NCBI GenBank assembly: GCA_020279385.1
Contig: GCA_020279385.1_4762.1
DNA length: 64,000 nucleotides
Source: a phage
Strand: one strand, 5' to 3'
The notes beneath the pieces were generated by a model. The model ran no database searches, had not been told where the DNA came from, and was given only the letters and a program-made list of their open reading frames with translations. A program made the position numbers and the translations under genes. Of the stretch, positions 1 to 64,000 are shown one piece after another. The number at the start of each line of letters is the position of its first letter. Positions within the stretch are counted from its first letter, which is position 1.

Positions 1-536
1 TGATTCTTAGTAACACCCGCCAAAAGTTCATCGGTCGCATACGGTTTAATGTGCTTCAATAACTTGTCCATATATCCCTTTTCATTAGCCAAATCGAGAT
101 AAAACCGGGCGTCATCCATATTTACACAATATGCTTTCGCCACTGCCATTAAAACCAATTTTTGGTCCAATTCTTCTGTTAGTTTAGCCCATTTACCGTA
201 TCGTTTCCCCTTAGAAATACTCTGTAAGAGATAATCAAAATGCATTTGATCTGGGAGGCCATGACCGATTAAATTCATCACATACGCGCTATATAGGCAA
301 TCTGCGTGCTGGGAAAGAGCGGTATTAATCCATCTCTGATTGTATGCAGAATTATTCCCAACATTCACGCGCTGTTTATCTAAGGTGATATGATCCATCA
401 GAGCAAATAATGCATTGTCGGTTTTCTCGGTGAATGTATCCGCTAATTCAGACACCTTTTCCCAATCACGAGAGCGCCATGCAATTTCATGCTCGTTTAA
501 TTGTGTATCATCTTCACCGAAAAATTGACCTAACAT
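1..536 (-). CDS. 62: Clamp-loader small subunit gp62, C-terminus cut by window edge
   Basis: RC translation from ATG at 536-534 gives MLGQFFGEDDTQLNEHEIAW...KRYGKWAKL, matching T4 gp62; start overlaps gp44 stop. Confidence 0.85.
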   Translation of the reverse strand, partial: MLGQFFGEDDTQLNEHEIAWRSRDWEKVSELADTFTEKTDNALFALMDHITLDKQRVNVGNNSAYNQRWINTALSQHADCLYSAYVMNLIGHGLPDQMHFDYLLQSISKGKRYGKWAKLTEELDQKLVLMAVAKAYCVNMDDARFYLDLANEKGYMDKLLKHIKPYATDELLAGVTKN

Positions 537-1525
537 TATACGAACTCCAATTCAACCATTAATTGCATTAACAAAAAGACAATGTGAATCTCTTTATCAG
601 CCGCGTGCGCAAACATCTGATTATTTTCACCGATAATCTCGGTCAGACGAATAATCGACGCTGGCTTAACTTGAGTATACAACTCATTATAAAGTTTCTT
701 GACAAATTGAGAGTATGTATTGGTATATCGCGGTGCAAGTTTACGCACATTAGCAAACTGTTTAGTTTTAAGTGCTTCCACCACTTCGGTTACTTCGGTA
801 TTGCTACTTTCGATAACCATGCTCAATACGCCAGCATCAATTTTACCATGTTTAGCGTAGCGGTCCAAAAGTTTCATTACGCGTCGGAAGTCGGGGAAGT
901 TCTGCTTAACCAATTCCGCTAATACGCGCATTTCTTCTACTGGCACACCTTCTTTATCAAGAATTGCTTTACACCGGACGATCATTTCTTTCATCATGCG
1001 AAGCTGATCATCTTTAGTCGGAGATCCAAACGTGATGGGGTCAAATCGAGATCGTAACGCTGGGATAATACCTTCTAGATCGTTTGCTGTGATAATGAAT
1101 GTCACGTTGTTTGAGTATGCCTCAGAGAAACTACGCAAGTGTCTTTGAGCGTCAGCCAACCCCGCTCGGTCATACTCATCGATAATAACAACTTTGCCTT
1201 TTTCTCTTTTTTCTTCATCGAGTGATACACTCTGCGCAAAGCGTGTAATCTCATCGCGGATAAAATCAATCTTACAATCTGCGCCGTTAACAAACAGATA
1301 ATCAACACCCACATCTTCGCAAAGCGCCTTAGCAACGGTTGTTTTACCAGTACCTGGCGATGGGCTATGCAGGATCATAGAAGGGATTCGGCCTTGCTTA
1401 ACAATCTGCGCGAAGATCTTTTTATCTGCTTCCGGCAGAATACATTCAGAAATTGATTTCGGACGGTATTTCTGTTCCCACTGAAACTCATTTTCATTAA
1501 CACTCAGCATATAATCACCTCTCAC
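536..1525 (-). CDS. 44: Clamp-loader ATPase gp44 (RFC-like AAA+)
   Basis: 329 aa; Walker A SPSPGTGKTT, DEYD Walker B, near-colinear with T4 gp44. Confidence 0.95.
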   Translation of the reverse strand: MRGDYMLSVNENEFQWEQKYRPKSISECILPEADKKIFAQIVKQGRIPSMILHSPSPGTGKTTVAKALCEDVGVDYLFVNGADCKIDFIRDEITRFAQSVSLDEEKREKGKVVIIDEYDRAGLADAQRHLRSFSEAYSNNVTFIITANDLEGIIPALRSRFDPITFGSPTKDDQLRMMKEMIVRCKAILDKEGVPVEEMRVLAELVKQNFPDFRRVMKLLDRYAKHGKIDAGVLSMVIESSNTEVTEVVEALKTKQFANVRKLAPRYTNTYSQFVKKLYNELYTQVKPASIIRLTEIIGENNQMFAHAADKEIHIVFLLMQLMVELEFV

Positions 1526-1575
1526 AAATTACATCATTAAAACGGGGAGTATTTACACTCCCCACAAACATTATA

Positions 1576-2262
1576 TTAGTCGGTGTAGCTGGAGTCAAGG
1601 TCACACGCGATCATATAAGATACGGTTTCACTTGCCAGCCATACAGCCTTACGGCGAGTGAAGCTCAGTTTGTAATCTCCGAAGTCCGTAGCAACCAGTT
1701 TCATGTTATCTTTACGAATAAAGAAATGGAAGTCGGCGGTTCCGGTATATTCGCCCATATCAAGACAAAACATCTCATTAGGATTATTTTTGTCAATCTC
1801 TTCCCAACCTTTGATCATCAGACGACCATCAATCGGTAGAAATTCAAGGCGATCCACTTTAAGCTGATTGCTCATTTTCATAAGCTGTTTCAGATCGTCG
1901 TTGCTCAGTTCGTAATCTACATCGCTTGCCGGTGGAGTAACTCGGCCTTTCGGTGATACGATAGCAGCAGCACTAGCACCAGGATAATTAATTTTCAGAC
2001 GATCATTAGACACACGAATGTTACCAGTGCGGTTATCAACCGTAATATCTGCTTCATCGCCTACCAGATTCAGAATACCCAAGAAAGAGTTAAGATCATA
2101 GATCCCAATTTCGTGTTCCAGTTCTTGATTCAGAGTCGCTTCACCATATACAACGTTTGTCATGTTTTTGGTGATCAGGACGTTTCCTTTTTTCAGGATG
2201 ATACCTGGGTTAATAGCGGAAAAGTTTTTCAGGGTAGCAATGGTTTCTTTAGTCAGTTTCAT
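1576..2262 (-). CDS. 45: Sliding clamp gp45
   Basis: MKLTKETIATLKNFSAINPGI... matches T4 gp45 (MKLSKDTTALLKNF...); ATG at 2262, ORF-track start is a TTG one codon upstream. Confidence 0.95.
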   Translation of the reverse strand: MKLTKETIATLKNFSAINPGIILKKGNVLITKNMTNVVYGEATLNQELEHEIGIYDLNSFLGILNLVGDEADITVDNRTGNIRVSNDRLKINYPGASAAAIVSPKGRVTPPASDVDYELSNDDLKQLMKMSNQLKVDRLEFLPIDGRLMIKGWEEIDKNNPNEMFCLDMGEYTGTADFHFFIRKDNMKLVATDFGDYKLSFTRRKAVWLASETVSYMIACDLDSSYTD

Positions 2263-2292
2263 CAAATCACCTTTATCATGTTAATCAATTAA

Positions 2293-2691
2293 TTACGGGT
2301 TTACTTCGTGCTCATTTTGAATCTTTAGCATTCTTTCGATAAATTTTTTCTCGGCTTCCTTATCGGATGAGTGAGTATACTTCAATCCAATGTAAGCTGT
2401 CAAGTATTGTTGCAGAGCATAGACAGTAACAGGATTCTTTGCGGTCTTTTTTCCGTCGAGATATACCAGATCACCACGAACATCAAACGCAAGTTTACGA
2501 CGAATCACATCATCAACAAATTTATCTAGGACAAAATACCACTCAATACACTCTATCCCGTGACGGTAGTTCATTACATCATTATCTTTGATATAGTCAA
2601 ACGGAATATGACATAATTTACTATTTTGTAGGATGAATAGCATTTGTTCTTTTAAGCTCATACGTTTCATTCTATCACTTCCCATCAGCAA
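2293..2691 (-). CDS. rpbA: RpbA-like RNA polymerase-binding protein (by position and size)
   Basis: 132-aa ORF immediately upstream of gene 45 as in T4; start uncertain. Confidence 0.5.
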   Translation of the reverse strand: MLMGSDRMKRMSLKEQMLFILQNSKLCHIPFDYIKDNDVMNYRHGIECIEWYFVLDKFVDDVIRRKLAFDVRGDLVYLDGKKTAKNPVTVYALQQYLTAYIGLKYTHSSDKEAEKKFIERMLKIQNEHEVNP

Positions 2692-3067
2692 TTGCGATCA
2701 GACGAGTTACTACTACGCTAGCGGCTTCAATCAGCAGTTCATCAGTGTCAATCTGATAACCCTTTTCGAGAATATCTTTACCTCGAATAGTTTTAGCGCC
2801 TTTAGCAATTGAATCATCGTAATACTTGCGCATTGCCGCGATCCATTCTTTTTGCACCATATCATCAATATGCGCGTACAGTTCAAAGCGTGCTTGCTGC
2901 GGGATAACCTTCATTTTAGCTTTCTCGCTTTCCGGCATTTGTAGTACCCACGCTTTACGGATCTTGTTCATTGCTCGGTCAAATTCGAGACTGGTTTTCT
3001 TGTTCTGAATGTCTGCTACAGTAATTTTAGCCAGGTTTGCGGAAGTAGTCATAATATTAATCTCCAA
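2675..3067 (-). CDS. Hypothetical early protein (gene 45.2 position)
   Basis: 130-aa ORF in 46-45 interval. Confidence 0.5.
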   Translation of the reverse strand: MEINIMTTSANLAKITVADIQNKKTSLEFDRAMNKIRKAWVLQMPESEKAKMKVIPQQARFELYAHIDDMVQKEWIAAMRKYYDDSIAKGAKTIRGKDILEKGYQIDTDELLIEAASVVVTRLIAIADGK

Positions 3068-3082
3068 AATAAAATCAGTATA

Positions 3083-3313
3083 TCACGTTCTAAAGTTTGT
3101 TGCAACCCCAGCATCAGGGTAATCGAGTTTATCAAAGTTGGGGACCAGCATAAACTCATGATGACGACAAGACAACATTTTTGTTATGTCTGCATCGCTG
3201 TATATGCTGTTTTTCATATCCCCCATACTAACTACATATTCTTCACCGGAATATAGATTGATTAAGGTATACAATTCTAACTCCGGCTGCGTTACTCTAT
3301 CAAATGTTAACAT
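3083..3313 (-). CDS. Hypothetical protein
   Basis: 76-aa ORF between gene 46 and 45.2-like. Confidence 0.4.
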   Translation of the reverse strand: MLTFDRVTQPELELYTLINLYSGEEYVVSMGDMKNSIYSDADITKMLSCRHHEFMLVPNFDKLDYPDAGVATNFRT

Positions 3314-4982
3314 TCATTTCAGTGAATCGCCCACGTTTAACCATCTTGAGATGACGGCTAAAATCATCAGGGTTATGGTCACGATGGCTGATAATATACA
3401 CGTTATCATCTAACTTGTCAATGATGGAATCAAGTGCTTTTACGCCCTGAACGTCCGTAGCCCCATCATAAATTTCGTCGAGTACCAACAAAGAAATATT
3501 AGTACCAGATACTTTACCAGCAACATCACGCCATGTAAAGAGCATCGCAAGGTCAATACGTGCCTTTTCGCCTTGACTGAATGATGTATACGAAAACGAT
3601 TCACGCCCCCGTGATTTGATTGTTTCGTTAAACTCTTCATCTAGCGTAAAGATATAATCCGCTTCCATGATATCAAGATAATACGCAATCCGATCATTGA
3701 AATATGGAATATATTTCTTGACGATAGACGCCTTAACACCGGAATCCTTCAACATTTCTGTTACAAATCCACGATGATATTTTTCAAGAACTAGCTTTGA
3801 TTTTTCATTAGTAATCTCTACCAGTTCGTGTTCCAGTTTAGCAAGTTCTTCGGAATTGTCAACCCTTTCTTTTTGCAATTCTTGCATTGCTTTCTGGATC
3901 TGTTTAGCCCGGCCTACAGATGCCGTTAAATTCGCTCTCTGTGACTCTATAGCGCGTTTAATTTCCAAGACCTTAGTTTGTGCTGTCTGGAAAGAATTGG
4001 CCTTCTCCGCGTATTCTACGCGTTTCTCGTCAATCAGAGACAGTTTATGTTCTGCTTGTGCTTTTTGTTCGCGTACAGCTTGATCATTACCCTGAATGAT
4101 CGGTTGTGTGCACGTAGGACAGATCCCGCCTTTCTCGTGCATATGGATAACACGGTCAAAGTTCTGGATCTGCGCACCAATCTGTGCGATAGCAGTATTA
4201 ATTTTAGCCAATGCCGCGCTAGGATCTTCCGGCATAACAACAGCCAATAGCTCATCGGTCAAGCGCGTTTCTTCGGCTTTAAATGCTTTAGCCGATTCTA
4301 CCTCTTTATCATACATATTCTGCAAACGCTGTAGATTCTCGGCACTAGCCTTGCTCGCGTCCTCTATGTACTTTTTATGAGTGTTGATTTGTTGCTGAAC
4401 GTGATTAGCTTTCATTTCCTGCATTTGGATATTCTGGGTAATCTCGCGCACATACGCTTTATTCAGTTTATCCATTTCGCCTAGCGTAGCAATATCAAGC
4501 AAATCCTCGACCAGTTTACGGCGACCCGCTGCCGGAAGACTCATAAACGGAACATAACCAGCAGTGCCTAAAACAACGATCTGTTTAAAGCTGGCTAGGT
4601 TCATTCCTATGATACCTTCAAAATATTCCTGAAAGTCTTTGGTGCTTGCGCTCTCGTCGATCTTTTGACCGTCGCGATGCACTTCGAATACTTCCGGTTT
4701 TTGACCACGTTTGATATAAAACTCTTTCCCGTCCAGTTCAAACCAGACTTCGACTAACAGTTTCTTTTTGTTGACGCTGTTAATCAATTGGCCTTTCTTG
4801 ATACTACGAAACGGTTTACCGAACAACACAAAGCAAAGCGCCTCGATCATTGTTGATTTACCAGCACCGTTAACACCAGTGATTAGTGTCTTTTTGAATC
4901 CGTCTAGCTGAATCTCTACAGGTTCAGCACCCACGCTCATTATATTTTGATAGCGCAAGGTTTTAAAATTTAACTTTGCCAT
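3300..4982 (-). CDS. 46: Recombination endonuclease subunit gp46 (SbcC/Rad50-like ATPase)
   Basis: 560 aa, N-terminal P-loop GVNGAGKST, coiled-coil middle with CPTC zinc hook, C-terminal LLVLDE signature. Confidence 0.95.
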   Translation of the reverse strand: MAKLNFKTLRYQNIMSVGAEPVEIQLDGFKKTLITGVNGAGKSTMIEALCFVLFGKPFRSIKKGQLINSVNKKKLLVEVWFELDGKEFYIKRGQKPEVFEVHRDGQKIDESASTKDFQEYFEGIIGMNLASFKQIVVLGTAGYVPFMSLPAAGRRKLVEDLLDIATLGEMDKLNKAYVREITQNIQMQEMKANHVQQQINTHKKYIEDASKASAENLQRLQNMYDKEVESAKAFKAEETRLTDELLAVVMPEDPSAALAKINTAIAQIGAQIQNFDRVIHMHEKGGICPTCTQPIIQGNDQAVREQKAQAEHKLSLIDEKRVEYAEKANSFQTAQTKVLEIKRAIESQRANLTASVGRAKQIQKAMQELQKERVDNSEELAKLEHELVEITNEKSKLVLEKYHRGFVTEMLKDSGVKASIVKKYIPYFNDRIAYYLDIMEADYIFTLDEEFNETIKSRGRESFSYTSFSQGEKARIDLAMLFTWRDVAGKVSGTNISLLVLDEIYDGATDVQGVKALDSIIDKLDDNVYIISHRDHNPDDFSRHLKMVKRGRFTEMNVNI

Positions 4983-5226
4983 TAATCCACTCCGCGATCA
5001 CACATTCCATAATATTAAATGCTAACACATCTTCATCAATGTTGTAAACACTTGCCGCCTTCACTTTAACTAGTGTGTCTCTGCGATCTGGCAACATGAT
5101 CACATAATCCAGTGTCGCCGGATCATATGTCATAAAGGGATCAATGTAAATCCCTTTATTCAATGCCAGATATTCGCGAAGACCTTCTATAACCCTGTGT
5201 CTAAGGTAGGTCATCGATAGAATCAT
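4963..5226 (-). CDS. Hypothetical protein
   Basis: 87-aa ORF in 47-46 interval. Confidence 0.45.
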   Translation of the reverse strand: MILSMTYLRHRVIEGLREYLALNKGIYIDPFMTYDPATLDYVIMLPDRRDTLVKVKAASVYNIDEDVLAFNIMECVIAEWINGKVKF

Positions 5227-5783
5227 TTTAGTTTATGTTCCTCTAAAAATTCTTCAATTTCACCTTGCAGGTCTTCCGCTTGTTGTTCCAGAATATCACG
5301 AAATTCACCTACAGTCAAGCGGTGATCACATTTCACCAGTCGATGCGGGAGAATATATCCCTTGTACATTGTCTCTGACGCTTCCAGGAATACACCGCTA
5401 TGCATGACAGAGATCCAACCTGTTAGCGTCAACGGAGTATTCGGAAAATAATATTTGCTGGATTGTTTCCACTGGACGAAAGCACCATATACAATCGGAT
5501 TATATTCACCAACCACACTCCTAATAATGGATTCTACTTTGTCTTTTACAAAGTCGCCAATGTCCATAGTTATCATCAACTCTTTTGGATGAATGATTTT
5601 AAGGTAACGACGGTAGCCGTCATCATACCACATCTTAACAACTGACCGTTCAATATTCGCTTTCAGATAGCCATAGATCGGATTCTTGTAATATGATTGT
5701 TTTAGTGTGTATGTGTGCACCAATTTAATAAAATGTTCCATTACCAGCAAATCAGAATCAGCCGCGACCATAGTCGTATTCAT
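5223..5783 (-). CDS. Hypothetical protein
   Basis: ORF with start reset to ATG 5783 preceded by GAGGAACATATT (recurrent RBS context). Confidence 0.55.
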   Translation of the reverse strand: MNTTMVAADSDLLVMEHFIKLVHTYTLKQSYYKNPIYGYLKANIERSVVKMWYDDGYRRYLKIIHPKELMITMDIGDFVKDKVESIIRSVVGEYNPIVYGAFVQWKQSSKYYFPNTPLTLTGWISVMHSGVFLEASETMYKGYILPHRLVKCDHRLTVGEFRDILEQQAEDLQGEIEEFLEEHKLK

Positions 5784-6075
5784 AATATGTTCCTCGTTCA
5801 ATCTCATATTGTTTCAGGTCTTCTAAAAGTTCATCCACTGCTTGTTTCAGCACATGACGCAGCGTAAAGTAATAACTTTCATCAAATTCTATTTCCGCGC
5901 GAGGAATAGAGCGAAACTTACACTTAACAGTAGTATCGGTGAGTCGCTTTTCGACCATCATCCGAACTTCTTCATGCTCTTTGGAATACCATACATCAAC
6001 GGAGATCCCCTTGCGTCGAGCAAACATAGGCAACGCTGCATTAAATTCCATTACTTTTTGTGCAAGTGTTTTCAT
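5758..6075 (-). CDS. Hypothetical protein
   Basis: 105-aa ORF. Confidence 0.5.
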   Translation of the reverse strand: MKTLAQKVMEFNAALPMFARRKGISVDVWYSKEHEEVRMMVEKRLTDTTVKCKFRSIPRAEIEFDESYYFTLRHVLKQAVDELLEDLKQYEIERGTYYEYDYGRG

Positions 6076-6335
6076 CGTACAGACCCCATAGATCCACGCG
6101 CAATAACATTCTGGGTAATATCAGCAACCTTACGAGATACGATGTTTGTTAGCCCCTCTTTGGTGATATTTTCACGATCAAATGGGATTTCGTCATGAGT
6201 CCACAAACCATAGTTAGACCGAAATGATAGCATATACTGACCATCTCGCACAACCTCAAATACATGGATCTTAGTGAATTTCGATAAACCTTCGTTGATT
6301 TCTTTCAGTGCATTAGTAATCATAACAACCTCCAA
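6072..6335 (-). CDS. Hypothetical protein
   Basis: 87-aa ORF downstream of early promoter at 6349-6377. Confidence 0.5.
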   Translation of the reverse strand: MEVVMITNALKEINEGLSKFTKIHVFEVVRDGQYMLSFRSNYGLWTHDEIPFDRENITKEGLTNIVSRKVADITQNVIARGSMGSVR

Positions 6336-6348
6336 TCAATTTTTAGAG

Positions 6349-6377
6349 AGTATAACGGGGATTTCTCCCCGCGTCAA
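6349..6377 (-). promoter_or_regulatory. Early promoter TTGACG-[CGGGGAGAAATCCCCGT]-TATACT (palindromic spacer)
   Basis: Read on minus strand; overlaps gene 47 stop. Confidence 0.5.
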
Positions 6378-7403
6378 CTAACTTTTTGCGTTATTTACTT
6401 CGGCTAAAAGTTCATCAGAAATACGCTTGACCGCCGCAAGTTCTTCCGGTTCTAGGTTTTGTTCTTCCAGATATTCATAGACCATCTGAATAGTGCTTTT
6501 AACTTCAATAACACCTGTTTCCTGTGATGCGCTACTCTCCAGTTTATGGACCACTTTTAGCTTGTGTACAACGGCCTCTAACGCGCTTTCTAACTTAGTT
6601 AATCCATTATCAGCGACCGTTGCGATAAGACGCACACTAAGCCCTTTAAAGCGTTCTACATCGATTTTATCATCTGACGGGTAAGTGATACGCACATGAT
6701 AAGTTTTGTCATTCTGAATAAACTCTTTTTTGTGTGTATCGGTATCGAATACCCAAAACCCACGCGGATCGTTTTCGTCACCCGCCGTTAGTGTGTATGG
6801 TGCACCAATATACGTTACGTTACCGCCATCACTGATAGTATGAAAGTGACCCGAAAACACTTCACGGTATTTCTTGAGGAAGTCCGCGCTATAACCTTCG
6901 GATTTTAGCCCTTTATAGAAATAGTAACCGGACAATTCCCAATGGCCTACACAATATTCGCTGAATGAGTTTTGAATAAACTCTAAAATCTCTGATTTAT
7001 TGTCATCACAAAACCACGGGAACAGATCAAATGATACACCATCAAAGGTAACTGTTTCAGGTTTATCAATGACCTTAATGCAATCATACTGGCTTAACAC
7101 TTCACGCGGTGCGTTAGGCTGGATCTTGTTTCGTTTAAACATATCATGATTCCCGACCGTGGTATAACAAGTAATATCAGCCTCTTCCAGTAACGGGATG
7201 ACCTTAGTACGGTTAAATTTCATGGTTTCATGGGTAATTGCTTTTCGGCAATCAAACCAATCCCCTGTTTGAATCCATGTCTTAATATTATGCTCTTTGG
7301 AGTATTCAACCGCTTTCTTGATGGTATCAAGAATATACTCATGCACCCACGGATCATCGCCACCGATACCAGTATGCAGATCACCTAAAAGCAAAATTTT
7401 CAT
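6378..7403 (-). CDS. 47: Recombination nuclease subunit gp47 (SbcD/Mre11-like phosphoesterase)
   Basis: 341 aa, MKILLLGDLH...GNHD metallophosphatase motifs. Confidence 0.95.
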   Translation of the reverse strand: MKILLLGDLHTGIGGDDPWVHEYILDTIKKAVEYSKEHNIKTWIQTGDWFDCRKAITHETMKFNRTKVIPLLEEADITCYTTVGNHDMFKRNKIQPNAPREVLSQYDCIKVIDKPETVTFDGVSFDLFPWFCDDNKSEILEFIQNSFSEYCVGHWELSGYYFYKGLKSEGYSADFLKKYREVFSGHFHTISDGGNVTYIGAPYTLTAGDENDPRGFWVFDTDTHKKEFIQNDKTYHVRITYPSDDKIDVERFKGLSVRLIATVADNGLTKLESALEAVVHKLKVVHKLESSASQETGVIEVKSTIQMVYEYLEEQNLEPEELAAVKRISDELLAEVNNAKS

Positions 7404-7448
7404 AGTCTCTTCCTCTCTTCGTTTTCGATGCTCTCACTATATCACAGA

Positions 7449-7473
7449 AAAATAAAAAGGGAAACCCCTTTCA
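7449..7473 (-). terminator. Putative intrinsic terminator
   Basis: AAAGGG-GTTT-CCCTTT hairpin followed by U-rich tract on minus strand. Confidence 0.4.
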
Positions 7474-7494
7474 GAGTCTCCCTTATAAAAGCCA

Positions 7495-7782
7495 TTACAG
7501 CATACTTAATACCGTTTGCCGTGTACTGACCCACATAGCAGAAAGCAGTTCTGGCGTGTGTGGCTGTTTGTAGATATCACGTAATTTTCCGATAGCGTAG
7601 ATATACGCATCACGGTTATCATCGATGATAGCTTGTTCAGCCCACCGCTTAAGGCGTGCAATCTCTCGCGAGTTCTTACGCAAGATCTTTTCCGCTTTCT
7701 TAGCGGCTTTAGCCTCTAGTTCTGCTTGTACTTTGTCTACTTCATTCACTGCAATCTGGTCATGCTGTTCATTGCAAGTCAT
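7495..7782 (-). CDS. Hypothetical protein
   Basis: 95-aa ORF between genes 55 and 47. Confidence 0.5.
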   Translation of the reverse strand: MTCNEQHDQIAVNEVDKVQAELEAKAAKKAEKILRKNSREIARLKRWAEQAIIDDNRDAYIYAIGKLRDIYKQPHTPELLSAMWVSTRQTVLSML

Positions 7783-7783
7783 A

Positions 7784-8017
7784 TTATTTTACCTCTGGGA
7801 TATAATCAATTATTAAAGAAAATTCATCTTCTGATACATTATAGCTATGTGAGATTGTACCCGTCAAGACCTCAAGATCCGGTGATTTGATATTGCACGG
7901 ATCGATAATCACCGGAACGCCGCAATCTCTCAAAAATAATTTGGCGAAATACGGCACGAGGTCAGTTTCAAACTCTGCTTCTTCCAGCAAACGGGAAATG
8001 TTAATTTTCAATCTCAT
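7784..8017 (-). CDS. Hypothetical protein
   Basis: 77-aa ORF between genes 55 and 47. Confidence 0.45.
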
Positions 8018-8534
8018 AAAATTGGTCCAGGCTAGGCAATTCCTCAGTCAATACATCTTCAACCTTTGGCGCTTTCGGTTTATTGACCGATTCCTCGTAG
8101 TTGTTGATTTTATCGTAAATGTCCTGTATGAATGCCTCATCAGCAATCTGGCACATATCAGCGTCGCGTTCGTCATATACATGATGCACAAAATATTTGT
8201 ATTTTGCGGCTGTCGCTGTTCTCTCTTTTTTAATGCGCTGTACAAAAGCATTAAAGCACGCTTGCGTGATGTAAGCATGAGGATTTTTATACTTTGTCTC
8301 GTCAAAATTAATCAAACCCTTGACCGCCGCTTCGATTCCGTCGTCGATCATTTCTTCGCGCCATGTTTGACTATAACCAGAAAAGTTAAAACGACGTGAT
8401 AGATTTTTAGAGATTTGCATAATTGCTAGGCCGATTTGATCGCTCATTGGAACTTGCCGACCTTCTGCTGCAATTTGTTGTTTCCAACGGCAAATTTCTT
8501 CGTAAAGCTCTTTATTGTTTACATAATCAGACAC
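8001..8534 (-). CDS. 55: Late-transcription sigma factor gp55
   Basis: YVNNKEL...[49 protein letters not shown] nearly identical to T4 gp55 blocks. Confidence 0.95.
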
Positions 8535-8574
8535 TTCGCACCCTCGCTATTATTTAGGAAATAACCCTTTCGGG

Positions 8575-10044
8575 CTATTCCCCATTGCCATTATACTTTC
8601 TTTGCTTAGTTATCCACACTCTAACCATCTCTACTGATTCACCGTCAGACGGATCAAGAGTTTTTCCTTTTTTCTTCATGCGGTACTTAAATCCGTTAAA
8701 TCTTGCATTCTCTTGCTCGTTAAAGTCGAACATCTTTTTAAATGATTTTCGCCCTTTACGCTCACCGCATTCTAGCGGAATCATTCGGTCTGTTATTACA
8801 TTGGCATCAGGTAGAAACGTTTTTAGATAATCTACCAACGCCCAATCAGGAACATATAGATTAACATTCTCCTTGCTCTCGTTGTCTCTCAGGTTACAAC
8901 GCAAACATAATTGAAATGCTGGTTCCAGATAATCAGACACATGACGCGCTTTCAAAAACTCGTTTGTTGGGAGATCGCAACTATTAGCAAGACCTTTTAA
9001 AATATCAATCTCCCATCGTTGAGGGTTAAAGCTGAACATCACAGCAACATTTTTATGATGAATGTAAGAGTTAAGACCATAAGATCCGTAAGGTATCCGC
9101 TCACCAATACCATTTGTGCACGCTTCTCGGTCCCGATTAACGGTATAAATGAAGTCATCGCCACATTCATTTTTAACCATATCAACAAGACGTTCAAAGG
9201 TATTGTTTGTTTCTGACTGGTGACGCGACCAGCGTTCGGAGTCAGTCATAAGGATGATGTTAACTCTATCTGTATTTTTATACTCTTTGAAATATAGTCT
9301 GGATTCTAGCGCACTCGGAACAAAATCGCAATTTGCATAGTATCGTAGATACTTCCCGCTATATGTATCAAAGAGATTTGCACATGCTATCGTAACCTTT
9401 TTAAAGTCTCCCCACGTACCGTGTTTGTTATCGTTCAAGAAAACAATTTTCGACCCATTCTTCCGGTGTCCTTCGTTATGTTTTACCATAACGTTGATTT
9501 TCTTCTCTAATAACGCCTCATAAAGCCCTCTAAGAGAAGAATCGATCATATCAGTACCATCCTTTGCACTTTCTATCTTTTCTTTGATAGCGGCCTTCTC
9601 AGAGTCTTTTAGAACTAAGTTCTGTAGGCATTCCGATTCGTCGGCGATTGGTTCGCAATGCTTCGTGATAAGTTCAAGATTAGACTTAAACGGATACTCA
9701 TTAAATTCAACCAGTTGAGGAACTTCATCAATGTAAAGAGCATAATCACCAAACATTTTTGAACGTTCCATATTAGATAACGCTGTATGTGTAATGAATA
9801 TCACATCAGCACCGTCTTTAACTGATTGCATTATCGACGCTTGCACTGTCTTAAGGCTTCTTAGTCTGGTGCTATCAATCAAGACAGCACGACCGCCCAT
9901 TCTTTTAAACTTATTGTAAGATTGTTCACTTAAAACACGAGATGGCGAAGCAATAACCGCTTTTTCTTTTGTCTCTAGGACGTGGGAAAGTATAGCATCA
10001 GTTTTCCCCGCCGCTGGCAATGCGATTAATGTTTCAATCTTCAT
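8575..10044 (-). CDS. P-loop NTPase of unknown family (helicase/nuclease-like?)
   Basis: 489 aa; Walker A LPAAGKTD at residues 9-16, Walker B YIDEVP about residue 110; no T4 counterpart recognised. Confidence 0.75.
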   Translation of the reverse strand: MKIETLIALPAAGKTDAILSHVLETKEKAVIASPSRVLSEQSYNKFKRMGGRAVLIDSTRLRSLKTVQASIMQSVKDGADVIFITHTALSNMERSKMFGDYALYIDEVPQLVEFNEYPFKSNLELITKHCEPIADESECLQNLVLKDSEKAAIKEKIESAKDGTDMIDSSLRGLYEALLEKKINVMVKHNEGHRKNGSKIVFLNDNKHGTWGDFKKVTIACANLFDTYSGKYLRYYANCDFVPSALESRLYFKEYKNTDRVNIILMTDSERWSRHQSETNNTFERLVDMVKNECGDDFIYTVNRDREACTNGIGERIPYGSYGLNSYIHHKNVAVMFSFNPQRWEIDILKGLANSCDLPTNEFLKARHVSDYLEPAFQLCLRCNLRDNESKENVNLYVPDWALVDYLKTFLPDANVITDRMIPLECGERKGRKSFKKMFDFNEQENARFNGFKYRMKKKGKTLDPSDGESVEMVRVWITKQRKYNGNGE

Positions 10045-10331
10045 TAGAAACCCTTACGTCGTGCTTTCTGGCATTTCTTGATCATTTTATCAGAAATTTC
10101 GCGCTTAGGTGCAATCTCTTTCACACCGAAAGCACTAATGCCAAATTCAGAGAGAATATATTCAACTAACAATTCACGCACACGCGCTTTACCGATATTC
10201 ACGCCGTTATTTTTCAGATATGTCTGGCCTTCGACTTGCATCAGATCTAAATCTGCGTCGGTAATATTGATTTCTTCCATGCGCCCAAATCGAGAATAAA
10301 CCATGTGTGCGATTGCATTGTGTACTAACAT
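10044..10331 (-). CDS. Hypothetical protein
   Basis: Start reset to ATG 10331 preceded by GAGGAATATATT. Confidence 0.5.
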   Translation of the reverse strand: MLVHNAIAHMVYSRFGRMEEINITDADLDLMQVEGQTYLKNNGVNIGKARVRELLVEYILSEFGISAFGVKEIAPKREISDKMIKKCQKARRKGF

Positions 10332-10352
10332 AATATATTCCTCACTCAAGAA

Positions 10353-10460
10353 TTACTTAATGATACTTACTTTACCAGATCCATGACAATGAGCGCAACA
10401 CCCATCACCACGCAATCCTGTTCCGTTACAGTGTTTACACTTCTTCAACGGTAAAGCCAT
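10353..10460 (-). CDS. Small zinc-finger peptide (35 aa, 2x CxxCxGxG)
   Basis: MALPLKKCKHCNGTGLRGDGCCAHCHGSGKVSIIK; below ORF-track size cut-off; no clear SD. Confidence 0.3.
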   Translation of the reverse strand: MALPLKKCKHCNGTGLRGDGCCAHCHGSGKVSIIK

Positions 10461-10500
10461 TATAGCAAATAAAGCAATAATGAATACCGAAACTAAATTC

Positions 10501-10770
10501 TCAATAATCATAAATCGCCCTCAGTTCTTTATAGCCTCCAATGTGCTCGTTGTCAATGAATATCTGGGGGTATACAAACCGGAGGCTCTTTGAGTTTAGC
10601 CTCCCCGCCAGTTCTTCAATCATATCACGGTCGGGAATAATGTCAACCCCGACCTGCTTGAATACTGGTTTAAGTGTATACGGAATACCCAGATCATCCA
10701 GTAGCTTCATTGCACTAATACAACCATAACAATGATAAGCCTCTTTCGGTATACCGTATATCTCGATCAT
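10501..10770 (-). CDS. nrdH: Glutaredoxin-like protein (NrdH-like)
   Basis: 89 aa, CYGC redox motif, C-terminal YPQIFIDNEHIGGY glutaredoxin signature. Confidence 0.8.
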   Translation of the reverse strand: MIEIYGIPKEAYHCYGCISAMKLLDDLGIPYTLKPVFKQVGVDIIPDRDMIEELAGRLNSKSLRFVYPQIFIDNEHIGGYKELRAIYDY

Positions 10771-11249
10771 TTCTCAGCCTTTAATCTTTCTAGTTCTTCT
10801 TCCAGTTCCTTGATCCGTTGGTCACGTTCAAAGTCACGCTGTAACTTAGTGGCAAATACTCGCTTAAACTGATTGTAATCATCGATTTTAAACACTTCTT
10901 CTTCGCCATAGCGACGCACAGAAACTTCGTAGTTATTGAAGAATTGTTGCATCATTGCATCAGTAGTCAGTTCTGACGACACCACTTTAAAATAACGTTC
11001 TTCTGATTGCAAAAACCAGTTGTGCGCGTATTCCCGTACATCATCAACATTGCGGCAGGGGTATACCGTGCCATCAATTTCAATCACAGAAACATAATCG
11101 ATATCTGGTTCATGGCGATCAAACGCAATAACTTTAAATGGACGGTCTCCGATAAACTCTGCTATTGCATCATTTGCAACGCTAGAGTTTGCAAAATCTT
11201 CTCTCGTTTTATAATCTTTCCACTGATAGGTCATACCAACAACAAACAT
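10767..11249 (-). CDS. Paralog family A protein (MxWExGKTY family)
   Basis: Shares FANSS..A..IGDRPFKV core and C-terminal coiled coil with next three genes; start reset to ATG 11249 after GAGG. Confidence 0.6.
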   Translation of the reverse strand: MFVVGMTYQWKDYKTREDFANSSVANDAIAEFIGDRPFKVIAFDRHEPDIDYVSVIEIDGTVYPCRNVDDVREYAHNWFLQSEERYFKVVSSELTTDAMMQQFFNNYEVSVRRYGEEEVFKIDDYNQFKRVFATKLQRDFERDQRIKELEEELERLKAEK

Positions 11250-11250
11250 A

Positions 11251-11799
11251 TTACCAACCTCGCTCTTCACCAATCAAAAATTCAACTTCACGACGTTTAA
11301 TATCTTCTTGAAGGTCTTTAATCTTCTGGCGATCTTGCATGATTTCGTCCATCTTGTCAAGTGCTGCAATAAAATCATCGAAACGTTCAAAGGTTTTACC
11401 TTCATTTGCTTCGCCAAATTTAACCATTGTCAGACCATAACGACTACTAAACAGACGTTTCAACTGTCCAACGATCTTAGAATCATCGTTCACCTTTTCT
11501 TCTGGTTCTTTCACTGTTTCAACTTCACGAAAGAATTTTCTATCGAATGGACTAAAGAAATATGTTGCAGTCCAAATGTCTTTTCCTGTAGCAGTTTTCG
11601 CCGTATGATAAACACCGTCTAGCTCTATTGCATCAATCCATCCGTTACCCTCGATCTCGATGATGGTAAATGGCTTGTCACCAATAGCTGCACTAATATC
11701 GCTGTTAAGTGGAGAAAGAACACCTTCTCCGTTAGTAATAAACTCAGTTTTAGCGTTTTCATCTTTCCAAGTGTAAGTTTTACCAATTTCCCATTTCAT
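11251..11799 (-). CDS. Paralog family A protein
   Basis: MKWEIGKTYTWKD...; tandem paralog. Confidence 0.65.
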   Translation of the reverse strand: MKWEIGKTYTWKDENAKTEFITNGEGVLSPLNSDISAAIGDKPFTIIEIEGNGWIDAIELDGVYHTAKTATGKDIWTATYFFSPFDRKFFREVETVKEPEEKVNDDSKIVGQLKRLFSSRYGLTMVKFGEANEGKTFERFDDFIAALDKMDEIMQDRQKIKDLQEDIKRREVEFLIGEERGW

Positions 11800-11811
11800 A
11801 ATATATTCCCC

Positions 11812-12276
11812 TTAACCGATTTTATCAAGTTCGTTTAATGCTTTCTCTGCTTCCTGTATAGCTTGCACCCTTTCCGGCATTTTGTCAAGAAAATCTTTCA
11901 ACTCTTCAAAACTGGAGATATGACGCAAGGCGTTAGCACCGATAGCCGCATGTGATTTGCATTCAAAGCGGATTTTATAATTATCCATCGCCAACTTGAG
12001 AAGATCAATTAATTTAGATTCTTCTGGAATAATAATTTCTTCAAATCTGCTACGGTCATGATCCAGAAACCAACAAGATAGACCTACATCGGTTGAACTC
12101 ATATAAGTTCCATCATGAAGATAAACAGACCGCACGTATCCTTTTTTCGCATCAACCGACGCAACTTTAAACGGTAATCTCAGATATTTCAAATAATCAA
12201 CATCATACCATTTAAAAAATTGGTTTGCATCTTTTACATCTTTCCACGCATAGGTCTTACCAGCTTCCCATTTCAT
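11812..12276 (-). CDS. Paralog family A protein
   Basis: MKWEAGKTYAWKD... from ATG 12276. Confidence 0.6.
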   Translation of the reverse strand: MKWEAGKTYAWKDVKDANQFFKWYDVDYLKYLRLPFKVASVDAKKGYVRSVYLHDGTYMSSTDVGLSCWFLDHDRSRFEEIIIPEESKLIDLLKLAMDNYKIRFECKSHAAIGANALRHISSFEELKDFLDKMPERVQAIQEAEKALNELDKIG

Positions 12277-12280
12277 AATA

Positions 12281-12808
12281 TCATCTCTCATTTTTGATAC
12301 GTGATTCTAATTGGATCATACGGTCGCGCGTTTGTTTGTATTCTCGGATAGCACCGATCCGGCTAGGCATACCATCCAGTACGCTCTTAATACCTTCTAG
12401 GGTAGTAATTTTGGCAATGCTATTATGTAACCCCATCTTATCGATCAACTGAATGTCGTAGGCTTCCATAAGCAGACCCAGTCGTTCTAAAGTTAGGTCT
12501 TCTTCTTTTTCTTCCGAATCTGGAATCTTAGGTTCAATAGTAACTTCGGTAAAGAAACGACGCTCACCTGCCCAAAACCACACGCCGGAACAGCCAATAG
12601 GGGATTCTTTTAACGTCATAGAGTCGAAATTACTACCAATAATAGTAATTTCTCTAACATCACCATCATCGTCAAGGTCTTCTACCCTAAACGGGCGACC
12701 AGCCAACAAGTCAACAATACATCTGTTAATAGACGACGAAAATTTAGTCAGTTCGGCTTTCGACGCTTCGCATTCAATCTTGTAAGTTTTACCAACTTCC
12801 CATTCCAT
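12281..12808 (-). CDS. Paralog family A protein
   Basis: MEWEVGKTYKIE... from ATG 12808 after GAGGTG. Confidence 0.65.
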   Translation of the reverse strand: MEWEVGKTYKIECEASKAELTKFSSSINRCIVDLLAGRPFRVEDLDDDGDVREITIIGSNFDSMTLKESPIGCSGVWFWAGERRFFTEVTIEPKIPDSEEKEEDLTLERLGLLMEAYDIQLIDKMGLHNSIAKITTLEGIKSVLDGMPSRIGAIREYKQTRDRMIQLESRIKNER

Positions 12809-12818
12809 AATAATCACC

Positions 12819-13322
12819 TCAAATAATTTTCACTGGAATACTATTAACAATCTTGTATTGTACTTGATTGTCAGACCCCCGCCACGGCTTCTTCGTTGGC
12901 ATATCTTTAATATAACGACCATCTATGAACATGTCAACTGATTCTACAATTTTTCTTTGCTCATCATTCAATTGGTCAAGGGTATAACCGGACCATAGCC
13001 AAATATCTTTATTTGGCATCCATGATTTTACTTCATCGATGATCCGCTGTACACCCTTTAAATTGCGTTTATACAGTGGATCGCCACCTAAGAATGTTAG
13101 CCCCTGAATAAAATCAGGTCTAAGCAGATCCAGAATCAATCCCATTGTATCATCTGTGAATGGTTCCCCGTTCTTAGGATTGAGTAGACTGGAATTAAAG
13201 CAACCATCACATGCGTGTGAACATCCGGTAACGTAAAGGGAGACTCTCACTCCCTCACCGTTAACCATATCACAATCTTTAATATCGGCATAGCGTAGTT
13301 TGCCGTATGTATCAGAACTCAT
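12819..13322 (-). CDS. nrdG: Anaerobic ribonucleotide reductase activating protein NrdG (radical SAM)
   Basis: CSHACDGC CxxxCxxC motif, GGDPL, WRGSDNQV as in T4 NrdG. Confidence 0.9.
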   Translation of the reverse strand: MSSDTYGKLRYADIKDCDMVNGEGVRVSLYVTGCSHACDGCFNSSLLNPKNGEPFTDDTMGLILDLLRPDFIQGLTFLGGDPLYKRNLKGVQRIIDEVKSWMPNKDIWLWSGYTLDQLNDEQRKIVESVDMFIDGRYIKDMPTKKPWRGSDNQVQYKIVNSIPVKII

Positions 13323-13464
13323 ATTCAATTACCCCGAACTCGTTTACAATCTGCGCTTTATAGTAACCACCGCGAGATGCTAATAGATAAGCTGGGCTTA
13401 GGTATTCGTATTCACGGATTTCTACTTGTGCGTTTTCAGTTTCCCAAATCAGTAAAGTCCACAT
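13312..13464 (-). CDS. Possible small ORF (49 aa) overlapping nrdG start
   Basis: ATG 13464 downstream of promoter 13507-13535 and SD GGAGAA; MWTLLIWETENAQVEIREYEY... Confidence 0.25.
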   Translation of the reverse strand: MWTLLIWETENAQVEIREYEYLSPAYLLASRGGYYKAQIVNEFGVIEYEF

Positions 13465-13506
13465 GTTCGATTCTCCTGTAAAGTTGTATCTCGTCTTGAT
13501 GAATAT

Positions 13507-13535
13507 AGTATAGGGGATCTCGCGATCCCCGTCAA
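13507..13535 (-). promoter_or_regulatory. Early promoter TTGACG-[GGGATCGCGAGATCCCC]-TATACT
   Basis: Palindrome fills spacer; upstream of nrdG. Confidence 0.5.
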
Positions 13536-13539
13536 GCGT

Positions 13540-14073
13540 TTATTTTAAATTTTTTCGAATGTATTCAGACCATTCCTTCCCTGTCATTTCGGACCCGTTC
13601 TGGAAACTGAAATATTCATACGGCATCGAGTCAAGATAAAACAGGATCATACATCGCGCCATATAATACCAATCACGATTAAAGTAAACTACGTTATCAC
13701 CAGTACCATCAGCACCTTTATCATAACCATCTCGGGTACGGGCGACCCATTGAATAGTATCATTTTTCTCACGGATAGTCACAGGTTCCCAATATCCAGC
13801 ACATCCAGCATGACCACACGAACAAGTAAGGAAATATTGCCCTTTTGCTTTGTTGTCATCCCATTCACGATGGATTGGTTCGATCTCGTGAAACAGTGCC
13901 AAACAATCATGATTATGCAACACTGGCTTACCATCAATCAATGCATGGAATGTATACAAACGACCAGTAGACAAATAGCTATCCTCGCGCTCACAGAGTT
14001 CAATAGCAATCTTTTTAGCTCGTTCTTTGTGTCGTTGTGCTTTACGTTTACGGTTTAATGATTTCATAGTCAC
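13540..14073 (-). CDS. Hypothetical protein (Cys-cluster CSCGHAGC)
   Basis: 177-aa ORF between nrdD and nrdG (mobD position in T4, no HEG motifs seen). Confidence 0.55.
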   Translation of the reverse strand: MTMKSLNRKRKAQRHKERAKKIAIELCEREDSYLSTGRLYTFHALIDGKPVLHNHDCLALFHEIEPIHREWDDNKAKGQYFLTCSCGHAGCAGYWEPVTIREKNDTIQWVARTRDGYDKGADGTGDNVVYFNRDWYYMARCMILFYLDSMPYEYFSFQNGSEMTGKEWSEYIRKNLK

Positions 14074-14084
14074 CTCACATTATT

Positions 14085-14489
14085 TCAAAGATCGCGATAT
14101 TGTACATTATGAAAATGAGAACTTGCATTACCAATATTGTAGATAATAAATTCTTCATCCGGCGCTTGCGCTACAAATTGAGTATGAGCAACCGCCACAA
14201 CCTTAAAAATACGATCCGTGATCTTGTGTTTAATTTCTGCCCCTACTTCCATAGGAACATATTCATTTGTTTCTGTTTCAGTCGCAAAACAGCCATCTTC
14301 TTCATAAGCACGAACAAATCGGTCGCAATCAGTACGCTTAACAAATTCAAGAGTATATAATTCTCGTGAATTGTCGGTATAGACCAATACAGAATTATTA
14401 TGATAGCGAATCACATACAGGTTATTATCATCGTCAATTACGCAAAAGCTACGGATTCCTTCGCCTTGACTCCAGCAGATATTAACCAC
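14085..14489 (-). CDS. Hypothetical protein
   Basis: 134-aa ORF, GTG start after GAGGAACG. Confidence 0.5.
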   Translation of the reverse strand: MVNICWSQGEGIRSFCVIDDDNNLYVIRYHNNSVLVYTDNSRELYTLEFVKRTDCDRFVRAYEEDGCFATETETNEYVPMEVGAEIKHKITDRIFKVVAVAHTQFVAQAPDEEFIIYNIGNASSHFHNVQYRDL

Positions 14490-14651
14490 CGTTCCTCTAA
14501 TAAAAAACTTTCCTTTAAATTAAAACTAGTCAATGTGCTAGCGTGCATTTTAACAACAACACCATCGCCAATTTCCAGTTTACGAAGTTTAACTTCTTTG
14601 CTCAGTACACAAAACATCATCATGTTGTCCTCTCTTTGTTTCGATGTGAGC

Positions 14652-14679
14652 ATTATACATGAGCTAATCATGTTGTCAA
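14652..14679 (-). promoter_or_regulatory. Early promoter TTGACA-N16-TATAAT
   Basis: Immediately downstream of nrdD terminator. Confidence 0.5.
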
Positions 14680-14685
14680 CACCCC

Positions 14686-14717
14686 AAAACGAAAAAGCCG
14701 ACCCTTTCGGATCGGCT
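14686..14717 (-). terminator. Intrinsic terminator after nrdD
   Basis: GCCGATCC-GAAA-GGGTCGGC hairpin plus UUUUUCGUUUU. Confidence 0.65.
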
Positions 14718-14722
14718 AAAAA

Positions 14723-16585
14723 TTACATGTGCTTAACGCGGTTTACCATCTCGGAGTGTTTCCCGTGGTTAAATGGACGCAGATCAACAGATCCAAGATA
14801 TCCACTAACGCGACGGATAACATTCATATTTTCCAGATTGTCATTTCCGCAATCAGGGCAAACAAAACCCAACTCGGTCGCTCTCATTTCCTTATTAGAT
14901 CCGCATACATGACATACATCAGAAGGAGTATTAACACCGAAGTAGTGCAATTTATCCATTGCATAGTCTACTACAGTTTCAAGACCTTTCAGGTTGTTTT
15001 TCATGTCTGGGAACTCAACATAAGAGATCATGCCACCGGACGCCAGCCAGTGATAATCTTTCTCAAAGTCGATTTTCTCAAATGGTGTGACTTTCCGGTC
15101 TACGTCAAGGTGGAATGAGTTGGTGTACCAGTCTTTATCGGTAGCACCCTTAACAATACCAAATTGCGCTCGGTCCAGTCGATTAAATCGATAGCAAAGG
15201 CTCTCGGCTGGCGTACCGTAAAGACTAAACCCAAGTCCGGTTTCATCCTTCCATTTTTCAGTATAATGACGCAAGATCTTAAGAATATGTTTACCGTATC
15301 GCTGCGCATCTTCCGAATCAAACGGATGAACACCAAACAGGACGCTCAATACCTCATGTAAACCAATATATCCAAGAGAGATACTAGCGCGACCATCTTT
15401 CAACACTTCCAAAATTTCATCGTTTTGATGAATACGGAAAAATGCACCTTCTGTATACAGCACCGGAGCAACATTGGCTTTAGCCCCTTTTAAAGCGTCT
15501 ACGCGACTCATGAGCGCATCAAAACAAATAGGCATACGATTAGCTAGCTCTTGTTCGAATAGCTCAATTCTGCGCATTACAGACGCTTTACCAGCACGAC
15601 GCGCGGCAATAATGGCAATACGCGGAAGATTTAGAGTCACAACACCTAAGTTATTACGTCCGTCTAATACTTCTTCGCCTTTCTCATTATGCCACACACC
15701 CAGGAAGCTACGACAACCCATCGGGCTAACCGGAACACTAGATCCGGTGATACTACGGTTATTCTTCGCAGAGATATAATCAGGGTAAAGACGCTTACTA
15801 GAACATTCCAATGCAAGTTGCTTAATGTCGTAGTTCGGATCTTCCGGTTTAAGGTTTAATCCTTCTTCTAAGAACATCACCAGCTTAGGAAACACCGGAG
15901 TGATACCATCTTTACCTAAACCTTTAGTTCGAACTTTCAGGATCGCTTTCTGAATCAGTTTTTCTTCCCAGCTAGTCCCCATACCAAAGGTTAAAGTCAC
16001 AAAAGGCGTTTGACCGTTGGTGGAGAACAAAGTGTTGATCTCATATTCCAACGCCTGATATCCGTCTAGCGTTTCTTTTTCTGTCTTCTCTTGTGCATAG
16101 AGAGTATCAGCTTTGATTCCGTAGGTTTCGGCATCAGCAAGGTGTTTATGATATGTTTTCTCAACGTATGGCGCTAAAACCTGATCGATGTTTGCAATTG
16201 TGGTCCCTCCATATTGATGACTCGCCACCTGTGCGATAATTTGAGCGGTTACAGCACATGCAACACCGATCGATTTCGGACTTTCGATTTGTGCGCTACC
16301 CAATTTAAAACCATTCTCTAACATGTCTTTGAGATTAACAAGACAGCAGTTAGTAAACGGCATAGCGGGTGCATAATCCATATCATGATAATGAATGTCA
16401 CCGTCTACATGCGCTTTATAGATGTGCTCAGGTAACACGGTTTTAGCAATCTGTTTAGACACAGCACCAGCAATCAGATCTCGACGTGTCGGGAATGTTC
16501 GCGCGTCTTTGTTCGCGTTCTCTTTGCTTACTTCGTTTTCTTTACCCGTTGCGATCTCTGTAATGTCTTTGATTAGTTTTTCCAT
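14723..16585 (-). CDS. nrdD: Anaerobic ribonucleoside-triphosphate reductase NrdD
   Basis: 620 aa, C-terminal glycyl-radical motif RRVSGYLG and Zn-ribbon CHVCGS..CPDCG. Confidence 0.95.
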   Translation of the reverse strand: MEKLIKDITEIATGKENEVSKENANKDARTFPTRRDLIAGAVSKQIAKTVLPEHIYKAHVDGDIHYHDMDYAPAMPFTNCCLVNLKDMLENGFKLGSAQIESPKSIGVACAVTAQIIAQVASHQYGGTTIANIDQVLAPYVEKTYHKHLADAETYGIKADTLYAQEKTEKETLDGYQALEYEINTLFSTNGQTPFVTLTFGMGTSWEEKLIQKAILKVRTKGLGKDGITPVFPKLVMFLEEGLNLKPEDPNYDIKQLALECSSKRLYPDYISAKNNRSITGSSVPVSPMGCRSFLGVWHNEKGEEVLDGRNNLGVVTLNLPRIAIIAARRAGKASVMRRIELFEQELANRMPICFDALMSRVDALKGAKANVAPVLYTEGAFFRIHQNDEILEVLKDGRASISLGYIGLHEVLSVLFGVHPFDSEDAQRYGKHILKILRHYTEKWKDETGLGFSLYGTPAESLCYRFNRLDRAQFGIVKGATDKDWYTNSFHLDVDRKVTPFEKIDFEKDYHWLASGGMISYVEFPDMKNNLKGLETVVDYAMDKLHYFGVNTPSDVCHVCGSNKEMRATELGFVCPDCGNDNLENMNVIRRVSGYLGSVDLRPFNHGKHSEMVNRVKHM

Positions 16586-16629
16586 TGTATCACCTATGAA
16601 AAAGCGGGATTTCTCCCGCTCGTTGATAG

Positions 16630-17124
16630 TTATTTTACCAGTTCTGCTAATTCTTTTTCCGCCGCTTCCAGTTCAGCTTTCAGTTGTTTGATCTCTTGTC
16701 GCTTCTTATTAGCGGCTTCCTGCTTACTATTTCGGATAATCTGATCTAGATATGAATCCCACTCCTGAATATTTTTGATAATGTAACCGTCAACATTAAT
16801 TGGTCGGAGATTTAGTACAGCTTCCAGTTTAGTTGCAAAAACTTTAATTGCTGGTGTGAAGTATTCATACTCGTTATCTTCAAACCAATAACCTAGACTT
16901 GCATTATCAATACGAAGACGAAGTTTAAGATCAAGGTCTTTATCTTCGGTGTAAAGATCTTTCACCTGCCCCATCGAGCTAACAACAACTTTAAAACGAA
17001 TTTTATCTACACCGCCAAAAACATCTTCAAGAATATCAGCAATTGAGCTATTAGCGCAAGATTGGTCGCTGAATGCGTCAAGATTTTCTTTAGTTACAGT
17101 ATACCAAATATCTTGTTTCCACAT
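16630..17124 (-). CDS. Paralog family A-like protein
   Basis: CANSSIADILEDVFGGVDKIRFKV core plus C-terminal coiled coil; conserved RBS GAGGATTATATTATG. Confidence 0.6.
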   Translation of the reverse strand: MWKQDIWYTVTKENLDAFSDQSCANSSIADILEDVFGGVDKIRFKVVVSSMGQVKDLYTEDKDLDLKLRLRIDNASLGYWFEDNEYEYFTPAIKVFATKLEAVLNLRPINVDGYIIKNIQEWDSYLDQIIRNSKQEAANKKRQEIKQLKAELEAAEKELAELVK

Positions 17125-17154
17125 AATATAATCCTCTCGTTGTTAAGTGGGAGT

Positions 17155-17182
17155 ATTATAGCATACTCCCTTTGCATGTCAA
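17155..17182 (-). promoter_or_regulatory. Early promoter TTGACA-N16-TATAAT with GGGAGTAT/ATACTCCC hairpin around -10
   Basis: Upstream of 16630-17124. Confidence 0.5.
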
Positions 17183-18357
17183 GCACCAACTTTTTTCTTT
17201 ACTGCTTTCACCTTCTGGCGAATTGCTCGAATCTCTTCGATCTCTTTTTCAGTCTCTTTAACAATTTCTTTGCGATTCTGAATATCTGTATCGAGATTAT
17301 CATCAAGTTTAGGCAGCATGTCAATCAAGAACTTTTTAAGGTCTTTCAGGTTTCGGATAACAGCACCTTCACCCATTACCGCAACACCAACACCATCCGG
17401 CAGATCACCAAACAGTTTAACCAGTTCAGACAGATGATCATGGTCTTCTAATGCTTCCTCCGGTTCAGATGGCAGTTCAACAAAGTTATAACGTTCATCA
17501 TTGCTGATCAAGTGATACCAGCAAAGCCCGAAAGATTTCGGTGTATATTCTACACCATCAATTTCAACCGCGTCAACACTTCCATAATCATCTACTTTAG
17601 TTACCTTAAATCCTTGTCCCAGCTTTTGAACAATTTCAACAACATGACTTGATACAGTTTCAGCGGTAAACCAATATGGCAAATTATGCTGATTTGGCTT
17701 GTAGCGTTCACCTACTTTAAATCTCTGACCATCCGCTTGCATAGAATGAAATTGTTGTTTCGTGATTTCCGCGAAGTATTCAAATTCGCCACCATCAAAC
17801 ACACAAGCCCATTGATCACAAAAACGATCTGCCTTAACAGTTTCACCTTTCGCGGTGATCATGGTAGCCGATCCATGAAATTCTTCTTCAACTAAAAAGC
17901 CATATTCGACAAAATCAACAAGTTTCATAGCTTCTTTGTGGTCTGGATCATGCTCTCCCCAGAATCGCTTAAATTCTTGCAAACCTTCTGGGGTAAACGA
18001 ATAACATTTACCTTTTTCAAAGTAAGTCGGCATTGCATCCTCTTTCTTGTTCATCGCTTCGTATGCCTCTTTTGAGATGCGTTTAAAGTATTTACGCTCA
18101 TTGTGCATAATCATAGTGGCCCAATAATCAACAATATCATTAGCGGAATAAACTACATCTCCAGCTTCAATAGTAATAACATGACCGTGGTCATCTTTTT
18201 CTAATACTTTAAAGCCCTTTTCTACGATTTCAGCAACCCGAATATGACCACGGCGCGAAGCATCGGTCAGAATAATTGAATAGCGAGAAAAGTCTAGAAA
18301 CTCATCTTTACCGCCTTCACGGAATGCATAGTAATGACCTTCAAAGAATTTAGCCAT
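17179..18357 (-). CDS. Paralog family B protein (internally duplicated, 392 aa)
   Basis: Contains two copies of the ...ERKYFKRI... module found in next two genes. Confidence 0.65.
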   Translation of the reverse strand: MAKFFEGHYYAFREGGKDEFLDFSRYSIILTDASRRGHIRVAEIVEKGFKVLEKDDHGHVITIEAGDVVYSANDIVDYWATMIMHNERKYFKRISKEAYEAMNKKEDAMPTYFEKGKCYSFTPEGLQEFKRFWGEHDPDHKEAMKLVDFVEYGFLVEEEFHGSATMITAKGETVKADRFCDQWACVFDGGEFEYFAEITKQQFHSMQADGQRFKVGERYKPNQHNLPYWFTAETVSSHVVEIVQKLGQGFKVTKVDDYGSVDAVEIDGVEYTPKSFGLCWYHLISNDERYNFVELPSEPEEALEDHDHLSELVKLFGDLPDGVGVAVMGEGAVIRNLKDLKKFLIDMLPKLDDNLDTDIQNRKEIVKETEKEIEEIRAIRQKVKAVKKKVGA

Positions 18358-18387
18358 AATATAATCCTCTCGTTGTTAAGTGGGAGT

Positions 18388-18416
18388 ATCTTACTACTCC
18401 CGTTTCATCATGTCAA
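18388..18416 (-). promoter_or_regulatory. Early promoter TTGACA-N17-TAAGAT with GGGAGTA/TACTCCC palindrome
   Basis: Upstream of 17179-18357. Confidence 0.45.
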
Positions 18417-18979
18417 GCGTTAAATGACTTTTGGATCTCTTTCAGTTCAGCTACTTTATCGGCGCTGAATTTAGCGTAGGTATCATGTCGAATAATTTCA
18501 CTTTCAAGAAAGGTTTCCAGCCGAGATCTATTTTCAATAAGGAACTCTTTCAGGTCTTCCGCGTTCTTGATAAAGATTTTATTGTCAGTAATGTCATCTT
18601 CAATCGCAAAGGAGATAGAGCGAACTTTACCAAACAAGTTAATCAGATCTTCCAGCGATTCTTCTTTCTTAACTGGTTTCATTTCTTCAAACTGCTTTTT
18701 AGTGATTCGTTTAAAGTATTTGCGCTCGCTTGCGTCAATCATGATTGACGCGCCCTCATAATCATGAGTTTCTACCAAATACACTTTACCCATAACATTA
18801 ACCGTAAGAACTTTAAAGCCCCTGTGAAGCACACCATACAGGAACTTGTTATGTTGTGGATAGCGTTTGATAAATTCCTCTGCGGACTCAGCATTACGGA
18901 AAGTGTAATAACGACCTCGTTCAAAAACAGCATCATTTGAAGACTTAGCTGGATACAATTTATACGTTTTCTGTACCAT
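18413..18979 (-). CDS. Paralog family B protein
   Basis: MVQKTYKLY... from ATG 18979 with GAGGATTATATT RBS; ERKYFKRITKKQFEEMK motif. Confidence 0.6.
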   Translation of the reverse strand: MVQKTYKLYPAKSSNDAVFERGRYYTFRNAESAEEFIKRYPQHNKFLYGVLHRGFKVLTVNVMGKVYLVETHDYEGASIMIDASERKYFKRITKKQFEEMKPVKKEESLEDLINLFGKVRSISFAIEDDITDNKIFIKNAEDLKEFLIENRSRLETFLESEIIRHDTYAKFSADKVAELKEIQKSFNA

Positions 18980-18993
18980 AATATAATCCTCTA

Positions 18994-19266
18994 TCATTTC
19001 ACTAATTGAACAGCACGAAACAGAATGCGGTCACACGGAAGAAGCATAAATTCCCAACGCGGATCAAAGTCTTTAGCGGTATATGTTTTCCCATCAACCG
19101 AGATTTCACTTACATAACCAATAGGTGACACTTTAAGAACAGTAAACCCATTCTTGATGACTTCGTAGGTATCTTTCAATCCTTCGTAGTCATCCTCTAG
19201 GAAGTCTTTACGTGCTTGCTCAGATTTAAAAACATAGGCCACACCGGATTTAAACATCTTACGCAT
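18994..19266 (-). CDS. Paralog family B short member
   Basis: MRKMFKSGVAYVFKSEQARKDF... from ATG 19266 after AAGGAGAATCAA. Confidence 0.5.
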   Translation of the reverse strand: MRKMFKSGVAYVFKSEQARKDFLEDDYEGLKDTYEVIKNGFTVLKVSPIGYVSEISVDGKTYTAKDFDPRWEFMLLPCDRILFRAVQLVK

Positions 19267-19297
19267 TGTTGATTCTCCTTCTTGATTAGATGGGAGT

Positions 19298-19326
19298 ATT
19301 TTACTACTCCCATTTCTTATTGTCAA
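19298..19326 (-). promoter_or_regulatory. Early promoter TTGACA-N17-TAAAAT with GGGAGTA/TACTCCC palindrome
   Basis: Upstream of 18994-19266. Confidence 0.45.
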
Positions 19327-19329
19327 CTA

Positions 19330-19803
19330 CTATCTTAATCTTTGTATAAATTGTTTCTTATACTTCTTCGTGATCTCTTCTCTTGTATCCGCGTCACAGT
19401 AATCGAAACCTTCTGCGTCCATAATAGCAACCATCTCCGAGCGTGTCAAGCGTGAAAATCGTTTTACTTTATCAACAGCATATTGAGGATGTAAATGATT
19501 GTTGGTGTAGTCTCCTTTGATGTAATTAACATAGTTTGTAGCCCAAACAACGAAATCAGCACCTAAAGCACCAACACCAAACCGTTTAAAGTCTCCGGTC
19601 AACGATCCTTCTAGGCGGTTGCAACACGAATGAAGCAATCCCCTTACGCGGCCTTGCCCTTTCCCATCTAGATCATGATCATGGTCAAGATGGTTTTTGC
19701 TCATATCCTCAAAAAGTGGCAATTGACAAAGGGGGCAAATGCCCCCCTGTTTTTCGAATAGTTCTTGTTTATACTCTTTAGCACTCTTAGCAGTCAGTAA
19801 CAT
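19330..19803 (-). CDS. 49: Endonuclease VII (Holliday junction resolvase) gp49
   Basis: 157 aa from ATG 19803; CPLC..HLDHDHDL..GKGQGRVRGLLHSCCN matches T4 endo VII. Confidence 0.9.
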   Translation of the reverse strand: MLLTAKSAKEYKQELFEKQGGICPLCQLPLFEDMSKNHLDHDHDLDGKGQGRVRGLLHSCCNRLEGSLTGDFKRFGVGALGADFVVWATNYVNYIKGDYTNNHLHPQYAVDKVKRFSRLTRSEMVAIMDAEGFDYCDADTREEITKKYKKQFIQRLR

Positions 19804-19827
19804 AAATTCACCCTCCAAAGAAGGTAT

Positions 19828-20109
19828 TTAACCATTAATCTTGTTTTTGACTACAAAGGATCGGAACTCATCAAAACCACCTATATAATCACCATTATAG
19901 AAAATCTGCGGCATGGTGGCAATAACTTCTACCCCTGCGCGATCCTGAATGTCGGCAATGATAGAATCAATCTTTACCGGACGACCGTTTTCGTCCACAC
20001 CATCATTAACCGGAATGTAGATGTAAGGGATCTTACGCGATTCACAAAGGCGCTTTGCATTCTGGCAATACTTACAGTTATAACCTTCAAAACCAAAAAT
20101 TTCTACCAT
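19828..20109 (-). CDS. nrdC: Thioredoxin/glutaredoxin NrdC
   Basis: CKYCQNAKRL redox motif and MPQIFYNGDYIGGFDEF as in T4 NrdC. Confidence 0.85.
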   Translation of the reverse strand: MVEIFGFEGYNCKYCQNAKRLCESRKIPYIYIPVNDGVDENGRPVKIDSIIADIQDRAGVEVIATMPQIFYNGDYIGGFDEFRSFVVKNKING

Positions 20110-20110
20110 G

Positions 20111-20866
20111 TTATACCTCATTCAGTTCTATATCAAGTTCATTTTCAATAATATAGGCATTAACTGCCCGTGCCGCATCATCTTCTGTGTCAAATCTTCC
20201 TATATACACACCGCGAACTTTAGCACCGTAATTACCTTGTTTTGGTACTTTGTAAACGTATCTATGACGGGAACTTGCTGCTTTTTGGAGCTTCTTGCCA
20301 TATTCAGACTTTGCATATTCTATATCATCAATCTCGTTTATACAAGACCTATCACCAAAATGTTTCAACGCTGCAAGATTATATGCATACGCCGCACCGA
20401 TCTCGGAGGGAAAATATCCTAAATGTATAGACTTCCCATCCAACATTATTGCACCAGTCCAATAACCTTTATTCTTATTAAACGACACACCTTTATACTT
20501 CGAATATGTTTTGCATTTGGTCTTGCTCATATTCATATTATTTTGTTTGCTTGTCGTCTCTCTAAGGTTTTCAATGCGGCTATTATAACGATCTCGGTCT
20601 TTATGATCTATATACTTAGGACAATGACCATGAAACATATGATAGATAACACGGTGCATACGTTCGTATCGCTCGCCAGTCCATACAATACGATACCCAT
20701 CGGGGGTATCACTTCCAGCTAATCCGTTTATAACACCTTTTCGGTGCGGGTGAATCTTCCACCTAAGAAAACCATCATCATAATAAAACCGTGAATGATA
20801 TAAATCATACAAACGTTTATCTTCTGGAGTCTTGTGTATAACATCATATTTTAACATTGGTGACAT
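20111..20866 (-). CDS. HNH homing endonuclease with tandem AP2-like DNA-binding domains
   Basis: IDHKDRDRYNSRIENLRETT HNH motif; two YKGVSF/YGAKVRGVYIGRF AP2-like modules. Confidence 0.8.
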   Translation of the reverse strand: MSPMLKYDVIHKTPEDKRLYDLYHSRFYYDDGFLRWKIHPHRKGVINGLAGSDTPDGYRIVWTGERYERMHRVIYHMFHGHCPKYIDHKDRDRYNSRIENLRETTSKQNNMNMSKTKCKTYSKYKGVSFNKNKGYWTGAIMLDGKSIHLGYFPSEIGAAYAYNLAALKHFGDRSCINEIDDIEYAKSEYGKKLQKAASSRHRYVYKVPKQGNYGAKVRGVYIGRFDTEDDAARAVNAYIIENELDIELNEV

Positions 20867-21659
20867 AAACTTCCTTAGTATCGGATTTTTTACCCCCGCT
20901 ACGATCTAAACAATATGTTTTATCCAGTTCAACAACAGAAACATCATTACGTTCGATAAAATCAAGCAAATGGTTGTTAACTTTCCCTTTGTGGTGAGTA
21001 ACATTGCTTAATCCAAACTTAGTACCGCTAGACATTAATGATTCTATCCACATGTAGAATTTAATCTCTTCTTCTTCACTCCAGAACTTATTATATTCTG
21101 CCGACGTGATCCAATATGGCGGATCAAGGAAAACGAAATCATCCGGCAAGATCTCGATCTCGTCATAGCGACCAGACGTAAAACTGATTCGACCGTCTTT
21201 GTTTTCTTCCTTAAAATTCAGGACACGCTCTACCGCGTTTTCGTTAAAAGTCCGGCGACCAAAATTAGCATTAAATTCTCCCTTCCGGTTATGGCGGTTA
21301 ATGTTGCTAAAACTGTGCTGAATCAGAACAAACAGAGATAGCGGATCTGGATTCTCGTTATACTTCTTGCGGAATGCCATGTAAGCATCTTTATCATCAC
21401 GAGACAAATCATTTTCGGCAATAATCCGCTTGATCGTAGAAACCGGATCAGGACACTCGTCAATCGCTTTGTACGCGTCAATTAAGCGGTGATCATAGTC
21501 ATTCGCCAGAACATCCCCTTCGACGTACAGAGACACGCTCAAGCCGCCACAAAAGGCATCAACAAAGCGGTTATAGTGCTTAGGGAAATACTTACTAACA
21601 CCTGGCAATAACTTTTCCTTATTGCCAGTATAGGGAATTAAACCTAATGCTTTCTTCAT
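20844..21659 (-). CDS. dam: DNA adenine methyltransferase Dam
   Basis: YTGNK, FVDAFCGGLSVSL, DPPY, FGLSNV blocks colinear with T4 Dam. Confidence 0.9.
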   Translation of the reverse strand: MKKALGLIPYTGNKEKLLPGVSKYFPKHYNRFVDAFCGGLSVSLYVEGDVLANDYDHRLIDAYKAIDECPDPVSTIKRIIAENDLSRDDKDAYMAFRKKYNENPDPLSLFVLIQHSFSNINRHNRKGEFNANFGRRTFNENAVERVLNFKEENKDGRISFTSGRYDEIEILPDDFVFLDPPYWITSAEYNKFWSEEEEIKFYMWIESLMSSGTKFGLSNVTHHKGKVNNHLLDFIERNDVSVVELDKTYCLDRSGGKKSDTKEVYVTNVKI

Positions 21660-22090
21660 TATCCCTTCCTCAAATAAGTTCGCTCAATCTCTACCAGTTC
21701 GAAAAATTCATCCCAATCACACGGAAAGTTGCAGTTTCCAAAATGGTCTTCGTTATAGAGTTCTTTACCGGATGGCAGCTTAATATCTGTTACAGTATAC
21801 CAACCGCAACAATCGCAATCACCCTCAGCAACAGAAACCTTCGTAGGAATTTGCATCATTGCTAGATAGGTCGGTACGTCAGACTGTTCAAAGATCATGT
21901 AACCTTCATGGTCAAACGAGACAAAATTGTCATCACCCAAAAAAGGAATGTAATGGTCATAATCGGTTACAGGTTGACCGTGCAATTCCCACTCTACAAT
22001 TTTAACATTACCGCTAAACTTGATACCCATAATGTCAACAAGAAAATGAGTATCGTCAATGTAAATCTTACTAGGAGTTGGATAAACCAT
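21659..22090 (-). CDS. Hypothetical protein
   Basis: 143-aa ORF. Confidence 0.5.
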   Translation of the reverse strand: MVYPTPSKIYIDDTHFLVDIMGIKFSGNVKIVEWELHGQPVTDYDHYIPFLGDDNFVSFDHEGYMIFEQSDVPTYLAMMQIPTKVSVAEGDCDCCGWYTVTDIKLPSGKELYNEDHFGNCNFPCDWDEFFELVEIERTYLRKG

Positions 22091-22100
22091 TATATAATCC

Positions 22101-22397
22101 TCATATCTCAGAGAATAGAATCTCTGTTAGCTTCACTGACTGCTCTCTGAATGTTAGCGTATACTCGAAAGGAAAGTCAACACCTAATTTCAGAAGAGAA
22201 TAGCCTACCGCCTCTTTATGCTTATCGGTTAGGGCGATCCTAACCAATTCCCGTTGAATCTCTTTAGGCGGTGAATGGATAGTAACACGGGTATCATGCA
22301 ATGTCCAGTCACCATTACGAATCAAGATTAACGGGTTATCATCATTGAAGATCACCGACCCCTTTCCGGTCGGTGAGTGTTTTATACTAATCATCAA
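22101..22397 (-). CDS. Hypothetical protein
   Basis: 98-aa ORF. Confidence 0.45.
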   Translation of the reverse strand: MMISIKHSPTGKGSVIFNDDNPLILIRNGDWTLHDTRVTIHSPPKEIQRELVRIALTDKHKEAVGYSLLKLGVDFPFEYTLTFREQSVKLTEILFSEI

Positions 22398-22608
22398 ATT
22401 CTAAGAAATATTCTGGAACGATATACCCGTTAAAGTCATTGCACTTATAAAAATGTGGTGCATTTAATGCTGGATGAGCATTAGTAAAGAGTTTACCCTC
22501 TAGAAACAGAATGTAATTAATAGGTCTAATACCTACAGAATCAGGGTCTAAACCTTTTTCTTTCAGTTCAGCCAGCGTTAAAACTCGTCCAGATCGTAAC
22601 TTAGCCAT
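22387..22608 (-). CDS. Hypothetical protein
   Basis: 73-aa ORF. Confidence 0.45.
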   Translation of the reverse strand: MAKLRSGRVLTLAELKEKGLDPDSVGIRPINYILFLEGKLFTNAHPALNAPHFYKCNDFNGYIVPEYFLEFDD

Positions 22609-22894
22609 GATTTACCCCTAATTCATCAAGATTATGTCGCAGCATTTCAGAGTATTTTTCTACTTCCTTGATCTTAGTGTGGATCTCCACGATCTCATCT
22701 TCACTATCAGATAGTTTAATGGCAATCGCGAGCGTGCTTTTACCAGCTTTCATAGTCTCTTTCCGTTCAACCAATAGATCCGCGTGTTTCAATAGCAATT
22801 CTTCACGTTGAACATAAGCGACGGTCAAAGCCTCATCAGCAATTTCTAAAGCGTTTTCAGCGACACCAACAACCATTTTACGAGTAGACAGCAT
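22601..22894 (-). CDS. Hypothetical protein
   Basis: 97-aa ORF. Confidence 0.5.
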   Translation of the reverse strand: MLSTRKMVVGVAENALEIADEALTVAYVQREELLLKHADLLVERKETMKAGKSTLAIAIKLSDSEDEIVEIHTKIKEVEKYSEMLRHNLDELGVNHG

Positions 22895-22908
22895 AAATTC
22901 ACCTCACA

Positions 22909-23217
22909 TTATTTCACGTTAACGCCGTCATCAATCCAGCCGACGCTATTTGGTTTAACAGTTTTACCATAGGATGCATACTTAATCAAGCATGGTTTAA
23001 CATCATTATCAAATCTTCCTAAACGTACTCCCAAATCAGGAATATCCATGTATGCGGCTTTATATCCCCATGTACCGTATTCAGAATCAATCTCAACCGG
23101 ACGGCCTTTAAAAGCATACACTACACCGTGACGGTCAACGATAACATAGCGATAGCCAGCCGGAAGATACACAGTTTCGCCGTAAACTTTAACTGGAGTA
23201 GCAGAAGAGATAAACAT
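22909..23217 (-). CDS. Hypothetical protein
   Basis: Start reset to ATG 23217 (GAGGATTATATTATG); promoter 23252-23280 upstream. Confidence 0.5.
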   Translation of the reverse strand: MFISSATPVKVYGETVYLPAGYRYVIVDRHGVVYAFKGRPVEIDSEYGTWGYKAAYMDIPDLGVRLGRFDNDVKPCLIKYASYGKTVKPNSVGWIDDGVNVK

Positions 23218-23251
23218 AATATAATCCTCACATCGTTCATTTGATGCGGTC

Positions 23252-23280
23252 ATTATATGATAACCGCATTTTCATGTCAA
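23252..23280 (-). promoter_or_regulatory. Early promoter TTGACA-N17-TATAAT
   Basis: GCGGT/ACCGC hairpin around -10. Confidence 0.5.
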
Positions 23281-23287
23281 CAGTTTT

Positions 23288-23596
23288 TTAAAAATCTTCT
23301 TCCGGTTTATATCGACCGTCATCGACTGGTTTTGGACTGAATCCTTTATGCGTGCGCGGCTTCGCTTCCGGTTTACCAGCAATCATCAAACCAAAACATT
23401 TCAGCCCCTTATAACACATAACAATATCAACCACGATCCACGTTATAGGCCATAAGATTGCAGCAATACAAAATGCTCCTGTATCGACCTCTTTGGTGTC
23501 CTTGTCGAATCTGGCGTACAAGCAGAATACTAGATACGAGATCATTGCACCAGTAGTCCAGATATAAAGCACATTAACAATATCTTGTGTTGTCAC
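23288..23596 (-). CDS. Hypothetical membrane protein
   Basis: Hydrophobic segments; GTG start 23596 preceded by AAGGAGGATAAT. Confidence 0.45.
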   Translation of the reverse strand: MTTQDIVNVLYIWTTGAMISYLVFCLYARFDKDTKEVDTGAFCIAAILWPITWIVVDIVMCYKGLKCFGLMIAGKPEAKPRTHKGFSPKPVDDGRYKPEEDF

Positions 23597-23606
23597 ATTA
23601 TCCTCC

Positions 23607-23885
23607 TTACATGTCTTGCAGTGCATAAAAGCATTTTTCTTCATAGTCATAGAAAATGTCAAAGTATGCTTTTTCCACATACTCGCCATTAATCCAAGCG
23701 GCAGTAACAATCAGAGTGGTCCAGTTAGATCCGCTCTCAACGGTAAAGGTTTTAATACCCAGCTTCGCTGCCAAGTCGAACGCAAACCGGACGCAACCAC
23801 GGCAGGAAGTGATATTGGAAGTTTTTATTTTAAAGCCACCGCGAGTTTTAGAAATTTCTACTTTAGCGAAAGACAGGTTGCTCAT
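23607..23885 (-). CDS. Hypothetical protein
   Basis: 92-aa ORF with GGAGAATCAAA RBS and promoter 23928-23956. Confidence 0.55.
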   Translation of the reverse strand: MSNLSFAKVEISKTRGGFKIKTSNITSCRGCVRFAFDLAAKLGIKTFTVESGSNWTTLIVTAAWINGEYVEKAYFDIFYDYEEKCFYALQDM

Positions 23886-23927
23886 TTTGATTCTCCTTAA
23901 GAAAGTGTGTTTCGTTTTGATGTGTGT

Positions 23928-23956
23928 AGTATAGGGGATACGTGATCCCCTGTCAA
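23928..23956 (-). promoter_or_regulatory. Early promoter TTGACA-[GGGGATCACGTATCCCC]-TATACT
   Basis: Palindromic spacer. Confidence 0.5.
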
Positions 23957-23964
23957 CAATTTTT

Positions 23965-24228
23965 TTATGATTTTAGTGAATTAACCACTACATCAAAATG
24001 ATGTACAGAGCACACCCTACGAAACACATATTCATCATGTTTCGGAATCGCCCCCAACCGCTTTATTTCGCTCGCTGACACGATAAACCGTTTATCAGGT
24101 GCATTTACCTTATATGCTTCAACAACGCACGGAAAACGCGTTTTAGAGAGTTCGGGATAGTTTTCTGACTCCATCAGGACAATGAATACCCTATTACATT
24201 GATTGTAGAATCCGGTTTTTGATTTCAT
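23965..24228 (-). CDS. Hypothetical protein
   Basis: ORF; start ambiguous (overlaps upstream ORF in ORF-track coordinates). Confidence 0.35.
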   Translation of the reverse strand: MKSKTGFYNQCNRVFIVLMESENYPELSKTRFPCVVEAYKVNAPDKRFIVSASEIKRLGAIPKHDEYVFRRVCSVHHFDVVVNSLKS

Positions 24229-24535
24229 CAAGTTTTCTTCTCTGTGAAATTCGTGCAATCTTCCTTTCATGATTTCGTTGGTTCTTGTCTTCACAGTTTA
24301 CCCACTCAACAAGGTCTTTGCCTAACTCGAAAGCCCATTCTCGGTCCTGCTTTACGTTTTGTAGGTATGGACTTTCCGACACTCGACGAAGTGATCTTGT
24401 CGTAACAAGAATGATCCCAGGAATGTTCGGATGTTCCTTTCCATATACAATAGGACGCGAGTCACTATCAATACCCTGTAAGAAGGTGTATCCTGAATCA
24501 CTTAGGATCATATACATTTTCATTTCATCCATCAC
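24194..24535 (-). CDS. Hypothetical protein
   Basis: 113-aa ORF. Confidence 0.45.
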   Translation of the reverse strand: MMDEMKMYMILSDSGYTFLQGIDSDSRPIVYGKEHPNIPGIILVTTRSLRRVSESPYLQNVKQDREWAFELGKDLVEWVNCEDKNQRNHERKIARISQRRKLDEIKNRILQSM

Positions 24536-24789
24536 AGTTTCCTCAACCAGTTATTAAAGCGAGTAAACCATGATGCTTTTCGTGCTTCTTTTACTTTATG
24601 TGCCCGCAAACCACTGAAACACCATTCATAATCATCACTGAAACATGATTCAACAGGAACACCCGCATTTCGTAGTTCTCTGGTCTTTATCATGAATCCT
24701 TGACATAAGGGGCGACCTTCAACAATGATAGGAAGTTTAACTTTTTCCATGAAAGTATACCCAGCACGGTCAATAATTTCAATCTTCAT
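24532..24789 (-). CDS. Paralog family C protein (KLPIIVEGRP family)
   Basis: MKIEIIDRAGYTFMEKVKLPIIVEGRP...; RBS GAGGATTATATT. Confidence 0.6.
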   Translation of the reverse strand: MKIEIIDRAGYTFMEKVKLPIIVEGRPLCQGFMIKTRELRNAGVPVESCFSDDYEWCFSGLRAHKVKEARKASWFTRFNNWLRKL

Positions 24790-24807
24790 AATATAATCCT
24801 CAATTGA

Positions 24808-25011
24808 TTACACTTCCCAGGCTTCTTTGCTAAGAAAACACCATTTATACTCAGGAGAATAACCTTTAATCGGTACTCCAGCTTTTTGTAATTCCTGCGT
24901 TTCAACAACATAATCATGCCCATACGGTCGGCCTTCCACGATGATAGGAAGTTTAACACCTTTCATGAAAGAATATCCACCATCGTCAAAAATTTCAATT
25001 TTAATTTTCAT
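24808..25011 (-). CDS. Paralog family C protein
   Basis: MKIKIEIFDDGGYSFMKGVKLPIIVEGRP... Confidence 0.6.
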   Translation of the reverse strand: MKIKIEIFDDGGYSFMKGVKLPIIVEGRPYGHDYVVETQELQKAGVPIKGYSPEYKWCFLSKEAWEV

Positions 25012-25034
25012 TTTACATTATCTCCATAGTTCTT

Positions 25035-25256
25035 TCAATCAATATCAATTTCACCAGCACGAACATCTAGGATAAGATGCGGTAGGTGTATGCAATTTTC
25101 CCAACCAATGCGCTTCATTTCTTCTACGGTAACGTAAGCCCACCCGTTCGCTGTAATAAAGTCTACTTCAACCTTGAGAGGAAAGCAAGACTTTTCTATG
25201 TCTTCAAATCCGATAATGTGTTTTGTCGTTGAATATGGAATATATCCGGTGATCAT
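25035..25256 (-). CDS. Hypothetical protein
   Basis: 73-aa ORF. Confidence 0.45.
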   Translation of the reverse strand: MITGYIPYSTTKHIIGFEDIEKSCFPLKVEVDFITANGWAYVTVEEMKRIGWENCIHLPHLILDVRAGEIDID

Positions 25257-25687
25257 TTTGTGATCTCCTTATACTCAACACACCATAAGCGGGTAGCCCA
25301 TGATAAACGCTCATAACGCTGGCAGAAATTGGACCATAGATATTGTGTACCGTCTTGCATGGTTGAAATATGCGTTTTCTCACCTAATTTCACGAAAGAA
25401 GTATTCGATTTTGTGATCTCGACCGGAGTATATCCGAAAGCGGGTTCCAACTCAACATCTGAACTAAATGCCAATTTAACAGAATTTGTTTTCCTGACCG
25501 CTGTCCGGTTTCCTTCTGGGTATAGCACAGCAGGTTTAGCGCCTAAGCGGATAAACTCAGTGTTTTTAATAAACAGAATATCATGATAACCGTCATATTC
25601 CGACACTTCCATAGTAACAGGAAAATCGATATGTGCTAAACCTGGTAGATCTCGCATATCATGAAATGTAGCCATCAACTTTTTCAT
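25253..25687 (-). CDS. Hypothetical protein
   Basis: Start reset to ATG 25687 after GAGGAATACAAG. Confidence 0.5.
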   Translation of the reverse strand: MKKLMATFHDMRDLPGLAHIDFPVTMEVSEYDGYHDILFIKNTEFIRLGAKPAVLYPEGNRTAVRKTNSVKLAFSSDVELEPAFGYTPVEITKSNTSFVKLGEKTHISTMQDGTQYLWSNFCQRYERLSWATRLWCVEYKEITK

Positions 25688-25697
25688 CTTGTATTCC

Positions 25698-25895
25698 TCA
25701 CTCTTCTGTTTCATTTCTTTTATATGGTACTATAACAGGATTAATACAGCAAGCACCAATTACGTTATGAGCACCACAATTTAAGCATTTATAATCATGG
25801 AACTTATTAAGGAATCGCCCGAACTCATAACCGACTAACGCCGCGTGTACTTGAGTCTCGATCTCATCCATATCAGCCAATGTTTTAACCTTCAT
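25698..25895 (-). CDS. Hypothetical Cys-rich protein
   Basis: MKVKTLADMDE...CLNCGAH..CC; start reset to ATG 25895 (GAGGATTATATTATG). Confidence 0.5.
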   Translation of the reverse strand: MKVKTLADMDEIETQVHAALVGYEFGRFLNKFHDYKCLNCGAHNVIGACCINPVIVPYKRNETEE

Positions 25896-25905
25896 AATAT
25901 AATCC

Positions 25906-26196
25906 TCAAATACTGGTTTTGCGAAGATGGTCATTACATGCTTTTAATGCATCAGTCGCGGTGTCATAGCGAGTATTATCATAGCACCAGTAACCATCTG
26001 TCAACTGATAAATTAATCCATCCTTTTTAGCGTCGATGAAAGACAATTCTTTGAAAGTTTCTACTTTCTTTGCTGATACTCCACGGTCACGGCGTTTATA
26101 GAGTTTAGCTAAAATGCGTTCAGCTTGTTCCTCTTTATCGCCAGACAGATCTCAGATGATGTTTCTGATATGCTTGATTAATTGTTCAGTGGTCAT
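25906..26196 (-). pseudogene. Small early gene interrupted by in-frame TGA at codon 15 (stop at 26152-26154)
   Basis: Own promoter (26227-26254), SD TAAGGAGAATCAAAT and ATG 26196; single reading frame MTTEQLIKHIRNII*DLSGDKEEQAERILAKLYKRRDRGVSAKK... continues 81 codons past the TGA. Confidence 0.45.
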
Positions 26197-26226
26197 ATTT
26201 GATTCTCCTTAGTTGGTATGGTTATC

Positions 26227-26254
26227 ATTATACGGGGATTTCTCCCCGTGTCAA
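26227..26254 (-). promoter_or_regulatory. Early promoter TTGACA-[CGGGGAGAAATCCCCG]-TATAAT
   Basis: Same palindrome as at 6355-6371; drives the TGA-interrupted gene. Confidence 0.5.
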
Positions 26255-26257
26255 CAA

Positions 26258-26479
26258 TTAAATGATCTCTGCTTCACCGTTAAGGAAGAAAGACCATGTT
26301 TTGTTAGGATAACGAAGCGCCCACGATTCAGCAGTTTTAACACCAGCTTCGAACAATTGACGGCTGGTTACTTTAGCCATACCATCTTCGATGGCAACGT
26401 TTTCAATAATCATCGGGTACTTAGCGCCACGCATGAAACCGAAGCCAGCGGAAGATTTGATAATTTTAACAGTTGCCAT
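26258..26479 (-). CDS. Paralog family C protein
   Basis: MATVKIIKSSAGFGFMRGAKYPMIIEN...; ATG 26479 after GGAGAATCAAAA. Confidence 0.6.
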   Translation of the reverse strand: MATVKIIKSSAGFGFMRGAKYPMIIENVAIEDGMAKVTSRQLFEAGVKTAESWALRYPNKTWSFFLNGEAEII

Positions 26480-26518
26480 TTTTGATTCTCCTAGAAAGTG
26501 TCGTGTTTCGATGGGTGT

Positions 26519-26547
26519 ATTATGCAATAACACCGGATCGCTGTCAA
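26519..26547 (-). promoter_or_regulatory. Early promoter TTGACA-N17-CATAAT
   Basis: GGTGT/ACACC palindrome around -10. Confidence 0.5.
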
Positions 26548-26566
26548 CACTTTCTAAGAAAAATTT

Positions 26567-26851
26567 TTAAACTAATCGAATATAACCAAGAATTTCAGCG
26601 CCTTTAGCCAGTCCTAAAACTTCCCATTCAAGGTCGCCGTAGTCATAATTTGCAACCATCAACTGACCATTTTTCATGCAGCAATCATGAGAGAAAATTT
26701 GCCCCGCATAAACTACGATAGTAATAAACTTTCCTGATTCTGGCGGTGTGGAAGACAAAGCGACCATATGACCATTCAGCTTAGTAACCAGTGATGGAAC
26801 AATAAAATTCGGGCTTACCTTAATACCGTTAAATTCGTTTGTGTCTTTCAT
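26567..26851 (-). CDS. Hypothetical protein
   Basis: 94-aa ORF. Confidence 0.5.
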   Translation of the reverse strand: MKDTNEFNGIKVSPNFIVPSLVTKLNGHMVALSSTPPESGKFITIVVYAGQIFSHDCCMKNGQLMVANYDYGDLEWEVLGLAKGAEILGYIRLV

Positions 26852-27198
26852 GCCAGACCTCGCAAAACACTAATAGCATAATCATGCTGGTTATTCATAA
26901 TATCAATTGCATTGTGATAACGAGCTAAACCATCAAGGATAAATTCTTGTTTATCCTGTTTCAGTTTGGTATCACGCGCAGCCATAAGAGCATCAAGAAC
27001 AGGTCCAAAGTGATTATCTAATTCATCTTCGGTTGCAATGTTTCCTATTGCCTCGTCGATCCGTGATTCTAATGCTTGCTTTTCGTTGATCACTTGCTGG
27101 GTATATTCCAACACATCAAGAATATCGCGGGTAACGTCGCCATGATAAGGTATTCCCGCATGAAGATGATCAATTAATCGCTGAATATCAATGTTCAT
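26848..27198 (-). CDS. Hypothetical protein
   Basis: 116-aa ORF. Confidence 0.5.
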   Translation of the reverse strand: MNIDIQRLIDHLHAGIPYHGDVTRDILDVLEYTQQVINEKQALESRIDEAIGNIATEDELDNHFGPVLDALMAARDTKLKQDKQEFILDGLARYHNAIDIMNNQHDYAISVLRGLA

Positions 27199-27533
27199 TT
27201 GTAACCCTCCTCTGAAAGCACATCCCAGATCGTTGAGTCAAGATGCATTAAATTCCACATAATAGAGTCATAACTACCGAAGCCAGAAGTAAAAATTACA
27301 TCACACTGGCGATAGGTCTTATGAAAATCGGTGGCTGTCTCTGCATCAATCGGCATATCGTCACCTGAAAGCACCAGACATTTAAGAATCATAACTCTGT
27401 TAGCCGTTGGCGCTTGCTTAGTCTTTTCAGCATATTTTTCGATGATCCGTTTTGCCTTTTCTTCTTTGATACGTCCAGACCAAATCCGGTTTCGGTATTG
27501 ATTCATAATAATTTCAATCACATCATTTTGCAT
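27195..27533 (-). CDS. Hypothetical protein
   Basis: 112-aa ORF. Confidence 0.5.
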   Translation of the reverse strand: MQNDVIEIIMNQYRNRIWSGRIKEEKAKRIIEKYAEKTKQAPTANRVMILKCLVLSGDDMPIDAETATDFHKTYRQCDVIFTSGFGSYDSIMWNLMHLDSTIWDVLSEEGYK

Positions 27534-27732
27534 TCTTCACGGTCTCCATAATGGTTTTGTAAGCCAGTTTAAGATGATCACCGAAAAACTTTGCGGTGTT
27601 ACCCTTCGGATCGCGGAGCATGGTTTCTACGATCTCATCGGCAGTAACAATTTCTCCTTTCTTTGCTGAATGTTCTACCATATACTTCAAAGTTTCTTCG
27701 GAAGCAAGTGCTGCCGCTACTGGATTAATCAT
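27523..27732 (-). CDS. Hypothetical protein
   Basis: 69-aa ORF directly downstream of promoter 27763-27791. Confidence 0.5.
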   Translation of the reverse strand: MINPVAAALASEETLKYMVEHSAKKGEIVTADEIVETMLRDPKGNTAKFFGDHLKLAYKTIMETVKNAK

Positions 27733-27762
27733 TTTTGATTCTCCTTTGTTTTCGATGTGTGC

Positions 27763-27791
27763 ATTATGCTATACCCTATTCCGGTTGTCAA
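27763..27791 (-). promoter_or_regulatory. Early promoter TTGACA-N17-CATAAT
   Basis: Directly downstream of terminator 27797-27828. Confidence 0.5.
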
Positions 27792-27796
27792 CACCT

Positions 27797-27828
27797 AAAA
27801 ACGAAAAAGCCACCCTTTCGGATGGCTT
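27797..27828 (-). terminator. Intrinsic terminator
   Basis: GCCAUCC-GAAA-GGGUGGC hairpin plus UUUUUCGUUUUU. Confidence 0.65.
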
Positions 27829-28060
27829 TTGATTATATTTTATTCACGTCCATTTGTATAGTAGTGTTTGAATCGACCTTTGCTAAACTAGTTAAACATA
27901 GTAACCAATTCACCATCCCTTTCCAATGATAACCCTTCCTCGTCTTAGACGGGTCTTCCGATTCGGCAGTAATTGAACACGCGAAAGTATGAGGAAGCCA
28001 AATAGTTGTGTTAATGCTAGTATTCTTTTACTTCTGGTATGCATCCCACGGTGACTAACA

Positions 28061-28459
28061 TTAAGACAGTCGAGTGAGTTTATAAATTGTTTTAAAACAT
28101 AGAGCTTTGATATCGTCTAAAACGCTCTGTAACGAGCTATCAACATCATTATAAATCTCACTAGCCATTTGCGTTAACTCTTGCAAATAGGCAATTTCGC
28201 TAATCTCCTTGCGGACGACCAACGTTGGCTGATAACGACCAGTGATCCCAATATTGGTTTCAGTGAAATCATCAACCAATTCTTGCATTTCAAGATAGAA
28301 CTCTTCTAGAGCCTTATGTTTTGCATAAGATCCAGGACCAGTTACCCCAAAATGCGCAGAATGCATATAAGTAACACTCATCAGACATTCACCGATAAAG
28401 CGGTCAACTTTATTAGCTTTCCCCTCTTCGGACGTCTTTCGAAAATCACTGAATTTCAT
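28061..28459 (-). CDS. Hypothetical protein
   Basis: 132-aa ORF downstream of rI. Confidence 0.5.
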   Translation of the reverse strand: MKFSDFRKTSEEGKANKVDRFIGECLMSVTYMHSAHFGVTGPGSYAKHKALEEFYLEMQELVDDFTETNIGITGRYQPTLVVRKEISEIAYLQELTQMASEIYNDVDSSLQSVLDDIKALCFKTIYKLTRLS

Positions 28460-28749
28460 GTTCTCGATTCTCCATATTTATGCAACATAACAAACTGTTG
28501 TGCGGCATATTCCCCCATAATAAAACACTGCTTAGAATCCATACATTTACTACGAGCATACATCTTCATAATATGGGCATGAAATTTCTGGCTGGTTTCA
28601 ATGGAAGGAGATATTTTGTTTACATATACTATCATTGCACCGTCGAAATAATCAGTAAAGTCACCAGTTGGATCATATTGATCAGCACTGACACTTCCGA
28701 CCGCAGTCAAGCATATTGCCGCTGTTAGAGTTTTACGAATAAATGACAT
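28456..28749 (-). CDS. rI: Lysis-inhibition regulator RI-like periplasmic protein
   Basis: 97 aa, N-terminal signal/anchor MSFIRKTLTAAICLTAVGSVSA, C-terminal KCMDSKQCFIMGEYAAQQF resembling T4 RI; adjacent to tk as in T4; late-promoter motif upstream. Confidence 0.6.
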   Translation of the reverse strand: MSFIRKTLTAAICLTAVGSVSADQYDPTGDFTDYFDGAMIVYVNKISPSIETSQKFHAHIMKMYARSKCMDSKQCFIMGEYAAQQFVMLHKYGESRT

Positions 28750-28782
28750 AAGTCATTCCCCCAGATTAAAAATATTCAGTTA

Positions 28783-28790
28783 TATTTATA
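28783..28790 (-). promoter_or_regulatory. T4-type late promoter TATAAATA upstream of rI
   Basis: TATAAATA on minus strand 33 nt upstream of rI ATG, in loop of a CCCCAGATTA/TAATCTGGGG inverted repeat. Confidence 0.4.
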
Positions 28791-28817
28791 ATCTGGGGCT
28801 TTATTTATGATTAACTC

Positions 28818-29414
28818 TTATTTGGTAGTACCGTCAATAAAATGTTTACGGCACACAGAGACATATTTATCCTCTGCACCAACTTCTATTTGAGCACCAT
28901 CGCGAATAACATTACCATCTTTATCTACGCGAAGGACCATAGTCGCTTTCTTGCCACAATGACAAATACCCTTCATTTCGACCAGTTTATCAGCAAATGC
29001 CATTAATGCCGCAGATCCTTCAAATAGATTGCCCTGAAAGTCAGTGCGAAGGCCATAGCACAGTACAGGGATATTTGCATCATCAACAAGCGCACACAAG
29101 CCTAAAACATGCTCTTTAGTCATAAATTGGGCTTCATCTACAAATACTGCATCTGGACGCCAGCGATCCGTTCTACGCTTACCTAGTGATTCACGATAAA
29201 CCAAGTCGAAAAGATCATCCGATTTAGTGAAGGTGATCGCTGGAGCACTTAGACCAATTCGGGAAACGACTTCACTTTCTGAATCTCGATTATCAATCGC
29301 TGGCTTAAGAATTAATACTCGCATATCACGTTCGGTATAGTTATAAGCACTTTGTAACAGAGAAGTTGATTTGCCAGCGTTCATAGATGCATAGTAGAAA
29401 TATAATTGCGCCAT
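28818..29414 (-). CDS. tk: Thymidine kinase
   Basis: P-loop YYASMNAGKST, VDEAQF, Zn-ribbon CHCG..C..H as in T4 Tk. Confidence 0.95.
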   Translation of the reverse strand: MAQLYFYYASMNAGKSTSLLQSAYNYTERDMRVLILKPAIDNRDSESEVVSRIGLSAPAITFTKSDDLFDLVYRESLGKRRTDRWRPDAVFVDEAQFMTKEHVLGLCALVDDANIPVLCYGLRTDFQGNLFEGSAALMAFADKLVEMKGICHCGKKATMVLRVDKDGNVIRDGAQIEVGAEDKYVSVCRKHFIDGTTK

Positions 29415-29707
29415 TAATTAATCTCCAAAAATCCAACAAGACCTAAACCGATATAAGTCCAGATACCAATAAAAAAGATGTTAATGCTCATGGCAAGGAT
29501 AAACCCTTTCAGAGTTTTGGGATACCCGACCCAATATTCCCGACCATCTTCTAACCGGATCAACTTATTTCCTTGCGAGTCCATATCAACCACAACATGT
29601 TTATTTCGAGATTGCAATAGATATTGTTTTACAATCTCTACACCCGCCATAATAACAATAACGAAAATAAAAGTCCACACAACAAGATTAATGATAGTCT
29701 CAAGCAT
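29414..29707 (-). CDS. Hypothetical membrane protein
   Basis: 97 aa, two hydrophobic helices. Confidence 0.45.
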   Translation of the reverse strand: MLETIINLVVWTFIFVIVIMAGVEIVKQYLLQSRNKHVVVDMDSQGNKLIRLEDGREYWVGYPKTLKGFILAMSINIFFIGIWTYIGLGLVGFLEIN

Positions 29708-29942
29708 TTTCTATCACCTCCACCCAATCAGGTGTTTCCTGAAAGACTCCTTCACCTTCATGATGGTCGCAACCTTTATTGCTGCAATACATCCACCAAT
29801 CCCACATTCCCCACGGTAAACGCTGCATATCGTCGTTACAGCAAGTGAAGATGATAGGCCAACCACATCTAACACATCGGCAGTTTTCCTTCATGTGAGC
29901 GGTATTAGACTTCTTCATAGATGACTCCAATATAATCGACAT
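29700..29942 (-). CDS. Hypothetical Cys-rich protein
   Basis: 80 aa with CRCVRCG...CC...C..C. Confidence 0.4.
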   Translation of the reverse strand: MSIILESSMKKSNTAHMKENCRCVRCGWPIIFTCCNDDMQRLPWGMWDWWMYCSNKGCDHHEGEGVFQETPDWVEVIENA

Positions 29943-30145
29943 TTACATTTAGGACAATGCGGTTCTTTAATATAATACCCGTCTGTCTTTGGAACACTAA
30001 CAGGAGCGGTTTTTATATTGTATTCAGTGAAACAACGAAAACAAGTTACGTTTTCTACAGACTGACGTTTCACCCAATCACCGGAATATAGATCATTTTT
30101 ATTTGTCATATTCAACCACCACAATGTTAATGTCTGGAGTAGCAA
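29915..30145 (-). CDS. Hypothetical Cys-rich protein
   Basis: 76 aa with CFRC...CPKCKC. Confidence 0.4.
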   Translation of the reverse strand: MLLQTLTLWWLNMTNKNDLYSGDWVKRQSVENVTCFRCFTEYNIKTAPVSVPKTDGYYIKEPHCPKCKCRLYWSHL

Positions 30146-30554
30146 TATTAATGATCTCTTCTACACATTCCCACTCAAGGCCACCGATACCGCAACCGAT
30201 TTTAGGAATATAGAAAGGCTGTATAGCACCTTCAAAAACATCATTGATAGTCTCAAATCCTTTCAGGATAGCACCATATTCAGCATTTGGACCCGGTCGG
30301 AATTGGGTATATAGATTCACCCCGCACCAGTTATAACCATTAACTTGATGCGTCCAGACACTAAACCCACCCAGCTTTTCTACCTTACCGCGAGAAGTTT
30401 GCTTGTCAATCTCTAACGCTTGCGGGAACTCTTTCGCGATCTTTGCAGCAATACCAGCACCCATAGTATGAAAACAATTACAACCATGAATTAAATGACC
30501 GTTTCCTTGTTTAAACAGGGCGATGAGATCGCCCTTTACAGTATCAATAATCAT
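30099..30554 (-). CDS. Macro-domain-like protein (putative ADP-ribose binding/processing)
   Basis: 151 aa; HGCNCFHTMGAGIAAKIAKEFP and IPKIGCGIGGLEWE blocks resembling macro domains. Confidence 0.6.
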   Translation of the reverse strand: MIIDTVKGDLIALFKQGNGHLIHGCNCFHTMGAGIAAKIAKEFPQALEIDKQTSRGKVEKLGGFSVWTHQVNGYNWCGVNLYTQFRPGPNAEYGAILKGFETINDVFEGAIQPFYIPKIGCGIGGLEWECVEEIINIATPDINIVVVEYDK

Positions 30555-30569
30555 AATATAAACCTCTCA

Positions 30570-30929
30570 TTAGTCACGGGAAGACAACCCAGCCATAAAA
30601 CGGCTTAACAGTGTGTCGCGATAAGCAAAGCATAATTGCTTATCAGGGGCAGTATCACAAAGGTTGCGTTTTGTTTTAGCAAAGCTGGCAATACTCAGAT
30701 CCCATGCTCGATTTTTTCGTTTTTCGTCTCGACCTTGTTTGTATGCTTCGTCAAGTTCGAGCGCGATAAAATCGCTACACATGTTATCATCATCACAGAA
30801 GGTTTTAATGATCTTTTTGTTGATCTCAAATCCTTTGTATTCGAACTTTGGATAAGGGCGCTCATTACTAGCAAGCGCACCAGCAGAGAACATCATAGCA
30901 ATCATAGCAATTATTGTCAACTTTTTCAT
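30570..30929 (-). CDS. Hypothetical secreted protein
   Basis: 119 aa, signal peptide MKKLTIIAMIAMMFSAGALA. Confidence 0.5.
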   Translation of the reverse strand: MKKLTIIAMIAMMFSAGALASNERPYPKFEYKGFEINKKIIKTFCDDDNMCSDFIALELDEAYKQGRDEKRKNRAWDLSIASFAKTKRNLCDTAPDKQLCFAYRDTLLSRFMAGLSSRD

Positions 30930-30936
30930 ATATTCC

Positions 30937-31527
30937 TCAATAGCGTTTAGTTTTAAGAATGCCTTTACTCTTTAGATGGTTAGCCTTTTTTAGTACGTCA
31001 TCAGCATAACCTAAACCGGCTTTATAGTTCCACCCAGCATTGTAAGAAGCTAGCGCGAGTCGGATATTACCGTTTCGAACATCCAGCCAGTATGCTAACT
31101 CATCCATCGCGTAGAATGCAGAAACCTCGCGATTCATGATAAAGTTGATAGTCTGGCGATCACTCATTTTAACACCGCGCTTTGCATTTTTCGCTTTCAC
31201 CGTTTTAAGGTAATTTTGAAATAATCCATAAGCATGATGATTTTTCTTTGGTGCTAAGTTTGCACCCGCGCTTGATTCTTGCCATGCGATACCCGCCAGG
31301 ATGTGACCTAAACCCTTTCCGTTATAGCGAATATTCGGATGGTACTTTTTCAACTTACCGCTTTTCTCGAATTGCTCGCCGTATTGATAGGCGAAATGTA
31401 AATTATCTAGTTGGTGTGCTGTAAAGTTGTCTATCGGCGCTTTTTTGATCGGTGCGCTAGTCGATGCGTGTGTAGCACCAACGGCTAGTGACAGACTCAA
31501 TAATATCGCTTTTAGAACTTTTAACAT
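30937..31527 (-). CDS. Secreted lytic-transglycosylase-like protein
   Basis: Signal peptide; AWQESSAG..GLFQ..YNAG motifs of SLT domain. Confidence 0.65.
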   Translation of the reverse strand: MLKVLKAILLSLSLAVGATHASTSAPIKKAPIDNFTAHQLDNLHFAYQYGEQFEKSGKLKKYHPNIRYNGKGLGHILAGIAWQESSAGANLAPKKNHHAYGLFQNYLKTVKAKNAKRGVKMSDRQTINFIMNREVSAFYAMDELAYWLDVRNGNIRLALASYNAGWNYKAGLGYADDVLKKANHLKSKGILKTKRY

Positions 31528-31613
31528 TAATTTCTCCTGTTTGGCTTAACTTTCTGATTCCATAATATAGCCAGATCACCAGAAAGTCAAGCATTATTTT
31601 TAACCAATTTCCA

Positions 31614-32036
31614 TTATTGGTCTACCTTCAAAACAACCGCCGACATTTTACCCGCCAGTCGTTTTGGATTCTCTATAATCATTCGGCAGCATAGACCGTG
31701 ATATGGCTTACCCTCTTCGATTAGATCTACTGTCATCCCGATCCACATGTTACCGTCAGTAATTTCTAATCGATTCGGTCGGTCTTCCATTTTCAGGAAG
31801 TCGAAGATCTCCGGCAAACGAGTTTCTATCTTATTGAATAGTTCCATTGTCTTATGTTCATCAATATGACGATCGGTTAGACGGTCGATCATATGCGGAC
31901 TAAAGCGAATGAAAATATACTCACCGTAACCATCATTCAAGCACTTTTCTTTGATCTGCGCATTGGTTTTGCGCATTTCGGTTTCGAAGAATCTACGCAG
32001 CTTACTACGGCGAACATGTACGTTAATTGTTTCCAT
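31614..32036 (-). CDS. regB: Endoribonuclease RegB
   Basis: METINVHVRRSKLRRFFE...NRLEITDGNMW..CRMIIENPKRLAGK matches T4 RegB; ATG 32036. Confidence 0.85.
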   Translation of the reverse strand: METINVHVRRSKLRRFFETEMRKTNAQIKEKCLNDGYGEYIFIRFSPHMIDRLTDRHIDEHKTMELFNKIETRLPEIFDFLKMEDRPNRLEITDGNMWIGMTVDLIEEGKPYHGLCCRMIIENPKRLAGKMSAVVLKVDQ

Positions 32037-32040
32037 TTTA

Positions 32041-32376
32041 TTATCCTTTCTTAAACAAATTGCGAATCCAGTATACAAACGGGATTTCTTTAAACTTGAA
32101 TTTCTCTATAGTTAATTCTTTAGTAGCAAAATGAATACCATAAGCATCATGTGTAACTATATGCCATTTTCTATAGTCCAAATGTGAACAACCGTCTGGA
32201 TCTAGGTTAATAATAGTTTCTCGCTCACTAGGATTATTTTTCCACAATTTTGTAATAGGATCGCACATAATTCGACCTAGCGTACCATGAATAATCTCAC
32301 AACGGTAAAGTTTTCCAGCAGTGAGATAGGCGCACCCGTCATAGTCGGTATAAACAAACACTTCTTTAACACTCAT
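32041..32376 (-). CDS. Paralog family D protein (GCSHL motif)
   Basis: 111 aa; DPDGCSHLDYRKW motif shared with next two ORFs; promoter 32408-32437. Confidence 0.5.
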   Translation of the reverse strand: MSVKEVFVYTDYDGCAYLTAGKLYRCEIIHGTLGRIMCDPITKLWKNNPSERETIINLDPDGCSHLDYRKWHIVTHDAYGIHFATKELTIEKFKFKEIPFVYWIRNLFKKG

Positions 32377-32407
32377 TTTAATACTCCTTTGTTGTTTCGA
32401 TGGGGGT

Positions 32408-32437
32408 ATATTACTACCCCCCGATCATGTGTGTCAA
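32408..32437 (-). promoter_or_regulatory. Early promoter TTGACA-N18-TAATAT with GGGGGTA/TACCCCC palindrome
   Basis: Upstream of 32041-32376. Confidence 0.45.
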
Positions 32438-32683
32438 CTACTTTTTCAAGATTTTTTTGATTGCATTCCAAAGACCTTTATTTCCAGGTTGTTTTGGTTC
32501 TTCGATCAGTGTCCATGTTCGACCGTCTAAGTGTGCACAATTTTTAAGGCAAATAAAAATCTGGTGTCCCTTATCAGCACGGATATAACCACTATTCGCA
32601 AATCTTTCATGTGGTGTATATTCATACAGTGTATTAGGTGTAATATACTTGCGGTTACTATAAGGTGTCATCACATACATCAT
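32438..32683 (-). CDS. Paralog family D protein
   Basis: KNCAHLDGRTW motif. Confidence 0.5.
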   Translation of the reverse strand: MMYVMTPYSNRKYITPNTLYEYTPHERFANSGYIRADKGHQIFICLKNCAHLDGRTWTLIEEPKQPGNKGLWNAIKKILKK

Positions 32684-32874
32684 GGTACTAACTCCCAACG
32701 ATCACCGCGAAGATGAGAACATCCACCATCAAGAAGTATCGTAATACGATAACCTATATCATCTTTGATGTAACCGATTGTCGGTGGATTTTCGTCGTCT
32801 CGTGCCGGGGTAAAATCATACATCTTTCCGGGCGTAATATCTTGTCCTTTATTGCTATTGGTATAAACTTGCAT
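32680..32874 (-). CDS. Paralog family D protein
   Basis: LDGGCSHLRGDRW motif. Confidence 0.45.
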   Translation of the reverse strand: MQVYTNSNKGQDITPGKMYDFTPARDDENPPTIGYIKDDIGYRITILLDGGCSHLRGDRWELVP

Positions 32875-32895
32875 TTTCTTAATCTCCTATATTAA

Positions 32896-33594
32896 CTAAC
32901 CACGGGTATAGTGTTCCAGAACAACGGTCAGATGAATATATTCTAATAAATCCTTCCAAAAGTCAACATCTGGTCCTTCCGGCATACCGTTTTTCTTTGC
33001 CTCTTCACGCGCGAGTTTAACACGCTCGTAGAGATCTTTCAATTCTTCCCGCACATTATCAAAGGTTCTTTCTCCTAACTTACACGCTAAAATAGAAGAA
33101 CGTCGCGCGAGCGGGAATTGTAGATCACCTGTCTGATAGATTTCAAGTAGCTGATAACCAACACGCAGAGCATGAGAAAGATCTTTCCAGTTACTGAAAT
33201 ACTTTTCAGATTTTGCTACCTGTTTCTTGAGATAACCAGACAAACCCCACATACCAACATGATAGAATTTATCGCGATGTGTTCGGATGTATTCCCATTC
33301 TCTGGAGGATTCAACCAACATGTTACTAGGCGCGTGCACCATGTCAATAGCGCCGATATCGCCTTTACATGCCAGATTGATAAACCGTTTTAGACTGAAC
33401 ATATTAACATCAATATCGTCTTTGGTGTTCTTGATACCTTGACCGCTAGTGCTTTGGTCATAGTGTTCTTTCATCGATCCTAAGATAATTTCTTTCGCAG
33501 TCGGAACAAAGATACCACGATAATCTTTATCTGAATTTTCAGTATCGAGGCCATATAAGTGAGATCCGAAGACCATTTTAACCATTGTATGCAT
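32896..33594 (-). CDS. Minimal nucleotidyltransferase (Pol-beta superfamily) with C-terminal helical domain
   Basis: 232 aa; FGSHLYGLDTENSDKD fits the hG[GS]x3Gx5SDxD nucleotidyltransferase signature. Confidence 0.65.
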   Translation of the reverse strand: MHTMVKMVFGSHLYGLDTENSDKDYRGIFVPTAKEIILGSMKEHYDQSTSGQGIKNTKDDIDVNMFSLKRFINLACKGDIGAIDMVHAPSNMLVESSREWEYIRTHRDKFYHVGMWGLSGYLKKQVAKSEKYFSNWKDLSHALRVGYQLLEIYQTGDLQFPLARRSSILACKLGERTFDNVREELKDLYERVKLAREEAKKNGMPEGPDVDFWKDLLEYIHLTVVLEHYTRG

Positions 33595-33637
33595 AATTAA
33601 ACCCTCAGTTGATTAAGAGATTGCATCATATCATCAT

Positions 33638-33670
33638 AAAAAGAAAAAGCCAACCCTTTTTGGATTGGCT
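33638..33670 (-). terminator. Intrinsic terminator after GrcA-like gene
   Basis: GCCAATCC-AAAAA-GGGTTGGC hairpin plus UUUUUCUUUUU. Confidence 0.65.
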
Positions 33671-33680
33671 TGATGAAAAA

Positions 33681-34097
33681 TTAGAGAGATTCGGTAAAGG
33701 TACGAGCGATAACATCACGTTGCTGGTCTGGAGTCAGACTATTGAAGCGCACTGCGTAACCAGAAACGCGAATTGTAAGCTGCGGGTACTTCTCAGGATG
33801 TTCAACAGCGTCCAGCAACATTTCTCGTAACAATACGTTAACATTCAAATGCTGACCACCTTCGACAACCGGAGCACCATTATCTACAATGACAGGACGG
33901 AAGCTAGTTGTGTGCAGTGCCAGCGAATCGACGTCTTCTGCGGTGATCACATGGTCTTCTGCGAAAGTTTTACTAACAATTACTTTAGCGCCGATCAGTG
34001 CTTTCGGTTCGGATACCAGAATCATAGGCGCGAAGTGTCCACCAATAATAGTACCTTTATGCTCACCTTTCATGATTTGAATTGCTTTAAATTCCAT
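33681..34097 (-). CDS. Autonomous glycyl-radical cofactor (GrcA/YfiD-like)
   Basis: 138 aa ending ...[16 protein letters not shown], the glycyl-radical motif. Confidence 0.8.
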
Positions 34098-34232
34098 AAT
34101 TCACCTCTTATAGATCAGGACGTTCGTCATTAATTTTACCAACCAAAACACCATAGAGTTTATCAGGTTGGATTTTACGATTCTTTTTAATTGTAGCACG
34201 AAATCGACGAGCTACGCTATCTTTATTTTTCA

Positions 34233-34718
34233 TTAGTTGATACCTAAGCCAATGAAAATAGGTTGGTCTTCTACACTACCCCTTCCAACACTAAGTCGAT
34301 TCAATTCTAAAAACTGCAATACGCTGTCAGTAAATCCGCGCATGGTAGTATCTAGGATAAAGATTGTTCTGTCAAGACTACGACCTCGCCATGTGATCGG
34401 ATTCAGGAAAGTTCGGATCGACGTGCAATCTACATTTGAAATATTGACATTTTCACCACGACCGCGATCTCGGATCGTTTTGGCATGTTCCCGCGTCGTT
34501 GAAACGATAAAGACACTATAGCCTTTTCTCGTATAATGGTCATATAACTTGATTGTAGCGTCTGTATGCCCTGTCTGACGTCCTAAATTGATTGAGACAA
34601 TGGAATCTAGGTCATCAGCAAAATTGCGTCGCTTACGACGTTCTATGATGCCATTTACGGCAGATACACACGCAGCATAAATCAAATCTTTACTTTCCAA
34701 TTTTACATCAATATTCAT
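34233..34718 (-). CDS. Hypothetical protein
   Basis: 161-aa ORF. Confidence 0.5.
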   Translation of the reverse strand: MNIDVKLESKDLIYAACVSAVNGIIERRKRRNFADDLDSIVSINLGRQTGHTDATIKLYDHYTRKGYSVFIVSTTREHAKTIRDRGRGENVNISNVDCTSIRTFLNPITWRGRSLDRTIFILDTTMRGFTDSVLQFLELNRLSVGRGSVEDQPIFIGLGIN

Positions 34719-34780
34719 GGTAAAGTCTCCAGTGAACGGGGAGAGATCCTTAGATTGTCTCCCCGTTGATGGTTAATATT

Positions 34781-35170
34781 TTATTTTGGATCTGGGTATT
34801 TGCTGTGTGGTAGCTGAAAATGAACACCGTCTTTAAAACTAGTCCAATCCCCGCCCCATTCAACAGGAACACCCAATTCTCGACCAGCTTGTTTAAATGC
34901 ATCAGCGATCATGCGGTAATATTTCATGTTCCATGTATCCTTATCTTTCGGATACGCTACAACGTCAACCGCGAAACCGTGAAGATGACGAGATTTCATA
35001 GTCTTAGATTTACCTTCCGCAACATATTTCTTTTGCGTTTCTAGACTACGCACACCTTCCGTAATGCCAAAATCGACCGGAGTCAGTTCTAATGCACGAT
35101 GAACGACTTTTACCAGATCAGGATGCACACCAACAAGCCGATCTTTGCTTCTTTGAGATAATCTAAACAT
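34781..35170 (-). CDS. Peptidase M15-type cell-wall hydrolase (candidate endolysin)
   Basis: 129 aa; SRHLHGFAVDV and DGVHFQ zinc-binding motifs of M15/VanY-like peptidases; sits where T4 has e. Confidence 0.7.
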   Translation of the reverse strand: MFRLSQRSKDRLVGVHPDLVKVVHRALELTPVDFGITEGVRSLETQKKYVAEGKSKTMKSRHLHGFAVDVVAYPKDKDTWNMKYYRMIADAFKQAGRELGVPVEWGGDWTSFKDGVHFQLPHSKYPDPK

Positions 35171-35198
35171 TATTCACCCCCTTTGTGAGTGATAATAT

Positions 35199-35390
35199 TT
35201 AGATTCCGGCGATCCTGCATAGAGTTCTTGTATTAGCACCAATAAGGATAGCATTAACGACAACCATTCCCCAATCAACCCACGGATTATTATAAATGCT
35301 AAATCCGTTTGCTAGGCCAAATACAAGCATTCCGGTACACATACTCAGAGCAATAATCAACATCACGGTAAAACCAAATGCAAATCTCAT
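35199..35390 (-). CDS. Small hydrophobic protein
   Basis: 63 aa, predicted transmembrane. Confidence 0.4.
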   Translation of the reverse strand: MRFAFGFTVMLIIALSMCTGMLVFGLANGFSIYNNPWVDWGMVVVNAILIGANTRTLCRIAGI

Positions 35391-35391
35391 A

Positions 35392-35658
35392 TTATTTTCC
35401 TTTTCTCTGTTTACGTTTATAAAAGTAATACATTACCTCATCGCGTCCGGTGATCCAACATGCTATGGCAGTAAACAGGTTTACAATTCCCAACACACCT
35501 ACGGATGCGGCACTATCAACGGACATAGGAACAGTAAAGGCCATTGCTAGCATAGCAACGCCACAAATGACATTAAGCACCATTATAATAAGACCGAAGA
35601 AAACCATTGTCAATCCTCCGACACAAGAAAACCAACAATCACGCCAGTGATAAGACAT
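35392..35658 (-). CDS. Small hydrophobic protein
   Basis: 88 aa, predicted transmembrane. Confidence 0.4.
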   Translation of the reverse strand: MSYHWRDCWFSCVGGLTMVFFGLIIMVLNVICGVAMLAMAFTVPMSVDSAASVGVLGIVNLFTAIACWITGRDEVMYYFYKRKQRKGK

Positions 35659-35801
35659 GATGCGCCGCTAATCAGACAACCCGCACCAAGTGATTCCCAC
35701 CAGATCAGAGAAGCGACAATAACACAGAATCCCCATACTACCGCAATCACAACATAGGCAAGGGTCGCCCAAAACATATATTTGTTCATAATAAACCCCA
35801 T
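35610..35801 (-). CDS. Small hydrophobic protein
   Basis: 63 aa; start uncertain. Confidence 0.35.
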   Translation of the reverse strand: MGFIMNKYMFWATLAYVVIAVVWGFCVIVASLIWWESLGAGCLISGASCLITGVIVGFLVSED

Positions 35802-35974
35802 TCACCAAACAAATAAGAAAAAAGCCATATCAACAGAAACGAGGCAATTGATCCGGCAAGCAAAATGATATTAGAGAATCCGCCGTCTATCCAGGCGACA
35901 AAACAGAATACACCAGTATAGAAGCATAAACCCAGTACAAAGCATACTATAAGCAACCATAGACAAAACGCCAT
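35786..35974 (-). CDS. Small hydrophobic protein
   Basis: 62 aa. Confidence 0.4.
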   Translation of the reverse strand: MAFCLWLLIVCFVLGLCFYTGVFCFVAWIDGGFSNIILLAGSIASFLLIWLFSYLFGEWGLL

Positions 35975-36035
35975 AGAAAGCCCTCCAGTGAGCTAATTTA
36001 GTGCGGGTAGTACATTACCCTACCCATATTGTTAA

Positions 36036-36194
36036 TCATCGCAGAGCTTCTTCTAGCGCGATCCCAAACCATCCACAAACAACGCCCATACAGACAGCTA
36101 CAAGAAGATTCATTCTCTCTTTAGGGATCATTGCAATCATAACAACAACCATACAGAAAGCCATTACCATTGAAGTTAACATTTGTTCAACCAT
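36036..36194 (-). CDS. Small hydrophobic protein (52 aa)
   Basis: ATG 36194 after AAAGGTG; MVEQMLTSMVMAFCMVVVMIAMIPK...; below ORF-track cut-off. Confidence 0.3.
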   Translation of the reverse strand: MVEQMLTSMVMAFCMVVVMIAMIPKERMNLLVAVCMGVVCGWFGIALEEALR

Positions 36195-36196
36195 TA

Positions 36197-36535
36197 TCAC
36201 ACCTTTAAAGTCATAGACGCATAAACATTAATGCCAGGCCAGTTAGGATCGCAATTATACTCAACATCCCACAAATAAAGCGGTTTAGATGTATCAGCCA
36301 AGTTTTTAAAATCTTCTACCCACATTTCAAGGCTATATGATGGATAAACTAGGCTATCATATCCGCCGTAACGTTGGCCTACTGGTCGGTCAGTAAAAAC
36401 TACATCAAGATCCGGTAATTCTTTTTCAAGGATAACCACCAGCGCATAAATCAGACGGTCTTCCTTGTTACGCTGCCGAAGGACCGTTGTCAGTTGGTTT
36501 TTCTGGTTCACTAGCAAGCACCTCCACATTTTCAC
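36197..36535 (-). CDS. Hypothetical protein
   Basis: 112-aa ORF. Confidence 0.45.
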   Translation of the reverse strand: MKMWRCLLVNQKNQLTTVLRQRNKEDRLIYALVVILEKELPDLDVVFTDRPVGQRYGGYDSLVYPSYSLEMWVEDFKNLADTSKPLYLWDVEYNCDPNWPGINVYASMTLKV

Positions 36536-36788
36536 AGAATGAAATTTTCACAGACACAATTTTACCATAAGTGAAGAATGAATATACATTATCGATATAT
36601 TCAACGTCACCTACAATCACATCAAACTGCGGATCAGCAACCGCCGCAACATATTCTACCAGTTCATCAAGAGAATGCAACTTAATTTCATCAATTCGGC
36701 TGTATTTGGTTGCATCTTTAATTTTAAAACCACGTTCTTTCAGTTTGTCAATCAGAATTTCACGCGGAGTTTCAAACAGTTTGCTCAT
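36468..36788 (-). CDS. Hypothetical protein
   Basis: 106-aa ORF. Confidence 0.45.
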   Translation of the reverse strand: MSKLFETPREILIDKLKERGFKIKDATKYSRIDEIKLHSLDELVEYVAAVADPQFDVIVGDVEYIDNVYSFFTYGKIVSVKISFCENVEVLASEPEKPTDNGPSAA

Positions 36789-36810
36789 AGTATAATCCTC
36801 ACATAGTTAA

Positions 36811-37005
36811 TCAATGGTCAATAATCTTGCACATTATAACAGAAAGAACAAAGACCGCAACCCACATATAGATCCCAGCAATCAATGCAATTTCAATATC
36901 ACAATATCCAAGATATACAACAGGAATAAAAACAAACATACAGACCAGCGCAAAGAAACTAGCAAAGGCGCTCGAAAATCCGATGGCAGTATTACTAATC
37001 TTCAT
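36811..37005 (-). CDS. Small hydrophobic protein
   Basis: 64 aa. Confidence 0.4.
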   Translation of the reverse strand: MKISNTAIGFSSAFASFFALVCMFVFIPVVYLGYCDIEIALIAGIYMWVAVFVLSVIMCKIIDH

Positions 37006-37006
37006 G

Positions 37007-37189
37007 TTAACAATCCTCGCGGCTTAAGTCAACAGCAATTGCATACAGAATAATGAATATACTAGCAGATCCGAGAATCAACGCACCGTCACATTTTGAA
37101 ACTCGCTCATCAAAATGTAACATTATCCATCCGAGGATGTTAAAGGCGCAGACCGCGCCTATGTTCGCTAACCAATTAATCTTTTTCAT
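37007..37189 (-). CDS. Small hydrophobic protein
   Basis: 60 aa. Confidence 0.4.
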   Translation of the reverse strand: MKKINWLANIGAVCAFNILGWIMLHFDERVSKCDGALILGSASIFIILYAIAVDLSREDC

Positions 37190-37197
37190 AATATACC

Positions 37198-37524
37198 TTA
37201 GAAAGAAACAGTTTTCAAGAAATCCAGATTTTCAGTACCGAAAACAGAAAAGTAGTGTTTTCCTTTTTCGGTTTTAGAGAAAGCGATTGTCTTCTCTACA
37301 TGGTGACGGAAGCCAGACAGACGATCACCCAGGTCAAGGCGGCAAGCGTAAGTAGTGCCGTTTTCGAAAGTAACCTCGATTTGAGTTTTGTCATATTCGC
37401 TTTCATAGGCTTTTGCTGCCGCTTCCAGTGCTTTACGCTCGAAGTCTTCGAAGTGGAATACTTCGTTTGCGTTAGCGAATACAGAAGATTCAGAGAAGAT
37501 AACTTTAACAGATACTGGTTTCAT
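37198..37524 (-). CDS. Hypothetical protein
   Basis: 108 aa; RBS TAAGGAGTATCAAA. Confidence 0.55.
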   Translation of the reverse strand: MKPVSVKVIFSESSVFANANEVFHFEDFERKALEAAAKAYESEYDKTQIEVTFENGTTYACRLDLGDRLSGFRHHVEKTIAFSKTEKGKHYFSVFGTENLDFLKTVSF

Positions 37525-37621
37525 TTTGATACTCCTTAGTGTGTTTCGTTTCGATGAGGTAACTATACTCTAGCCACCTCATTAAGTTTTAACAAAAAGT
37601 GCTATTTTCTAGTTTAATGTA

Positions 37622-37765
37622 TCAATCCCAGACAATCCAAACCTGTATAGAAGACTTTGCATCTGGGTTATCTTTAAGGATTTTATCAATGGCATTGTTT
37701 AGCTTCTCTCTTGTTTTGAACAAACCAACAATACAACCCATTGCTTGTAATTTAAAAACTGGCAT
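37622..37765 (-). CDS. Small ORF (47 aa)
   Basis: Promoter 37799-37827, SD GGGGGT, ATG 37765; MPVFKLQAMGCIVGLFK... Confidence 0.3.
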   Translation of the reverse strand: MPVFKLQAMGCIVGLFKTREKLNNAIDKILKDNPDAKSSIQVWIVWD

Positions 37766-37798
37766 TTTACCCCCATATCTTCTCGTTTCGATGGGTGT

Positions 37799-37827
37799 AT
37801 TATGCTATACACCATCTCGTATGTCAA
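37799..37827 (-). promoter_or_regulatory. Early promoter TTGACA-N17-CATAAT
   Basis: GGTGTAT/ATACACC palindrome around -10. Confidence 0.5.
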
Positions 37828-37834
37828 CAACTTT

Positions 37835-38023
37835 TTAGTCTTTTTTCATAATTTCTAGAGCAGTTTCTACAGCACCTTTCCAACCCTCCCACATAATGGA
37901 CATAGTAATGAAGTTAAAGCACCCACAGGAATCAACCTTTTTAGAGATAAACCATTCTACAAACGCTTCGCTCATACCATGCTCTTTAGCGGATTCGCGT
38001 AATTGTTCAATTTGGTCTTCCAT
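37835..38023 (-). CDS. Hypothetical protein
   Basis: 62 aa; RBS GAGGTGATACT. Confidence 0.45.
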   Translation of the reverse strand: MEDQIEQLRESAKEHGMSEAFVEWFISKKVDSCGCFNFITMSIMWEGWKGAVETALEIMKKD

Positions 38024-38045
38024 AGTATCACCTCAACAATTAACG

Positions 38046-38240
38046 TTATTCAAACTCAAACGGTTTATTCAACCTACTGTAAAAGTACATATAACAAGCA
38101 TAGTTTTGTTTTGGCTGTACCGTATCAGATAGACACGCTTTTACAGCCTCGCGGTCCGATGGATCTACACCCTCAGCTTTAAGTAATGCTAAAATCTGGT
38201 TATAGCGTACTCTTAGTTGTACTAATGGTTTATCCCCCAT
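38046..38240 (-). CDS. Hypothetical protein
   Basis: 64 aa. Confidence 0.45.
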   Translation of the reverse strand: MGDKPLVQLRVRYNQILALLKAEGVDPSDREAVKACLSDTVQPKQNYACYMYFYSRLNKPFEFE

Positions 38241-38249
38241 ATTACCCCC

Positions 38250-38471
38250 TTATAGTTGATCAGCGATGTAAGCGTGACAAGCGCGGAGTTTCATTAATGC
38301 ACTACCTTTCACTTCGCCTACGATGTTCATAACTTCTAAGCGGTCGGATGGATTCATCTTAGAGCACCAGATCTGGTTAGCCAATTCCAGTTTACTCATA
38401 TTTGGTTCCATCTCAAACAGTTCGCGCTCAAAGTCGATAATTTCTTTTGCTGCGTCTTTAAAGTTAATCAT
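38250..38471 (-). CDS. Hypothetical protein
   Basis: 73 aa; GGAGAATCAAA RBS; promoter 38501-38529. Confidence 0.5.
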   Translation of the reverse strand: MINFKDAAKEIIDFERELFEMEPNMSKLELANQIWCSKMNPSDRLEVMNIVGEVKGSALMKLRACHAYIADQL

Positions 38472-38500
38472 TTTGATTCTCCCGTTTCGTTGATGGTTGT

Positions 38501-38529
38501 ATTGTAGGGGAGTTATCCTCCCCTGTCAA
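38501..38529 (-). promoter_or_regulatory. Early promoter TTGACA-[GGGGAGGATAACTCCCC]-TACAAT
   Basis: Palindromic spacer. Confidence 0.5.
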
Positions 38530-38537
38530 CACTTTTA

Positions 38538-38723
38538 TCAGAAATATGCAATATAGTTTGCCAGTCCTACAGAGTCATCATTCGGCATTGCTTTTACTGC
38601 CAGTTCAAACCCTGCTTCAACTTTCTGTTTAGCGGATTCTTCGTTATAACCCCAGATTACCAGAATAGCTACTACGTTTTCTTTGCTTACTTCTTTCAGT
38701 GCTTTAGTGATGCGACGTGCCAT
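38538..38723 (-). CDS. Hypothetical protein
   Basis: 61 aa; GGAGAATCAAATT RBS; promoter 38770-38798. Confidence 0.5.
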   Translation of the reverse strand: MARRITKALKEVSKENVVAILVIWGYNEESAKQKVEAGFELAVKAMPNDDSVGLANYIAYF

Positions 38724-38769
38724 AATTTGATTCTCCGTTTAAGAAAGTGTGTTTCGTTTCGATGGGTGT

Positions 38770-38798
38770 ATTATGCTATAGGCCGGATCTGGTGTCAA
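38770..38798 (-). promoter_or_regulatory. Early promoter TTGACA-N17-CATAAT
   Basis: Directly downstream of terminator 38822-38851. Confidence 0.5.
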
Positions 38799-38821
38799 CA
38801 ACTTTTTTAAAAAAATTTTAG

Positions 38822-38851
38822 GCAATAAAAAAGCCACTCCGAAGAGTGGCT
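38822..38851 (-). terminator. Intrinsic terminator
   Basis: GCCACTC-TTCG-GAGTGGC hairpin plus UUUUUUAUU. Confidence 0.7.
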
Positions 38852-39001
38852 TATAGGGAAGGTAGCGAATCTTCCTTGTCTCCAACCTGCTAGCGGCCTA
38901 GCAAGTGAATGCTTTAGCGTACCGGATAGCCCACATACGCTGTAATAAATGCGGCTAGGTGACGTCCAAATCATTCTAACCGCGCTGTCTTTAGTTCACT
39001 A

Positions 39002-39220
39002 TTATTTATATCGCTTTCTCTCGCGACGTTTTTTATCTTCTTCCTTGATAGAGTTAAATGCATCAAAAAGACACATGACACTAATAATAAACATAACCGT
39101 ATTTTCTACGATATCCCACGGCTTCGCATCAGTACAGATCCCCCAAACGGTAAGAAATGCAAATAAGGCAGAAGAGATCACAAGCATGATACTTGCTAAG
39201 ATATAAAAAGTCATTTTCAT
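39002..39220 (-). CDS. Small hydrophobic protein
   Basis: 72 aa. Confidence 0.4.
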   Translation of the reverse strand: MKMTFYILASIMLVISSALFAFLTVWGICTDAKPWDIVENTVMFIISVMCLFDAFNSIKEEDKKRRERKRYK

Positions 39221-39411
39221 GGTTTTACCTCAATTCTTCGATATTCATCACACATCCACGCAGTAAGCAAGAATCCCAACACATAAGCAACAAAATACGT
39301 TAATGCTTCTTCTGGTTCGGTGCTATGCGTCATCATCAGACTAGCGAGAAAGGTCTTAACAATTACATTTAAAATAATTAGCCACGCAAATAATTTCATC
39401 GTTTGCCCCAT
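39217..39411 (-). CDS. Small hydrophobic protein
   Basis: 64 aa. Confidence 0.4.
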   Translation of the reverse strand: MGQTMKLFAWLIILNVIVKTFLASLMMTHSTEPEEALTYFVAYVLGFLLTAWMCDEYRRIEVKP

Positions 39412-39635
39412 TTCGGTCGAGTCTTTTCAAACTTATACATTCCGTAACAATCTCGAATCATCCACGTAACAAGAGCACCAGTCAACACAGACAATACACA
39501 GAAGAAGTAAAACGGTCCGGTTGCATTATCAACATGAGCAAGCCAGGTAAAGAAAACACATGCTAAGAATGTAAAGATCATCATAAAGCACAAGAAAGCG
39601 AAATATTTTATACTACTCATAGCGCCACCATACAA
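39396..39635 (-). CDS. Small hydrophobic protein
   Basis: 79 aa. Confidence 0.4.
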   Translation of the reverse strand: MYGGAMSSIKYFAFLCFMMIFTFLACVFFTWLAHVDNATGPFYFFCVLSVLTGALVTWMIRDCYGMYKFEKTRPKWGKR

Positions 39636-39723
39636 AAGATCATAAGAAAACCCAACGCAATAAGAATTGCATCAAATTTAGTGAACTCCGGTCCACCTAT
39701 CAACATCATTCGTTCTATTTCGT

Positions 39724-39966
39724 TCATAGCGTACAAAGCCATTTAAAAGCACCACATAAAGCGAGCAGAATACTAGGTATAAACGAGACCATAACAAGTT
39801 TGCAAAAATCATCTAAGGTAACACCGGAATAGCTACCTACTGTAACAACACCGATCATCAGACACAGAAAGAAAACAAATGCAATCATAAACAAAGTATT
39901 GCTAAACAGTTTAGTGATCATTAGACACCCCACGACGATCAATTTCAAAAACTTTTTTATCATCAA
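39724..39966 (-). CDS. Small hydrophobic protein
   Basis: 80 aa; start uncertain. Confidence 0.4.
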   Translation of the reverse strand: MMIKKFLKLIVVGCLMITKLFSNTLFMIAFVFFLCLMIGVVTVGSYSGVTLDDFCKLVMVSFIPSILLALCGAFKWLCTL

Positions 39967-40114
39967 CGAAGCATGTCACAACTGCCTCGTTGACTTCCGC
40001 AAATTGTTGTGTCACCCACTTAAGGTCAGAGCGAAACAATGTTCTATTAATAACAAATGTTTTACCGCTCTTATCCTTACCCATAAATTTTGCTTTAACC
40101 ATATCCAATTCCAT
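39911..40114 (-). CDS. Hypothetical protein
   Basis: 67 aa. Confidence 0.4.
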   Translation of the reverse strand: MELDMVKAKFMGKDKSGKTFVINRTLFRSDLKWVTQQFAEVNEAVVTCFVDDKKVFEIDRRGVSNDH

Positions 40115-40123
40115 ATTATCACC

Positions 40124-40282
40124 TTATTTGCTAATCGCTAAACCCAATCCGAAGAGAGCACCCGATGCTACAGTATACCCGAAAGTTTCAAAGGCAGTAA
40201 AGATATCTAAGCCACCAGCTAACAGAGTTGCAGTAAACAGAGTACCAGCTACGAACATAAAAGTTTTACCGATGAATTTCAT
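40124..40282 (-). CDS. Small hydrophobic protein (52 aa)
   Basis: Promoter 40314-40342, SD GGAGAATCAAA, ATG 40282; MKFIGKTFMFVAGTLF...; below ORF-track cut-off. Confidence 0.35.
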   Translation of the reverse strand: MKFIGKTFMFVAGTLFTATLLAGGLDIFTAFETFGYTVASGALFGLGLAISK

Positions 40283-40313
40283 TTTGATTCTCCTTTCGTT
40301 TGTTTGTGGGGGT

Positions 40314-40342
40314 ATCTTACTACCCCCGTTTCATGTTGTCAA
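40314..40342 (-). promoter_or_regulatory. Early promoter TTGACA-N17-TAAGAT with GGGGGTA/TACCCCC palindrome
   Basis: Upstream of 40124-40282. Confidence 0.45.
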
Positions 40343-40348
40343 CTATTT

Positions 40349-40726
40349 TTAAGAATATTTTACTTCGTCTACAATGTCTTTCATGACATTGATTTCCATT
40401 CCGGTCAGAACACGTTGGAACATGTGCTGCACATACGCTTTCAGGTATTCATTTGATGGCTTGCTATCGAAAGTCTTTTTAGTGTAGTAGTCATCACCGA
40501 AAGCTACTGTAATTATATTTTCGTCGTCGTTCCAAGCGATATAAGCAAATTTGCCGTTATCCCAGAAGCGAGCACTAATTGCTACTTTTGTTGAATCGAA
40601 TCCTACTTCGCTGTGAGATTCAAGAACTACTTGCGTGCCAGTTTCTTTATGAATGTAGTAGCGGGATACTAAGTCAAAGTTACGGGTGTAGTGACATTCG
40701 AATTTATCTTTAAACATCATCATCAT
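40349..40726 (-). CDS. Hypothetical protein
   Basis: 125 aa; promoter 40764-40792. Confidence 0.55.
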   Translation of the reverse strand: MMMMFKDKFECHYTRNFDLVSRYYIHKETGTQVVLESHSEVGFDSTKVAISARFWDNGKFAYIAWNDDENIITVAFGDDYYTKKTFDSKPSNEYLKAYVQHMFQRVLTGMEINVMKDIVDEVKYS

Positions 40727-40763
40727 TTTGATTCTCCTAAGTGTGTTTCGTTTCTATGTGTGC

Positions 40764-40792
40764 ATTATGCTATAGTCGTTTATGGTTGTCAA
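40764..40792 (-). promoter_or_regulatory. Early promoter TTGACA-N17-CATAAT
   Basis: Directly downstream of terminator 40798-40828. Confidence 0.5.
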
Positions 40793-40797
40793 CAACT

Positions 40798-40828
40798 AAA
40801 AACAAAAAACCCCGAAAAATTTTCGGGG
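40798..40828 (-). terminator. Intrinsic terminator after 57B
   Basis: CCCCGAAAA-UU-UUUCGGGG hairpin plus UUUUUUGUUUUU. Confidence 0.65.
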
Positions 40829-40835
40829 TATAAAA

Positions 40836-41306
40836 TTACAGTTTGGTCGTCCACTCCAGGTCTAGATCTTCGACATACTCATGAGATCGGACAATCTCTA
40901 AATCGAACTCTAGGTCAGTGCCAAATTTACGCGCACCAACATCATAAGAAAGCGTGATATGCGGTACATATTCAGGATAATCCCACGTCGCACCTAAAGC
41001 AGTGCCGATATCGTGTCTGAATTGCATGTAGTCGCTTTCAAATGCCAGCACAAGCGCATTAGTACCGGATTGAGTTTCAAACACTTTCAGATGGCATAGA
41101 GAGCCTAAGAACTTCTCCCCTTCTTCTGGGATAAACGGAACATAGACACGAGAATATAAGATAGTGCTATGCAGTTTATCACGAGGAACGGCATTAGGCA
41201 GATCGTAGAACTCCTGCAATTTTTCAATGCGGTCTAGTGTATCCTCAGTGAATTTAACCGCCGCATATGTACCTTTAACGGATTCTCTAAACGGGGTCAT
41301 AATCAA
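40836..41306 (-). CDS. 57B: 2H phosphodiesterase, Acb1/gp57B-like (anti-CBASS candidate)
   Basis: 156 aa; two HxTx motifs (KLHSTILYS, PHITLSY); sits directly upstream of 57A as T4 57B does. Confidence 0.7.
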   Translation of the reverse strand: MIMTPFRESVKGTYAAVKFTEDTLDRIEKLQEFYDLPNAVPRDKLHSTILYSRVYVPFIPEEGEKFLGSLCHLKVFETQSGTNALVLAFESDYMQFRHDIGTALGATWDYPEYVPHITLSYDVGARKFGTDLEFDLEIVRSHEYVEDLDLEWTTKL

Positions 41307-41569
41307 GCCTCCGTGATCAGTTCTACTTCCTCTTCTGCGTCTTCCGCTGCTTTGTCTTTAGGGAGAAGTGCTTTCACTTCTTCGACAATAGCATCAAGGG
41401 AAACAGTGCCGTTTTCGTCTGGCTGAATACCCAGAATGCGTACCAGTTCCATCAATACACGCTCACGATCTTTCAGTTGGCCTTCTAAGAATGCGGCCTT
41501 TTCTTGAGTGTCAAACAGACGTACTTTCAGGACATTAATCATTTGTTCATGCTGATTGGACATATTCAC
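41303..41569 (-). CDS. 57A: Tail-fibre assembly chaperone gp57A
   Basis: 88 aa acidic coiled-coil protein at the 57A position; LDAIVEEVKAL resembles T4 gp57A. Confidence 0.75.
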   Translation of the reverse strand: MNMSNQHEQMINVLKVRLFDTQEKAAFLEGQLKDRERVLMELVRILGIQPDENGTVSLDAIVEEVKALLPKDKAAEDAEEEVELITEA

Positions 41570-41595
41570 ATCTCCTACTTGTTGATAACTTTTTA

Positions 41596-42252
41596 TTAAA
41601 TGTTCGCGAGAATCGCGCTTTCAAATTCTTCTAATGTACCATTATTTATGATAATGGTTTCACCGTCAATAGGCAAAATTCCTTTTTCGGTGGAGTGAGT
41701 CGATACAATACCAGTATCACGCTGAATATGCAACACCTTAGCACCCATAGCACGCATGAGAGCAATTTCAATAGGCTGACGCACATCAACCACTACAAAA
41801 TACCCTTCTTCATTTTTGCGCTTCATAAACTCATTCACGAAGAGATTACACCAATAAAGCGGATTGATCAAGTTAACCATTATATCAGTACCGAGAGTGG
41901 TTAACATGAGACGAATAGACCAGACGTTATTATGTTTTTCGCCGATCTCATTAACGACCTTGTAAATCTCAGCCAGACGATCACAAGTAAAGGAACTACC
42001 GCCATACTTCGAATCTAGCATAAGCAGACACTGAATAAACCACTTATGCGCGGTATAGGTATCAATACCTAGATCGGCTTCTCTGTCACGCCCTAACCCG
42101 TCAAAGTCAAGATAAGTCAGACCTAAGTCTGGTTGACATTCGCATAAGATTTCTTTGATCGGTGCTGCCAGTTGATAACTATGTCCATCAATTATTAACG
42201 CGGCAGTGTCTTTTCCTACTCGCTTTTTACCACAAAGTGCAATCAATTTCAT
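41596..42252 (-). CDS. 1: dNMP kinase gp1
   Basis: MKLIALCGKKRVGKDT P-loop and colinearity with T4 gp1. Confidence 0.9.
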   Translation of the reverse strand: MKLIALCGKKRVGKDTAALIIDGHSYQLAAPIKEILCECQPDLGLTYLDFDGLGRDREADLGIDTYTAHKWFIQCLLMLDSKYGGSSFTCDRLAEIYKVVNEIGEKHNNVWSIRLMLTTLGTDIMVNLINPLYWCNLFVNEFMKRKNEEGYFVVVDVRQPIEIALMRAMGAKVLHIQRDTGIVSTHSTEKGILPIDGETIIINNGTLEEFESAILANI

Positions 42253-42267
42253 TATATAAGCCTCTTA

Positions 42268-42858
42268 TTACTTTCTAAAAGCAGGGTGCATAGCTTTAAT
42301 ACCTTCCACCCGTTGACGATCCGCCGCCTGAATTGCTGGGCGAGGAACGATCAGTTGACCATCACGTTCAATGCTCATTGTTTTAAAGGGAAGAATTGCA
42401 GTACACACCAGAGATTCATGCATATCATCGGTGTATGTTAACTCAAGTTCCCCCAATTGTGAACACCAACAACCATAAAAGTTAAAAGTGCACACAATGT
42501 TACGTCGTTCGTTGTCCATCATGTGAACTTGAACGGCTTCCGGCATTGAATCCTTCCACGCAGTGGAGTTACCGTTATTGTAGTCTACTATAGAAAGCAT
42601 CCATGTGTAAAGGTTTAGATAGCTTTCCAAATGCTCATCGACAATAAACCGGACTACCAACGGGTCAAACTCCACATGACTAGACGGATAATCAGCGACC
42701 GCCAAACCATATTGACCAGCAACTTGCTTAGTCGGTGGAATGGTTATAGCCGGGAGTGTAACACCTTGAGCATTTAAAGTAAAGCCTTTTGTTAGTTGTC
42801 CATCTGGAATATTGATCTGCCAGTTGCTGGGGTTAGCATAGTTAAAGAGATTAGACAT
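42268..42858 (-). CDS. 3: Tail completion/sheath stabiliser gp3 (by synteny)
   Basis: 196-aa ORF at the gene 3 position between gene 1 and gene 2; late-promoter-like TAATAAATA upstream. Confidence 0.6.
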   Translation of the reverse strand: MSNLFNYANPSNWQINIPDGQLTKGFTLNAQGVTLPAITIPPTKQVAGQYGLAVADYPSSHVEFDPLVVRFIVDEHLESYLNLYTWMLSIVDYNNGNSTAWKDSMPEAVQVHMMDNERRNIVCTFNFYGCWCSQLGELELTYTDDMHESLVCTAILPFKTMSIERDGQLIVPRPAIQAADRQRVEGIKAMHPAFRK

Positions 42859-42879
42859 TACTGATTCCTCAAATGAAAA

Positions 42880-42888
42880 TATTTATTA
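42880..42888 (-). promoter_or_regulatory. Late-promoter-like TAATAAATA (gene 3)
   Basis: One mismatch to TATAAATA, about 22 nt upstream of gene 3 ATG. Confidence 0.35.
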
Positions 42889-43012
42889 ACAATTGTCGCT
42901 TTGCGACGTGCCGGAGGCACTGACTACTTTTTAACCGAAACAAATTTTTATTATTCTAAAGATCTTTCTTCGTTTTGGTTATGTTTTAACCAATAACTAT
43001 ATTTTTATACAG

Positions 43013-43021
43013 TAATAAATA
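43013..43021 (+). promoter_or_regulatory. Late-promoter-like TAATAAATA (84-aa ORF)
   Basis: Same 9-mer as at gene 3, divergent orientation. Confidence 0.35.
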
Positions 43022-43047
43022 AAACGGGTACTATACGAGGACTTCTT

Positions 43048-43302
43048 ATGACAGAAGACATTTTGTTAAAACTCTATGATCGTCTGGATAACGAATTAGC
43101 AACATTGCGGGGTGAAGTTCTCTATTTGTCTAAATGCAATACAGATCTGCTTAAGCAGATTGCAGAAAGGGATGATCAAATAAAATCCCTTTCAGGTGCA
43201 TTACGTGATCGCGACAAGGCATTAGAGATTTTACAGCGTGTTACCAATAAGGAAGAATTAAAAGACTTCTTACATGGTTATGCTCATGCTATCGATCTAT
43301 AA
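43048..43302 (+). CDS. Hypothetical coiled-coil protein
   Basis: 84-aa plus-strand ORF with TAATAAATA late-promoter-like motif 27 nt upstream and terminator hairpin downstream. Confidence 0.5.
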   Translation: MTEDILLKLYDRLDNELATLRGEVLYLSKCNTDLLKQIAERDDQIKSLSGALRDRDKALEILQRVTNKEELKDFLHGYAHAIDL

Positions 43303-43305
43303 TAA

Positions 43306-43330
43306 AAAAGCCCGTCATTGACGGGCTTAA
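43306..43330. terminator. Bidirectional terminator between convergent genes
   Basis: AAGCCCGTCA-aT-GACGGGCTT hairpin, U-rich on both sides. Confidence 0.6.
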
Positions 43331-43332
43331 TT

Positions 43333-44361
43333 TTAATATGTATCAGCTAATTTAATTATGTTATCAAGTTCCGTGATTGGTAAAGTTTCTGTGTATCCAT
43401 CTTTCAACATGGATTTATCAACAACGCCACAATGATAAGTTCTCTTTATTTCCTTTTCAAGTTCCCACGGAATCCTGCCATCAACACTTTGTTTGACGTA
43501 AACAAGTTTGTGAACAAACTTAGATTTCTGCATATGTTGTTTCATTCTGGTTTCCGGTAATTCATTGGTTACACCAAACTTTATAAATTTATCATCTAAC
43601 GTCTGGATATAAAAATATCCCATCTCAGATGGACGATAGCCAGAAGAACTACATTTCGGACACCCTTTAGCGTTTCTGTTGAACGTACAATATCTTACAG
43701 AATTTTCTGCGTCATGTTTTGTACATTTAAGTTTTATCCATGAATTTGCAGTACCTATCCATTCACCATCGACACCTATATATTCATACCCTAACTTTTT
43801 ACATTTATCTTCTATTCTAGATAGTGCATCTTCCACGGGAACGACATATTCCGTCTTAAATTGTTCAGCCGCACATTTCTTACAACCACATGTACCATGA
43901 TTTTTAAAATCAAAGAACTTTGTATTCTTCCAAATATGGTCATGTTTCTTGCATCTAAGAATCATCTTAGTAACTTGTGATTTCCAGCCACCAACAAATC
44001 CCAAAAATTCATAATCAAGATCTTTACATTTTTCTTCAATGAATTTGGTTGCTTCCTCTTCTGTCATAACTCCCCTACATTGAGGGCAACCAACAATAAC
44101 CTTTTTAGCATAGAAACTATTACTGGAAACATCATAGACAGTTCCATGCTTATTGCATTGGATAACAGATCTAGTCAATTTTCCTTTCCATTCTCCAGAA
44201 AATCCTAAGAATGTATGGTCGACAAGTTTACACCTTTCAATAACTTTATCCGCAAATTCTCTAGGAGATTTTGTTACCTTGTTTACTCTGTATTCTATTT
44301 TTTCCGGTTGACGAAGATAATAAACGTGGGGATTGCTCCCCACGGAATTAATATTAAGCAT
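43333..44361 (-). CDS. Putative homing-endonuclease-like nuclease (three Zn-ribbon repeats + C-terminal GIY-YIG-like motif)
   Basis: 342 aa from ATG 44361 just after gene 2 stop; three about 45-aa repeats (GxWxG..CxKH..CxxC) and GYFYIQT...KFGVT; inserted between genes 3 and 2. Confidence 0.6.
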   Translation of the reverse strand: MLNINSVGSNPHVYYLRQPEKIEYRVNKVTKSPREFADKVIERCKLVDHTFLGFSGEWKGKLTRSVIQCNKHGTVYDVSSNSFYAKKVIVGCPQCRGVMTEEEATKFIEEKCKDLDYEFLGFVGGWKSQVTKMILRCKKHDHIWKNTKFFDFKNHGTCGCKKCAAEQFKTEYVVPVEDALSRIEDKCKKLGYEYIGVDGEWIGTANSWIKLKCTKHDAENSVRYCTFNRNAKGCPKCSSSGYRPSEMGYFYIQTLDDKFIKFGVTNELPETRMKQHMQKSKFVHKLVYVKQSVDGRIPWELEKEIKRTYHCGVVDKSMLKDGYTETLPITELDNIIKLADTY

Positions 44362-45175
44362 CCTTCCACACCTTCCTTGCATCATAGTTTTTACCTTTAG
44401 AAACAAATTTATATGTGTTAAGGTAGATAATATTGCTCCAGTCTTTCGGGCTAATCTCAACAAGTTTTGTTTTAATGTGTCCCGGAAGATATGCTTTGAT
44501 CATGTGGTCACTACCACGCATACCTTTTACATCGCTCCATTTGATTTTTAAGCGTGTTTTATTACTCAAGGTAGGAGTAGATGCATATTGCTTTAAAAGT
44601 GCCTCTAAAAACTGCTGACGGGCTTTAGGCGTTACATAGTGTAAGTTAAGACCCAGCATTACAGTATTACCCGCCTTTGTCTTAGAATCACCCAGACAAA
44701 TGATCAGCGGGAAAACATCCCAATATGGCAAAGTGTCTTTATACTTCGCATCATACATAAAGGTATAGATTCGACCTACTTGCGGTTTTACAATCTGGTG
44801 TCCCTTTATTCCCGCTTTTATTGTTTTAGTAAACCACTCCTGTGATTTTTCTTTAGGACGACTCTTTGATACAGCACGCATAGACGCACGAAAATCATTA
44901 ATCATCATCATTGCGCGTTGCTGCTTATTGAGACCCTTTGCACCTTTCCCTTTTAGTTTTTCAACTTCTATTGCTGTTTTAATTTCGCTTGCATAACGAG
45001 ACATACTTTTAGTGAAAGTCGCATAGGCTATTCCCTTAGAATCTGCAAATGCTTTAGCTGTCATTCCTTTGGCTTTTGCTTTCGCAAATTCTACACCCAA
45101 TTCGACCCACTGTTTAGACTTTCTTTTTTGGGGAGACGGCTTTTCGTCTTCTGTGATTATTTCAAATACGCTCAT
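44354..45175 (-). CDS. 2: DNA end-protector protein gp2 (by synteny and composition)
   Basis: 273-aa Lys-rich ORF at gene 2 position (T4 gp2 is 274 aa). Confidence 0.65.
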   Translation of the reverse strand: MSVFEIITEDEKPSPQKRKSKQWVELGVEFAKAKAKGMTAKAFADSKGIAYATFTKSMSRYASEIKTAIEVEKLKGKGAKGLNKQQRAMMMINDFRASMRAVSKSRPKEKSQEWFTKTIKAGIKGHQIVKPQVGRIYTFMYDAKYKDTLPYWDVFPLIICLGDSKTKAGNTVMLGLNLHYVTPKARQQFLEALLKQYASTPTLSNKTRLKIKWSDVKGMRGSDHMIKAYLPGHIKTKLVEISPKDWSNIIYLNTYKFVSKGKNYDARKVWKDA

Positions 45176-45186
45176 AATATTATCCT

Positions 45187-45660
45187 CTATTTGTTAAGCC
45201 CTTTAAAGCCAAACACTTTCTTTAATGCATGTTCGGTGATGATCTTAAACTCCATGTTATGCTTTTGGCATAATTTCACGGCAGCTAACCATTTTTCAGT
45301 ATTTTTTGTGTATGTCCATACTTCATGCATATATCGTTGCTTTGTCTTCGCGGTCATTCTTTTTGGCTTTTCCGGTGGCCTTGTCTCTTTAGCTGGTTTA
45401 ACTTCCCATAAATGCTCCTTGCCATCATCAAACTTAACGTAAAAATCCATAAAGTATCTGTGTCTTTTCCCGTCTGTCGATGACTCATAAGGAATTACTA
45501 CGGTCTCAGATCCCCATTTTGCAACTCTAGGATTGCGGTCTAGCCACTGCATGATCCATCTTTCCCAGCTTGAACGGTATGTGATCTTACGTATATCCCC
45601 TTTATACTTTTCCTTATTCTCAGGAACATACTTGCCCTTATAAGTGTTAGATCCTCCCAT
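45187..45660 (-). CDS. 4: Head completion protein gp4 (by synteny)
   Basis: 157-aa ORF at gene 4 position, divergent from gene 53. Confidence 0.65.
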   Translation of the reverse strand: MGGSNTYKGKYVPENKEKYKGDIRKITYRSSWERWIMQWLDRNPRVAKWGSETVVIPYESSTDGKRHRYFMDFYVKFDDGKEHLWEVKPAKETRPPEKPKRMTAKTKQRYMHEVWTYTKNTEKWLAAVKLCQKHNMEFKIITEHALKKVFGFKGLNK

Positions 45661-45675
45661 TTTAGCACCCTTTAT

Positions 45676-45683
45676 TATAAATA
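45676..45683 (+). promoter_or_regulatory. T4-type late promoter TATAAATA (gene 53)
   Basis: TATAAATA 33 nt upstream of gene 53 ATG. Confidence 0.55.
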
Positions 45684-45715
45684 CATAATACTATTTATCA
45701 ATTGAGGGTGATAAA

Positions 45716-46270
45716 ATGCTCTTTTCTTTCTTCCCTGCCATTGAATACAACGGCAAGATGATTACTGACATTGTGCGCAATTACCGCGCATATTTCAACG
45801 CAATAATTTCTGATTATAACATACAAACATATTACATTCAAGGTAGTCCACGACCGGAACAAGTTGCATATGAAGTATACGGAAACCAACAACTTTATTG
45901 GATCTTGCTGATGCTTAATGACGTATACGATCCGTTCCATGACTGGATCACTGATCAAGAGACAGCATATGAATCAGCCGAACAACGATATGCAAACGTA
46001 GGAGGAAATCAAGTATTATACCACGTTGATATTGACGGAAACAAGTATTGGAATCTTACCGAATATCCGAAAGGATCAAGCAATTGGTATGATAAAGGGG
46101 ATATTCATCACCGTTATTTGCAGTTTCATGGTGCATTGTCGGCGGTAGACACACTGGAAGATGCGATCCTCCGTAATGAGGAACGACGCAAGATCAAGAT
46201 CATAGATCCTACACAAATTAAACAATTTATTAACGCATTCATTCGAGAAATGGAAAAGGCTGATGTGTAA
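45716..46270 (+). CDS. 53: Baseplate wedge protein gp53
   Basis: MLFSFFPAIEY...YYIQGSPRPEQVAYEVYGNQQLYWILLM matches T4 gp53; TATAAATA late promoter upstream. Confidence 0.9.
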   Translation: MLFSFFPAIEYNGKMITDIVRNYRAYFNAIISDYNIQTYYIQGSPRPEQVAYEVYGNQQLYWILLMLNDVYDPFHDWITDQETAYESAEQRYANVGGNQVLYHVDIDGNKYWNLTEYPKGSSNWYDKGDIHHRYLQFHGALSAVDTLEDAILRNEERRKIKIIDPTQIKQFINAFIREMEKADV

Positions 46271-46281
46271 GGTGATTAATT

Positions 46282-48084
46282 ATGCTAATGTTTAATAACT
46301 CCGTTAAATGGTTTACCGGAATTGTAGAAAACAGGGAAGACCCATTAATGCTGGGGCGTGTTCAGGTTAGGATTCATGGTATACACCCCTCGCTATCCGC
46401 ACACGGTGACATTCAAGGTCTTCCAACCGAAGATCTATTATGGATTACGCCAGTACAAGATATTACAAGCGCGGCGATCTCCGGTATAGGTCAAAGCCCT
46501 ACTGGTATTGTTGAAGGTTCAATGGTATTTGGTTTGGCTTTAGATGAACGTTATTTAAACTGCGTTATTCTGGGTACTATTGCCGGACAATATACAGAGA
46601 AACCACTCACTACAGAAGGGTTTTGCGACCCTTCTGGTGCATATCCTCGTTATATTGGTAATGATGTTAATATTCTTGCTCGTGGCGGTATTAACCCAGA
46701 AACCGGACAAACAACAAAACCTGATAGTGTCTATATTCGAGATGAAAACACTGGAGTTGCAGTAAATCCAGACGACGAGCCATTAGACCAAATTCCGGTT
46801 GATGATAATCCTGATTTTACAATAGAAAAAATGTTGCGTGGCGATGAGGGATATCGCGAGAAATGGTATCTTGATTCAGAAGGATATCCGACAATAGGCA
46901 TCGGGCATTTGATCATTTATAAGAAAACCAGTGATCTTGGTATTATCAATAATGAACTTTCTAAGCTGGTAGGGCGTGAAGTTACAAACGGAAGACTTAC
47001 CGCCGAAGAAGTTAGTAAAGTATTTGCTGACGATATAGAAAAGACTCGTCGTGATATGCGCAAACATCCACGAATTGCACCTGTCTATAATAAATGTAAT
47101 GCCTCACGTCGTATGGCATTAGAAAATATGGCGTTTCAAATGGGTGTTGGTGGATTGGGTAAATTTAAGAATAGTCTTGCTGCGATGTTAGCGGAAGAAT
47201 GGAAACAAGCCTATGATGGATTACGTCAATCGGTATGGGCTAACCAAACTCCAGGACGCTCCAGCCGTGTTTCTAAAATTATTTTAACTGGTAACTTAGA
47301 ATCATATGGCGTAATTGCTCCAAAGAAAGAGGAATCAATTTCTGATGATCCGCGAGCACGTTTGAGAAATGCCCGTATTGCTGCCTATAAGACGCAGAGA
47401 GCAGAAGAAGAAGACCCAGAAGCACCGTTTACCCCACAAGACACACGAATCATGTTTAAAGAGCCTAAGAGTTCGTATTCTGCTAGGTATCCTTATAACC
47501 ATGTGTACGAGTCAGAGAGCGGTCATATTATCGAGATTGATGATACTCCTTCTCATGAGCGATATCATCGTAAACATCCTTCGGGTACATTTGAAGAAAC
47601 CAGACCGGACGGAACGAGGGTAGAAAAGATTGAAGGCGATGATTATCTGATCGTTAAACAAGGCCGGAAAGTAAACGTCAAGGGTAATTTGCAAGTTGTT
47701 GTTGAAGGTGACGCGCAAGTTTATTATATGGGTAATGTGATGCAAACCGTTGATGGTAACGTCACTGAATTTATTCGTGGCAATGTTAATCAGACCGTTG
47801 AAGGTACTGCTAACATGCATGTTGTAGGTGATGTTACCGCTCAGCTTGACGCTAATTTAACGGCTAATGTCAAGGGTAATGCTGAATTAATGATCGAGGG
47901 TAACACTACCGAAACAATTAAAGGTAACTATGATTTAACCGTTGAGGGTAATTTTAATATGACAGTCAATGGCACTAAATCAGATCAGGTTAATGGTGAC
48001 TGGTCCCGTAATTGTGGTGCAAGCGTTAAAGATATTGCATCTGGTACAGTTAAAATTGATGGTAGCCGTATTGATCTTGGGTGA
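46282..48084 (+). CDS. 5: Baseplate hub and tail lysozyme gp5
   Basis: 600 aa; N-terminal OB fold, central lysozyme block EGYPTIGIGHLI, C-terminal VxGxxxxxx beta-helix repeats. Confidence 0.95.
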   Translation: MLMFNNSVKWFTGIVENREDPLMLGRVQVRIHGIHPSLSAHGDIQGLPTEDLLWITPVQDITSAAISGIGQSPTGIVEGSMVFGLALDERYLNCVILGTIAGQYTEKPLTTEGFCDPSGAYPRYIGNDVNILARGGINPETGQTTKPDSVYIRDENTGVAVNPDDEPLDQIPVDDNPDFTIEKMLRGDEGYREKWYLDSEGYPTIGIGHLIIYKKTSDLGIINNELSKLVGREVTNGRLTAEEVSKVFADDIEKTRRDMRKHPRIAPVYNKCNASRRMALENMAFQMGVGGLGKFKNSLAAMLAEEWKQAYDGLRQSVWANQTPGRSSRVSKIILTGNLESYGVIAPKKEESISDDPRARLRNARIAAYKTQRAEEEDPEAPFTPQDTRIMFKEPKSSYSARYPYNHVYESESGHIIEIDDTPSHERYHRKHPSGTFEETRPDGTRVEKIEGDDYLIVKQGRKVNVKGNLQVVVEGDAQVYYMGNVMQTVDGNVTEFIRGNVNQTVEGTANMHVVGDVTAQLDANLTANVKGNAELMIEGNTTETIKGNYDLTVEGNFNMTVNGTKSDQVNGDWSRNCGASVKDIASGTVKIDGSRIDLG

Positions 48085-48092
48085 GGTAACTA

Positions 48093-48659
48093 ATGGTTGA
48101 AATTCTTCCGATGAGTTCAAAATTGGAGGATATCAGCGAGCGAGAAATCTTTGAGGTGGTGTTCTCTTATAAAGCAACGCCACCGGATGCAAATACCACA
48201 TACACGATTAAAGAGTTTAAGATCAGCGAGTATCGCCCTAATAAGGGCGTTACCGTTGAAGAAACTAAAATATCTGGTGAGTATCGGGATAGTTTTTCGC
48301 TTGGCGCGGATTCTCTTAAATATATAACGAAAGATAGAATTAAAAAATCTGCCGGAAGTTTTGATGATTTACCAGATCCAACTACCGCAGATCTATATTA
48401 TTTTAACGCTCCTACACGTCTACAGGAGGTTTATACTTATAAAGTAACCCTAACCTATATCCAATCTGTTTCAGAGTCTTCTGGTGGTTCCGGTGAAGGA
48501 AATAGTGGTGGTTCCAATAGCCGAGAGGGTGCTGGTGAAACTAATCCGCCTCCGGTAGTAACCGAACACACAATAGAGAAAGTTTATACTCAAACCGTTT
48601 TTGGAAATTGGGATGTGTGGAGCAAACAGTTAAGAGATTATGTACATAGGGGTGTTTAA
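48093..48659 (+). CDS. 5.1: Hypothetical protein (gene 5.1 position)
   Basis: 188-aa ORF between genes 5 and 5.4. Confidence 0.55.
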
Positions 48660-48952
48660 TGGCTGGATTATCCTACGATAAAGCTAAAACTACAGGGCAC
48701 GGAAACTACCCACCTACGGTAATTAATGCAACTCAATCTAAGGTATTTGTTGAGGGTATCCCTGTATTAGTCGAAGGAGACCCAATTACACCACATACAA
48801 AAACAACAAAGCCTTATGATACACACGGGGGAACTACGGTCGCCAGTACCCCGAAAGTATTTGTTACCGGAAAGAAAGCAATTCAAATGGCAGATCGTAT
48901 TAGCTGTGGCGATACCGTCGCTATGGCATCACCGAAGGTATTCATAAAATGA
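48659..48952 (+). CDS. 5.4: PAAR-like spike-tip protein gp5.4
   Basis: 97 aa, same size and position as T4 gp5.4. Confidence 0.7.
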
Positions 48953-50853
48953 CAAAGCAAAAGATTACACAAATTCCTGATATTTTTAATGCTGCTACAT
49001 TCGATGAAATTAAAAGCGCATTAACAGACTGGATGAGAAACCAGGAAGAATTTAAAGATTTTGATTTTAATGGTGCTGGTATTAACGTATTGATGGACTT
49101 GCTCGCATATAACACTCTGTATATTCAGCAATTCGCTAACGCCGCGCTATATGAATCTTTTATCAGAACGGCAATTAAGCGTAGTTCAGTTGTTCAAGCC
49201 GCGCAAGATTTAGGATATTTGCCAGCAAGTAAAACTAGTGCATCGACTACAATTATGTTGCACGTAACACATCCTCGAAATCCGGCAAGTATTCGAATCC
49301 CACGAGGAACTAAATTTATTGCAAGTGTGGATCGCCAGACTTCTTACCCGTTTGTGACTACAGAAGACGTTGTGAGCGTTTTAGGTTCAAATGGTTTATA
49401 TACGCCTATGCTTAAAGTCGCACAAGGTCGTATTGTTCGTACAGAAATGTTATTTGATCCGAAGAAACAAATTCTGATCCGTGATCCTGATATTGACCGC
49501 GCTCAGGTTAAGTTGTGGGTAGATGGTGCTGAATGGAAAGACTGGACACGAGAAAGCATTGTTAACGCAACTGGTGCAAGCAATATTTTCTATATGCGTG
49601 AAACCGTAGACGGTCATACAGAAATCTTCTTTGGTGAAGGTGAATCAACTTTATCTGCTGCTGGCGGTGCACTGGAAGCAAATTATATTGGTGGACTTAA
49701 GCCGTCAACTGGTGCTAATATTGTTATCGAATATATCAGCACTAAGGGCGCGGAAGCAAACGGATCTGTCAATTTCACATACGCGGATACATTGGCATCT
49801 ATCTCTATTGTTAAAATTATTGAGAATCCGACAAATGATCGTGATTATGTCGGTGCAGATGGTGGTGGTGATCCTGAATCAATCGAACGTATCCGTGAAC
49901 TTGCTCCGGTAATGCGTGAATCTCAGCGTCGTTGTGTAACTGCTTCCGACTATGAGGCTTTTGTTTCCAGCCGATTTGGTAGTATTGTTCAGGCGGTACA
50001 ATGTTTCACCGATCGAGAAAAACCAGGTTATGCTTTTGTTGCTGTTAAGCCTAAATCGGGTTTGCGATTGACAACTGTTCAAAAAGAAGATATGCGGGAT
50101 TATCTGGCAAAATATAACCTTGCCCCTATCACACCGAGCATCATTGACCCTAACTATCTGTATATTAAACAGAATATTAAAGTTTCATATTCAATCAATG
50201 ACTTGTCAGAATCAGAGCAGTGGTTGCGCGGTGCGGTTATTGATCAGATTGATGCATATTATACCGACGAAGTGGAAATTTTTAACCAGACATTTAGTAA
50301 GTCTAAAATGCTTGCTCGTATTGACAAAGCTGATGTATCTGTGATAGGTTCTAGTGCAGAAATCGAGATGGTGCGAGAGATCGACAACTTCTATAAAGCA
50401 CCGATGGCGGGAATCAAGTTTTTAAACCAGTATAAGAGCGGAATCAAGTCTAGTTCATTCAACTTCGAAAAGGACGACAAGCAATATCCGATCCATTATG
50501 TAAGTACAGAAATGAACAAAGAATCCGGTTTAGCTAAATTGCTGGTTGGACCTTTCCCTGTTGATTCTACAATCGCTTTACCGCACTATTCCGGCACTGA
50601 TTTTGATAAAGAGGTTATTGACGGGGCGGACCTATACTTTGAGGTTGGAGAGGTTCAGCATTATGAAGACCTTATTTCATGGGATCTGGGTAAACTGAAT
50701 ATCAATAGCGATCGCTTTACGGGTTCATATATTGAGTTGACAGCTAAACCGATTGCTGATAACATCTTTACTAAAGACGGTTCTTTGATCGTGTTTGAAA
50801 ACGATCTCCGTCCTCAGTACACAACTATTAGTCTGGAGGCAATTGCTCAATGA
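48949..50853 (+). CDS. 6: Baseplate wedge protein gp6
   Basis: 634-aa ORF in the gp6 position, translationally coupled to 5.4 and 7. Confidence 0.85.
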
Positions 50854-53800
50854 TTAAAGCGCCTAGTGTAACTAGCTTGACAATAGAAAAATTGTCTGCT
50901 AATCAGGCGTATATCACATGGGATGACGTAGGCGAAAACTTCTTTTATTTTGTGGAGTTAGCCGAAACCAGAACACGAGACGGGGAGATCATCCCCGTCG
51001 ATGAGTTAAGCTGGATAAACCTGGGATATACTGCCGACCAAAACTGGTTTGAGGACAAAAAAAACCTTTTTCCAGAATATTATTACAAGTTTCGTGTAGC
51101 AGTAGCCGCAGAAGGATTTGAACAAAGTAAATGGATTGAAACAGAAGAGTTTCAGACATTTAAAACAAACGCATATAATTTTTCTATGATGCGAGAGTTC
51201 AACCTTGCAAACGAGTTTATAAAGGAAAAATTTACATACGATAATAGAGAGTATGTCAAGTTTAATACTGACCTGATTCAAGCATCATTGATGAAGGAAG
51301 ATTTTGTCTTTAGTCCTGAATATGCAAACATGACAAATATATCAAACTACATTGTAGTTGATGGGAACTTTCATGAAATACAGGATCATATAGAAAAAGT
51401 TTGTACTGATATAAACCGCACGATGTTAGCGGAAATGAACGGTGTTTTGTACCTTTTCGAACGGTTCCAGCCGATTGTGAAGGTGTCGAACGATAAAGGC
51501 CAATCATGGAAAGCATACAAGGCTTTTAATGACCGTGTAGGCAATCCGGTTTCCCGCACATGCGTTTATCAGTCTAAAACCACTACTTACGTTTTAGGAT
51601 ATGACCGAATCTTTTACGGACGACAAGCTAGCGATACTCGGTGGAGCGCGGACGATGTTCGATTTAGTGATGATACGATCACTTTTGCAAAGGTTGGTGA
51701 CGAAAACGATTTAGGCTTTGACGTTGAGGTCTTTGGTGTATTTTCCAGATTAACAGGGGACACCACAAAATACGCAGAAGCTATGGCGTGCAGTGATGAC
51801 TATTTGTGGGTTGGTGCTAAAGATGTTATTCGCCGGATTCGTCTTAAGAATACTCCTGTTGATACCGTACAGGGTTCGCCTACGTTTGGAGAAAAAATAT
51901 TCGATCCTGATGTTATCCGAGTAACAGGAAATGATAAAGCTGTCATTCAGAAAATGGATGTGATCGACGGTAAATTGCTTGTATTTGTTACGGGTGAAGT
52001 TAAACAGCGTTATCAAGATCCAACTAAACCAGAAAACGTTGTTCCGTCAGATGATGCGGGTGTATACTTAATAGGGAGTGATGGTCTGTCTTTTCAGAGA
52101 GTATTTGGCAACACTCCGCAGGAAAGGGAATATATTCAGCATGGGTTCAGTAATATGTCAACCAATGGTGATGAGGTGTTCATAAGCCATTATAATCATC
52201 ACTTCGAAAGCATTTTACCTGATCCAGAAACTGCCGCGAAATATGAATTGGGCGAAGCTGTAAAATATTCTCAGGAGCCAACTTATCTAACTGATAAGAA
52301 AATACATCAAACTACTTTCAGAGCAAGTTATGATGATTTGCGTATTTGGGAGTTAGGACCGCAAGCGTATTATAATGAGGCCGATTATACATGGATGCGT
52401 CGAAACGGTGTCCGTGTGTGGATCACAAATGATAATCGCCCGTTGGTTGTTTATCCAGAGGTTATCTATACTCAAGAAGTTGATACATCTGGCATTCTTG
52501 ACCAAAATAGGGTCAACCGAGAAGTTTATGATAAAGGGACCGTGACCTGTTATCTTAACAATGTTAAATTTGAAGGATTCAAACAATATGCATCCGGTGT
52601 AATGTTCCATAAAAACACAGGAGAGATCATAGGATTCTATCAATTTAACTATCGCGTTCGTGATCAGGTTGGTGTATATTGGAAGCCTACAAATGTAGCA
52701 TTTGTTGCTGAACTGCAAAATCAGGTCCGAGAGGTTCCCTGGGTTCCGGTTCACTACGATCGAGAGCAAGATCCAGATTTGCGGCCTTTACTGAATAAGA
52801 TGACACCGGATAGCTTTTTGCTTGAGAACGAAAATTTCAGAAAATTCTCTGAATATTATCTGCAATTCTTAAGTGATGGTTCAGGAACATATTATAATAA
52901 ACTAAAAAATCTGATTAAAAACAAATATCCACGCGAGCAAGATGCATATGAGTATCTTTGGTCAGAGATGAACAAACGAAACATCTATGCAGATAAAAAC
53001 AAGCGAGATGCGGTAGTAAGATTCTTTGAATCCCGCAAATCAGATTTTTATTCCACTAAGGGCGTGGAGGCTTCTTACAAGTTCTTGTTTAAGTTACTTT
53101 ATAATGAAGATGTGGAAATTGAGGTTGAATCACAAGCCGGACTAGAGTATGATATTGTTGTTAGTTCAACGAACATTGACGAGGATATCGTAGGTCGCAC
53201 GATTTATACTCCAACCGGACGGGCTAACGTGACGTATCTTGAAAGGGAATATGAAGGTGGTCGCCTACGCTGGCGCGTAACCATTCATAACCTGATCGGG
53301 CGGTTCGAAGAAGGACAAGTGATCAAATCAGAGAAAACAGCGTTTGAAGGGATGATCCTTGTTGGTGTACGTGGTAAAGAGTTGTTGAGTAGTTCAATCG
53401 ACTATATCAACCGCTCACGAAGCCAATACACCATGAAGATTAAAAGTGCATTGCCAGTTTCGCGCTATGCAAATGATGTAATGCGATTCGTTCATCCTGT
53501 CGGCTTTGGGTTTATCGGTGTTACCCTGCTTACGATGTTCATTAACAGCGGGTTGAGCATGAAGCACACCGAGACGATAATTCAATCTCTGAAAAATTAT
53601 AAGTTTGACAGCGGATTGCCTAGCGTGTATCCTGATCGGGTGGCAGACCTTGACGTTGACGGAAACATTAAGAAAGACCCGCTTACCGGAAAAGCATTAT
53701 ATTTGACTTCACCTTTAATTGGTGAAGAATTTCCGGTTCCTCCTGAATATGATCAGGAGAACAGCGAATTGTTCCACGGACTTAAAGCAAGCGAACGAAG

Positions 53801-53939
53801 ATTTGCAATGAGTCCACTGTTTGACCAGTCGGCGGTAACATTCTCTATGTTCCGTGAACTTGTGGATAAACGGTTGAAGGATAATATAGGGAATCCACGC
53901 GATCCGAAGAATCCGACACAGAGGAAAATTAATGGCTAA
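50850..53939 (+). CDS. 7: Baseplate wedge initiator gp7
   Basis: 1029 aa (T4 gp7 is 1032 aa), conserved position. Confidence 0.85.
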   Translation: MIKAPSVTSLTIEKLSANQAYITWDDVGENFFYFVELAETRTRDGEIIPVDELSWINLGYTADQNWFEDKKNLFPEYYYKFRVAVAAEGFEQSKWIETEEFQTFKTNAYNFSMMREFNLANEFIKEKFTYDNREYVKFNTDLIQASLMKEDFVFSPEYANMTNISNYIVVDGNFHEIQDHIEKVCTDINRTMLAEMNGVLYLFERFQPIVKVSNDKGQSWKAYKAFNDRVGNPVSRTCVYQSKTTTYVLGYDRIFYGRQASDTRWSADDVRFSDDTITFAKVGDENDLGFDVEVFGVFSRLTGDTTKYAEAMACSDDYLWVGAKDVIRRIRLKNTPVDTVQGSPTFGEKIFDPDVIRVTGNDKAVIQKMDVIDGKLLVFVTGEVKQRYQDPTKPENVVPSDDAGVYLIGSDGLSFQRVFGNTPQEREYIQHGFSNMSTNGDEVFISHYNHHFESILPDPETAAKYELGEAVKYSQEPTYLTDKKIHQTTFRASYDDLRIWELGPQAYYNEADYTWMRRNGVRVWITNDNRPLVVYPEVIYTQEVDTSGILDQNRVNREVYDKGTVTCYLNNVKFEGFKQYASGVMFHKNTGEIIGFYQFNYRVRDQVGVYWKPTNVAFVAELQNQVREVPWVPVHYDREQDPDLRPLLNKMTPDSFLLENENFRKFSEYYLQFLSDGSGTYYNKLKNLIKNKYPREQDAYEYLWSEMNKRNIYADKNKRDAVVRFFESRKSDFYSTKGVEASYKFLFKLLYNEDVEIEVESQAGLEYDIVVSSTNIDEDIVGRTIYTPTGRANVTYLEREYEGGRLRWRVTIHNLIGRFEEGQVIKSEKTAFEGMILVGVRGKELLSSSIDYINRSRSQYTMKIKSALPVSRYANDVMRFVHPVGFGFIGVTLLTMFINSGLSMKHTETIIQSLKNYKFDSGLPSVYPDRVADLDVDGNIKKDPLTGKALYLTSPLIGEEFPVPPEYDQENSELFHGLKASERRFAMSPLFDQSAVTFSMFRELVDKRLKDNIGNPRDPKNPTQRKING

Positions 53940-54927
53940 TGAAAATAGTGTGATCTATCGCTCAATCATTACTAGTAAATTCAGAACGGAAAAACTTCTG
54001 AATTTCTATAATTCTGTAGGCGATGGGGCAAATCAAATTACAATTTATGGAACGTTTGGACGTTCGGAGCCGTGGTCAGAAAACGAAAAAGAGGTGGGCT
54101 TTGCCCCACCTTATCCGACCGATTCAACGGCTGGTGTTGTTGACATGTGGACCCATATGATGGGGGCGGTTAAGATTAACAAATCACTTCTTGATGCGGT
54201 TATCCCTCGTAAAGATTGGGGTGATACCGGACAGGATAACCCGCGCACATTCTTTATCAATGACATTGTTGTTGTCAACTCAGCACCATATAACCGAACT
54301 GATGTTGGTAGCGGCTGGATGGTGTATCGCGTAACCGATGTTCCTGATCGCGGTTACTGCTCTATTTCAAGCATTGACGCTAAAGTAGAGTGTTTGAAGC
54401 TGGGCGGAAAGTGGACCCCCACTCATGAATCAATTGCGCCACCTGTAGGAAAGGGCGATTCTATTGATATGGGTGATGGGTATCGTTGGGAATATCTGTA
54501 CACAATTCCACCTGATGCGGCGATCAACCGTTGCACCAATGAACATATTGTTGTACCGTTCCCCGATGAACTGCGACAAGATCCGGCGCGTTGGGGCTAT
54601 GACAATGTGATCACATGGTATAATGACTATAATCTTCTTTATCGGCTGAAAGTAGTAACTTTGCGTTTTCAGGCTTATATGGACTCTGCGCAATTCCCAA
54701 CTACCGCGTTAGTGGGTAATACTGGTTTCCGTCAGTTAAGCATTATCCTTAACCCATTGGAAAAGAAAGCACGCCCTAGCGATCCAGACGTTAAAGCGGT
54801 TAAAGATCAGTACCGTCCGCAAGACTTAGAGCCACACTCAGGAGAAATGATCTACATGGAAAACCGACAACCTATCGTTCGGTCATTAGATCAAACAGAA
54901 CTTGTTTCTGTATTGTTTGAGTTCTAA
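53932..54927 (+). CDS. 8: Baseplate wedge protein gp8
   Basis: SVIYRSIITSKFRTEKLLNFYNS...FGRSEPWSENEKEVGFAPPYPTDS nearly identical to T4 gp8. Confidence 0.95.
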   Translation: MANENSVIYRSIITSKFRTEKLLNFYNSVGDGANQITIYGTFGRSEPWSENEKEVGFAPPYPTDSTAGVVDMWTHMMGAVKINKSLLDAVIPRKDWGDTGQDNPRTFFINDIVVVNSAPYNRTDVGSGWMVYRVTDVPDRGYCSISSIDAKVECLKLGGKWTPTHESIAPPVGKGDSIDMGDGYRWEYLYTIPPDAAINRCTNEHIVVPFPDELRQDPARWGYDNVITWYNDYNLLYRLKVVTLRFQAYMDSAQFPTTALVGNTGFRQLSIILNPLEKKARPSDPDVKAVKDQYRPQDLEPHSGEMIYMENRQPIVRSLDQTELVSVLFEF

Positions 54928-54941
54928 GTGTATGATTTAAA

Positions 54942-54975
54942 AGCCAATTCGAGAGAGTTGGCTTTTTCCATTTTT
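54942..54975 (+). terminator. Intrinsic terminator after gene 8
   Basis: GCCAATTC-GAGA-GAGTTGGC hairpin followed by TTTTTCCATTTTT. Confidence 0.6.
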
Positions 54976-54979
54976 GGTG

Positions 54980-55007
54980 TTGACAATCTTATTTGGTAAG
55001 GTATAAT
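54980..55007 (+). promoter_or_regulatory. Sigma70 consensus promoter TTGACA-N16-TATAAT driving the gene 8-9 cassette
   Basis: Perfect -35 and -10 hexamers on plus strand inside the late structural module. Confidence 0.6.
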
Positions 55008-55036
55008 ACACACATCTAAACAACGGAGGATAAATT

Positions 55037-55294
55037 ATGGCACGTCGTAAATTTACAGATAATTGTGAAGCAATTCAGGTATCCCCTTGCGGTTGGGATG
55101 TGATCGCGAACGGTGAAAAGATCGGAGAGATCATCGATCATACTCATTCATCATTAGCCGATTACACCGATGAACTATGGGAGGGTATCAACTTCATGAA
55201 TGACACTAAACGATTCAAGACTATCGACGAAGCTATCTATTTTGTGTATAATCCAACTTTCGGTATGTGGGGAACTAGAAAATGGCACGCGTAA
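55037..55294 (+). CDS. Hypothetical protein (cassette gene 1)
   Basis: 85 aa; SD GGAGGA; downstream of TTGACA-N16-TATAAT promoter. Confidence 0.5.
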   Translation: MARRKFTDNCEAIQVSPCGWDVIANGEKIGEIIDHTHSSLADYTDELWEGINFMNDTKRFKTIDEAIYFVYNPTFGMWGTRKWHA

Positions 55295-55614
55295 ATATTA
55301 AATTGCATTACACAATGAATAAAGCTAAGTTCCCAATGCAAAAGCATTACTATGGTCTACGTGCACAAGATCCTAAACTCTATGGTACTCATTGGTTTTG
55401 TAAACATGATAACCAATGGCACACATACGAAGAAATGCACGAGATGATGAAACAGGGTATTGAATTTAGTTATTCTAATTATGACCATCGTATAACTTGC
55501 ATTCGAAAATTGAAACGATGGATTCGTAAGAATCCGCAATTTAAAAACTTTGTGTTCTTTATGTCTCATGTTTATTTGGGACATAGCGTTACCGTCACAG
55601 CAAAGGTTAAATAA
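55282..55614 (+). CDS. Hypothetical protein (cassette gene 2)
   Basis: 110 aa; overlaps gene 1 stop. Confidence 0.5.
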   Translation: MARVNIKLHYTMNKAKFPMQKHYYGLRAQDPKLYGTHWFCKHDNQWHTYEEMHEMMKQGIEFSYSNYDHRITCIRKLKRWIRKNPQFKNFVFFMSHVYLGHSVTVTAKVK

Positions 55615-56453
55615 TGGCACGACTTTCTAAACAAGAACAAAAATTACACGATCGGGTGATGGAGTTGATTAATTCAGATCGCCCATTGACATATGAAGAA
55701 AAAGAATTTTGCTATAGTAACTATCATGGCGATGGTCTAGGCGGTTCAGGTGCATTCTTTACCCCAGAAGGGCTTGCATGGGATTTTACCATCGATGCAC
55801 ATTGCACAGGAAAAGTATTAGATCTTTGTGCTGGGATCGGTCGATTATCTTTTTGTATGTTACATCGTTGTAAGCCAGAAAAGATCGTATGCGTCGAACT
55901 CAATCCAGAATTTGCGCGGATCGGTAAACGACTATTACCGGAAGCAGAATGGATCACCAGCGATATATTCGAATTTGAGTCAAACGAAAAATTCGATGTT
56001 GTGATCAGCAATCCACCTTTCGGGAAAATCAATACTACCGACACAAAGGATGTATTTGAGTACACTGGCGGCGAATTTGAATTTAAGGTTATGACATTAG
56101 GCCAGAAGTTTGCCGATGTAGGTTATTTTATTGTTCCTGTTGGTTCCGCTGGTTTTGCCTATTCCGGTAGACCTTATTATGACGGGAGCATGAAGTCTAA
56201 TAAATATCTAAAATGGAGCAGACAAACTGGTTTGGCGACTTACGCCGGATGTGGGATCGATACATCAATCTATCGCGATGAATGGCATAGTACCAACGTT
56301 TTAACAGAAGTGGTTGAGGTTCGGTATTACGAGAAAGAAGCCGTAGAAGCGCCTAAATCACGTCCTAACGAACAAATAGAAGAAAGTAAGGAGATTACCT
56401 TACCGAAACAGGAAAGCGAGTCTGGGACGCTCTCAGATTTGTTTGACATTTAA
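55614..56453 (+). CDS. SAM-dependent methyltransferase, NPPF type (cassette gene 3)
   Basis: 279 aa; FFTP, VLDLCAGIGRLS (SAM-binding) and VVISNPPFG blocks in that order (gamma-class arrangement). Confidence 0.7.
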   Translation: MARLSKQEQKLHDRVMELINSDRPLTYEEKEFCYSNYHGDGLGGSGAFFTPEGLAWDFTIDAHCTGKVLDLCAGIGRLSFCMLHRCKPEKIVCVELNPEFARIGKRLLPEAEWITSDIFEFESNEKFDVVISNPPFGKINTTDTKDVFEYTGGEFEFKVMTLGQKFADVGYFIVPVGSAGFAYSGRPYYDGSMKSNKYLKWSRQTGLATYAGCGIDTSIYRDEWHSTNVLTEVVEVRYYEKEAVEAPKSRPNEQIEESKEITLPKQESESGTLSDLFDI

Positions 56454-56457
56454 TTAT

Positions 56458-56484
56458 AAGCCGTCCTTGTGGGCGGCTTTTTTG
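56458..56484 (+). terminator. Intrinsic terminator after cassette methyltransferase
   Basis: GCCGTCC-TTGT-GGGCGGC hairpin plus TTTTTT. Confidence 0.7.
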
Positions 56485-56503
56485 TATGTATTTTATAAAT
56501 AAT

Positions 56504-56511
56504 ACATCATA
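56504..56511 (+). promoter_or_regulatory. T4-type late promoter TATAAATA (gene 9)
   Basis: TATAAATA 18 nt upstream of gene 9 ATG, after cassette terminator. Confidence 0.55.
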
Positions 56512-56528
56512 ACATGAGGAATTAAACA

Positions 56529-57383
56529 ATGGCACAAGTTCCAAAGAAAAGAATAGACACAGGTACTGTCGGCAATCCATCGACTGGCGATATCTTATAT
56601 GATGGCGGTAATAAAATTAACGATAACTTTGATTCAATATATGACGCATTTGCTGATCAACGTCTAAAAGAGATTGATCACGGTGCTGGTCGAATGGTTA
56701 TTCATGCAACTGGATACTATCAGAAACACCCACGACAAAGCTATGCAGGATCTGCGGTAGAGATTGGTAGCCTACATGATATTGACACAACTCAAGGCGC
56801 ATTAATAGCAATTCTTCCTAAAGCTAAAGTTGGTGAGGGTGTTGTGTTCATAAATAGTAACGGTAGCTTTTCGGCAACAACACCACTAAACATTAGAACT
56901 CAAGCCGGAGATTCTATTAGCGGGTATTCAGGTGACGCGGTAATAACTCAACCTTTCTCAAAAGTCACCGTCTGGTGTACTGCCGTCGAAGGTAGTAGAG
57001 TTACTTGGCGGCTGGGCATCGAAAGTATGTTTACCGACACAACTACACCACTAGATAGGACCGTTAATGTAACTGGAGTTGCAACCAACGTTGCTATTGC
57101 AGCAAAAACAGAATATGTATCAATTAAACTATTAACAACCGCTAGCAATACGACGGGTTCAAAAATGCGCTCAAGCGAAACTCTATTGATGATTGATGCC
57201 AGAGCCGGAAAAGTTTACGCGACAGAATATGCGGTTTTACAGAAAACAGAAGACGAATTATACACGGTTCGTTATTTCATTGGTTCCGGCGATAAAGTAT
57301 ATGCAGAGTATAAGGCTACTGGCGAAAATATTCGTTTAGCAGTTAAAGCCACAGACACTATTAAAATCGGGGTTGCTACATGA
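56529..57383 (+). CDS. 9: Baseplate long-tail-fibre attachment protein gp9
   Basis: KKRIDTGTVGNPSTGDILYDGGNKIN matches T4 gp9 N-terminus. Confidence 0.9.
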   Translation: MAQVPKKRIDTGTVGNPSTGDILYDGGNKINDNFDSIYDAFADQRLKEIDHGAGRMVIHATGYYQKHPRQSYAGSAVEIGSLHDIDTTQGALIAILPKAKVGEGVVFINSNGSFSATTPLNIRTQAGDSISGYSGDAVITQPFSKVTVWCTAVEGSRVTWRLGIESMFTDTTTPLDRTVNVTGVATNVAIAAKTEYVSIKLLTTASNTTGSKMRSSETLLMIDARAGKVYATEYAVLQKTEDELYTVRYFIGSGDKVYAEYKATGENIRLAVKATDTIKIGVAT

Positions 57384-59182
57384 AACAATTAATTAATATC
57401 GGTAACGTTGTAGATGACGGTACTGGTGATTATCTAAGAAAAGGCGGTCAAAAGATCAACGACAACTTTTCTGAACTTTATACTAAGCTGGGGGACGGCG
57501 ATACCCCCCACGCATCCGGTGCATGGAAAACGCACACAGCACCATTATTAAAGCCTAATTTTGGTGATGCGTGGGCTATCAATACAACAAACAACGCGGT
57601 GTCGGTAGAGCTTCCTAAAGGTGGAGTTGGTGATTATAACAAGACAATTAAACTTCGTGATGTTTGGCGCTCGTGGGCGTCTCATAACGTAACATTGAAG
57701 CCAGCACAAGGTGATACCATTAAGGGATCTCCAATCGACCGTGAGTTGTATAAAGATTTTATGGATGTTGAACTGGTTTATTGTGCGCCTGGACGCTGGG
57801 AATATATCGAAAACAAGCGAGTTGACACGATCACCACGTCTGACCTAAGCACAGTAGCTAAGGAAGTTTATATTGCCACAGAAGGGCAAACAGATTTCCC
57901 TAATGTATTTGGTTCTAACACATATAACACTCGAAATGTTGAAGTATATTATCGAGGAAACCTTTTATATTATGGCAAGTCTTTTAGTAATGACTCTAAC
58001 TACGGTTCAATTGGTGAGGATGGATCACTTGTTGAACTTGATGGCAAAAGCATAAAACTTCGTTTTCCTTGTTCGGCTGGGGATACCGTTCAAATTATTA
58101 CATATATGGACGGAATTGCATCATTCCGATCTAGTTATATCACACACACAATTAGAGTGTATGATACTGGAATGACAGCACTAGAAACTATTCCGGGTGA
58201 AGTGTGGGTAGGTGATTTATCGACGAAAAAAGAATTTACCAATGCTGATTTGGGAGTTAGTAAACGTGATATAATTAACCCAAATTCATTTGAGTTATTA
58301 ATAAATGGTACTCAAATGATTAAAGCTGGTGATGCTGATCTTCCTTCGTTTGTTTGTGAAGGTGCTGACGGAGAAACCGAAGAGAGTTGCGCACTTGCTG
58401 GCGGTCAGTGGGTACAGTCTGGAGAAGATTATTCACTGGTATTTGATGAGAATAGCATTGTAACAGGGATTAAATTAGCTAAAGCGTTGGACAATAGAGA
58501 TACTATAACAATTCGTTGGTTTAATAACGATATCGGAACTCTATTAGAATGGGATGGTGTCGGAGGAATTAAAGAAAAAGCAGACAAGATTTATCTCAAT
58601 AACGAAGACGAAGTTAATTTAACAAAACAAATTGAATATACTGACTTCCAGAATCCTAGCCAGAAAAACACTCGTCCGGCAGAAGAGTATTCAGGTCGAA
58701 TTATGGATATATATGCACTGTTTGATATTTTCCATCCGATCGGCACGATATACGAAAACGCACATAACCCAGCTAACCCAGCGACATATATGGGTATTGG
58801 TATCTGGGTTCGGTATGCGGAAGGAGAATTTCTTGCTGGTTGGTCTTCCGATGCCAGCGACCAGAATTTTGCATTAAACAATAACGATCTTGATATTCAT
58901 GGACAACCTACACACACCGCTGGTGGTACTGGTGGTGAAGTTGCCTATCAAATCAAGAAAGATATGATTCCTGAATTACAATCCAGCGATCGTGTTTTGG
59001 TGAAAGACGATACAGGGTCAATTATCATTGGTGGTTGTCAAGTTGATCCTGATGCGGCAGGTCCAGCGTTTACGAAATATAGAGAGGATATCGTAAAAGT
59101 TAATTCTGGAAATGCTGATCCATCAATGATGGGTATTCTTCCTCCATATCGCACCGTTCATCGCTGGTTAAGGGTAGGTTAA
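57380..59182 (+). CDS. 10: Baseplate wedge protein gp10
   Basis: 600 aa (T4 gp10 is 602 aa), conserved position. Confidence 0.9.
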   Translation: MKQLINIGNVVDDGTGDYLRKGGQKINDNFSELYTKLGDGDTPHASGAWKTHTAPLLKPNFGDAWAINTTNNAVSVELPKGGVGDYNKTIKLRDVWRSWASHNVTLKPAQGDTIKGSPIDRELYKDFMDVELVYCAPGRWEYIENKRVDTITTSDLSTVAKEVYIATEGQTDFPNVFGSNTYNTRNVEVYYRGNLLYYGKSFSNDSNYGSIGEDGSLVELDGKSIKLRFPCSAGDTVQIITYMDGIASFRSSYITHTIRVYDTGMTALETIPGEVWVGDLSTKKEFTNADLGVSKRDIINPNSFELLINGTQMIKAGDADLPSFVCEGADGETEESCALAGGQWVQSGEDYSLVFDENSIVTGIKLAKALDNRDTITIRWFNNDIGTLLEWDGVGGIKEKADKIYLNNEDEVNLTKQIEYTDFQNPSQKNTRPAEEYSGRIMDIYALFDIFHPIGTIYENAHNPANPATYMGIGIWVRYAEGEFLAGWSSDASDQNFALNNNDLDIHGQPTHTAGGTGGEVAYQIKKDMIPELQSSDRVLVKDDTGSIIIGGCQVDPDAAGPAFTKYREDIVKVNSGNADPSMMGILPPYRTVHRWLRVG

Positions 59183-59183
59183 T

Positions 59184-59828
59184 ATGATTTCTAAAACACG
59201 TTCTAAAGCAAGCGTATTTTCTAGCGACGCAGCATTCATTTCATACGATCCGGGGTCGAAAGACCCCATTATTGGTGACATTCGCCCAATTGGTGGATTA
59301 AACGTAGACCAATCTCGCAAAGGTTCTTTTATTAACAACGTACAATCAGCCATTGATGATTTGTATAGCATTTCTATGCTTAATGTCGGTGATGTATTGG
59401 TAACTACAAATTCAACTCCACCGGAAGCGGCGGGACAAATAGAAACTCTTTCTTTCACTGGAACGGTAACAAATAAACACGATCCAGCCGCGACAAAAGT
59501 TGTAATTGAAGTTTTGGGTTATCCATTTGTTGTTAATGTTGGAACATCGAATGTTGCATTATGCGAAATGGTCACAACAAAATTTACTGAATTGAAAGAC
59601 AAAAGTATCTTATTCTCTAGAGTTGAGAGGAAAGGTACTGGCAACGATAAAATAGAGATTCAGTATATTGATTCAAACGCACACGAAGCAACGGTCGTAG
59701 AAAAATATGGTATTAGCGTTCGTGGGGAAATAAATTCCCCTGCTCGTTATGGTTATGGTGCATGGTCCAGATTGGGAACGGAAGAAAAATTTGATTCAAC
59801 ACTATTTTATTTTAAGCGTATTGCGTAA
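59184..59828 (+). CDS. 11: Baseplate wedge / short-fibre attachment protein gp11
   Basis: 214 aa, C-terminus ...FYFKRIA resembles T4 gp11 ...FYHFERTA. Confidence 0.9.
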   Translation: MISKTRSKASVFSSDAAFISYDPGSKDPIIGDIRPIGGLNVDQSRKGSFINNVQSAIDDLYSISMLNVGDVLVTTNSTPPEAAGQIETLSFTGTVTNKHDPAATKVVIEVLGYPFVVNVGTSNVALCEMVTTKFTELKDKSILFSRVERKGTGNDKIEIQYIDSNAHEATVVEKYGISVRGEINSPARYGYGAWSRLGTEEKFDSTLFYFKRIA

Positions 59829-59839
59829 GGTGTAAAATT

Positions 59840-61243
59840 ATGAATAACACTATTAATCACGTAAAAGACGATGCACAGTATGTTAAGTTTGACCCTACCG
59901 GAAATTGGCCTAGCAATATAAAAAACGTACAAGCGGCATTAGCCGCTATTCAGGGATTTGCGATTGCAGGTCTTCCAACTGCAACCGAAGAAACAGCGGG
60001 TATTGCTGAAATTGCTACTCAACAAGAAGTAGATGATGGGTTGGATGGAACTAAAATTGTTACCCCAAAAACATTGGCTGTTAAGCTGTCAAGACCGGAC
60101 GCAACAAAACTTGTCAAAGGGATCACTCGCTATGCTAATAACGATGAAGCTATGGGCGATACTCCAAATATTGCAATTGGTCCTGATACATTAACCCATG
60201 TATTCGAGAACAAGAAAGCAACGGAAACCGTACAGGGTACAATTAAAATCTGTTCTATGGACGCGGCAAAAATCGGTAGCGATGACACTATGGCAGTTAC
60301 GCCTAAAAAGATGCACGCTGCTATTGCTCAGATTGTTCCTGGATTGATTCCAGAGCAAAATACCGCGTCAGAAGCCCGTGAGGGTTTAGTTAGACTGGCA
60401 ACAAGCCAACAAACGCTTGCTGGGACTATCAGAGAAGGATTTGCCGTTAGTCCATATGCGTTTTCCAACGCAAGAGCAAATGAAAATCAGGCGGGTACTG
60501 TTAAAATTGCGTCATCCCAACAAATGATTGACGGAAATGACAACACAGTAGTAGTATCAGCACAAAAATTTGCAAACACTAAAGCAACCACTGGACAATT
60601 CGGTGTTGTTAAGCTAACAGATAATCCCGGTTCCGGTGAAGCAAATGCTGCATTATCTGCAAATGCTCGTGTATTGCCTCTAAGCGGTGGTGTCGTTACT
60701 GGTGATGTTTATCGTCATAATGGAGGTGACGGAAACCAGTTTACCACTAAAAACGAAATGGATGCATGGTGTATGCCAATTGGTGCAATTATTCTAACTG
60801 CATTCAATAGCAATGATCACGGTGCATTTAAAATTTGTAACGGTCAATGGTTGAATAAACACCAATATCCTACGCTATTTGCTCGCATCGGATTTACATA
60901 TGGTGGTGACGGTGGAGATCATTTCGCTGTTCCAGATATGCGCGGTCTTGTTGCTCGTGGGTGCGATTGGGGAAGGGGTTTAGACCCAGGTCGTGGATTT
61001 GGTACATATCAAGACGATACTATGCAACGGATAAATGGTCAATTCCCGGTAGCTAACCGCTATCGTGGATGGGCTAATGGCGCATTTAGTCTCATTGGTG
61101 GTCAGTGGAACACCAACTACAAAAACGGTAAGGGTGATGATTGGGGTGCTATAGTAGACTTTGACAGCGCAAGACAGGTTAGAACGTCTGGCGAAACTCG
61201 CGTTAAAAGCCTTGCATTAAACTACGTTATAAGGGTACAATAA
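59840..61243 (+). CDS. 12: Short tail fibre gp12
   Basis: YVKFDPTGNWP..; repeated TxxKITRYANNDEA-type blocks; C-terminal GQWLNKHQYPTLFARIGFTYGG..PDMRGLVARG as T4 gp12. Confidence 0.9.
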   Translation: MNNTINHVKDDAQYVKFDPTGNWPSNIKNVQAALAAIQGFAIAGLPTATEETAGIAEIATQQEVDDGLDGTKIVTPKTLAVKLSRPDATKLVKGITRYANNDEAMGDTPNIAIGPDTLTHVFENKKATETVQGTIKICSMDAAKIGSDDTMAVTPKKMHAAIAQIVPGLIPEQNTASEAREGLVRLATSQQTLAGTIREGFAVSPYAFSNARANENQAGTVKIASSQQMIDGNDNTVVVSAQKFANTKATTGQFGVVKLTDNPGSGEANAALSANARVLPLSGGVVTGDVYRHNGGDGNQFTTKNEMDAWCMPIGAIILTAFNSNDHGAFKICNGQWLNKHQYPTLFARIGFTYGGDGGDHFAVPDMRGLVARGCDWGRGLDPGRGFGTYQDDTMQRINGQFPVANRYRGWANGAFSLIGGQWNTNYKNGKGDDWGAIVDFDSARQVRTSGETRVKSLALNYVIRVQ

Positions 61244-63012
61244 TGATCGAACAATTAAACATTCGAAAGATCCCTAACGTCGATGGTGTCCCTGGAGAGG
61301 GACAACATTCTATTAGCTGGATTAAAAATGGTGAATGTCTAAGCGCAGCAACCACAGAAACAGGACACGAGGGGACGCTTAATCGCGCCCCTTATGCGAT
61401 TCAAGAAAATATTGTTCGTCTGGATGAAAATTCTAAGACAACGGTAACAAAAGTTAACGAAGTTGTTACAGCAGTTAATGATATTAAAACTACTTTAGGC
61501 GCGGTTGCTGATGGTAGTATTATTGATATTGTCAATCAAACTATTGCAAAGGTTGAGTCTGTAGAAGAAAATTTAGGAGAAACTTCAAGGACATTACAAA
61601 CCACAGTAGATGAACTGGCGGAGACAGGAAAGAAAATTGGTGTTCGTCCGGCAGCAGATCCGAGTACACGAACAATATATGATGATATTTCTTTCATCAA
61701 ACAAGAATTGGGTGCTTTCCCTAACTTCACTATCAACGGTTCTCCAGATCCGGGTAGTTCAGGTTCCGGTATCAAATATCGAGTTATCCAGAATACGGAA
61801 GCATTAAACAACCACGGTCAGCGAATCCGCCAACTAGAAAACGACTGGCAAGATTCTGACGTTGGAGAGCTAACAAAACAAGTTAACAAAATGCGAAGCG
61901 AGCTAGGCGATACATCACTAGCAACACAGGACAATGTTTATCTTCGTCTTCGCACAAATACTCGCAATATCGCTAGTATATCAAACGAAGTTCAGGAAGT
62001 AAAGAAAGCGATTCTATTTGAATCAATTCCTGATATCGGGACTAAAGTAACTAAGCTACAATCTGATTATACACAGCTTAATGATGAAGTCAACGGCGTT
62101 GACGCTGGTATCCGTCCTCGTTTAACTCTTCTGGAAAATACGATTGGCAGTCCTCAAGCCGCTGGAAGTATTGATTATAGATTGACTAATCAAGAACGGG
62201 AATTTGTAGATCTTAAATCTATTGTCGGTGTTAGTGGTGCTGATGGCCTACGTGGTGAGGTTGCACGAATCTCTAACACAGTTGGTACTGATAGTGAGCG
62301 TCATACTATCGCAGGTCGTCTAAAAATTGTAGAAAATACACAGGGACGACTAGAAGCTAGCGTACAGGATATCGAGCAAATGATCGGCGATCGAGATTCC
62401 GGTCTAACCGCCGGGGTTATTAAGCTGTCAAGCGACATGTACGGCAATCCAGAAGGAAGCACGCAGCTTGAACAAGATGGGATCGTGAAAACTGTTAAGG
62501 AATTGAGCACATCAAATGCAAGCAAGGTAACAGACGTTCCTGATGATGGTTTCCATTATCTACGTAAGCACGGGGAATGGGTTCAGGTCGCATGGGCGGC
62601 TGGTGCATTTAAAAACACCGCTCAGATTGATATTACTCTCGACGGACAAGATCAATACAAAGGAATCCCGCTAAACGATATGACCGAAGAAGTTCCTGCG
62701 CGTGGAATGGTTAAGAGCGAATCTCTTGTTACGGTTAACGACAAAGGCTTATTCCGTTGTGATTTCCGTTGTTCTGTAAATGCGGTACATAACGCTACTT
62801 TCGTAGTCGGTATTGCTAAAAATGGTCTGATTGTACATGAGGTACGAAATGGTCATTATGGACCTGATGATTTAATTAGCTATTCTACCAGTGCTTTCCT
62901 AAATATTGAAAAGGGCGACCGGATCGATATTCGCATTAAGGGCGTATCCGAAGAAGCATTAGCGCAACAGCTACAAATTAAAGAGTTCCTCTTTGGAATT
63001 TCTCCGGTATAA
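61243..63012 (+). CDS. wac: Fibritin (whisker) Wac with extra C-terminal domain
   Basis: N-terminus VDGVPGEGQHSISWIKNGE as T4 Wac; coiled-coil body; foldon-like GFHYLRKHGEWV followed by about 125 extra residues. Confidence 0.9.
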   Translation: MIEQLNIRKIPNVDGVPGEGQHSISWIKNGECLSAATTETGHEGTLNRAPYAIQENIVRLDENSKTTVTKVNEVVTAVNDIKTTLGAVADGSIIDIVNQTIAKVESVEENLGETSRTLQTTVDELAETGKKIGVRPAADPSTRTIYDDISFIKQELGAFPNFTINGSPDPGSSGSGIKYRVIQNTEALNNHGQRIRQLENDWQDSDVGELTKQVNKMRSELGDTSLATQDNVYLRLRTNTRNIASISNEVQEVKKAILFESIPDIGTKVTKLQSDYTQLNDEVNGVDAGIRPRLTLLENTIGSPQAAGSIDYRLTNQEREFVDLKSIVGVSGADGLRGEVARISNTVGTDSERHTIAGRLKIVENTQGRLEASVQDIEQMIGDRDSGLTAGVIKLSSDMYGNPEGSTQLEQDGIVKTVKELSTSNASKVTDVPDDGFHYLRKHGEWVQVAWAAGAFKNTAQIDITLDGQDQYKGIPLNDMTEEVPARGMVKSESLVTVNDKGLFRCDFRCSVNAVHNATFVVGIAKNGLIVHEVRNGHYGPDDLISYSTSAFLNIEKGDRIDIRIKGVSEEALAQQLQIKEFLFGISPV

Positions 63013-63017
63013 GAAAT

Positions 63018-63042
63018 TAAAGGGGCGTTAAGCCCCTTTTCC
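63018..63042 (+). terminator. Intrinsic terminator after wac
   Basis: AGGGGC-GTTA-AGCCCCT hairpin plus TTTT. Confidence 0.6.
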
Positions 63043-63058
63043 GTTTATAGGTGATATT

Positions 63059-63991
63059 ATGTCAGGATATGTAACCAATAACCCAAGAGAATTAAAAGAC
63101 GCTATTCTGCGTCGTTTAGGCGCACCAGTAATTAACGTAGAAGTCACAGAAGACCAGATTTACGATTGTATTCAGAGAGCACTAGAACTCTATGGGGAAT
63201 ATCATTTCGATGGTGTGAATAAAGGATATAAAGTATTTCGTGTTAGTGCAGAGCAAGCTCAACACGGGGTATTTGATTTAAGCGATTCTGGTGTATTCGC
63301 AGTAACTAAAATAATTCGAACAAACGTAGGTAGCGCGGCTACGATGGATGGTACTGCCGTTTATCCGTGGTTTACTGACTTTCTGTTGGGTTTAGCGGGT
63401 GTAAATGGCGGTTTAGGATCTGGCTGTAGTAAATTTTATGGTCCAAATGCGATGGGCGGTGATCTGGGATATTTCGAACAGCTTATGAGCTATCGCGCAA
63501 CTATGCAAAACATGCTTAATCCGCTGCCAGATTATTGGTATAATAGCGCAAACGGACAACTTAAGATCACTGGTAATTTTCGAGAAGGTGATCTCATTGT
63601 TGTTGAATTATATGTTAAAAGCTATGTAGACGTTCCTGATATGATCGGCGCGGTTGCTGGTTATGCTCATGCGGGAGGATGTTCTACCGCTGGCGGGATT
63701 AGCGCCGTTTATGATAATCCAACTGCTGGTTTAAGCGGGATTGTTGCTGGCATGGGACCGATCAGTGAGAACAAGCAGGGCGCATATAATAACCGTTGGG
63801 TTAAAGACATGGCAACCGCTTTCACTAAGGAGGTGTGGGGGTCCATCATGGCTAAACATCAAGGTCTGCAATTACCCGGCGGTGTCACTGTTGATGGTAT
63901 CCGAATCATTGAAGAAGCACGCGCCGACATTGAGAAATTGCGACAAGAACTAGAATTATTAGATCCTCCGTTCGGCATCCTCATGATTTGA
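63059..63991 (+). CDS. 13: Neck protein gp13
   Basis: [52 protein letters not shown] nearly identical to T4 gp13. Confidence 0.95.
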
Positions 63992-64000
63992 TTTATTGGG

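What the first reader, a model, noticed from the sequence alone, without database searches (positions are those of the whole stretch)
20111..21659. HNH-AP2 free-standing homing endonuclease wedged between nrdC and dam
A 251-aa protein with an HNH motif (IDHKDRDRYNSRIENLRETT) and two AP2-type DNA-binding modules overlaps the 3' end of dam by 23 nt. This is typical of an intronless homing endonuclease that has invaded the nucleotide-metabolism region, and marks a recent mobile-element insertion.
Basis: partly seen in the sequence, partly recalled or inferred. Interest (0 to 1): 0.4.

Follow-up and report, generated by a model that had tools for sequence, protein, structure and literature searches.

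The report
Known HNH-AP2 homing endonuclease gene
This is an ordinary, already annotated selfish gene (a free-standing HNH-AP2 homing endonuclease) between the dam and nrdC genes of an RB49-like E. coli phage, and it always travels with a strongly diverged copy of the last third of dam.

Summary
ORF 20111-20866 (-) encodes a 251-aa protein with an I-HmuI-type HNH nuclease domain in which all catalytic residues are present. One AP2 domain passes the Pfam cut-off. A second AP2-like module is below threshold by sequence but is supported by the predicted fold. The ORF overlaps dam by 23 nt and ends 1 nt before nrdC.

The window is a Krischvirus (RB49-like). Eight of 59 database records carry the ORF at this site and 51 have an empty 8-nt dam-nrdC spacer.

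The variable unit is about 1.0 kb (20118-21130), not 729 bp. It includes dam codons 177-271. This tract has 72 fixed differences from HEG-less phages, and its synonymous sites are fully randomised. The tract is perfectly linked to the ORF. The flanks show no association with HEG status.

The cassette is 4-8 times less diverse than its flanks. A 90%-identical variant in a metagenome gives dN/dS of about 0.09.

The best reading is an active or recently active intronless homing element of the MobE/SegG type, with its target probably in dam. Cleavage is untested.

The same ORF was reported as a putative homing endonuclease in phage GEC-3S in 2012, and the HNH-AP2 class has been known since 2004. 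I score interest as low.

The parts
20111..20866 (-). Free-standing HNH-AP2 homing endonuclease gene (251 aa plus stop)
   Evidence: ORF. Pfam HNH_3 and AP2. phrog_99 at E 7e-56. Annotated 'putative HNH homing endonuclease' in GEC-3S, Sf20, KMB43, ELT3 and phiS.
20534..20659 (-). HNH_3 nuclease core (residues 70-111). Catalytic codons: D87 at 20606-20608, H88 at 20603-20605, N100 at 20567-20569, N109 at 20540-20542.
20348..20503 (-). First AP2 DNA-binding domain (residues ~122-173)
20144..20269 (-). Second, divergent AP2-like module (residues ~200-241)
   Evidence: Pfam AP2 gives only 14 bits, E 0.057. The AF2 model shows strands 204-206, 213-217 and 220-225 plus helix 228-241. It aligns with the second AP2 of P0082, P0070 and P0096. 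Foldseek aligns 165 columns to the tandem-AP2 protein WRI1. dN/dS is 0.13.
20870..20876 (-). Shine-Dalgarno AAGGAAG for the endonuclease, inside dam codons 261-263. It is present only in the HEG-linked dam allele; RB49 has GCAAGAAG there and its corresponding ATG is followed by TAA.
   Evidence: Sequence read directly. Alignments.
20844..20866 (-). 23-nt overlap between the dam 3' end and the endonuclease 5' end (endonuclease in the +1 frame relative to dam)
20844..21130 (-). HEG-linked, highly diverged dam 3' tract (dam codons 177-271, beginning 2 codons before the DPPY motif)
   Evidence: 72 of the 73 fixed differences between 8 HEG+ sequences (the window plus 7 fetched loci) and 8 HEG- genomes lie at 20853-21130. 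Between-group divergence is 22-37% against a background of 2-6%. Linkage is perfect across all 59 records. 39 of 69 same-amino-acid codons differ, against 39.2 expected at full randomisation. 22 of 95 amino acids are replaced, against 3 of 176 upstream.
21131..21659 (-). dam 5' two-thirds, ordinary Krischvirus allele (D12-class N6-adenine methyltransferase)
   Evidence: Pfam MethyltransfD12 at E 2e-30. No fixed differences. dS 0.096 against RB49.
21072..21117 (-). Candidate target or immunity segment (inferred). HEG-less phages MIZ4 and MIZ5 carry HEG+-type sequence here in an otherwise HEG- type dam.
   Evidence: Site-by-site pattern. Only MIZ4 and MIZ5 among the HEG- records are 96.9% identical here; the other HEG- Krischvirus records listed are 84-90%.
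20110..20120 (-). Right junction TGAGGTATAAC. This is the ancestral dam stop plus nrdC ribosome-binding spacer, now reused as the last codons (GAG GTA TAA) of the endonuclease.
   Evidence: Alignment of the window with the empty site in RB49. Sequence read directly.
19828..20109 (-). nrdC (glutaredoxin/thioredoxin-like), downstream neighbour, ordinary Krischvirus allele
   Evidence: Pfam Glutaredoxin. phrog_22. Annotated start in relatives. No fixed differences between HEG+ and HEG-.

Best explanation
The ORF is a free-standing HNH-AP2 homing endonuclease gene, active now or until recently, in a Krischvirus (RB49-like, T4-type) coliphage.

Shown:
- The protein has an I-HmuI-type His-Me-finger nuclease domain with all catalytic residues, followed by two AP2-type DNA-binding modules.
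- The gene is an insertion relative to 51 of 59 close relatives, at exactly the dam stop / nrdC RBS junction.
- It is perfectly linked to a ~287-bp dam 3' allele with saturated synonymous divergence. That allele also supplies the gene's ribosome-binding site and start codon.
- The ~1.0-kb cassette sits in phage backgrounds unrelated to each other by flank similarity, and it is 4-8 times less diverse than the flanks.
- The coding sequence is under strong purifying selection.

Inferred mechanism:
1. The gene has no promoter of its own and is co-transcribed with dam and nrdC.
2. In a cell co-infected with a HEG-less Krischvirus, the enzyme binds through its AP2 modules. It nicks or cuts the HEG-less dam allele within codons ~177-271, most likely at the distal end next to the DPPY codons (equivalent to window 21060-21135).
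3. T4-type recombination repair copies the endonuclease gene together with the intervening dam 3' end from the HEG+ genome.
4. The HEG+ genome is immune because its own dam 3' end differs at roughly one position in three.
5. Recombinants that would place the endonuclease next to a sensitive dam allele are eliminated. This keeps the whole interval in linkage.

For: Presence/absence: 8 of 59 records carry the ORF, with a 729-bp length difference.

Linked dam tract:
- 72 fixed differences lie at 20853-21130.
- Linkage is perfect in all 59 records.
- Synonymous codon choice is fully randomised, 39 of 69 observed against 39.2 expected. Upstream dam shows 6%.

Spread:
- Flanks are not associated with HEG status (permutation p 0.28-0.65). 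The tract gives p 0.001.
- Both ICTV species, RB49 and gec3s, contain HEG+ and HEG- members.
- Cassette pi is 0.55%, against 2.6% in nrdC and 4.3% in the dam 5' part.

Selection: against the L021 variant, dS is 0.55 and dN/dS is 0.09. By domain it is 0.05 for HNH, 0.135 for AP2-1 and 0.13 for AP2-2.

Target location: MIZ4 and MIZ5 carry an HEG+-type patch at 21072-21117 without the HEG.

Expression: there is no late promoter (TATAAATA) nearby and no strong sigma-70-like promoter upstream of the ORF. The hits near or inside it reach only 9 of 12, in a region where the scan found 18 hits against 13.4 expected by chance.

Precedent: T4 MobE is a promoterless free-standing HNH gene. It nicks T2 nrdB near codons for a conserved residue, causes co-conversion of flanks, and is protected by polymorphisms in its own genome (PMC2790892). 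The closest other relative (50% identity) occupies a different intergenic site, regA-gp43, in other T4-like contigs.
Against: - No cleavage or homing experiment exists for this protein or for any close relative that I could find.
- The target site is not identified. Recombination inside a 28%-diverged tract is suppressed anyway, so the tract boundary at 21130 could simply be an old crossover point.
- The MIZ4/MIZ5 patch is a single event; the two phages are nearly identical to each other.
- The nrdC side shows no co-converted foreign tract. That is unexpected if the cassette came in by double-strand-break repair from a uniformly diverged donor.
- Truncated (224 aa) and stop-loss variants exist in public assemblies. 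Some copies may be decaying, or these may be assembly errors.
- L021 is one short metagenomic contig and could be chimeric.
Confidence: 0.7

Rival explanations
1. Same element, different target. The endonuclease recognises the empty dam-stop/nrdC-RBS junction itself, as intron- and intein-encoded enzymes do, so insertion alone destroys the site. The diverged dam tract is then only a hitch-hiking relic of the first transfer from a distant donor and is not needed for immunity.
For: - The insertion is exactly at the dam TGA / GGTATAAC junction, and the junction sequence is invariant in the empty sites examined.
- The right boundary of foreign sequence coincides with the end of the ORF in both cassette lineages.
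Against: - A break at the junction should co-convert both flanks, yet nrdC carries no foreign tract at all (0 fixed differences).
- The MIZ4/MIZ5 HEG+-type patch lies ~250 bp away, in dam.
- Characterised free-standing T4 enzymes act at a distance from their genes, for example MobE in nrdB (PMC2790892). SegF and SegG behave likewise (from my knowledge of Belle 2002 and Liu 2003).
Confidence: 0.15
2. Passive passenger. The nuclease no longer homes, or never did. The dam-3'+ORF block entered Krischvirus from an unsampled relative and has been shuffled among backgrounds by the ordinary, very active T4-type homologous recombination. The high divergence of the block itself prevents crossovers inside it.
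For: - Mosaicism unrelated to the HEG is common in the same region, with hypervariable stretches at 18428-18627, 21827-21926 and 23327-23526.
- No donor was found, but the HEG-linked dam allele is closest to Krischvirus dam (78-80% aa) and far from other genera (<60%).
- The element is at low frequency, 8 of 59 records.
Against: - dN/dS of 0.09 over dS 0.55, with the lowest value in the nuclease domain (0.05), shows the protein has been kept functional.
- All catalytic residues are retained.
- The cassette is 4-8 times less diverse than its flanks while sitting in unrelated backgrounds. This points to a recent directional spread rather than neutral shuffling.
Confidence: 0.1
3. Domesticated function. 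The HNH-AP2 protein is retained because it benefits the phage, for example by excluding markers of competing phages or cutting competitor or host DNA, or by acting as an AP2-type DNA-binding regulator. On this reading it is not a purely selfish homing element.
For: - Purifying selection acts on all three modules.
- The gene sits in the dam-nrdC transcription unit with its own strong SD.
- The literature describes HEG-related domains co-opted in phage-satellite conflicts (PMC10448857).
Against: - 51 of 59 close relatives do without it.
- Marker exclusion is the same mechanism as homing seen from another angle.
- Nothing in the sequence separates this protein from the very large HNH_3-AP2 family (97,852 representatives at E <= 1e-3).
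Confidence: 0.05

Closest known systems
GEC-3S ORF63 (YP_009118746.1, 'putative HNH homing endonuclease'), with its counterparts in Sf20, KMB43, PHB13, phiS, ELT3 and pEJ01
   Same: - Same gene at the same site. Over the 238 residues aligned by tblastn these counterparts are 98.7-99.6% identical; the full-length GEC-3S protein (P0159) differs from the window's protein only at D8E.
- Merabishvili et al. 2012 already listed it as a homing endonuclease ORF present in GEC-3S and absent from RB49, phi1 and JSE (PMC3528706).
- A protein identical to the window's is deposited as EIF8777444.1.
   Different: There is nothing substantive in the ORF. The linked dam 3' allele, the MIZ4/MIZ5 patch and the L021 variant are not mentioned in the passages of the 2012 paper that my term search returned. 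I did not read the paper in full.
T4 MobE (free-standing HNH homing endonuclease between nrdA and nrdB)
   Same: [quoted passage not shown]
- It acts on a neighbouring conserved gene of HEG-less relatives, close to codons for a functionally critical residue.
- Its own genome is protected by polymorphisms.
- Flanks are co-converted (PMC2790892).
   Different: - MobE has a different C-terminal DNA-binding region, not AP2, and is not a detectable sequence relative beyond the HNH core.
- MobE's nick has been mapped experimentally. Here nothing has been tested.
I-HmuI (Bacillus phage SPO1, PDB 1u3e)
   Different: I-HmuI is intron-encoded and uses NUMOD/helix-turn-helix DNA-binding modules instead of AP2. 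Sequence similarity is weak (E 0.3).
HNH-AP2 homing endonuclease class (Magnani et al. 2004; Wuitschick et al. 2004; tabulated for T4-related phages by Petrov et al. 2010)
   Same: N-terminal HNH plus C-terminal AP2 architecture. The class was already counted in RB49 (1), JSE (2), RB43 (3), RB16 (6) and KP15 (1) (PMC2993671 Table 5; PMC1524935).
   Different: Most family members near this protein are 150-185 aa with one AP2. This one has a second, divergent AP2-like module, as a minority of relatives do (P0017, P0082, P0070, P0096).
T4 SegF and SegG intronless homing (Belle 2002; Liu 2003; cited from memory and through the reference lists seen)
   Same: The cleavage site lies in a neighbouring gene, hundreds of bp from the endonuclease gene. 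The intervening sequence is co-converted with the gene. The result is localised marker exclusion.
   Different: SegF and SegG are GIY-YIG enzymes that make double-strand breaks, and both have been demonstrated experimentally.

Membership tests
HNH_3 / His-Me finger (I-HmuI-like) endonucleases | Profile match above the curated threshold | tested here: met
   PF13392 scores 50.0 bits against a cut-off of 24.8, covering residues 70-111.
HNH_3 / His-Me finger (I-HmuI-like) endonucleases | Catalytic and metal-binding residues (I-HmuI D74, H75, N87, N96) | tested here: met
   D87, H88, N100 and N109 align to them. D87, H88 and N100 are invariant and N109 is >=90% conserved in 41 homologues.
HNH_3 / His-Me finger (I-HmuI-like) endonucleases | beta-beta-alpha-metal fold | tested here: met
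HNH_3 / His-Me finger (I-HmuI-like) endonucleases | Metal-dependent DNA nicking or cleavage activity | not testable with these tools
   Requires biochemistry.
AP2/ERF DNA-binding domain (PF00847) | First module: profile match above threshold and three-strand sheet plus helix fold | tested here: met
AP2/ERF DNA-binding domain (PF00847) | Second module (residues ~200-241): profile match above threshold | tested here: not met
   14.2 bits, E 0.057, against a cut-off of 33.3. The fold (beta3-alpha), the alignment to second AP2 domains of relatives and the 165-column Foldseek match to tandem-AP2 WRI1 support calling it AP2-like, though divergent and shortened at the C-terminus.
Free-standing homing endonuclease genes of T4-type phages (intronless homing) | Endonuclease ORF between conserved genes, not within an intron or intein | tested here: met
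   It lies between dam and nrdC. The empty site in RB49 is an 8-nt spacer.
Free-standing homing endonuclease genes of T4-type phages (intronless homing) | Presence/absence polymorphism at the same locus among close relatives, incongruent with flank relatedness | tested here: met
   8 of 59 records carry it. Flank permutation tests give p 0.28-0.65. HEG+ and HEG- members occur in both ICTV species.
Free-standing homing endonuclease genes of T4-type phages (intronless homing) | Linked flanking polymorphisms consistent with co-conversion and self-immunity | tested here: met
   72 fixed differences lie in dam codons 177-271, with perfect linkage in 59 records.
Free-standing homing endonuclease genes of T4-type phages (intronless homing) | Site-specific cleavage of the HEG-less allele and super-Mendelian, nuclease-dependent inheritance in mixed infection | not testable with these tools
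   Requires cleavage mapping and phage crosses.

The most novel reading that the evidence does not exclude
The endonuclease gene and the last 95 codons of dam form a long-lived 'endonuclease plus immunity allele' haplotype block. Selection against self-cutting recombinants keeps the block together. On this reading the distal edge of the block (window 21060-21135, at the DPPY catalytic codons of Dam) marks the homing site. MIZ4 and MIZ5 would be natural HEG-less phages that became resistant through a short-patch conversion of exactly that site. Two diverged versions of the block (this one and L021) persist at the same locus while the flanks recombine freely. If true, this gives a ready-made natural allelic series of sensitive, resistant-without-HEG and HEG+ phages for studying HEG-host co-evolution in a methyltransferase gene.
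Probability: 0.35. Interest if true: 0.4.

Novelty: already known. Interest (0 to 1): 0.2.

Why it matters
The finding matters little beyond correct annotation. The gene, its family and its patchy distribution in RB49-like phages are in the literature and in GenBank.

The modest added value is threefold. First, the exact anatomy is now clear: a 1.0-kb cassette that recodes the catalytic third of Dam and carries the endonuclease's translation signals inside dam. Second, there is population-genetic evidence that the element is functional and has spread recently across backgrounds. Third, there is a concrete, testable ~70-bp candidate homing site, together with a natural resistant allele in MIZ4/MIZ5.

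No HNH-AP2 phage endonuclease with a mapped target turned up in the papers I searched. This would therefore be a convenient E. coli system in which to obtain one.

Tried and rejected
- Paralogues in the window: tblastn of the protein against all 64 kb found none (best E 1.7).
- Own promoter or translational control: there is no T4 late promoter TATAAATA within 8 kb. The only sigma-70-like hits near or inside the ORF reach 9 of 12, at chance level. The RBS region shows no significant RNA structure (z -1.17). A MobE-like hairpin or terminator control is therefore not supported.
- Donor of the diverged dam tract:
  - blastn ('distant') and tblastn against 50,697 phage records found nothing closer than Krischvirus itself.
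  - The IMG/VR scan found no relative.
  - The metagenome scan found only a 50%-identical HEG at another locus.
  - The one informative hit came from the 90% protein cluster (P0170 on contig L021).
- 'Over-saturated' synonymous divergence: the Nei-Gojobori pS of 0.91 looked like deliberate recoding. I rejected this as an artefact of two-fold sites. A codon-choice test gives 39 observed against 39.2 expected at plain saturation.
- More resistant patches in other HEG-less phages: only MIZ4 and MIZ5 carry one.
- The SegF paper (PMC155333) is not held, so the SegF and SegG details rest on my knowledge and on reference lists.
Full report
**What is there**

The minus strand of 19.3-22.1 kb carries, in transcription order:
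- a conserved hypothetical gene (21659-22090)
- dam (20844-21659, 271 aa; Pfam D12 N6-adenine methyltransferase, E 2e-30)
- the ORF in question (20111-20866, 251 aa)
- nrdC (19828-20109; glutaredoxin/thioredoxin-like)
- gene 49, endonuclease VII (19330-19818)

Its stop codon (20113-20111) is 1 nt from the nrdC start that all relatives annotate (ATG 20109). The motif IDHKDRDRYNSRIENLRETT is at residues 86-105. The finding's coordinates (20111-21659) therefore cover the endonuclease ORF plus all of dam.

**The protein**

- Pfam gives HNH_3 (50 bits, cut-off 24.8, residues 70-111) and AP2 (35.6 bits, cut-off 33.3, residues 122-168).
- PHROGs gives phrog_99 'HNH endonuclease' at E 7e-56 over residues 18-241.
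- Against PDB sequences, the AP2 region matches Arabidopsis WRI1 (E 5e-10). The nuclease region aligns weakly (E 0.3) but residue for residue with I-HmuI: D87/H88/N100/N109 against I-HmuI D74/H75/N87/N96.
- In an alignment of 41 family members, D87, H88 and N100 are invariant and N109 is nearly invariant.
- An AlphaFold2 model built on that alignment has mean pLDDT 91.4. It shows a beta-beta-alpha core followed by two three-strand-plus-helix modules, at residues 127-173 and 204-241.
- The second module fails the Pfam threshold on its own (14 bits, E 0.057). It aligns with the genuine second AP2 domains of two-AP2 relatives. 'Two AP2-type modules' is acceptable if the second is described as divergent.
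- The family is enormous: 97,852 50%-identity cluster representatives at E <= 1e-3. Most near relatives are 150-185 aa with a single AP2.

**Where the window comes from, and the empty site**

Megablast of 19330-22090 finds 59 phage records, all Krischvirus or RB49-like coliphages. Eight cover the query fully at 96-98% identity: KMB43, PHB13, phiS, Sf20, ELT3, pEJ01 and two GEC-3S records. The other 51 match in two pieces and lack the ORF, 2032 bp against 2761 bp.

In RB49 the dam stop is followed by an 8-nt spacer and then nrdC. Aligning the filled and empty sites shows three things:
- The net insertion is 726 nt after the dam stop, plus one extra dam codon.
- The last codons of the endonuclease (GAG GTA TAA) are the ancestral TGAGGTATAAC spacer, which carries the nrdC RBS.
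- The endonuclease start and its Shine-Dalgarno AAGGAAG lie inside the dam 3' end. They exist only in the HEG-linked dam allele. RB49 has GCAAGAAG, and the corresponding ATG is followed at once by TAA.

**The linked dam tract**

I aligned 5.8 kb from the window, seven other HEG+ genomes and eight HEG- genomes.
- Of the 73 fixed differences between the two groups, 72 fall in 20853-21130. This is dam codons 177-271, starting two codons before the DPPY catalytic motif.
- Between-group divergence there is 22-37%, against 2-6% elsewhere. Within-group divergence there is below 3%.
- In all 59 records the tract type and the ORF are perfectly linked: 8 records are at >=95% identity and 51 are at 60-80%.
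- The tract is a genuine dam homologue. 22 of 95 residues are replaced, against 3 of 176 upstream, and DPPY is retained.
- Synonymous codon choice is exactly at saturation. 39 of 69 same-amino-acid codons differ, against 39.2 expected from local codon usage. In the upstream 176 codons only 6% differ. The Nei-Gojobori pS of 0.91 is an artefact of two-fold sites and is not evidence of deliberate recoding.
- No sampled phage outside Krischvirus has a closer dam C-terminus. HEG- Krischvirus are 78-80% identical at the amino-acid level and other genera are below 60%.

The variable unit is therefore a ~1.0-kb cassette (20118-21130): a foreign or anciently diverged dam 3' third plus the endonuclease gene.

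**Evidence for mobility and function**

- HEG status is not associated with similarity in the flanks. Permutation p is 0.45 for the left flank, 0.65 for nrdC plus gene 49, 0.28 for the dam 5' part and 0.54 for the right flank. The tract itself gives p 0.001.
- Both ICTV species, Krischvirus RB49 and Krischvirus gec3s, contain HEG+ and HEG- members.
- Within HEG+ genomes the cassette has pi 0.55%. nrdC has 2.6%, the dam 5' part 4.3% and the wider flanks 4.9-6.0%. One cassette haplotype has thus recently spread over diverse backgrounds.
- The 90% protein cluster contains one divergent member, P0170 (25 substitutions), on ENA contig L021.
- In L021 the context is again dam-3' / HEG / nrdC / gene 49. 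The HEG differs by about 11% in nucleotides from the window's copy.
- Its dam 3' end is 83% identical to the window allele and 69% to RB49. It has the same SD, the same start and the same C-terminal ...NVKI.
- Its nrdC and gene 49 are ordinary Krischvirus, 1-3% diverged.
- Between the two HEG copies, dS is 0.55 and dN/dS is 0.09. By domain it is 0.05 for the nuclease and 0.13-0.135 for the AP2 modules.
- The protein, including the second AP2-like module, has therefore been kept under strong purifying selection. The cassette lineage is much older than the coalescence of its flanks.

**Where the target might be (inference)**

HEG-less MIZ4 and MIZ5 carry a 46-68 bp patch of HEG+-type sequence at the window equivalent of 21072-21117. 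This lies directly after the DPPY codons, in an otherwise HEG- type dam. They are the only HEG- Krischvirus records to do so. The patch sits at the distal end of the diverged tract. It is what a short-patch repair at a cleavage site would leave. The edge of the linkage block would also fall there if recombinants joining the endonuclease to a sensitive site were eliminated.

The experimentally studied T4 MobE behaves the same way. It is promoterless, it nicks T2 nrdB near codons for a critical residue, its own genome is protected by polymorphisms, and the flanks are co-converted (PMC2790892).

I give this target location about even odds. Two alternatives remain: a target spanning the empty dam/nrdC junction, or no current activity. 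One puzzle for a simple foreign-donor, break-repair origin is that nrdC shows no foreign tract at all in either cassette lineage. Long-term linkage on the dam side only, with free recombination on the nrdC side, explains this more economically. That argument rests partly on a single short metagenomic contig.

**Expression**

There is no TATAAATA late promoter within 8 kb. The sigma-70-like hits near or inside the ORF reach only 9 of 12, in a region where the scan found 18 hits against 13.4 expected by chance. The start region shows no significant RNA structure (z -1.17). The gene is most simply read through from the dam transcript. A 12/12 sigma-70 consensus lies at 23280-23252 on the same strand.

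**Comparison with what is known, and novelty**

This very ORF is annotated 'putative HNH homing endonuclease' in GEC-3S. It was listed in 2012 as one of two homing endonuclease ORFs that GEC-3S has and RB49, phi1 and JSE lack (PMC3528706, Table 2). The HNH-AP2 class was noted in RB49 and RB43 in 2006 (PMC1524935) and tabulated across T4-related genomes in 2010 (PMC2993671, Table 5). It goes back to Magnani et al. 2004.

What I add is:
- the cassette anatomy
- the linked dam allele
- the population-genetic signs of function and recent spread
- a candidate homing site with a natural resistant allele

All of this fits the standard intronless-homing picture. Interest is 0.2.

Noticed in passing
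L005 (phiS, PP449093), equivalent to window ~20893-20897: phiS has one extra G in the GGGGG run near the dam 3' end. This frameshifts the last ~18 dam codons, and its dam is annotated as truncated (771 nt). It could be a homopolymer sequencing error or a real dam-inactivating mutation in a HEG+ phage.
   Followed up: partly
L009 (MIZ4) and MIZ5, equivalent to window 21072-21117: Two HEG-less phages carry a 46-68 bp patch of the HEG-linked dam allele just after the DPPY codons. No other HEG-less Krischvirus record does. It may be a natural homing-resistant allele.
   Followed up: yes
L021 (ENA ERZ27241605 k141_94834), whole 2591-bp contig: A second, diverged version of the cassette. The HEG is 90% identical at the amino-acid level, and the dam 3' end is 83% nt identical to the window allele and 69% to RB49. 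It sits at the same site in ordinary Krischvirus nrdC/gene 49 flanks. The contig is too short to show the upstream edge of its dam tract.
   Followed up: yes
Protein cluster of the HEG (P0166, P0172, P0171, P0167): Public assemblies contain 224-aa truncated copies that lose the helix of the second AP2 module, a 259-aa stop-loss copy that reads into the nrdC start region, and a 253-aa copy with an extra NM from a 6-nt repeat slip. These are either decaying copies or assembly errors.
   Followed up: no
window 18428-18627, 18728-18927, 21827-21926, 23327-23526: Short hypervariable stretches with 9-24% pairwise divergence among Krischvirus genomes, against a 1-5% background. They are equally variable within and between the HEG+ and HEG- groups, so this mosaicism is independent of the endonuclease. 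The first two lie in genes that RefSeq calls 'goF mRNA metabolism modulator'.
   Followed up: no
window 23280-23252 (- strand): A perfect 12/12 sigma-70 consensus (TTGACA, 17 nt, TATAAT) on the same strand, ~1.6 kb upstream of dam. It is a plausible early promoter for the gene string that includes dam, the HEG and nrdC.
   Followed up: no
L016-L020 (metagenomic T4-like contigs), gene at 4001-4531: The closest non-identical relative of the HEG (P0002, 50% identity, 176 aa, single AP2) sits between regA and the gp43 DNA polymerase gene. The same HEG lineage therefore occupies different intergenic sites in different T4-type phages.
   Followed up: partly
NCBI proteins EIF8777444.1 and EPR6132933.1 (P0160): A protein identical to the window's HEG is deposited as 'HNH endonuclease [Escherichia coli]', and the identical sequence is recorded on contigs up to 164 kb. 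This looks like a complete Krischvirus genome sitting in E. coli isolate assemblies.
   Followed up: no

Follow-up and report, generated by a model that had tools for sequence, protein, structure and literature searches.

A premature TGA in an early gene of an RB49-like coliphage is very probably a recent nonsense mutation

An early gene of an RB49-like T-even coliphage carries an in-frame TGA at codon 15, and we consider it highly probable that a recent single-base nonsense mutation, which turned the TGG of Trp15 into TGA in one strain, has interrupted an accessory and probably dispensable gene. The analysis covered one 64-kb stretch of phage DNA (64,000 nucleotides, called the window throughout), in which the gene lies on the minus strand (Table 1). 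Its promoter and ribosome-binding site (RBS) are intact, and among the relatives examined the frame is broken at codon 15 in this strain only. The change is a knock-out or strong knock-down of an accessory gene, of an ordinary and already known kind, and is not programmed recoding. A preliminary description of the locus had reported the promoter, the Shine-Dalgarno sequence, the ATG at 26196 and the TGA followed by 81 open codons, all of which were confirmed when we read the minus strand across 25700-26400 and translated 25906-26196. It had left three explanations for the stop, namely a recent nonsense mutation, a sequencing error and a readthrough or recoding site; the first is supported by the evidence set out below, and the other two are disfavored.

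Table 1. Positions of the interrupted gene and its signals in the window
Feature	Position	Strand	Basis or remark
Interrupted gene, ATG to distal TGA	25906-26196	-	Strand read and translated
Sigma-70-type early promoter, TTGACA-16 nt-TATAAT	26227-26254	-	12/12 consensus match
Inverted repeat in promoter spacer, CGGGGA-GAAA-TCCCCG	26233-26248	-	6-bp stem, GNRA-type loop
Shine-Dalgarno sequence AAGGAG	26205-26210	-	8 nt before ATG
Codons 1-14, MTTEQLIKHIRNII	26155-26196	-	Sole part translated ahead of termination
Premature opal TGA, codon 15	26152-26154	-	Ancestral TGG (Trp)
Codons 16-96, open frame of 81 sense codons	25909-26151	-	Colinear with orthologues; zero further stops or indels
Promoter-like TTGACA-18-GATAAT inside coding sequence	25975-26004	-	11/12; consensus scan only
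Normal stop TGA	25906-25908	-	Overlaps GAGGA Shine-Dalgarno of next gene (ATG 25895)

The signals that precede the gene are those of its relatives. On the minus strand, the -35 hexamer TTGACA occupies 26254-26249 and the -10 hexamer TATAAT 26232-26227, with a spacer of 16 nt between them; perfect 12/12 sigma-70 sites of this kind occur five times in the window, against 0.07 expected by chance. The promoter is identical in phages FL15 and kvi in the DNA alignment and recurs in RB49 with an unrelated spacer sequence; the GEC-3S record has a promoter annotated at the corresponding position. The AAGGAG is unchanged in FL15, kvi and RB49, with an RBS annotated in Ec_Makalu_003, and the start codon follows at 26196-26194. 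Within the coding sequence, the promoter-like site at 25975-26004 is conserved along with the codons; judged by its match to consensus, it could either have arisen by chance or serve as an internal promoter that feeds downstream genes independently of translation of the interrupted gene.

The window frame contains no ATG or GTG after the codon-15 stop, and to this extent the earlier statement that no internal start codon follows holds true; it does not extend to CTG17, ATT28, TTG51 and TTG65, which all lie in frame past the stop. None of these four codons is preceded by a usable, well-spaced Shine-Dalgarno sequence, and a product reinitiated at one of them would miss the conserved K8/H9/W15/D16 motif. 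We therefore rejected reinitiation as a source of product.

The phage itself belongs to Krischvirus. The region around the gene matches 59 phage records at 90-99.5% identity, all of them Krischvirus from E. coli and Shigella hosts, the nearest being FL15, which is 96-98% identical across ~48 kb. No phage record is identical across the region, so the window represents a distinct isolate. The gene belongs to a long block of leftward-running small early genes that separates the dam/nrd cluster from rI/tk. Hyperplastic regions of RB49 and phi1 have been described as rich in nonessential genes (PMC2839356), and the block is a hyperplastic region in that sense.

The interrupted gene is the orthologue of RB49p078 and Phi1 ORF078, a 96-aa protein annotated "hypothetical protein". 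With the tryptophan restored, the translation matches phrog_14129, a profile labelled unknown function, from residue 1 to 96 against profile positions 1-96 (E = 1.7e-53), and the 96-aa coding sequence (CDS) is annotated in ~59 Krischvirus genomes. The end-to-end profile match and these annotations together show that the interrupted frame is not a chance open reading frame (ORF). Identity to the Krischvirus orthologues is 94-99%, reaching 98-99% at the amino-acid level outside codon 15 for the RB49p078/Phi1 ORF078 family. The CDS is uninterrupted and 291 nt long in FL15, kvi, RB49 and twelve further isolates, with the exception of GEC-3S (285 nt), whose orthologue has a two-codon deletion. Synteny is kept as well: the gene lies downstream of RB49p080, with or without g38 (a tail-fibre adhesin gene) in between, and upstream of RB49p077, and its neighbors, promoter and Shine-Dalgarno sequence are the same as in FL15, kvi and RB49. 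By sequence and position the window copy thus belongs with the RB49p078 family, and what it lacks is the uninterrupted frame of ~96 codons, which the TGA breaks at codon 15; as far as sequence can tell, it is a family member in the form of a disrupted, pseudogene-like allele. No paralogue or second gene copy able to compensate was found within the window.

The junction upstream of the gene varies among these phages. In RB49, JSE, Phi1, GEC-3S, Makalu_003, PHB13, MIZ2 and SSG23, as well as in several metagenome contigs, g38 lies directly upstream as a terminator-flanked module (in RB49, positions 640-1580 of locus L002, compared with window 26197-26260). The whole module is missing at this junction from the window, FL15, kvi, KMB43, MIZ4, G5211 and UPWr_E1, and no gp38 homologue is encoded anywhere in the 64-kb window. 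A second difference in gene content lies at ~20111-20866 on the minus strand, where a 251-aa gene with HNH_3 and AP2 domains (homing-endonuclease-like) stands between genes for a Dam-type methyltransferase and a glutaredoxin; this stretch is missing from FL15, and the alignment breaks between window positions 20120 and 20943.

Beyond Krischvirus, tblastn recovered distant homologues at 33-47% identity in a Drexlerviridae coliphage, a Providencia Kakivirus and a Proteus Novosibovirus. More broadly, the family also occurs as a gene of ~96-99 aa, at 33-48% identity, in T1-like coliphages (Drexlerviridae, Braunvirinae) and in T7-like phages (Autographiviridae) of Providencia (Kakivirus) and Proteus (Novosibovirus). 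The member in Proteus phage 309 is named "hypersensitive-induced response protein 4", apparently spuriously. Occurrence in three unrelated phage families suggests, speculatively, a mobile host-interaction gene.

Comparison across these relatives identifies the codon that was lost. Codon 15 is TGG in every one of the 27 orthologous loci that we read directly, in two sets: 19 loci from isolates, two IMG/VR contigs and two metagenome contigs, and 8 loci from two isolates and six ENA metagenome contigs, some of which may be one phage held in two collections. Of the three ancestral codons proposed earlier (TGG, CGA and GGA), only the first is consistent with this result, and the DNA alignment of FL15, kvi and RB49 likewise places TGG opposite the TGA of the window. 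All 27 loci read on past this position to the same distal TGA, where each of them ends; orthologues ending at the position of the premature stop, which would have spoken for a natural terminus, were not among them. The tryptophan is invariant in the three distant homologues as well, down to 33% identity, and W15 is one of ten invariant columns among 17 cluster representatives that include Drexlerviridae and Autographiviridae. The substitution pattern indicates purifying selection on the gene family, with a pooled pN/pS of 0.15 and 18/8/38 variable columns at the three codon positions.

The altered base is window position 26152, a G>A change on the coding strand (C>T on the plus strand) at nucleotide 45 of the gene, which converts CTGGGAT to CTGAGAT. 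This is a substitution in a non-repetitive context rather than an indel, and it is the sole substitution in the gene that is private to the window. A lone private substitution in a frame that is otherwise undecayed points to a single recent transition, and the stop that it created is private to this strain.

The expected consequences follow from ordinary decoding. The promoter and RBS are kept, and the sequence gives no reason to doubt that transcription and the start of translation take place; the gene would still be transcribed early and its translation would begin normally. At the stop, which reads AUC AUC UGA G, release factor RF2 would be expected to free a 14-residue peptide, with the protein lost or down to a few percent. 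Readthrough of UGA in E. coli K-12, where Trp-tRNA(Trp) competes with RF2 for the codon, amounts to ~2% at 37 °C and to 4% at 25 °C (PMC10570021). Because UGA is misread by tRNA-Trp and the lost codon is itself a tryptophan codon, what little full-length protein is made would be identical to the wild type, and the allele would accordingly behave as a leaky, strong hypomorph rather than a clean null. Downstream effects are also conceivable: the Shine-Dalgarno sequence of the next gene overlaps the normal stop, so the ~245 nt of mRNA left untranslated could lower expression of that gene and perhaps others downstream, through lost coupling or Rho-type polarity, an effect that the internal 11/12 promoter-like site (26004-25975) might offset.

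Several lines of evidence suggest that the gene is probably dispensable: the region is described as rich in nonessential genes, the GEC-3S orthologue has lost two codons, a natural fusion designated P0004 deletes the N-terminal half of the gene together with intervening genes, and the strain evidently propagated well enough to be sequenced. P0004, found on a 10.4-kb Logan contig, is a 77-aa in-frame fusion that corresponds to window ~25906-26060 joined to 27670-27732. Its N-terminal part, ~22 residues, is the beginning of a homologue of the gene at 27523-27732, and the C-terminal 55 residues of the RB49p078 homologue follow, the two meeting at a shared 'AKK'; the fusion represents a natural deletion of ~1.5 kb that removed four small early genes and half of the RB49p078 homologue.

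The same mutation could have been raised by positive selection, if the protein is harmful on the phage's host, for example as a trigger of abortive infection. The change affects one of the most conserved residues and falls early in the gene, where inactivation is maximal; TGA is apparently the majority allele in the sequenced population; and a mobile accessory early gene found across unrelated phage families is typical of host-interaction genes. Against these points, drift and bottlenecking in phage stocks are expected to yield one nonsense mutation per ~100 small nonessential genes, and no parallel loss of function appears among the other isolates compared. We consider adaptive loss or down-tuning of the gene unlikely for these reasons. 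Similarly unlikely is that the UGA serves as a selected dimmer, which would lower the early protein ~25-50-fold, leave what remains authentically wild type, and be of advantage on the host; if true, a defense-triggering or toxic early protein would be held below its threshold.

A deposited error, in which the phage truly carries TGG and the A is artefactual, would also account for an allele that is unique among all public relatives and that affects an invariant residue of a constrained gene. A search of 50,697 phage records did not find the TGA allele, its closest matches there being one mismatch away, at the mutated base itself; IMG/VR and the JGI metagenome contigs lack it too. Exact-protein look-ups with the 46-aa C-terminal ORF and with a 153-aa version of the neighboring protein returned nothing; a look-up with the neighbor's 144-aa version returned a Logan contig of 20,160 bp, SRR12199279_73. 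Each Logan contig is an independent assembly of reads from a public run, and this one is identical to window 18360-35687 over 17,328 of 17,328 bp (100.000%, no mismatch and no gap), although SRR12199279 may be the window genome's own source run, so that the match gives read support but need not represent a second occurrence of the allele. Codon 15 is TGA in the contig too, and the gene caller of that collection leaves the slot empty where every other locus has the 96-aa gene. The stop is thus present in the raw reads of the same strain and is not a slip of assembly, editing or deposition. A Logan contig follows the majority k-mer path, and a minority TGG subpopulation may accompany the majority TGA in the lysate.

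The rest of the genome is in keeping with this result: of the 110 FL15 CDSs, 99 have full-length, intact counterparts in the window, and the interrupted gene is the only one of the 110 with an early in-frame stop substitution. A homopolymer-length difference elsewhere in the window is the type of change that some sequencing platforms produce, and would favor error; its shorter allele, which phiS and an unrelated metagenome contig also have, is probably real too. Together with the non-repetitive context of the substitution and its reproduction by the Logan assembly, these observations make a sequencing, assembly or consensus error very improbable.

The homopolymer difference lies in the orthologue of RB49p055 (~180 aa), which adjoins nrdD at window 14085-14623 on the minus strand. 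A T7>T6 change in the run at ~14502-14507 shifts the frame and leaves a 61-aa ORF and an overlapping 134-aa ORF. The T6 allele is also found in phiS, where two CDSs are annotated, and in the unrelated ENA metagenome contig (L034), and its recurrence there indicates that it is probably genuine variation; FL15, ELT4 and RB49 have T7, as do most of 57 records judged by match length. In the zero frame the T6 allele reads U_UUU_UUA, a canonical -1 slippery heptamer, at which a -1 slip would give 179 aa colinear with the T7 protein. Recurrent mutation, a site at which slippage is tolerated and sequencing error could each account for the allele. The RB49p078 orthologue is therefore not the sole disrupted gene, and either the strain or its sequence is less than perfect. 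A small gene at 25035-25256 (minus strand) also differs from its FL15 counterpart, encoding 73 aa instead of 84 and ending 11 codons earlier; relatives have versions of 73, 82 and 84 aa, which suggests natural variation in length at the C-terminus rather than damage to the gene.

Deliberate decoding of the UGA, whether by readthrough, as selenocysteine or tryptophan, or by frameshift or bypass, so as to regulate or diversify the product, is the least probable explanation of all. In its favor, no E. coli stop codon is leakier than UGA, and the tRNA that reads it, tRNA-Trp, carries the amino acid expected at this position (PMC10570021); the 81 codons past the stop are also wholly open. The stop is not conserved, however, given the TGG in all orthologues read, and because it is private to one strain it fails the defining test of programmed readthrough. 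TGA also works as a normal terminator in this phage, ending 36 of the 96 intact genes of the window, the gene's own end included, and in 8 of the 36 it stands in the same TGAG context. Folding of the 101 nt surrounding the stop gave a structure no more stable than those of shuffled sequences (minimum free energy -15.3 kcal/mol, against -13.8 ± 3.3; z = -0.47), Rfam yielded no match at E <= 1, and a tRNA scan of the window found 0 genes. A stop comes within 16 codons in the +1 frame and within 7 in the +2 frame, and the 14-aa upstream product would have no plausible independent role.

These tests were applied to each form of recoding separately. Programmed stop-codon readthrough was rejected on the unconserved stop, the lack of a stimulatory structure and the ordinary TGAG context; selenocysteine insertion, which pairs UGA with a SECIS element, on the lack of significant structure or an Rfam match and on the Trp in homologues. 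A reassigned code, with UGA read as Trp or Gly, is at odds with the many genes that TGA terminates and with the absence of tRNA genes from the window; the other stop-containing match among the 110 FL15 CDSs is a natural stop 11 codons short of that in FL15. An RF2-type +1 frameshift, a dnaX-type -1 frameshift and a hop like that of T4 gene 60 were dismissed on the zero-frame colinearity of the orthologues, which have no gap.

Searches for the function of the protein returned little. Pfam gave sub-threshold matches only (Csm6_6H, E = 0.009, 16.5 bits against a cut-off of 27.6), NCBIfam gave no match, and a profile search of PDB sequences found nothing (best E = 0.15). An AlphaFold2 model built on a 17-sequence alignment is of moderate confidence (pLDDT 72, pTM 0.36). 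It predicts an N-terminal hairpin of two helices (residues 3-14 and 20-38) with Trp15 in the turn that connects them, followed by a low-confidence linker and then by what would be a small helix/three-strand/helix unit. With this model, Foldseek searches of PDB and BFVD returned no significant match other than the orthologue from GEC-3S.

A recent nonsense mutation in the RB49p078 orthologue has few implications beyond annotation, where the locus is best recorded as a disrupted allele (pseudogene) of the RB49p078 family, neither as split short ORFs nor as recoding. The allele would offer natural evidence that a conserved accessory early gene is dispensable, or that a dosage of a few percent is tolerable, in at least one Krischvirus strain, and it makes the strain a ready-made hypomorph for study of a family common to T1-like and T7-like phages. 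For genome scans, TGG to TGA is the one nonsense change whose leak-through product is wild type.

The closest comparison is with the RB49p078/Phi1 ORF078 family itself, whose members share the locus, promoter, RBS and synteny of the window gene. The window copy differs in that TGA replaces the invariant Trp15, so that standard decoding gives no full-length product. The surroundings also resemble the promoter-early stem-loop (PeSL) cassettes described in the hyperplastic regions of RB49 and phi1 (PMC2839356, PMC4122927): the locus combines a strong sigma-70 promoter (12/12), a GGGG...CCCC stem-loop and a small ORFan-type gene in a hyperplastic region, and the neighboring g38 module is present or absent between strains at the junction. 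In PeSL cassettes, however, the stem-loop works as a terminator and lies upstream of an AT-rich region and the -35, whereas the GGGG/CCCC repeat of the window lies inside the 16-nt spacer; the scan called no terminator at this repeat (26233-26248), and no T-run follows it. These cassette-like surroundings are the context for the nonsense mutation, not its cause.

The coat protein/A1 pair of phage Q-beta provides the model for programmed UGA readthrough, in which tRNA-Trp decodes the stop at a few percent in E. coli and so extends the protein. In Q-beta, the stop is conserved and each of the two proteins has a function; in the window gene, by contrast, a single strain has the stop, and what precedes it encodes a stub of 14 residues. 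The nearer parallel lies in the T-even phages, for which classical opal mutants exist (T4). Such mutants likewise carry a single-base UGA within a coding sequence. Residual expression past a UGA comes from near-cognate decoding by tRNA-Trp in competition with RF2, at 2-4% in K-12 (PMC10570021). The window allele differs from them in being spontaneous, in coming from a natural or stock isolate, in affecting an uncharacterised gene, and in that its leak restores the exact wild type.

Follow-up and report, generated by a model that had tools for sequence, protein, structure and literature searches.

Macrodomains are the most widespread ADP-ribose-processing domains in large phages (PMC9503650), and phage proteins of this class have been connected with resistance to the DarTG2 defence system. 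T4 phages that lack both adfA and adfN are still resistant to DarTG2, and a further factor was predicted (PMC11825919). In a preprint on HIDEN-SEQ (10.1101/2025.11.20.689424), tk.4 is the sole T4 gene significantly depleted on a DarTG2 host, its clean knockout makes T4 more sensitive to DarTG2, and the gene is dispensable on plain K-12, so that the phenotype is seen on DarTG2 only. [quoted passage not shown]

Outside phages, SCO6735 of Streptomyces coelicolor (PDB 5E3B) hydrolyses thymidine-ADP-ribose DNA, can rescue DarT toxicity and loses its activity with the mutation Q85A; its Lys34 and the Lys89 and Lys93 of a mobile loop position the DNA and are important for activity on it; the enzyme also de-modifies a protein substrate (PMC9411070). 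BT1257 of Bacteroides (2FG1, 2AFC) is, like SCO6735, a stand-alone macrodomain, and both are found in the context of the bacterial DNA-damage response, whereas Tk.4 is the product of a phage early gene. Enzymes of the TARG1 class also act on proteins ADP-ribosylated at Glu or Asp and on O-acetyl-ADP-ribose. Human TARG1 (OARD1; 4J5R, 4J5S) cleaves T-ADPr DNA too (PMC9411070). DarG is likewise a hydrolase of T-ADPr DNA. Activities on small molecules and on DNA are not mutually exclusive, and TARG1 performs several.

The window analysed here is a stretch of 64,000 nucleotides of phage DNA (contig GCA_020279385.1_4762.1). A megablast search with positions 28800-32100 matched 59 phage records, all of them Krischvirus-type T4-like phages, and 58 of these match over the full length of the query with identities above 95% (phiS 98.7%, JSE 98.6%, Phi1 98.2% and RB49 98.1%). 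By this similarity, the window is identified as DNA of a Krischvirus phage of the RB49/JSE/Phi1 kind. A first-pass annotation had described, between tk and regB, a 151-aa protein with blocks resembling macrodomains. The location is borne out by the genes tk (28818..29414) and regB (31614..32078), both backed by Pfam, and the ORF carries both motifs that were quoted; its strand, which had not been given, is minus. In the translation from the ORF listing, HGCNCFHTMGAGIAAKIAKEFP occupies residues 23-44 and IPKIGCGIGGLEWE occupies residues 116-129. The Pfam matches of the neighbours are TK, two "Phage zinc binding" domains, SLT (in vs.1) and REGB_T4, and the order tk, three small ORFs, tk.4, vs, vs.1 and regB, all on one strand, is common to T4, JSE and the window. 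The gene is 98.6% identical in nucleotides to its JSE counterpart, which is annotated there as tk.4.

T4 Tk.4 (155 aa) aligns with residues 1-150 of the window protein, which is its full length, at 44% identity and 65% positives (E 9e-45), and both genes are flanked by vs and by the small ORFs next to tk. The two proteins share HGCNCFHTMG, NLYTQ, which includes the Gln at the position of a catalytic Lys in other macrodomains, and P-x-IG-x-GIG. They differ in 56% of their residues, and in the second loop the window protein has GCGIGGLEW while T4 Tk.4 has GAGIGKGNW. The DNA-modification background of the Krischvirus phage that carries the gene presumably differs from that of T4 as well. From sequence and gene order, the window gene is assigned as the syntenic orthologue of T4 tk.4, renamed AdfM, and the protein is called Tk.4 below. 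The gene itself is not new, since tk.4 is already annotated in near-identical genomes and the T4 orthologue has already been linked with DarTG in the literature.

The coordinates of the gene and of its predicted functional sites are collected in the table. The stop codon TAA of vs lies at 30570-30572, and the GAGAGG of tk.4 follows directly after it. At the other end, the downstream small gene, which encodes a zinc-binding protein, extends over 29915..30109 with its ATG at 30109-30107, and the JSE annotation sets the start of this CDS at the same position (30109). The overlap of 11 nt that results with tk.4 suggests translational coupling of the two genes. The GC content of tk.4 is 41%, against 40% for the window. 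Scans for promoters and terminators gave 25 matches where 18.3 were expected and 6 where 3.6 were expected; they were left out of the evidence because the consensus matches occur at about chance density.

Table. Features of the tk.4 locus, in window coordinates.
Feature	Position	Strand	Basis or remark
tk.4 CDS	30099..30554	minus	ATG start, 151 aa + stop; stand-alone macrodomain, T4 Tk.4/AdfM orthologue
Shine-Dalgarno GAGAGG	30563..30568	minus	8 nt 5' of the tk.4 ATG; read from sequence
Asn26 codon (HGCNC)	30477..30479	minus	conserved in 105/105 homologues; equals the catalytic-site Asn of DarG (N22) and PhiKZ AdfM (N23)
M31-G-A-G-I-A36, first glycine-rich (diphosphate-binding) loop	30447..30464	minus	conservation and alignment
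Gln84 codon (NLYTQ)	30303..30305	minus	Q in 104/105 homologues
G120-C-G-I-G-G125, second glycine-rich loop	30180..30197	minus	conservation and alignment
tk.4 stop / next-gene ATG overlap, 11 nt	30099..30109	minus	sequence ...GAATATGACAAATAA...

The macro fold proposed by the first-pass annotation is found both in profile searches and in structure prediction. Tk.4 matches the Pfam model PF01661 (Macro) with 28.7 bits, above the gathering cut-off of 22 (E 1.3e-6), from residue 22 to 135 and over profile positions 1-118 of 118, and a precomputed PF01661 match is present in most homologues. The match to PHROG 335 has an E of 1e-61. The Pfam model DUF7334 scored 13.8 bits against a threshold of 27 and was discarded. 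In a phmmer search of the PDB with the single sequence, the macrodomain of M. tuberculosis DarG is the best match (5m3i, E 4.8e-8), followed by BT1257, SCO6735 and TARG1, while a profile of 105 homologues places BT1257 first (1.6e-16), then SCO6735 (4.2e-15), TARG1 (1.4e-14) and M. tuberculosis DarG (1.8e-13).

The AlphaFold2 model, built from the 105-homologue alignment, has a pLDDT of 97.4 and a pTM of 0.92, with strands that alternate with helices. Together with its Foldseek matches, it gives the three-layer alpha/beta/alpha arrangement of a macro fold. Many solved macrodomains match it with TM values of 0.7-0.84, and the probability is 1.00 for TARG1, yeast Poa1p, the DarG proteins of Thermus aquaticus and M. 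tuberculosis, BT1257 and SCO6735. The top match in the PDB is TARG1 (E 5.5e-11, TM 0.78-0.84, rmsd 2.5-2.6, 28-29% identity), and among viral models the best is "tk.4 [Acinetobacter phage 133]", with a TMq of 0.90. From sequence profiles and the model, the product of the ORF is a macrodomain; it consists of one domain only and belongs to the "ALC1-like" class, with TARG1, DarG and SCO6735.

Yeast Poa1p, a phosphatase of ADP-ribose-1''-phosphate, is near the top of the Foldseek matches (E 1.6e-9, TM 0.65-0.71), and this is in agreement with a function on small ADP-ribose derivatives, with ADP-ribose-1''-phosphate, O-acetyl-ADP-ribose or the Thoeris molecules gcADPR or His-ADPR as the substrate. 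Existing labels go in the same direction. PHROG 335 is named "phosphatase", the RefSeq entry of JSE reads "tk.4, phosphatase; Tk.4; contains A1pp phosphatase motif", the same note stands in the entry of T4 tk.4, and JGI names homologues "O-acetyl-ADP-ribose deacetylase"; none of these phosphatase and deacetylase labels is experimental, however, as they derive from the name of the domain. A review of comparative genomics suggests a possible preference of phage macrodomains for soluble ADP-ribose derivatives (PMC9503650). Poa1p superposes with an rmsd of 4.7 Å, which is poorer than the 2.5-3.2 Å of TARG1 and DarG, and the only phenotype on record for the T4 orthologue is specific to DarTG2. A small-molecule substrate is thus an unlikely reading of Tk.4. 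In a 2026 preprint on Thoeris II and Pseudomonas N4-like phages, the macrodomain belongs to the host effector ThsA and not to a phage anti-defence protein, so this source was set aside.

Active site of Tk.4 and its relatives was compared in a MAFFT alignment with T4 Tk.4, PhiKZ gp104, M. tuberculosis DarG, TARG1, SCO6735 and BT1257, and the conservation of each residue was counted over 105 homologues. In the first loop, every homologue has M31, G34 and A36, at least 90% of them have G32, A33 and I35, and the MGAGIA of Tk.4 aligns with MGAGIA of TARG1 and MGKGIA of DarG. In the second loop, G120 and G122 occur in every homologue and G125 in 102 of the 105. Both loops align with the matching loops of TARG1, DarG and SCO6735 and are predicted to bind ADP-ribose. 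Gln84 stands in the column where DarG (K80), TARG1 (K84) and PhiKZ AdfM (K78) have their catalytic Lys and SCO6735 has Gln85, and this placement is the same in the MAFFT and the HMMER profile alignments, in which NLYTQ aligns with the NMIGQ of SCO6735 and BT1257. Gly124 is at the position of the catalytic Asp125 of TARG1 in the MAFFT alignment. Asp50 is found in all 105 homologues, at a position where DarG, SCO6735, BT1257 and PhiKZ AdfM have Tyr.

SCO6735 and BT1257, the top PDB matches of the family profile, have His, Asn and Gln at the positions of H23, N26 and Q84 of Tk.4, which thus has both the Gln at the Lys position and the Asn in the first-loop region. By these residues, the active site of Tk.4 is predicted to be of the Asn26/Gln84 type, as in SCO6735, as opposed to the Asn/Lys type of DarG. 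A Gln at position 84 is compatible with the removal of T-ADPr from DNA, because SCO6735, with its Q85, hydrolyses thymidine-ADP-ribose DNA. The likeness to SCO6735 has limits: identity is about 24%, Lys34 is replaced by Ala33, and the mobile loop of SCO6735 is about five residues longer and carries Lys89 and Lys93, while it is short in Tk.4. Since the Lys of DarG and the Lys34 and long Lys-bearing loop of SCO6735 are all absent, substrate preference is not readable from the sequence. For the same combination, Gln84 without the Lys loop and Lys34 of SCO6735, the Tk.4 clade is placed as a branch of its own in the TARG1/DarG/SCO6735 class and belongs strictly to none of the three.

PhiKZ AdfM is 26% identical to Tk.4 over 129 aa, and its N23 corresponds to N26, but it keeps a Lys (K78) where Tk.4 has Gln84. 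It further differs in its import into the phage nucleus, its late expression and an insertion ahead of the second glycine-rich loop.

DarG macrodomains (T. aquaticus 5M31 and 5M3E, M. tuberculosis 5M3I) have the same fold as Tk.4, with TM values of 0.77-0.80, and share with it the Asn and the loop G-x-G-x-GGL-(D/E)-WE. Tk.4 has the N-terminal macrodomain of the DarG model NF048014 of NCBIfam (E 7.9e-13, positions 2-141 of 338), with 48.4 bits where the cut-off is 250, and matches the DarG model of PADLOC similarly (E 3.9e-14, positions 3-141 of 329). The C-terminal DarT-binding domain of DarG is absent, as Tk.4 ends at residue 151 and positions 142-338 of NF048014 are unmatched, and the catalytic Lys80 of T. 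aquaticus DarG is replaced by Gln84. No ADP-ribosyltransferase or darT gene was found among the neighbours of tk.4 (vs, vs.1, regB, the two zinc-binding small proteins and tk), and a tblastn search of the window detected no macrodomain gene besides tk.4. The idea of a toxin-antitoxin pair carried by the phage, in which a transferase gene would stand beside tk.4, was discarded since the neighbours do not include one. Without a DarT-binding domain, an adjacent darT or the catalytic Lys, Tk.4 is not a DarG antitoxin.

The missing Lys could also mean that Tk.4 neutralises DarT2 without catalysis, by binding of the toxin, by shielding of ADP-ribosylated DNA or as a mere reader of ADP-ribose. There are precedents for such a function, as catalytically dead SCO6735 Q85A, DarG K80A and TARG1 K84A inhibit DarT in vitro by interaction (PMC9411070), and AdfB of phage ICP1 counters DarT through direct binding (PMC11481870). 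We regard it as very improbable for Tk.4, which lacks the C-terminal DarT-binding domain of DarG and in which N26 and Q84 are near-invariant over the 105 homologues, as expected of a conserved active site; the Gln at the position of Q84 is, moreover, essential to catalysis by SCO6735 (PMC9411070). ICP1 AdfB was not kept as a macrodomain precedent, since it is a DarT-binding antitoxin mimic that is compared with the C-terminal domain of DarG (PMC11481870).

Another activity is conceivable from the best structural match, because TARG1 is a hydrolase of Glu/Asp-ADP-ribose on proteins. Tk.4 could be an eraser of ADP-ribose from proteins or RNA, acting on the marks of the phage's own Alt, ModA and ModB or on those made by other host defence transferases. 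T4-like phages do encode ADP-ribosyltransferases, but the modifications made by T4 Alt and Mod are arginine-linked, and we know of no cleavage of the Arg-ADP-ribose bond by macrodomains of the TARG1 or MacroD class. The MGAGIA loop of TARG1 is identical to that of Tk.4 and the two proteins are of similar size, whereas the dyad Lys84/Asp125, which TARG1 uses on ester-linked protein substrates, is Gln84/Gly124 in Tk.4, and TARG1 has Ser at the position of Asn26. As the Lys/Asp dyad is missing, Tk.4 is not of the TARG1 type. No transferase gene adjoins tk.4, and T4 can do without its tk.4 on plain K-12, where the gene was no hit; it was one on DarTG2 only. Removal of ADP-ribose from proteins or RNA, for which the activity of SCO6735 on a protein substrate speaks (PMC9411070), is in our judgement quite improbable as the role of Tk.4. 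The suggestion of the first-pass annotation that the protein is a self-regulatory eraser of the phage's own Alt and Mod marks found no support in the analysis.

Its other suggestion, a counter-defence against DarTG, agrees with the orthology to T4 tk.4, the knockout of which sensitises T4 to DarTG2 in the HIDEN-SEQ preprint. Tk.4 is probably an orphan, antitoxin-like ADP-ribosylglycohydrolase that erases the thymidine-ADP-ribose marks of DarT2 from single-stranded phage DNA. In the mechanism proposed, a DarTG2 host would release the DarT2 toxin during infection, and DarT2 would ADP-ribosylate thymidines of single-stranded phage DNA and block its replication. Tk.4 would bind the ADP-ribose with MGAGIA and GCGIGG, the two loops rich in glycine, and would hydrolyse the bond between thymidine and ribose, by which replicable DNA would be restored. 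Because Tk.4 lacks a C-terminal domain for the binding of DarT and no toxin gene lies beside its gene, the protein probably erases the mark and does not sequester DarT. By analogy with the T4 protein, to which it is 44% identical, we infer that the allele of the window would act alike by an enzymatic mechanism. A literature search found no publication in which RB49 or any Krischvirus was tested against DarTG2, and a search for "AdfM" returned mostly unrelated matches (strings in journal DOIs) and no further phage papers.

A further proposal concerns the origin of the clade. Tk.4 combines a Gln84 like that of SCO6735, an MGAG like that of TARG1, a GGL-x-W like that of DarG and a clade-specific Asp50, and on these grounds the clade could be mechanistically distinct from DarG and not a captured copy of it, maybe with an independent origin, a water-activating mechanism and a broader eraser activity. 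This is put forward tentatively and is unlikely. If it is true, the Tk.4 clade could cover ADP-ribose adducts of other defence transferases besides the thymidine adduct of DarT2, a wider range than one would expect from the DarTG2 phenotype, the single one described for T4. The Gln in place of Lys is a small mechanistic point, which is apparently unmentioned in the available text of the T4 report, where Tk.4 is compared with DarG.

A tblastn search of 50,697 phage records found homologues of tk.4 in 2,732, with a query coverage of 80% or more in 2,438 of the matches. Among the phages with a homologue are those of Escherichia, Klebsiella, Salmonella, Pseudomonas, Vibrio, Acinetobacter and further hosts, and this wide distribution agrees with the prevalence of macrodomains described for large phages (PMC9503650). 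A preprint on RIL-seq in T2 was discarded as a source on function, since it lists tk.4 only as a transcript that interacts with ArcZ and mislabels it "putative thymidine kinase".

The main value of the locus is for annotation, as the current labels of the gene are "phosphatase", "hypothetical protein" and, once, "putative thymidine kinase", and tk.4 is probably better labelled as an anti-DarT2 ADP-ribosylglycohydrolase of the AdfM family. DarTG blocks the replication of phage DNA by ADP-ribosylation of the DNA, and phage erasers help to decide which phages infect strains with DarTG. Phage-encoded erasers of ADP-ribose are therefore relevant to the prediction of host range and to the choice of phages for therapy.

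The Tk.4 macrodomain protein of this Krischvirus shares 68% identity with the macrodomain found in phages of ~135-143 kb (for example MaxTheCat and Bas59) and only 44% with T4 Tk.4; the value for T4 Tk.4 against the macrodomain of Escherichia phage EduardKellenberger/Bas59 is 39%. These values suggest that Krischvirus and a phage lineage unrelated to it have exchanged the tk.4 allele, the position between tk and vs being nonetheless kept. One record of the Bas59-type group, which gives a 67.5% match, carries the odd host name 'Campylobacter phage A135' (MG065690).

The two small genes that encode Cys-rich proteins are found between tk and tk.4, a place equivalent to that of T4 tk.1-tk.3, and their counterparts in the near-identical relative JSE are labelled only as hypothetical. 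The start of the gene next to tk.4 lies 11 nt within the tk.4 3' end and, because of this overlap, the two are probably translationally coupled. On the other side of vs, the vs.1 product matches the SLT lytic transglycosylase model with 25.8 bits (threshold 21.3) and has a hydrophobic, signal-like N-terminus (MLKVLKAILLSLSLAVGATHA); it is labelled 'hypothetical protein' in T4 and JSE. The JSE annotation of regB uses an internal ATG (METINVHV..., 141 aa), which corresponds to window position 32036, and this shorter form is consistent with the Pfam REGB_T4 match, whose onset is at residue 19 of the 154-aa form.

Features of the tk-regB region
Feature	Position	Strand	Description
Small Cys-rich protein gene	29700-29942	-	Pfam 'Phage zinc binding domain' PF23895, E 5.7e-34
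Small Cys-rich protein gene	29915-30109	-	Pfam 'Phage zinc binding domain' PF23903, E 1.8e-23
Terminator-like hairpin, vs 3' end	30605-30591	-	AGCCGTTTTATGGCT then GGGTTGTCTT
Sigma-70-like match	30920-30892	-	TTGACA, 17 nt, TATGAT, TG extension; 11/12
vs.1	30937-31527	-	196 aa; SLT lytic transglycosylase domain, above threshold
regB, mechanical ORF	31614-32078	-	TTG start, 154 aa

The sigma-70-like sequence is the top match over the 5.5 kb scanned, in which promoter-like matches occur near chance density (25 found against 18.3 expected). It is located within the first vs codons, ~330 nt upstream of tk.4, and as a candidate promoter could give a transcript that spans tk.4 without full-length vs. 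The terminator-like hairpin, ~35 nt ahead of the tk.4 start codon, is a consensus match only (6 found against 3.6 expected) and its T-tract is weak.

In phage T2, the tk.4 mRNA is among the targets of the host sRNA ArcZ identified by Hfq RIL-seq, and the protein is detected in infected cells (2026 preprint, 10.64898/2026.06.19.733364). The status of T2 tk.4 as an ArcZ target hints at possible post-transcriptional control of the gene. The same preprint calls tk.4 a 'putative thymidine kinase', which is an annotation error worth flagging.

Among the matches of the predicted Tk.4 model to viral structures (BFVD) and the phage matches, several viral relatives are 90-150 aa longer than Tk.4, so that the macrodomain appears to be fused to another domain in them. 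Longer relatives include tk.4 of Acinetobacter phage 133 (Q6J2P1, 245 aa), a SUSP2 protein (A0A0N9S0X2, 260 aa) and a Marseillevirus SNF2 protein (A0A481YV05). A nicotinamide phosphoribosyltransferase gene adjoins one Tk.4 homologue, that of Acinetobacter phage B09_Aci05, and these arrangements hint that the same eraser domain is wired in various ways into NAD/ADPr metabolism.

Follow-up and report, generated by a model that had tools for sequence, protein, structure and literature searches.

The window analysed here, a stretch of phage DNA of 64,000 nucleotides, was assigned to Krischvirus, i.e., to the RB49-like T4-type coliphages, as a 1.1-kb query matched 59 GenBank phage records, all of them Krischvirus, with 97.5–99.6% identity. 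The counterpart of the locus in RB49 is a minus-strand run of small early genes, flanked by the tk/vs/regB/endolysin block on one side and by dmd-57B-57A-1-3 on the other; regB is thus encoded near the locus in this phage. T4 carries e.1 to e.8, the tRNA cluster, rnaC, rnaD and ipI in the same broad neighbourhood. On the minus strand of the window, the order is a 72-aa ORF, an interval of 150 nt, a terminator, an early promoter and a 61-aa gene of the DUF7421 family, while the Acb1-family 57B gene is found one transcription unit upstream of the dmd operon, past a terminator. The following features, listed in the direction of transcription, define the locus:

40342..40314, minus strand: early promoter of the dmd-containing operon, which ends with the 72-aa ORF
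39220..39002, minus strand: predicted membrane ORF of 72 aa, last gene of the early dmd operon, with its TAA at 39004..39002
39010..39003, minus strand: T4-type late-promoter motif TATAAATA, exact, overlapping the last codons and the TAA of the 72-aa ORF
39001..38852, minus strand: main part of the non-coding element, which is either the 3′ UTR of the early operon with dmd or the main part of a candidate small RNA
38852..38822, minus strand: intrinsic terminator, which also ends the upstream operon; its 9-bp stem contains 5 G-C pairs and carries a TTCG loop
38798..38770, minus strand: near-consensus early promoter TTGACA-17-CATAAT of the PeSL type, outside the element, restarting transcription for the DUF7421 gene
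38723..38541, minus strand: DUF7421 gene of 61 aa, the next real gene after the interval

The interval is bounded by the stop codon of the 72-aa ORF, a gene which was found in Krischvirus only, and by the intrinsic terminator. Its GC content is 48% compared to a mean of 40%, which corresponds to the 97th percentile of all 150-nt segments of the window. With a minimum free energy (MFE) of −45.4 kcal/mol, the interval is more stable than 99% of these segments. Compared to its own dinucleotide shuffles, however, the z-score is only −1.6 (−3.05 when the terminator is added), so that much of the stability is due to composition.

The coding capacity of the interval was assessed in the relatives of the phage. 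The only ORFs that cross the interval are two on the minus strand, of 55 aa (38974..38807) and 48 aa (38885..38739), and an ORF of 47–48 aa is annotated here in the GenBank records FL15, UPWr_E1 and Delraymugoa, which would speak for a missed small protein. However, both frames are broken by indels of 1–2 nt in many relatives, and neither ORF has a convincing conserved Shine-Dalgarno sequence with a start codon. The frame-shifting indels are located in the apex of the second hairpin described below (H2), in the 5′ tail, after the fourth hairpin (H4) and in T or A runs. In addition, both ORFs extend across the early promoter as well as the stem and T-run of the terminator. A coding gene was consequently rejected, a small protein at this site being extremely improbable, and the proposal of the earlier note that no credible ORF is present in 38852–39001 was borne out.

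The earlier note had also reported a late-promoter motif at the 5′ edge of the interval and a strong terminator at its 3′ edge. The motif is present, although its position is 39003–39010 rather than 39005–39020, i.e., a few bases off. The exact octamer TATAAATA occurs four times in the 64 kb, whereas about eight copies are expected from composition; the other three copies each precede a Shine-Dalgarno sequence with an ATG by 25–35 nt, a classical position of late promoters. The late motif of T4 occupies −13 to −6 (PMC1524935). When this rule is applied, the predicted +1 is the G at 38997, 6 nt past TATAAATA, which would result in an RNA of approximately 175 nt, and TATAAATA is positioned at −13 to −6 of the transcribed segment as expected for a late promoter predicted from sequence. 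The octamer is kept in 26 of the 27 distinct copies of the interval. It is deleted in the metagenomic contig MAVA01000028.1 (L017), which lacks exactly 14 nt holding TATAAATA and the stop codon, while the remainder of the interval is kept. This contig also shows a +2 change in an A-run, and an assembly error is possible. If the deletion is genuine, the late promoter may not be the sole or essential source of an RNA. Nolan et al. (2006) listed 17 late promoters of RB49, none of which is at this site.

The second signal was confirmed: a G+C-rich stem-loop at 38852..38831 is followed by a run of six T down to about 38822, and this is the sole minus-strand terminator within 37500–40500. It is annotated in the records of GEC-3S, G2248 and G5211, and the same terminator was predicted independently in RB49 with a score of 100 (Nolan et al., 2006). 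Among the copies, the stem is invariant and changes are restricted to the loop.

Databases were searched for known RNA families and other homologs. Covariance-model scans, suggested as a check in the earlier note, did not identify any family: no match was found with Rfam at gathering thresholds in the 64 kb, ARAGORN did not detect any tRNA or tmRNA gene in the whole window, and the tRNA model of Rfam had no match at E-values up to 10 in 38700–39150. In E-value mode, EF3314_EF3315, RNAI and STnc100 matched weakly (20–24 bits, compared to thresholds of 47–100; the best match had 23.9 bits with a threshold of 100). These alignments are driven by the terminator hairpin, and the likeness is a generic one, a row of hairpins with a terminator at the end; the element is not a member of these families. 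In blastn searches, 5,426 genomes of E. coli and 72,556 plasmids matched the generic terminator hairpin only, and an exact 21-mer of the interval is absent from 185,579 species genomes. Outside the named Krischvirus records, blastn of 50,697 phage records, protein and DNA searches of IMG/VR and the 21-mer search of metagenomes turned up no contigs other than Krischvirus-like ones, whose gene order is the same. Neither a protein nor a DNA homolog of any ancestral gene was found at the interval. Within the window, a search for repeats and paralogs and the covariance model of the element did not find a second copy, and no complementarity of more than 12 nt was detected elsewhere by blastn-short. 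Two kinds of mimicry were considered and rejected. Mimicry of CRISPR repeats was rejected indirectly, as the E-value scan, which included the CRISPR direct-repeat models, found no Rfam family; the hairpins also seem unlike the CRISPR repeats of E. coli. Mimicry of a type III antitoxin was rejected on one point, namely that there is no repeated copy elsewhere in the window.

The position of the interval suggests a comparison with the stable RNAs C and D of T4, which had been drawn in the earlier note. Concerning position, the analogy holds, since both loci belong to the same broad neighbourhood between the endolysin/vs region and 57B-1-3. The likeness extends to small size and non-coding character (as a candidate only in the present case), to the strand, which is that of the neighbouring early genes, and to the location in a variable region (PMC3014915, PMC12685909). 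However, it does not extend to sequence or covariance models. Local alignment with rnaC (139 nt) and rnaD (119 nt) of T4 resulted in z-scores of 0.0 and −0.9 compared to shuffles, and a covariance model built from the element recognized nothing but the element when run on the window, on 18 kb of RB49 and on the 11 kb of T4 from e to 57B (66000–77000). The architecture differs as well. In T4, rnaC and rnaD sit at the end of the tRNA cluster beside tRNA-Arg, and rnaC has a tRNA-like T-arm at its 3′ end; the element has no such arm, is equipped with its own promoter motif and terminator, and is found in a phage without tRNA genes. RNAs C and D are presumably cut out of tRNA-cluster transcripts, and in RB49-type phages there is no cluster from which such RNAs could be processed. 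The absence of tRNA genes is also described for RB49 (PMC1524935). Thus, descent of the element from RNA C or D, or from a tRNA of an ancestral cluster, whether as a homolog or as a relic, is effectively refuted at the sequence level by the negative results of ARAGORN, Rfam, local alignment and covariance model. The shared neighbourhood speaks for this explanation, to which we nevertheless assign next to no probability.

The interval was found at the same place in 59 of 59 GenBank Krischvirus records with 96–100% identity, and about ten further metagenomic contigs carry it, all with the same gene order. Divergent copies were retrieved via the 72-aa protein in IMG/VR, via the same protein in a collection of 5.8 billion proteins, and via a 21-mer search of metagenomes. 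All copies belong to one genus and are 94–100% identical, i.e., the phylogenetic depth is shallow, and because the genus is so tight, the identity among the GenBank records is uninformative by itself. Compared to the window, the upstream genes of the divergent contigs differ at 10–20% of nucleotides and the interval at 3–7%. However, the downstream promoter, the 5′ UTR and the 61-aa gene are overall about as conserved as the interval, or more so. The interval therefore does not stand out from both of its flanks by overall conservation. The region is a mosaic with a boundary of divergence near the end of the 72-aa ORF, and any argument for constraint depends on the comparison with synonymous sites and the promoter spacer. 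This comparison with neutral proxies was performed on the same 22 full-length sequences, in which the following sites are variable:

Interval, all positions: 18 of 150
Interval outside the 8-nt H2 apex: 11 of 142
Four-fold degenerate sites of the conserved downstream gene (ORF61): 10 of 28
Four-fold degenerate sites of the upstream gene (ORF72): 12 of 18
Promoter region from −35 to −10 (spacer), approximately 60 nt off: 11 of 31
Codon positions 1 and 2 of the downstream gene: 3 of 122

Without the apex, the interval is significantly less variable than the four-fold degenerate sites of ORF61 (Fisher’s exact test, P = 3e-4) and the promoter region (P = 2e-4); for the whole interval (18/150) compared to the four-fold degenerate sites of ORF72, the test resulted in P = 1e-6. 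The lower variability relative to neutral proxies indicates that the interval is under purifying selection and evolves more slowly than neutral sites on both sides. The conservation in related phages, which had been proposed as a check, was found in every relative detected; the missing conservation named in the earlier note as a refutation was thus not observed.

These numbers also bear on the possibility that the interval is neutral leftover DNA, for instance the remnant of a deleted gene, and that its apparent conservation reflects recent kinship within a block of low divergence. The high identity of all copies, the weak z-score against self-shuffles and the contrast between an equally or better conserved downstream region and upstream genes diverging by 10–20% all fit this explanation; the contrast would match a recombination breakpoint close to where the 72-aa ORF ends. 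On the other hand, the interval is 3–5 times less variable than the four-fold degenerate sites of the downstream gene and the nearby promoter spacer (about 60 nt off), its variation is limited to loops and linkers or preserves pairing, its raised GC content is maintained, and no homolog of an ancestral gene is known from the searches above. We consider neutral DNA improbable on this basis.

The fold of the minus-strand RNA was predicted by single-sequence MFE and by RNAalifold on 21 distinct copies. Both approaches concur on three hairpins (H1, H2, H3) and the terminator, and differ at the fourth element. The predicted hairpins are:

38983..38951, minus strand: H1, 8+4 bp, GCGGUUAG..UGAU/GUCA..CUAGCCGC
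38941..38916, minus strand: H2, a 7-bp lower stem, an internal mismatch and a top of 2–3 bp
38909..38881, minus strand: H3, the core CUUGCUAG-GCCG-CUAGCAGG at 38886..38905 and a weak 4-bp extension
38875..38857, minus strand: H4, GGAAG/CUUCC with a 9-nt loop

The short palindromes described in the earlier note correspond to two of these elements: GCGTA...TACGC is H2 (38916–38941) and CTAGCGGCCTAG is H3 (38886–38905). All 12 pairs of H1 are invariant and a single change (C>U) is found in its loop, so that this hairpin is uninformative for covariation. The core of H3 is invariant as well except for one loop change, while in the weak extension one pair is lost through a C>A change (kaaroe/OZ035808). 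H4 shows one change from A-U to G-U among the copies, and directly 5′ of it an invariant, purine-rich single strand, GGUUGGAGACAAGG, is found. As an alternative to H4, the 5′ end UAGUGAACU could pair with the H4 loop AGAUUCGCUA to form a closing helix of 9 bp, five pairs of which would be left by a transcript starting at 38997. Both H4 and the closing helix are invariant, and variation therefore does not discriminate between the two folds. The H2 apex (38926..38933) is hypervariable in contrast to these elements: seven of its eight columns vary, and indels of 1–2 nt occur.

With four hairpins assumed, standard pairs make up 99.9% of the 983 pair cells, compared to 26–47% when the partners are slid by 1–3 columns. 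Informative variation of pairs is confined to H2, the only helix of that kind. One of its pairs is G-C in 18 sequences, G-U in one and A-U in two, and three further pairs alternate between A-U/G-U, G-C/G-U and G-U/A-U/G-C, respectively; all cells are paired in each case. Accordingly, the covariation test comprised four variable H2 pairs, all of which are kept and one of which is truly compensatory, while the other helices never vary in a way that would be informative. Counted as events, seven of eight substitutions at predicted paired sites retain pairing on the minus-strand RNA, and the eighth is the broken pair in the weak extension of H3. All other substitutions sit in loops or linkers. The binomial probability for at least seven of eight events being kept is between 0.002 and 0.035, varying with the assumed share of transitions, and shuffle controls were marginal, with 6/500 when the score was compared and 122/500 when double-sided pairs were counted. 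Read as plus-strand sequence, these changes are C-A mismatches; this asymmetry points to a minus-strand RNA rather than to a palindrome at the DNA level. Thus, the substitutions are compatible with the fold of a minus-strand RNA, and the evidence is real but thin, as it comes from one hairpin with one compensatory pair.

The strand asymmetry is relevant for the idea that the interval acts as DNA, i.e., as an array of binding sites, as a signal for replication or recombination, or as part of a PeSL cassette. PeSLs are the promoter-early stem-loop cassettes of RB49 and Phi1 (PMC2839356, PMC4122927), and they mediate recombination in these phages (PMC2839356). The interval adjoins such a promoter/terminator cassette: its terminator and the TTGACA-17-CATAAT promoter directly downstream, a promoter type described in PMC2839356, form the junction known from these phages, and several metagenomic contigs break just downstream of the interval. 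However, PeSLs are repeats of approximately 100 bp with a sigma-70 promoter and a stem-loop, present in many copies per genome, whereas the interval is single-copy in the window, is located upstream of the junction and has no PeSL motif. The breaks of the contigs fall in the PeSL promoter and, therefore, outside the interval. Furthermore, the tolerated G-U wobbles are valid only in a minus-strand RNA and would be mismatches in a DNA cruciform. A function at the DNA level is very improbable in our view.

Based on these results, we propose that the interval is a functional, structured segment of non-coding RNA which would be released as a small RNA of approximately 175 nt, an interpretation to which we assign about an even chance. 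It is a credible candidate for a phage small RNA, unrelated to RNAs C and D of T4. The predicted RNA would span about 38997 to 38824 and consist of the four hairpins followed by the terminator of the operon with its U-tail. It could arise by either or both of two routes: as a primary transcript in late infection, starting from the TATAAATA that overlaps the last codons of the upstream gene, and as a stable 3′ fragment that persists when the mRNA of the early operon decays or is processed. The invariant unpaired stretches CAUUUAUU and GGUUGGAGACAAGG and the H4 loop with CCUUCCCUAUA would be the likely contacts to a target RNA or protein, and the H2 apex would be free to vary. We infer that a discrete RNA may accumulate, that the late promoter would fire and that the RNA would act in trans. 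A late motif at the 5′ edge, no ORF, and an operon terminator with a U-tail together form the layout of small RNAs derived from 3′ UTRs with an internal promoter. In bacteria, DapZ and MicL are examples of this class. The element shares with them a promoter inside the 3′-terminal part of the preceding coding sequence, the absence of an ORF, the use of the Rho-independent terminator of the parent operon and a length of 100–200 nt, and an origin by processing of a longer mRNA is conceivable for both. However, DapZ and MicL use promoters of host sigma factors, while the element has a gp55-type late-promoter motif in the genome of a lytic phage. What the element has in common with 3′ UTR-derived or Hfq-type small RNAs is the architecture, namely internal promoter and terminator with U-tail.

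The main rival to a released small RNA is a purely cis-acting 3′ UTR of the dmd operon, whose hairpins would protect the operon mRNA against 3′-5′ exonucleases, set the efficiency of termination or offer a processing site; an independent RNA would then have no function. Physically, the early operon starting from the promoter at 40342..40314 ends with the interval, which shares its terminator, and contig MAVA01000028.1 keeps the element without the late promoter. In addition, the sequence GGAG followed by the A-rich ACAAGGAAGA is found in an invariant unpaired linker and resembles a RegB/S1 site according to the known rule for RegB sites (PMC3014915), and regB is encoded nearby in RB49. On the other hand, a terminator hairpin by itself normally provides 3′ protection, and other operon ends in the vicinity have no structured tail of 150 nt; in GEC-3S, the junctions of terminator and promoter directly follow the stop codon. 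Further, the conservation of TATAAATA at the exact 5′ edge in 26 of 27 copies is left unexplained by a function in cis. We therefore regard a purely cis-acting 3′ UTR as rather unlikely, although it deserves more weight than any other alternative discussed here.

If a small RNA is indeed released, its surroundings and its variable apex allow a more specific speculation, namely a role as an RNA-based factor in host range or anti-defence. The conserved scaffold would serve as a binding partner or decoy for a host nuclease, a toxin or an RNA chaperone, with the H2 apex as the determinant of specificity, and the indel-rich apex would evolve under diversifying pressure exerted by different E. coli hosts. 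This idea is based on the hypervariable apex and on the neighbouring genes dmd and Acb1-family 57B, of which dmd encodes an antitoxin against RnlA and LsoA; we consider it a long shot.

Judging from the sequences searched, the element is an undescribed candidate restricted to the genus Krischvirus. No report of small RNAs and no transcriptome was found in the literature for Krischvirus or RB49, and the papers on PeSLs cover promoter/stem-loop cassettes rather than the sequence of the interval (PMC2839356). According to a review from 2010, the functional characterisation of a trans-acting regulatory RNA was still lacking for T4-type phages (PMC3014915), and the function of RNAs C and D of T4 was still described as unknown in 2025 (PMC12685909). 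A convergent adaptive SNP in rnaD was recently reported after evolution of a T4-like phage on a host that is semi-permissive (PMC12685909). Should the small RNA be real, a second, unrelated and genus-wide non-coding RNA would provide an independent and simple system in which the function of such RNAs can be studied. Its appeal would be a clean layout from promoter to terminator beside established anti-defence genes of the RB49 group. GEC-3S and Phi1 are examples of Krischviruses in use as candidates for therapeutic phages. Regarding annotation, the ORFs entered at this site in several GenBank records were flagged as spurious.

The part of the 150-nt candidate small RNA that differs most between copies is the apex of its hairpin H2, where seven of the eight columns of the 8-nt loop (window 38926-38933) vary. 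Among the 27 copies compared, the changes consist of multi-base replacements together with indels of 1-2 nt, and the apex is more variable than nearby four-fold synonymous sites, whereas the rest of the element is nearly invariant. The apex could be a mutational hotspot at the hairpin tip or a site of diversifying selection. Apart from the element itself, its covariance model matched only 43093-43192 on the plus strand (11.6 bits, rough E 0.09), within the counterpart of RB49 ORF130, a plus-strand ORF that lies between genes 3 and 2. We regard the match as chance.

At the late-promoter motif, one metagenomic contig (L017, MAVA01000028.1) lacks GATATAAATAATAG through a 14-nt deletion, equivalent to window 38998-39011. 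The deleted bases comprise TATAAATA and the stop codon of the 72-aa ORF, the upstream neighbour of the element. A +2 change is also present in the A-run upstream of the deletion and, because of it, the ORF terminates at a TGA in another frame. Either the late promoter is naturally absent from this variant or the sequence was misassembled.

The tetraloop of the intrinsic terminator directly 3′ of the element (equivalent to window 38840-38843) is TTCG in all copies except that of Escherichia phage FL15 (L019, PP400778.1), which has CGAA, the exact reverse complement, on the same stem as elsewhere. This looks like a hairpin-loop inversion through template switching. "Hypothetical proteins" of 33-48 aa, whose reading frames cross both the hairpin of the terminator and the early promoter, are annotated in four GenBank records:

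L019, FL15
L020, SFHK24
L023, UPWr_E1
L029, Delraymugoa

One of these annotations sits on the opposite strand; all are almost certainly gene-caller artefacts. In the PeSL-type early promoter itself (window 38765-38795), 11 of 31 sites vary. Neither the −35 nor the −10 hexamer changes, but few stretches of the locus vary as much as the 17-nt spacer. The ends of several metagenomic contigs fall just past this promoter, as would be expected if assemblies break at the PeSL cassette, which is a repeat.

Known anti-defence functions are found upstream of the element (metagenomic Krischvirus contigs L009 and L016; window approx. 39900-41500). Dmd (PF17587) belongs to the same operon as the element. 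One transcription unit further upstream lies the gene annotated in RB49 and T4 as "57B RNA ligase", the product of which matches Pfam Acb1 (PF23474, anti-CBASS). The downstream neighbour is:

38541-38723, 61-aa ORF, DUF7421

Its protein shares 72-80% identity with proteins encoded by many T1-like siphoviruses that infect E. coli and Shigella (genomes of approx. 50 kb; including vojen, tunus, JMPW1 and pSf-2), a similarity implying that T4-type and T1-type coliphages have exchanged genes.
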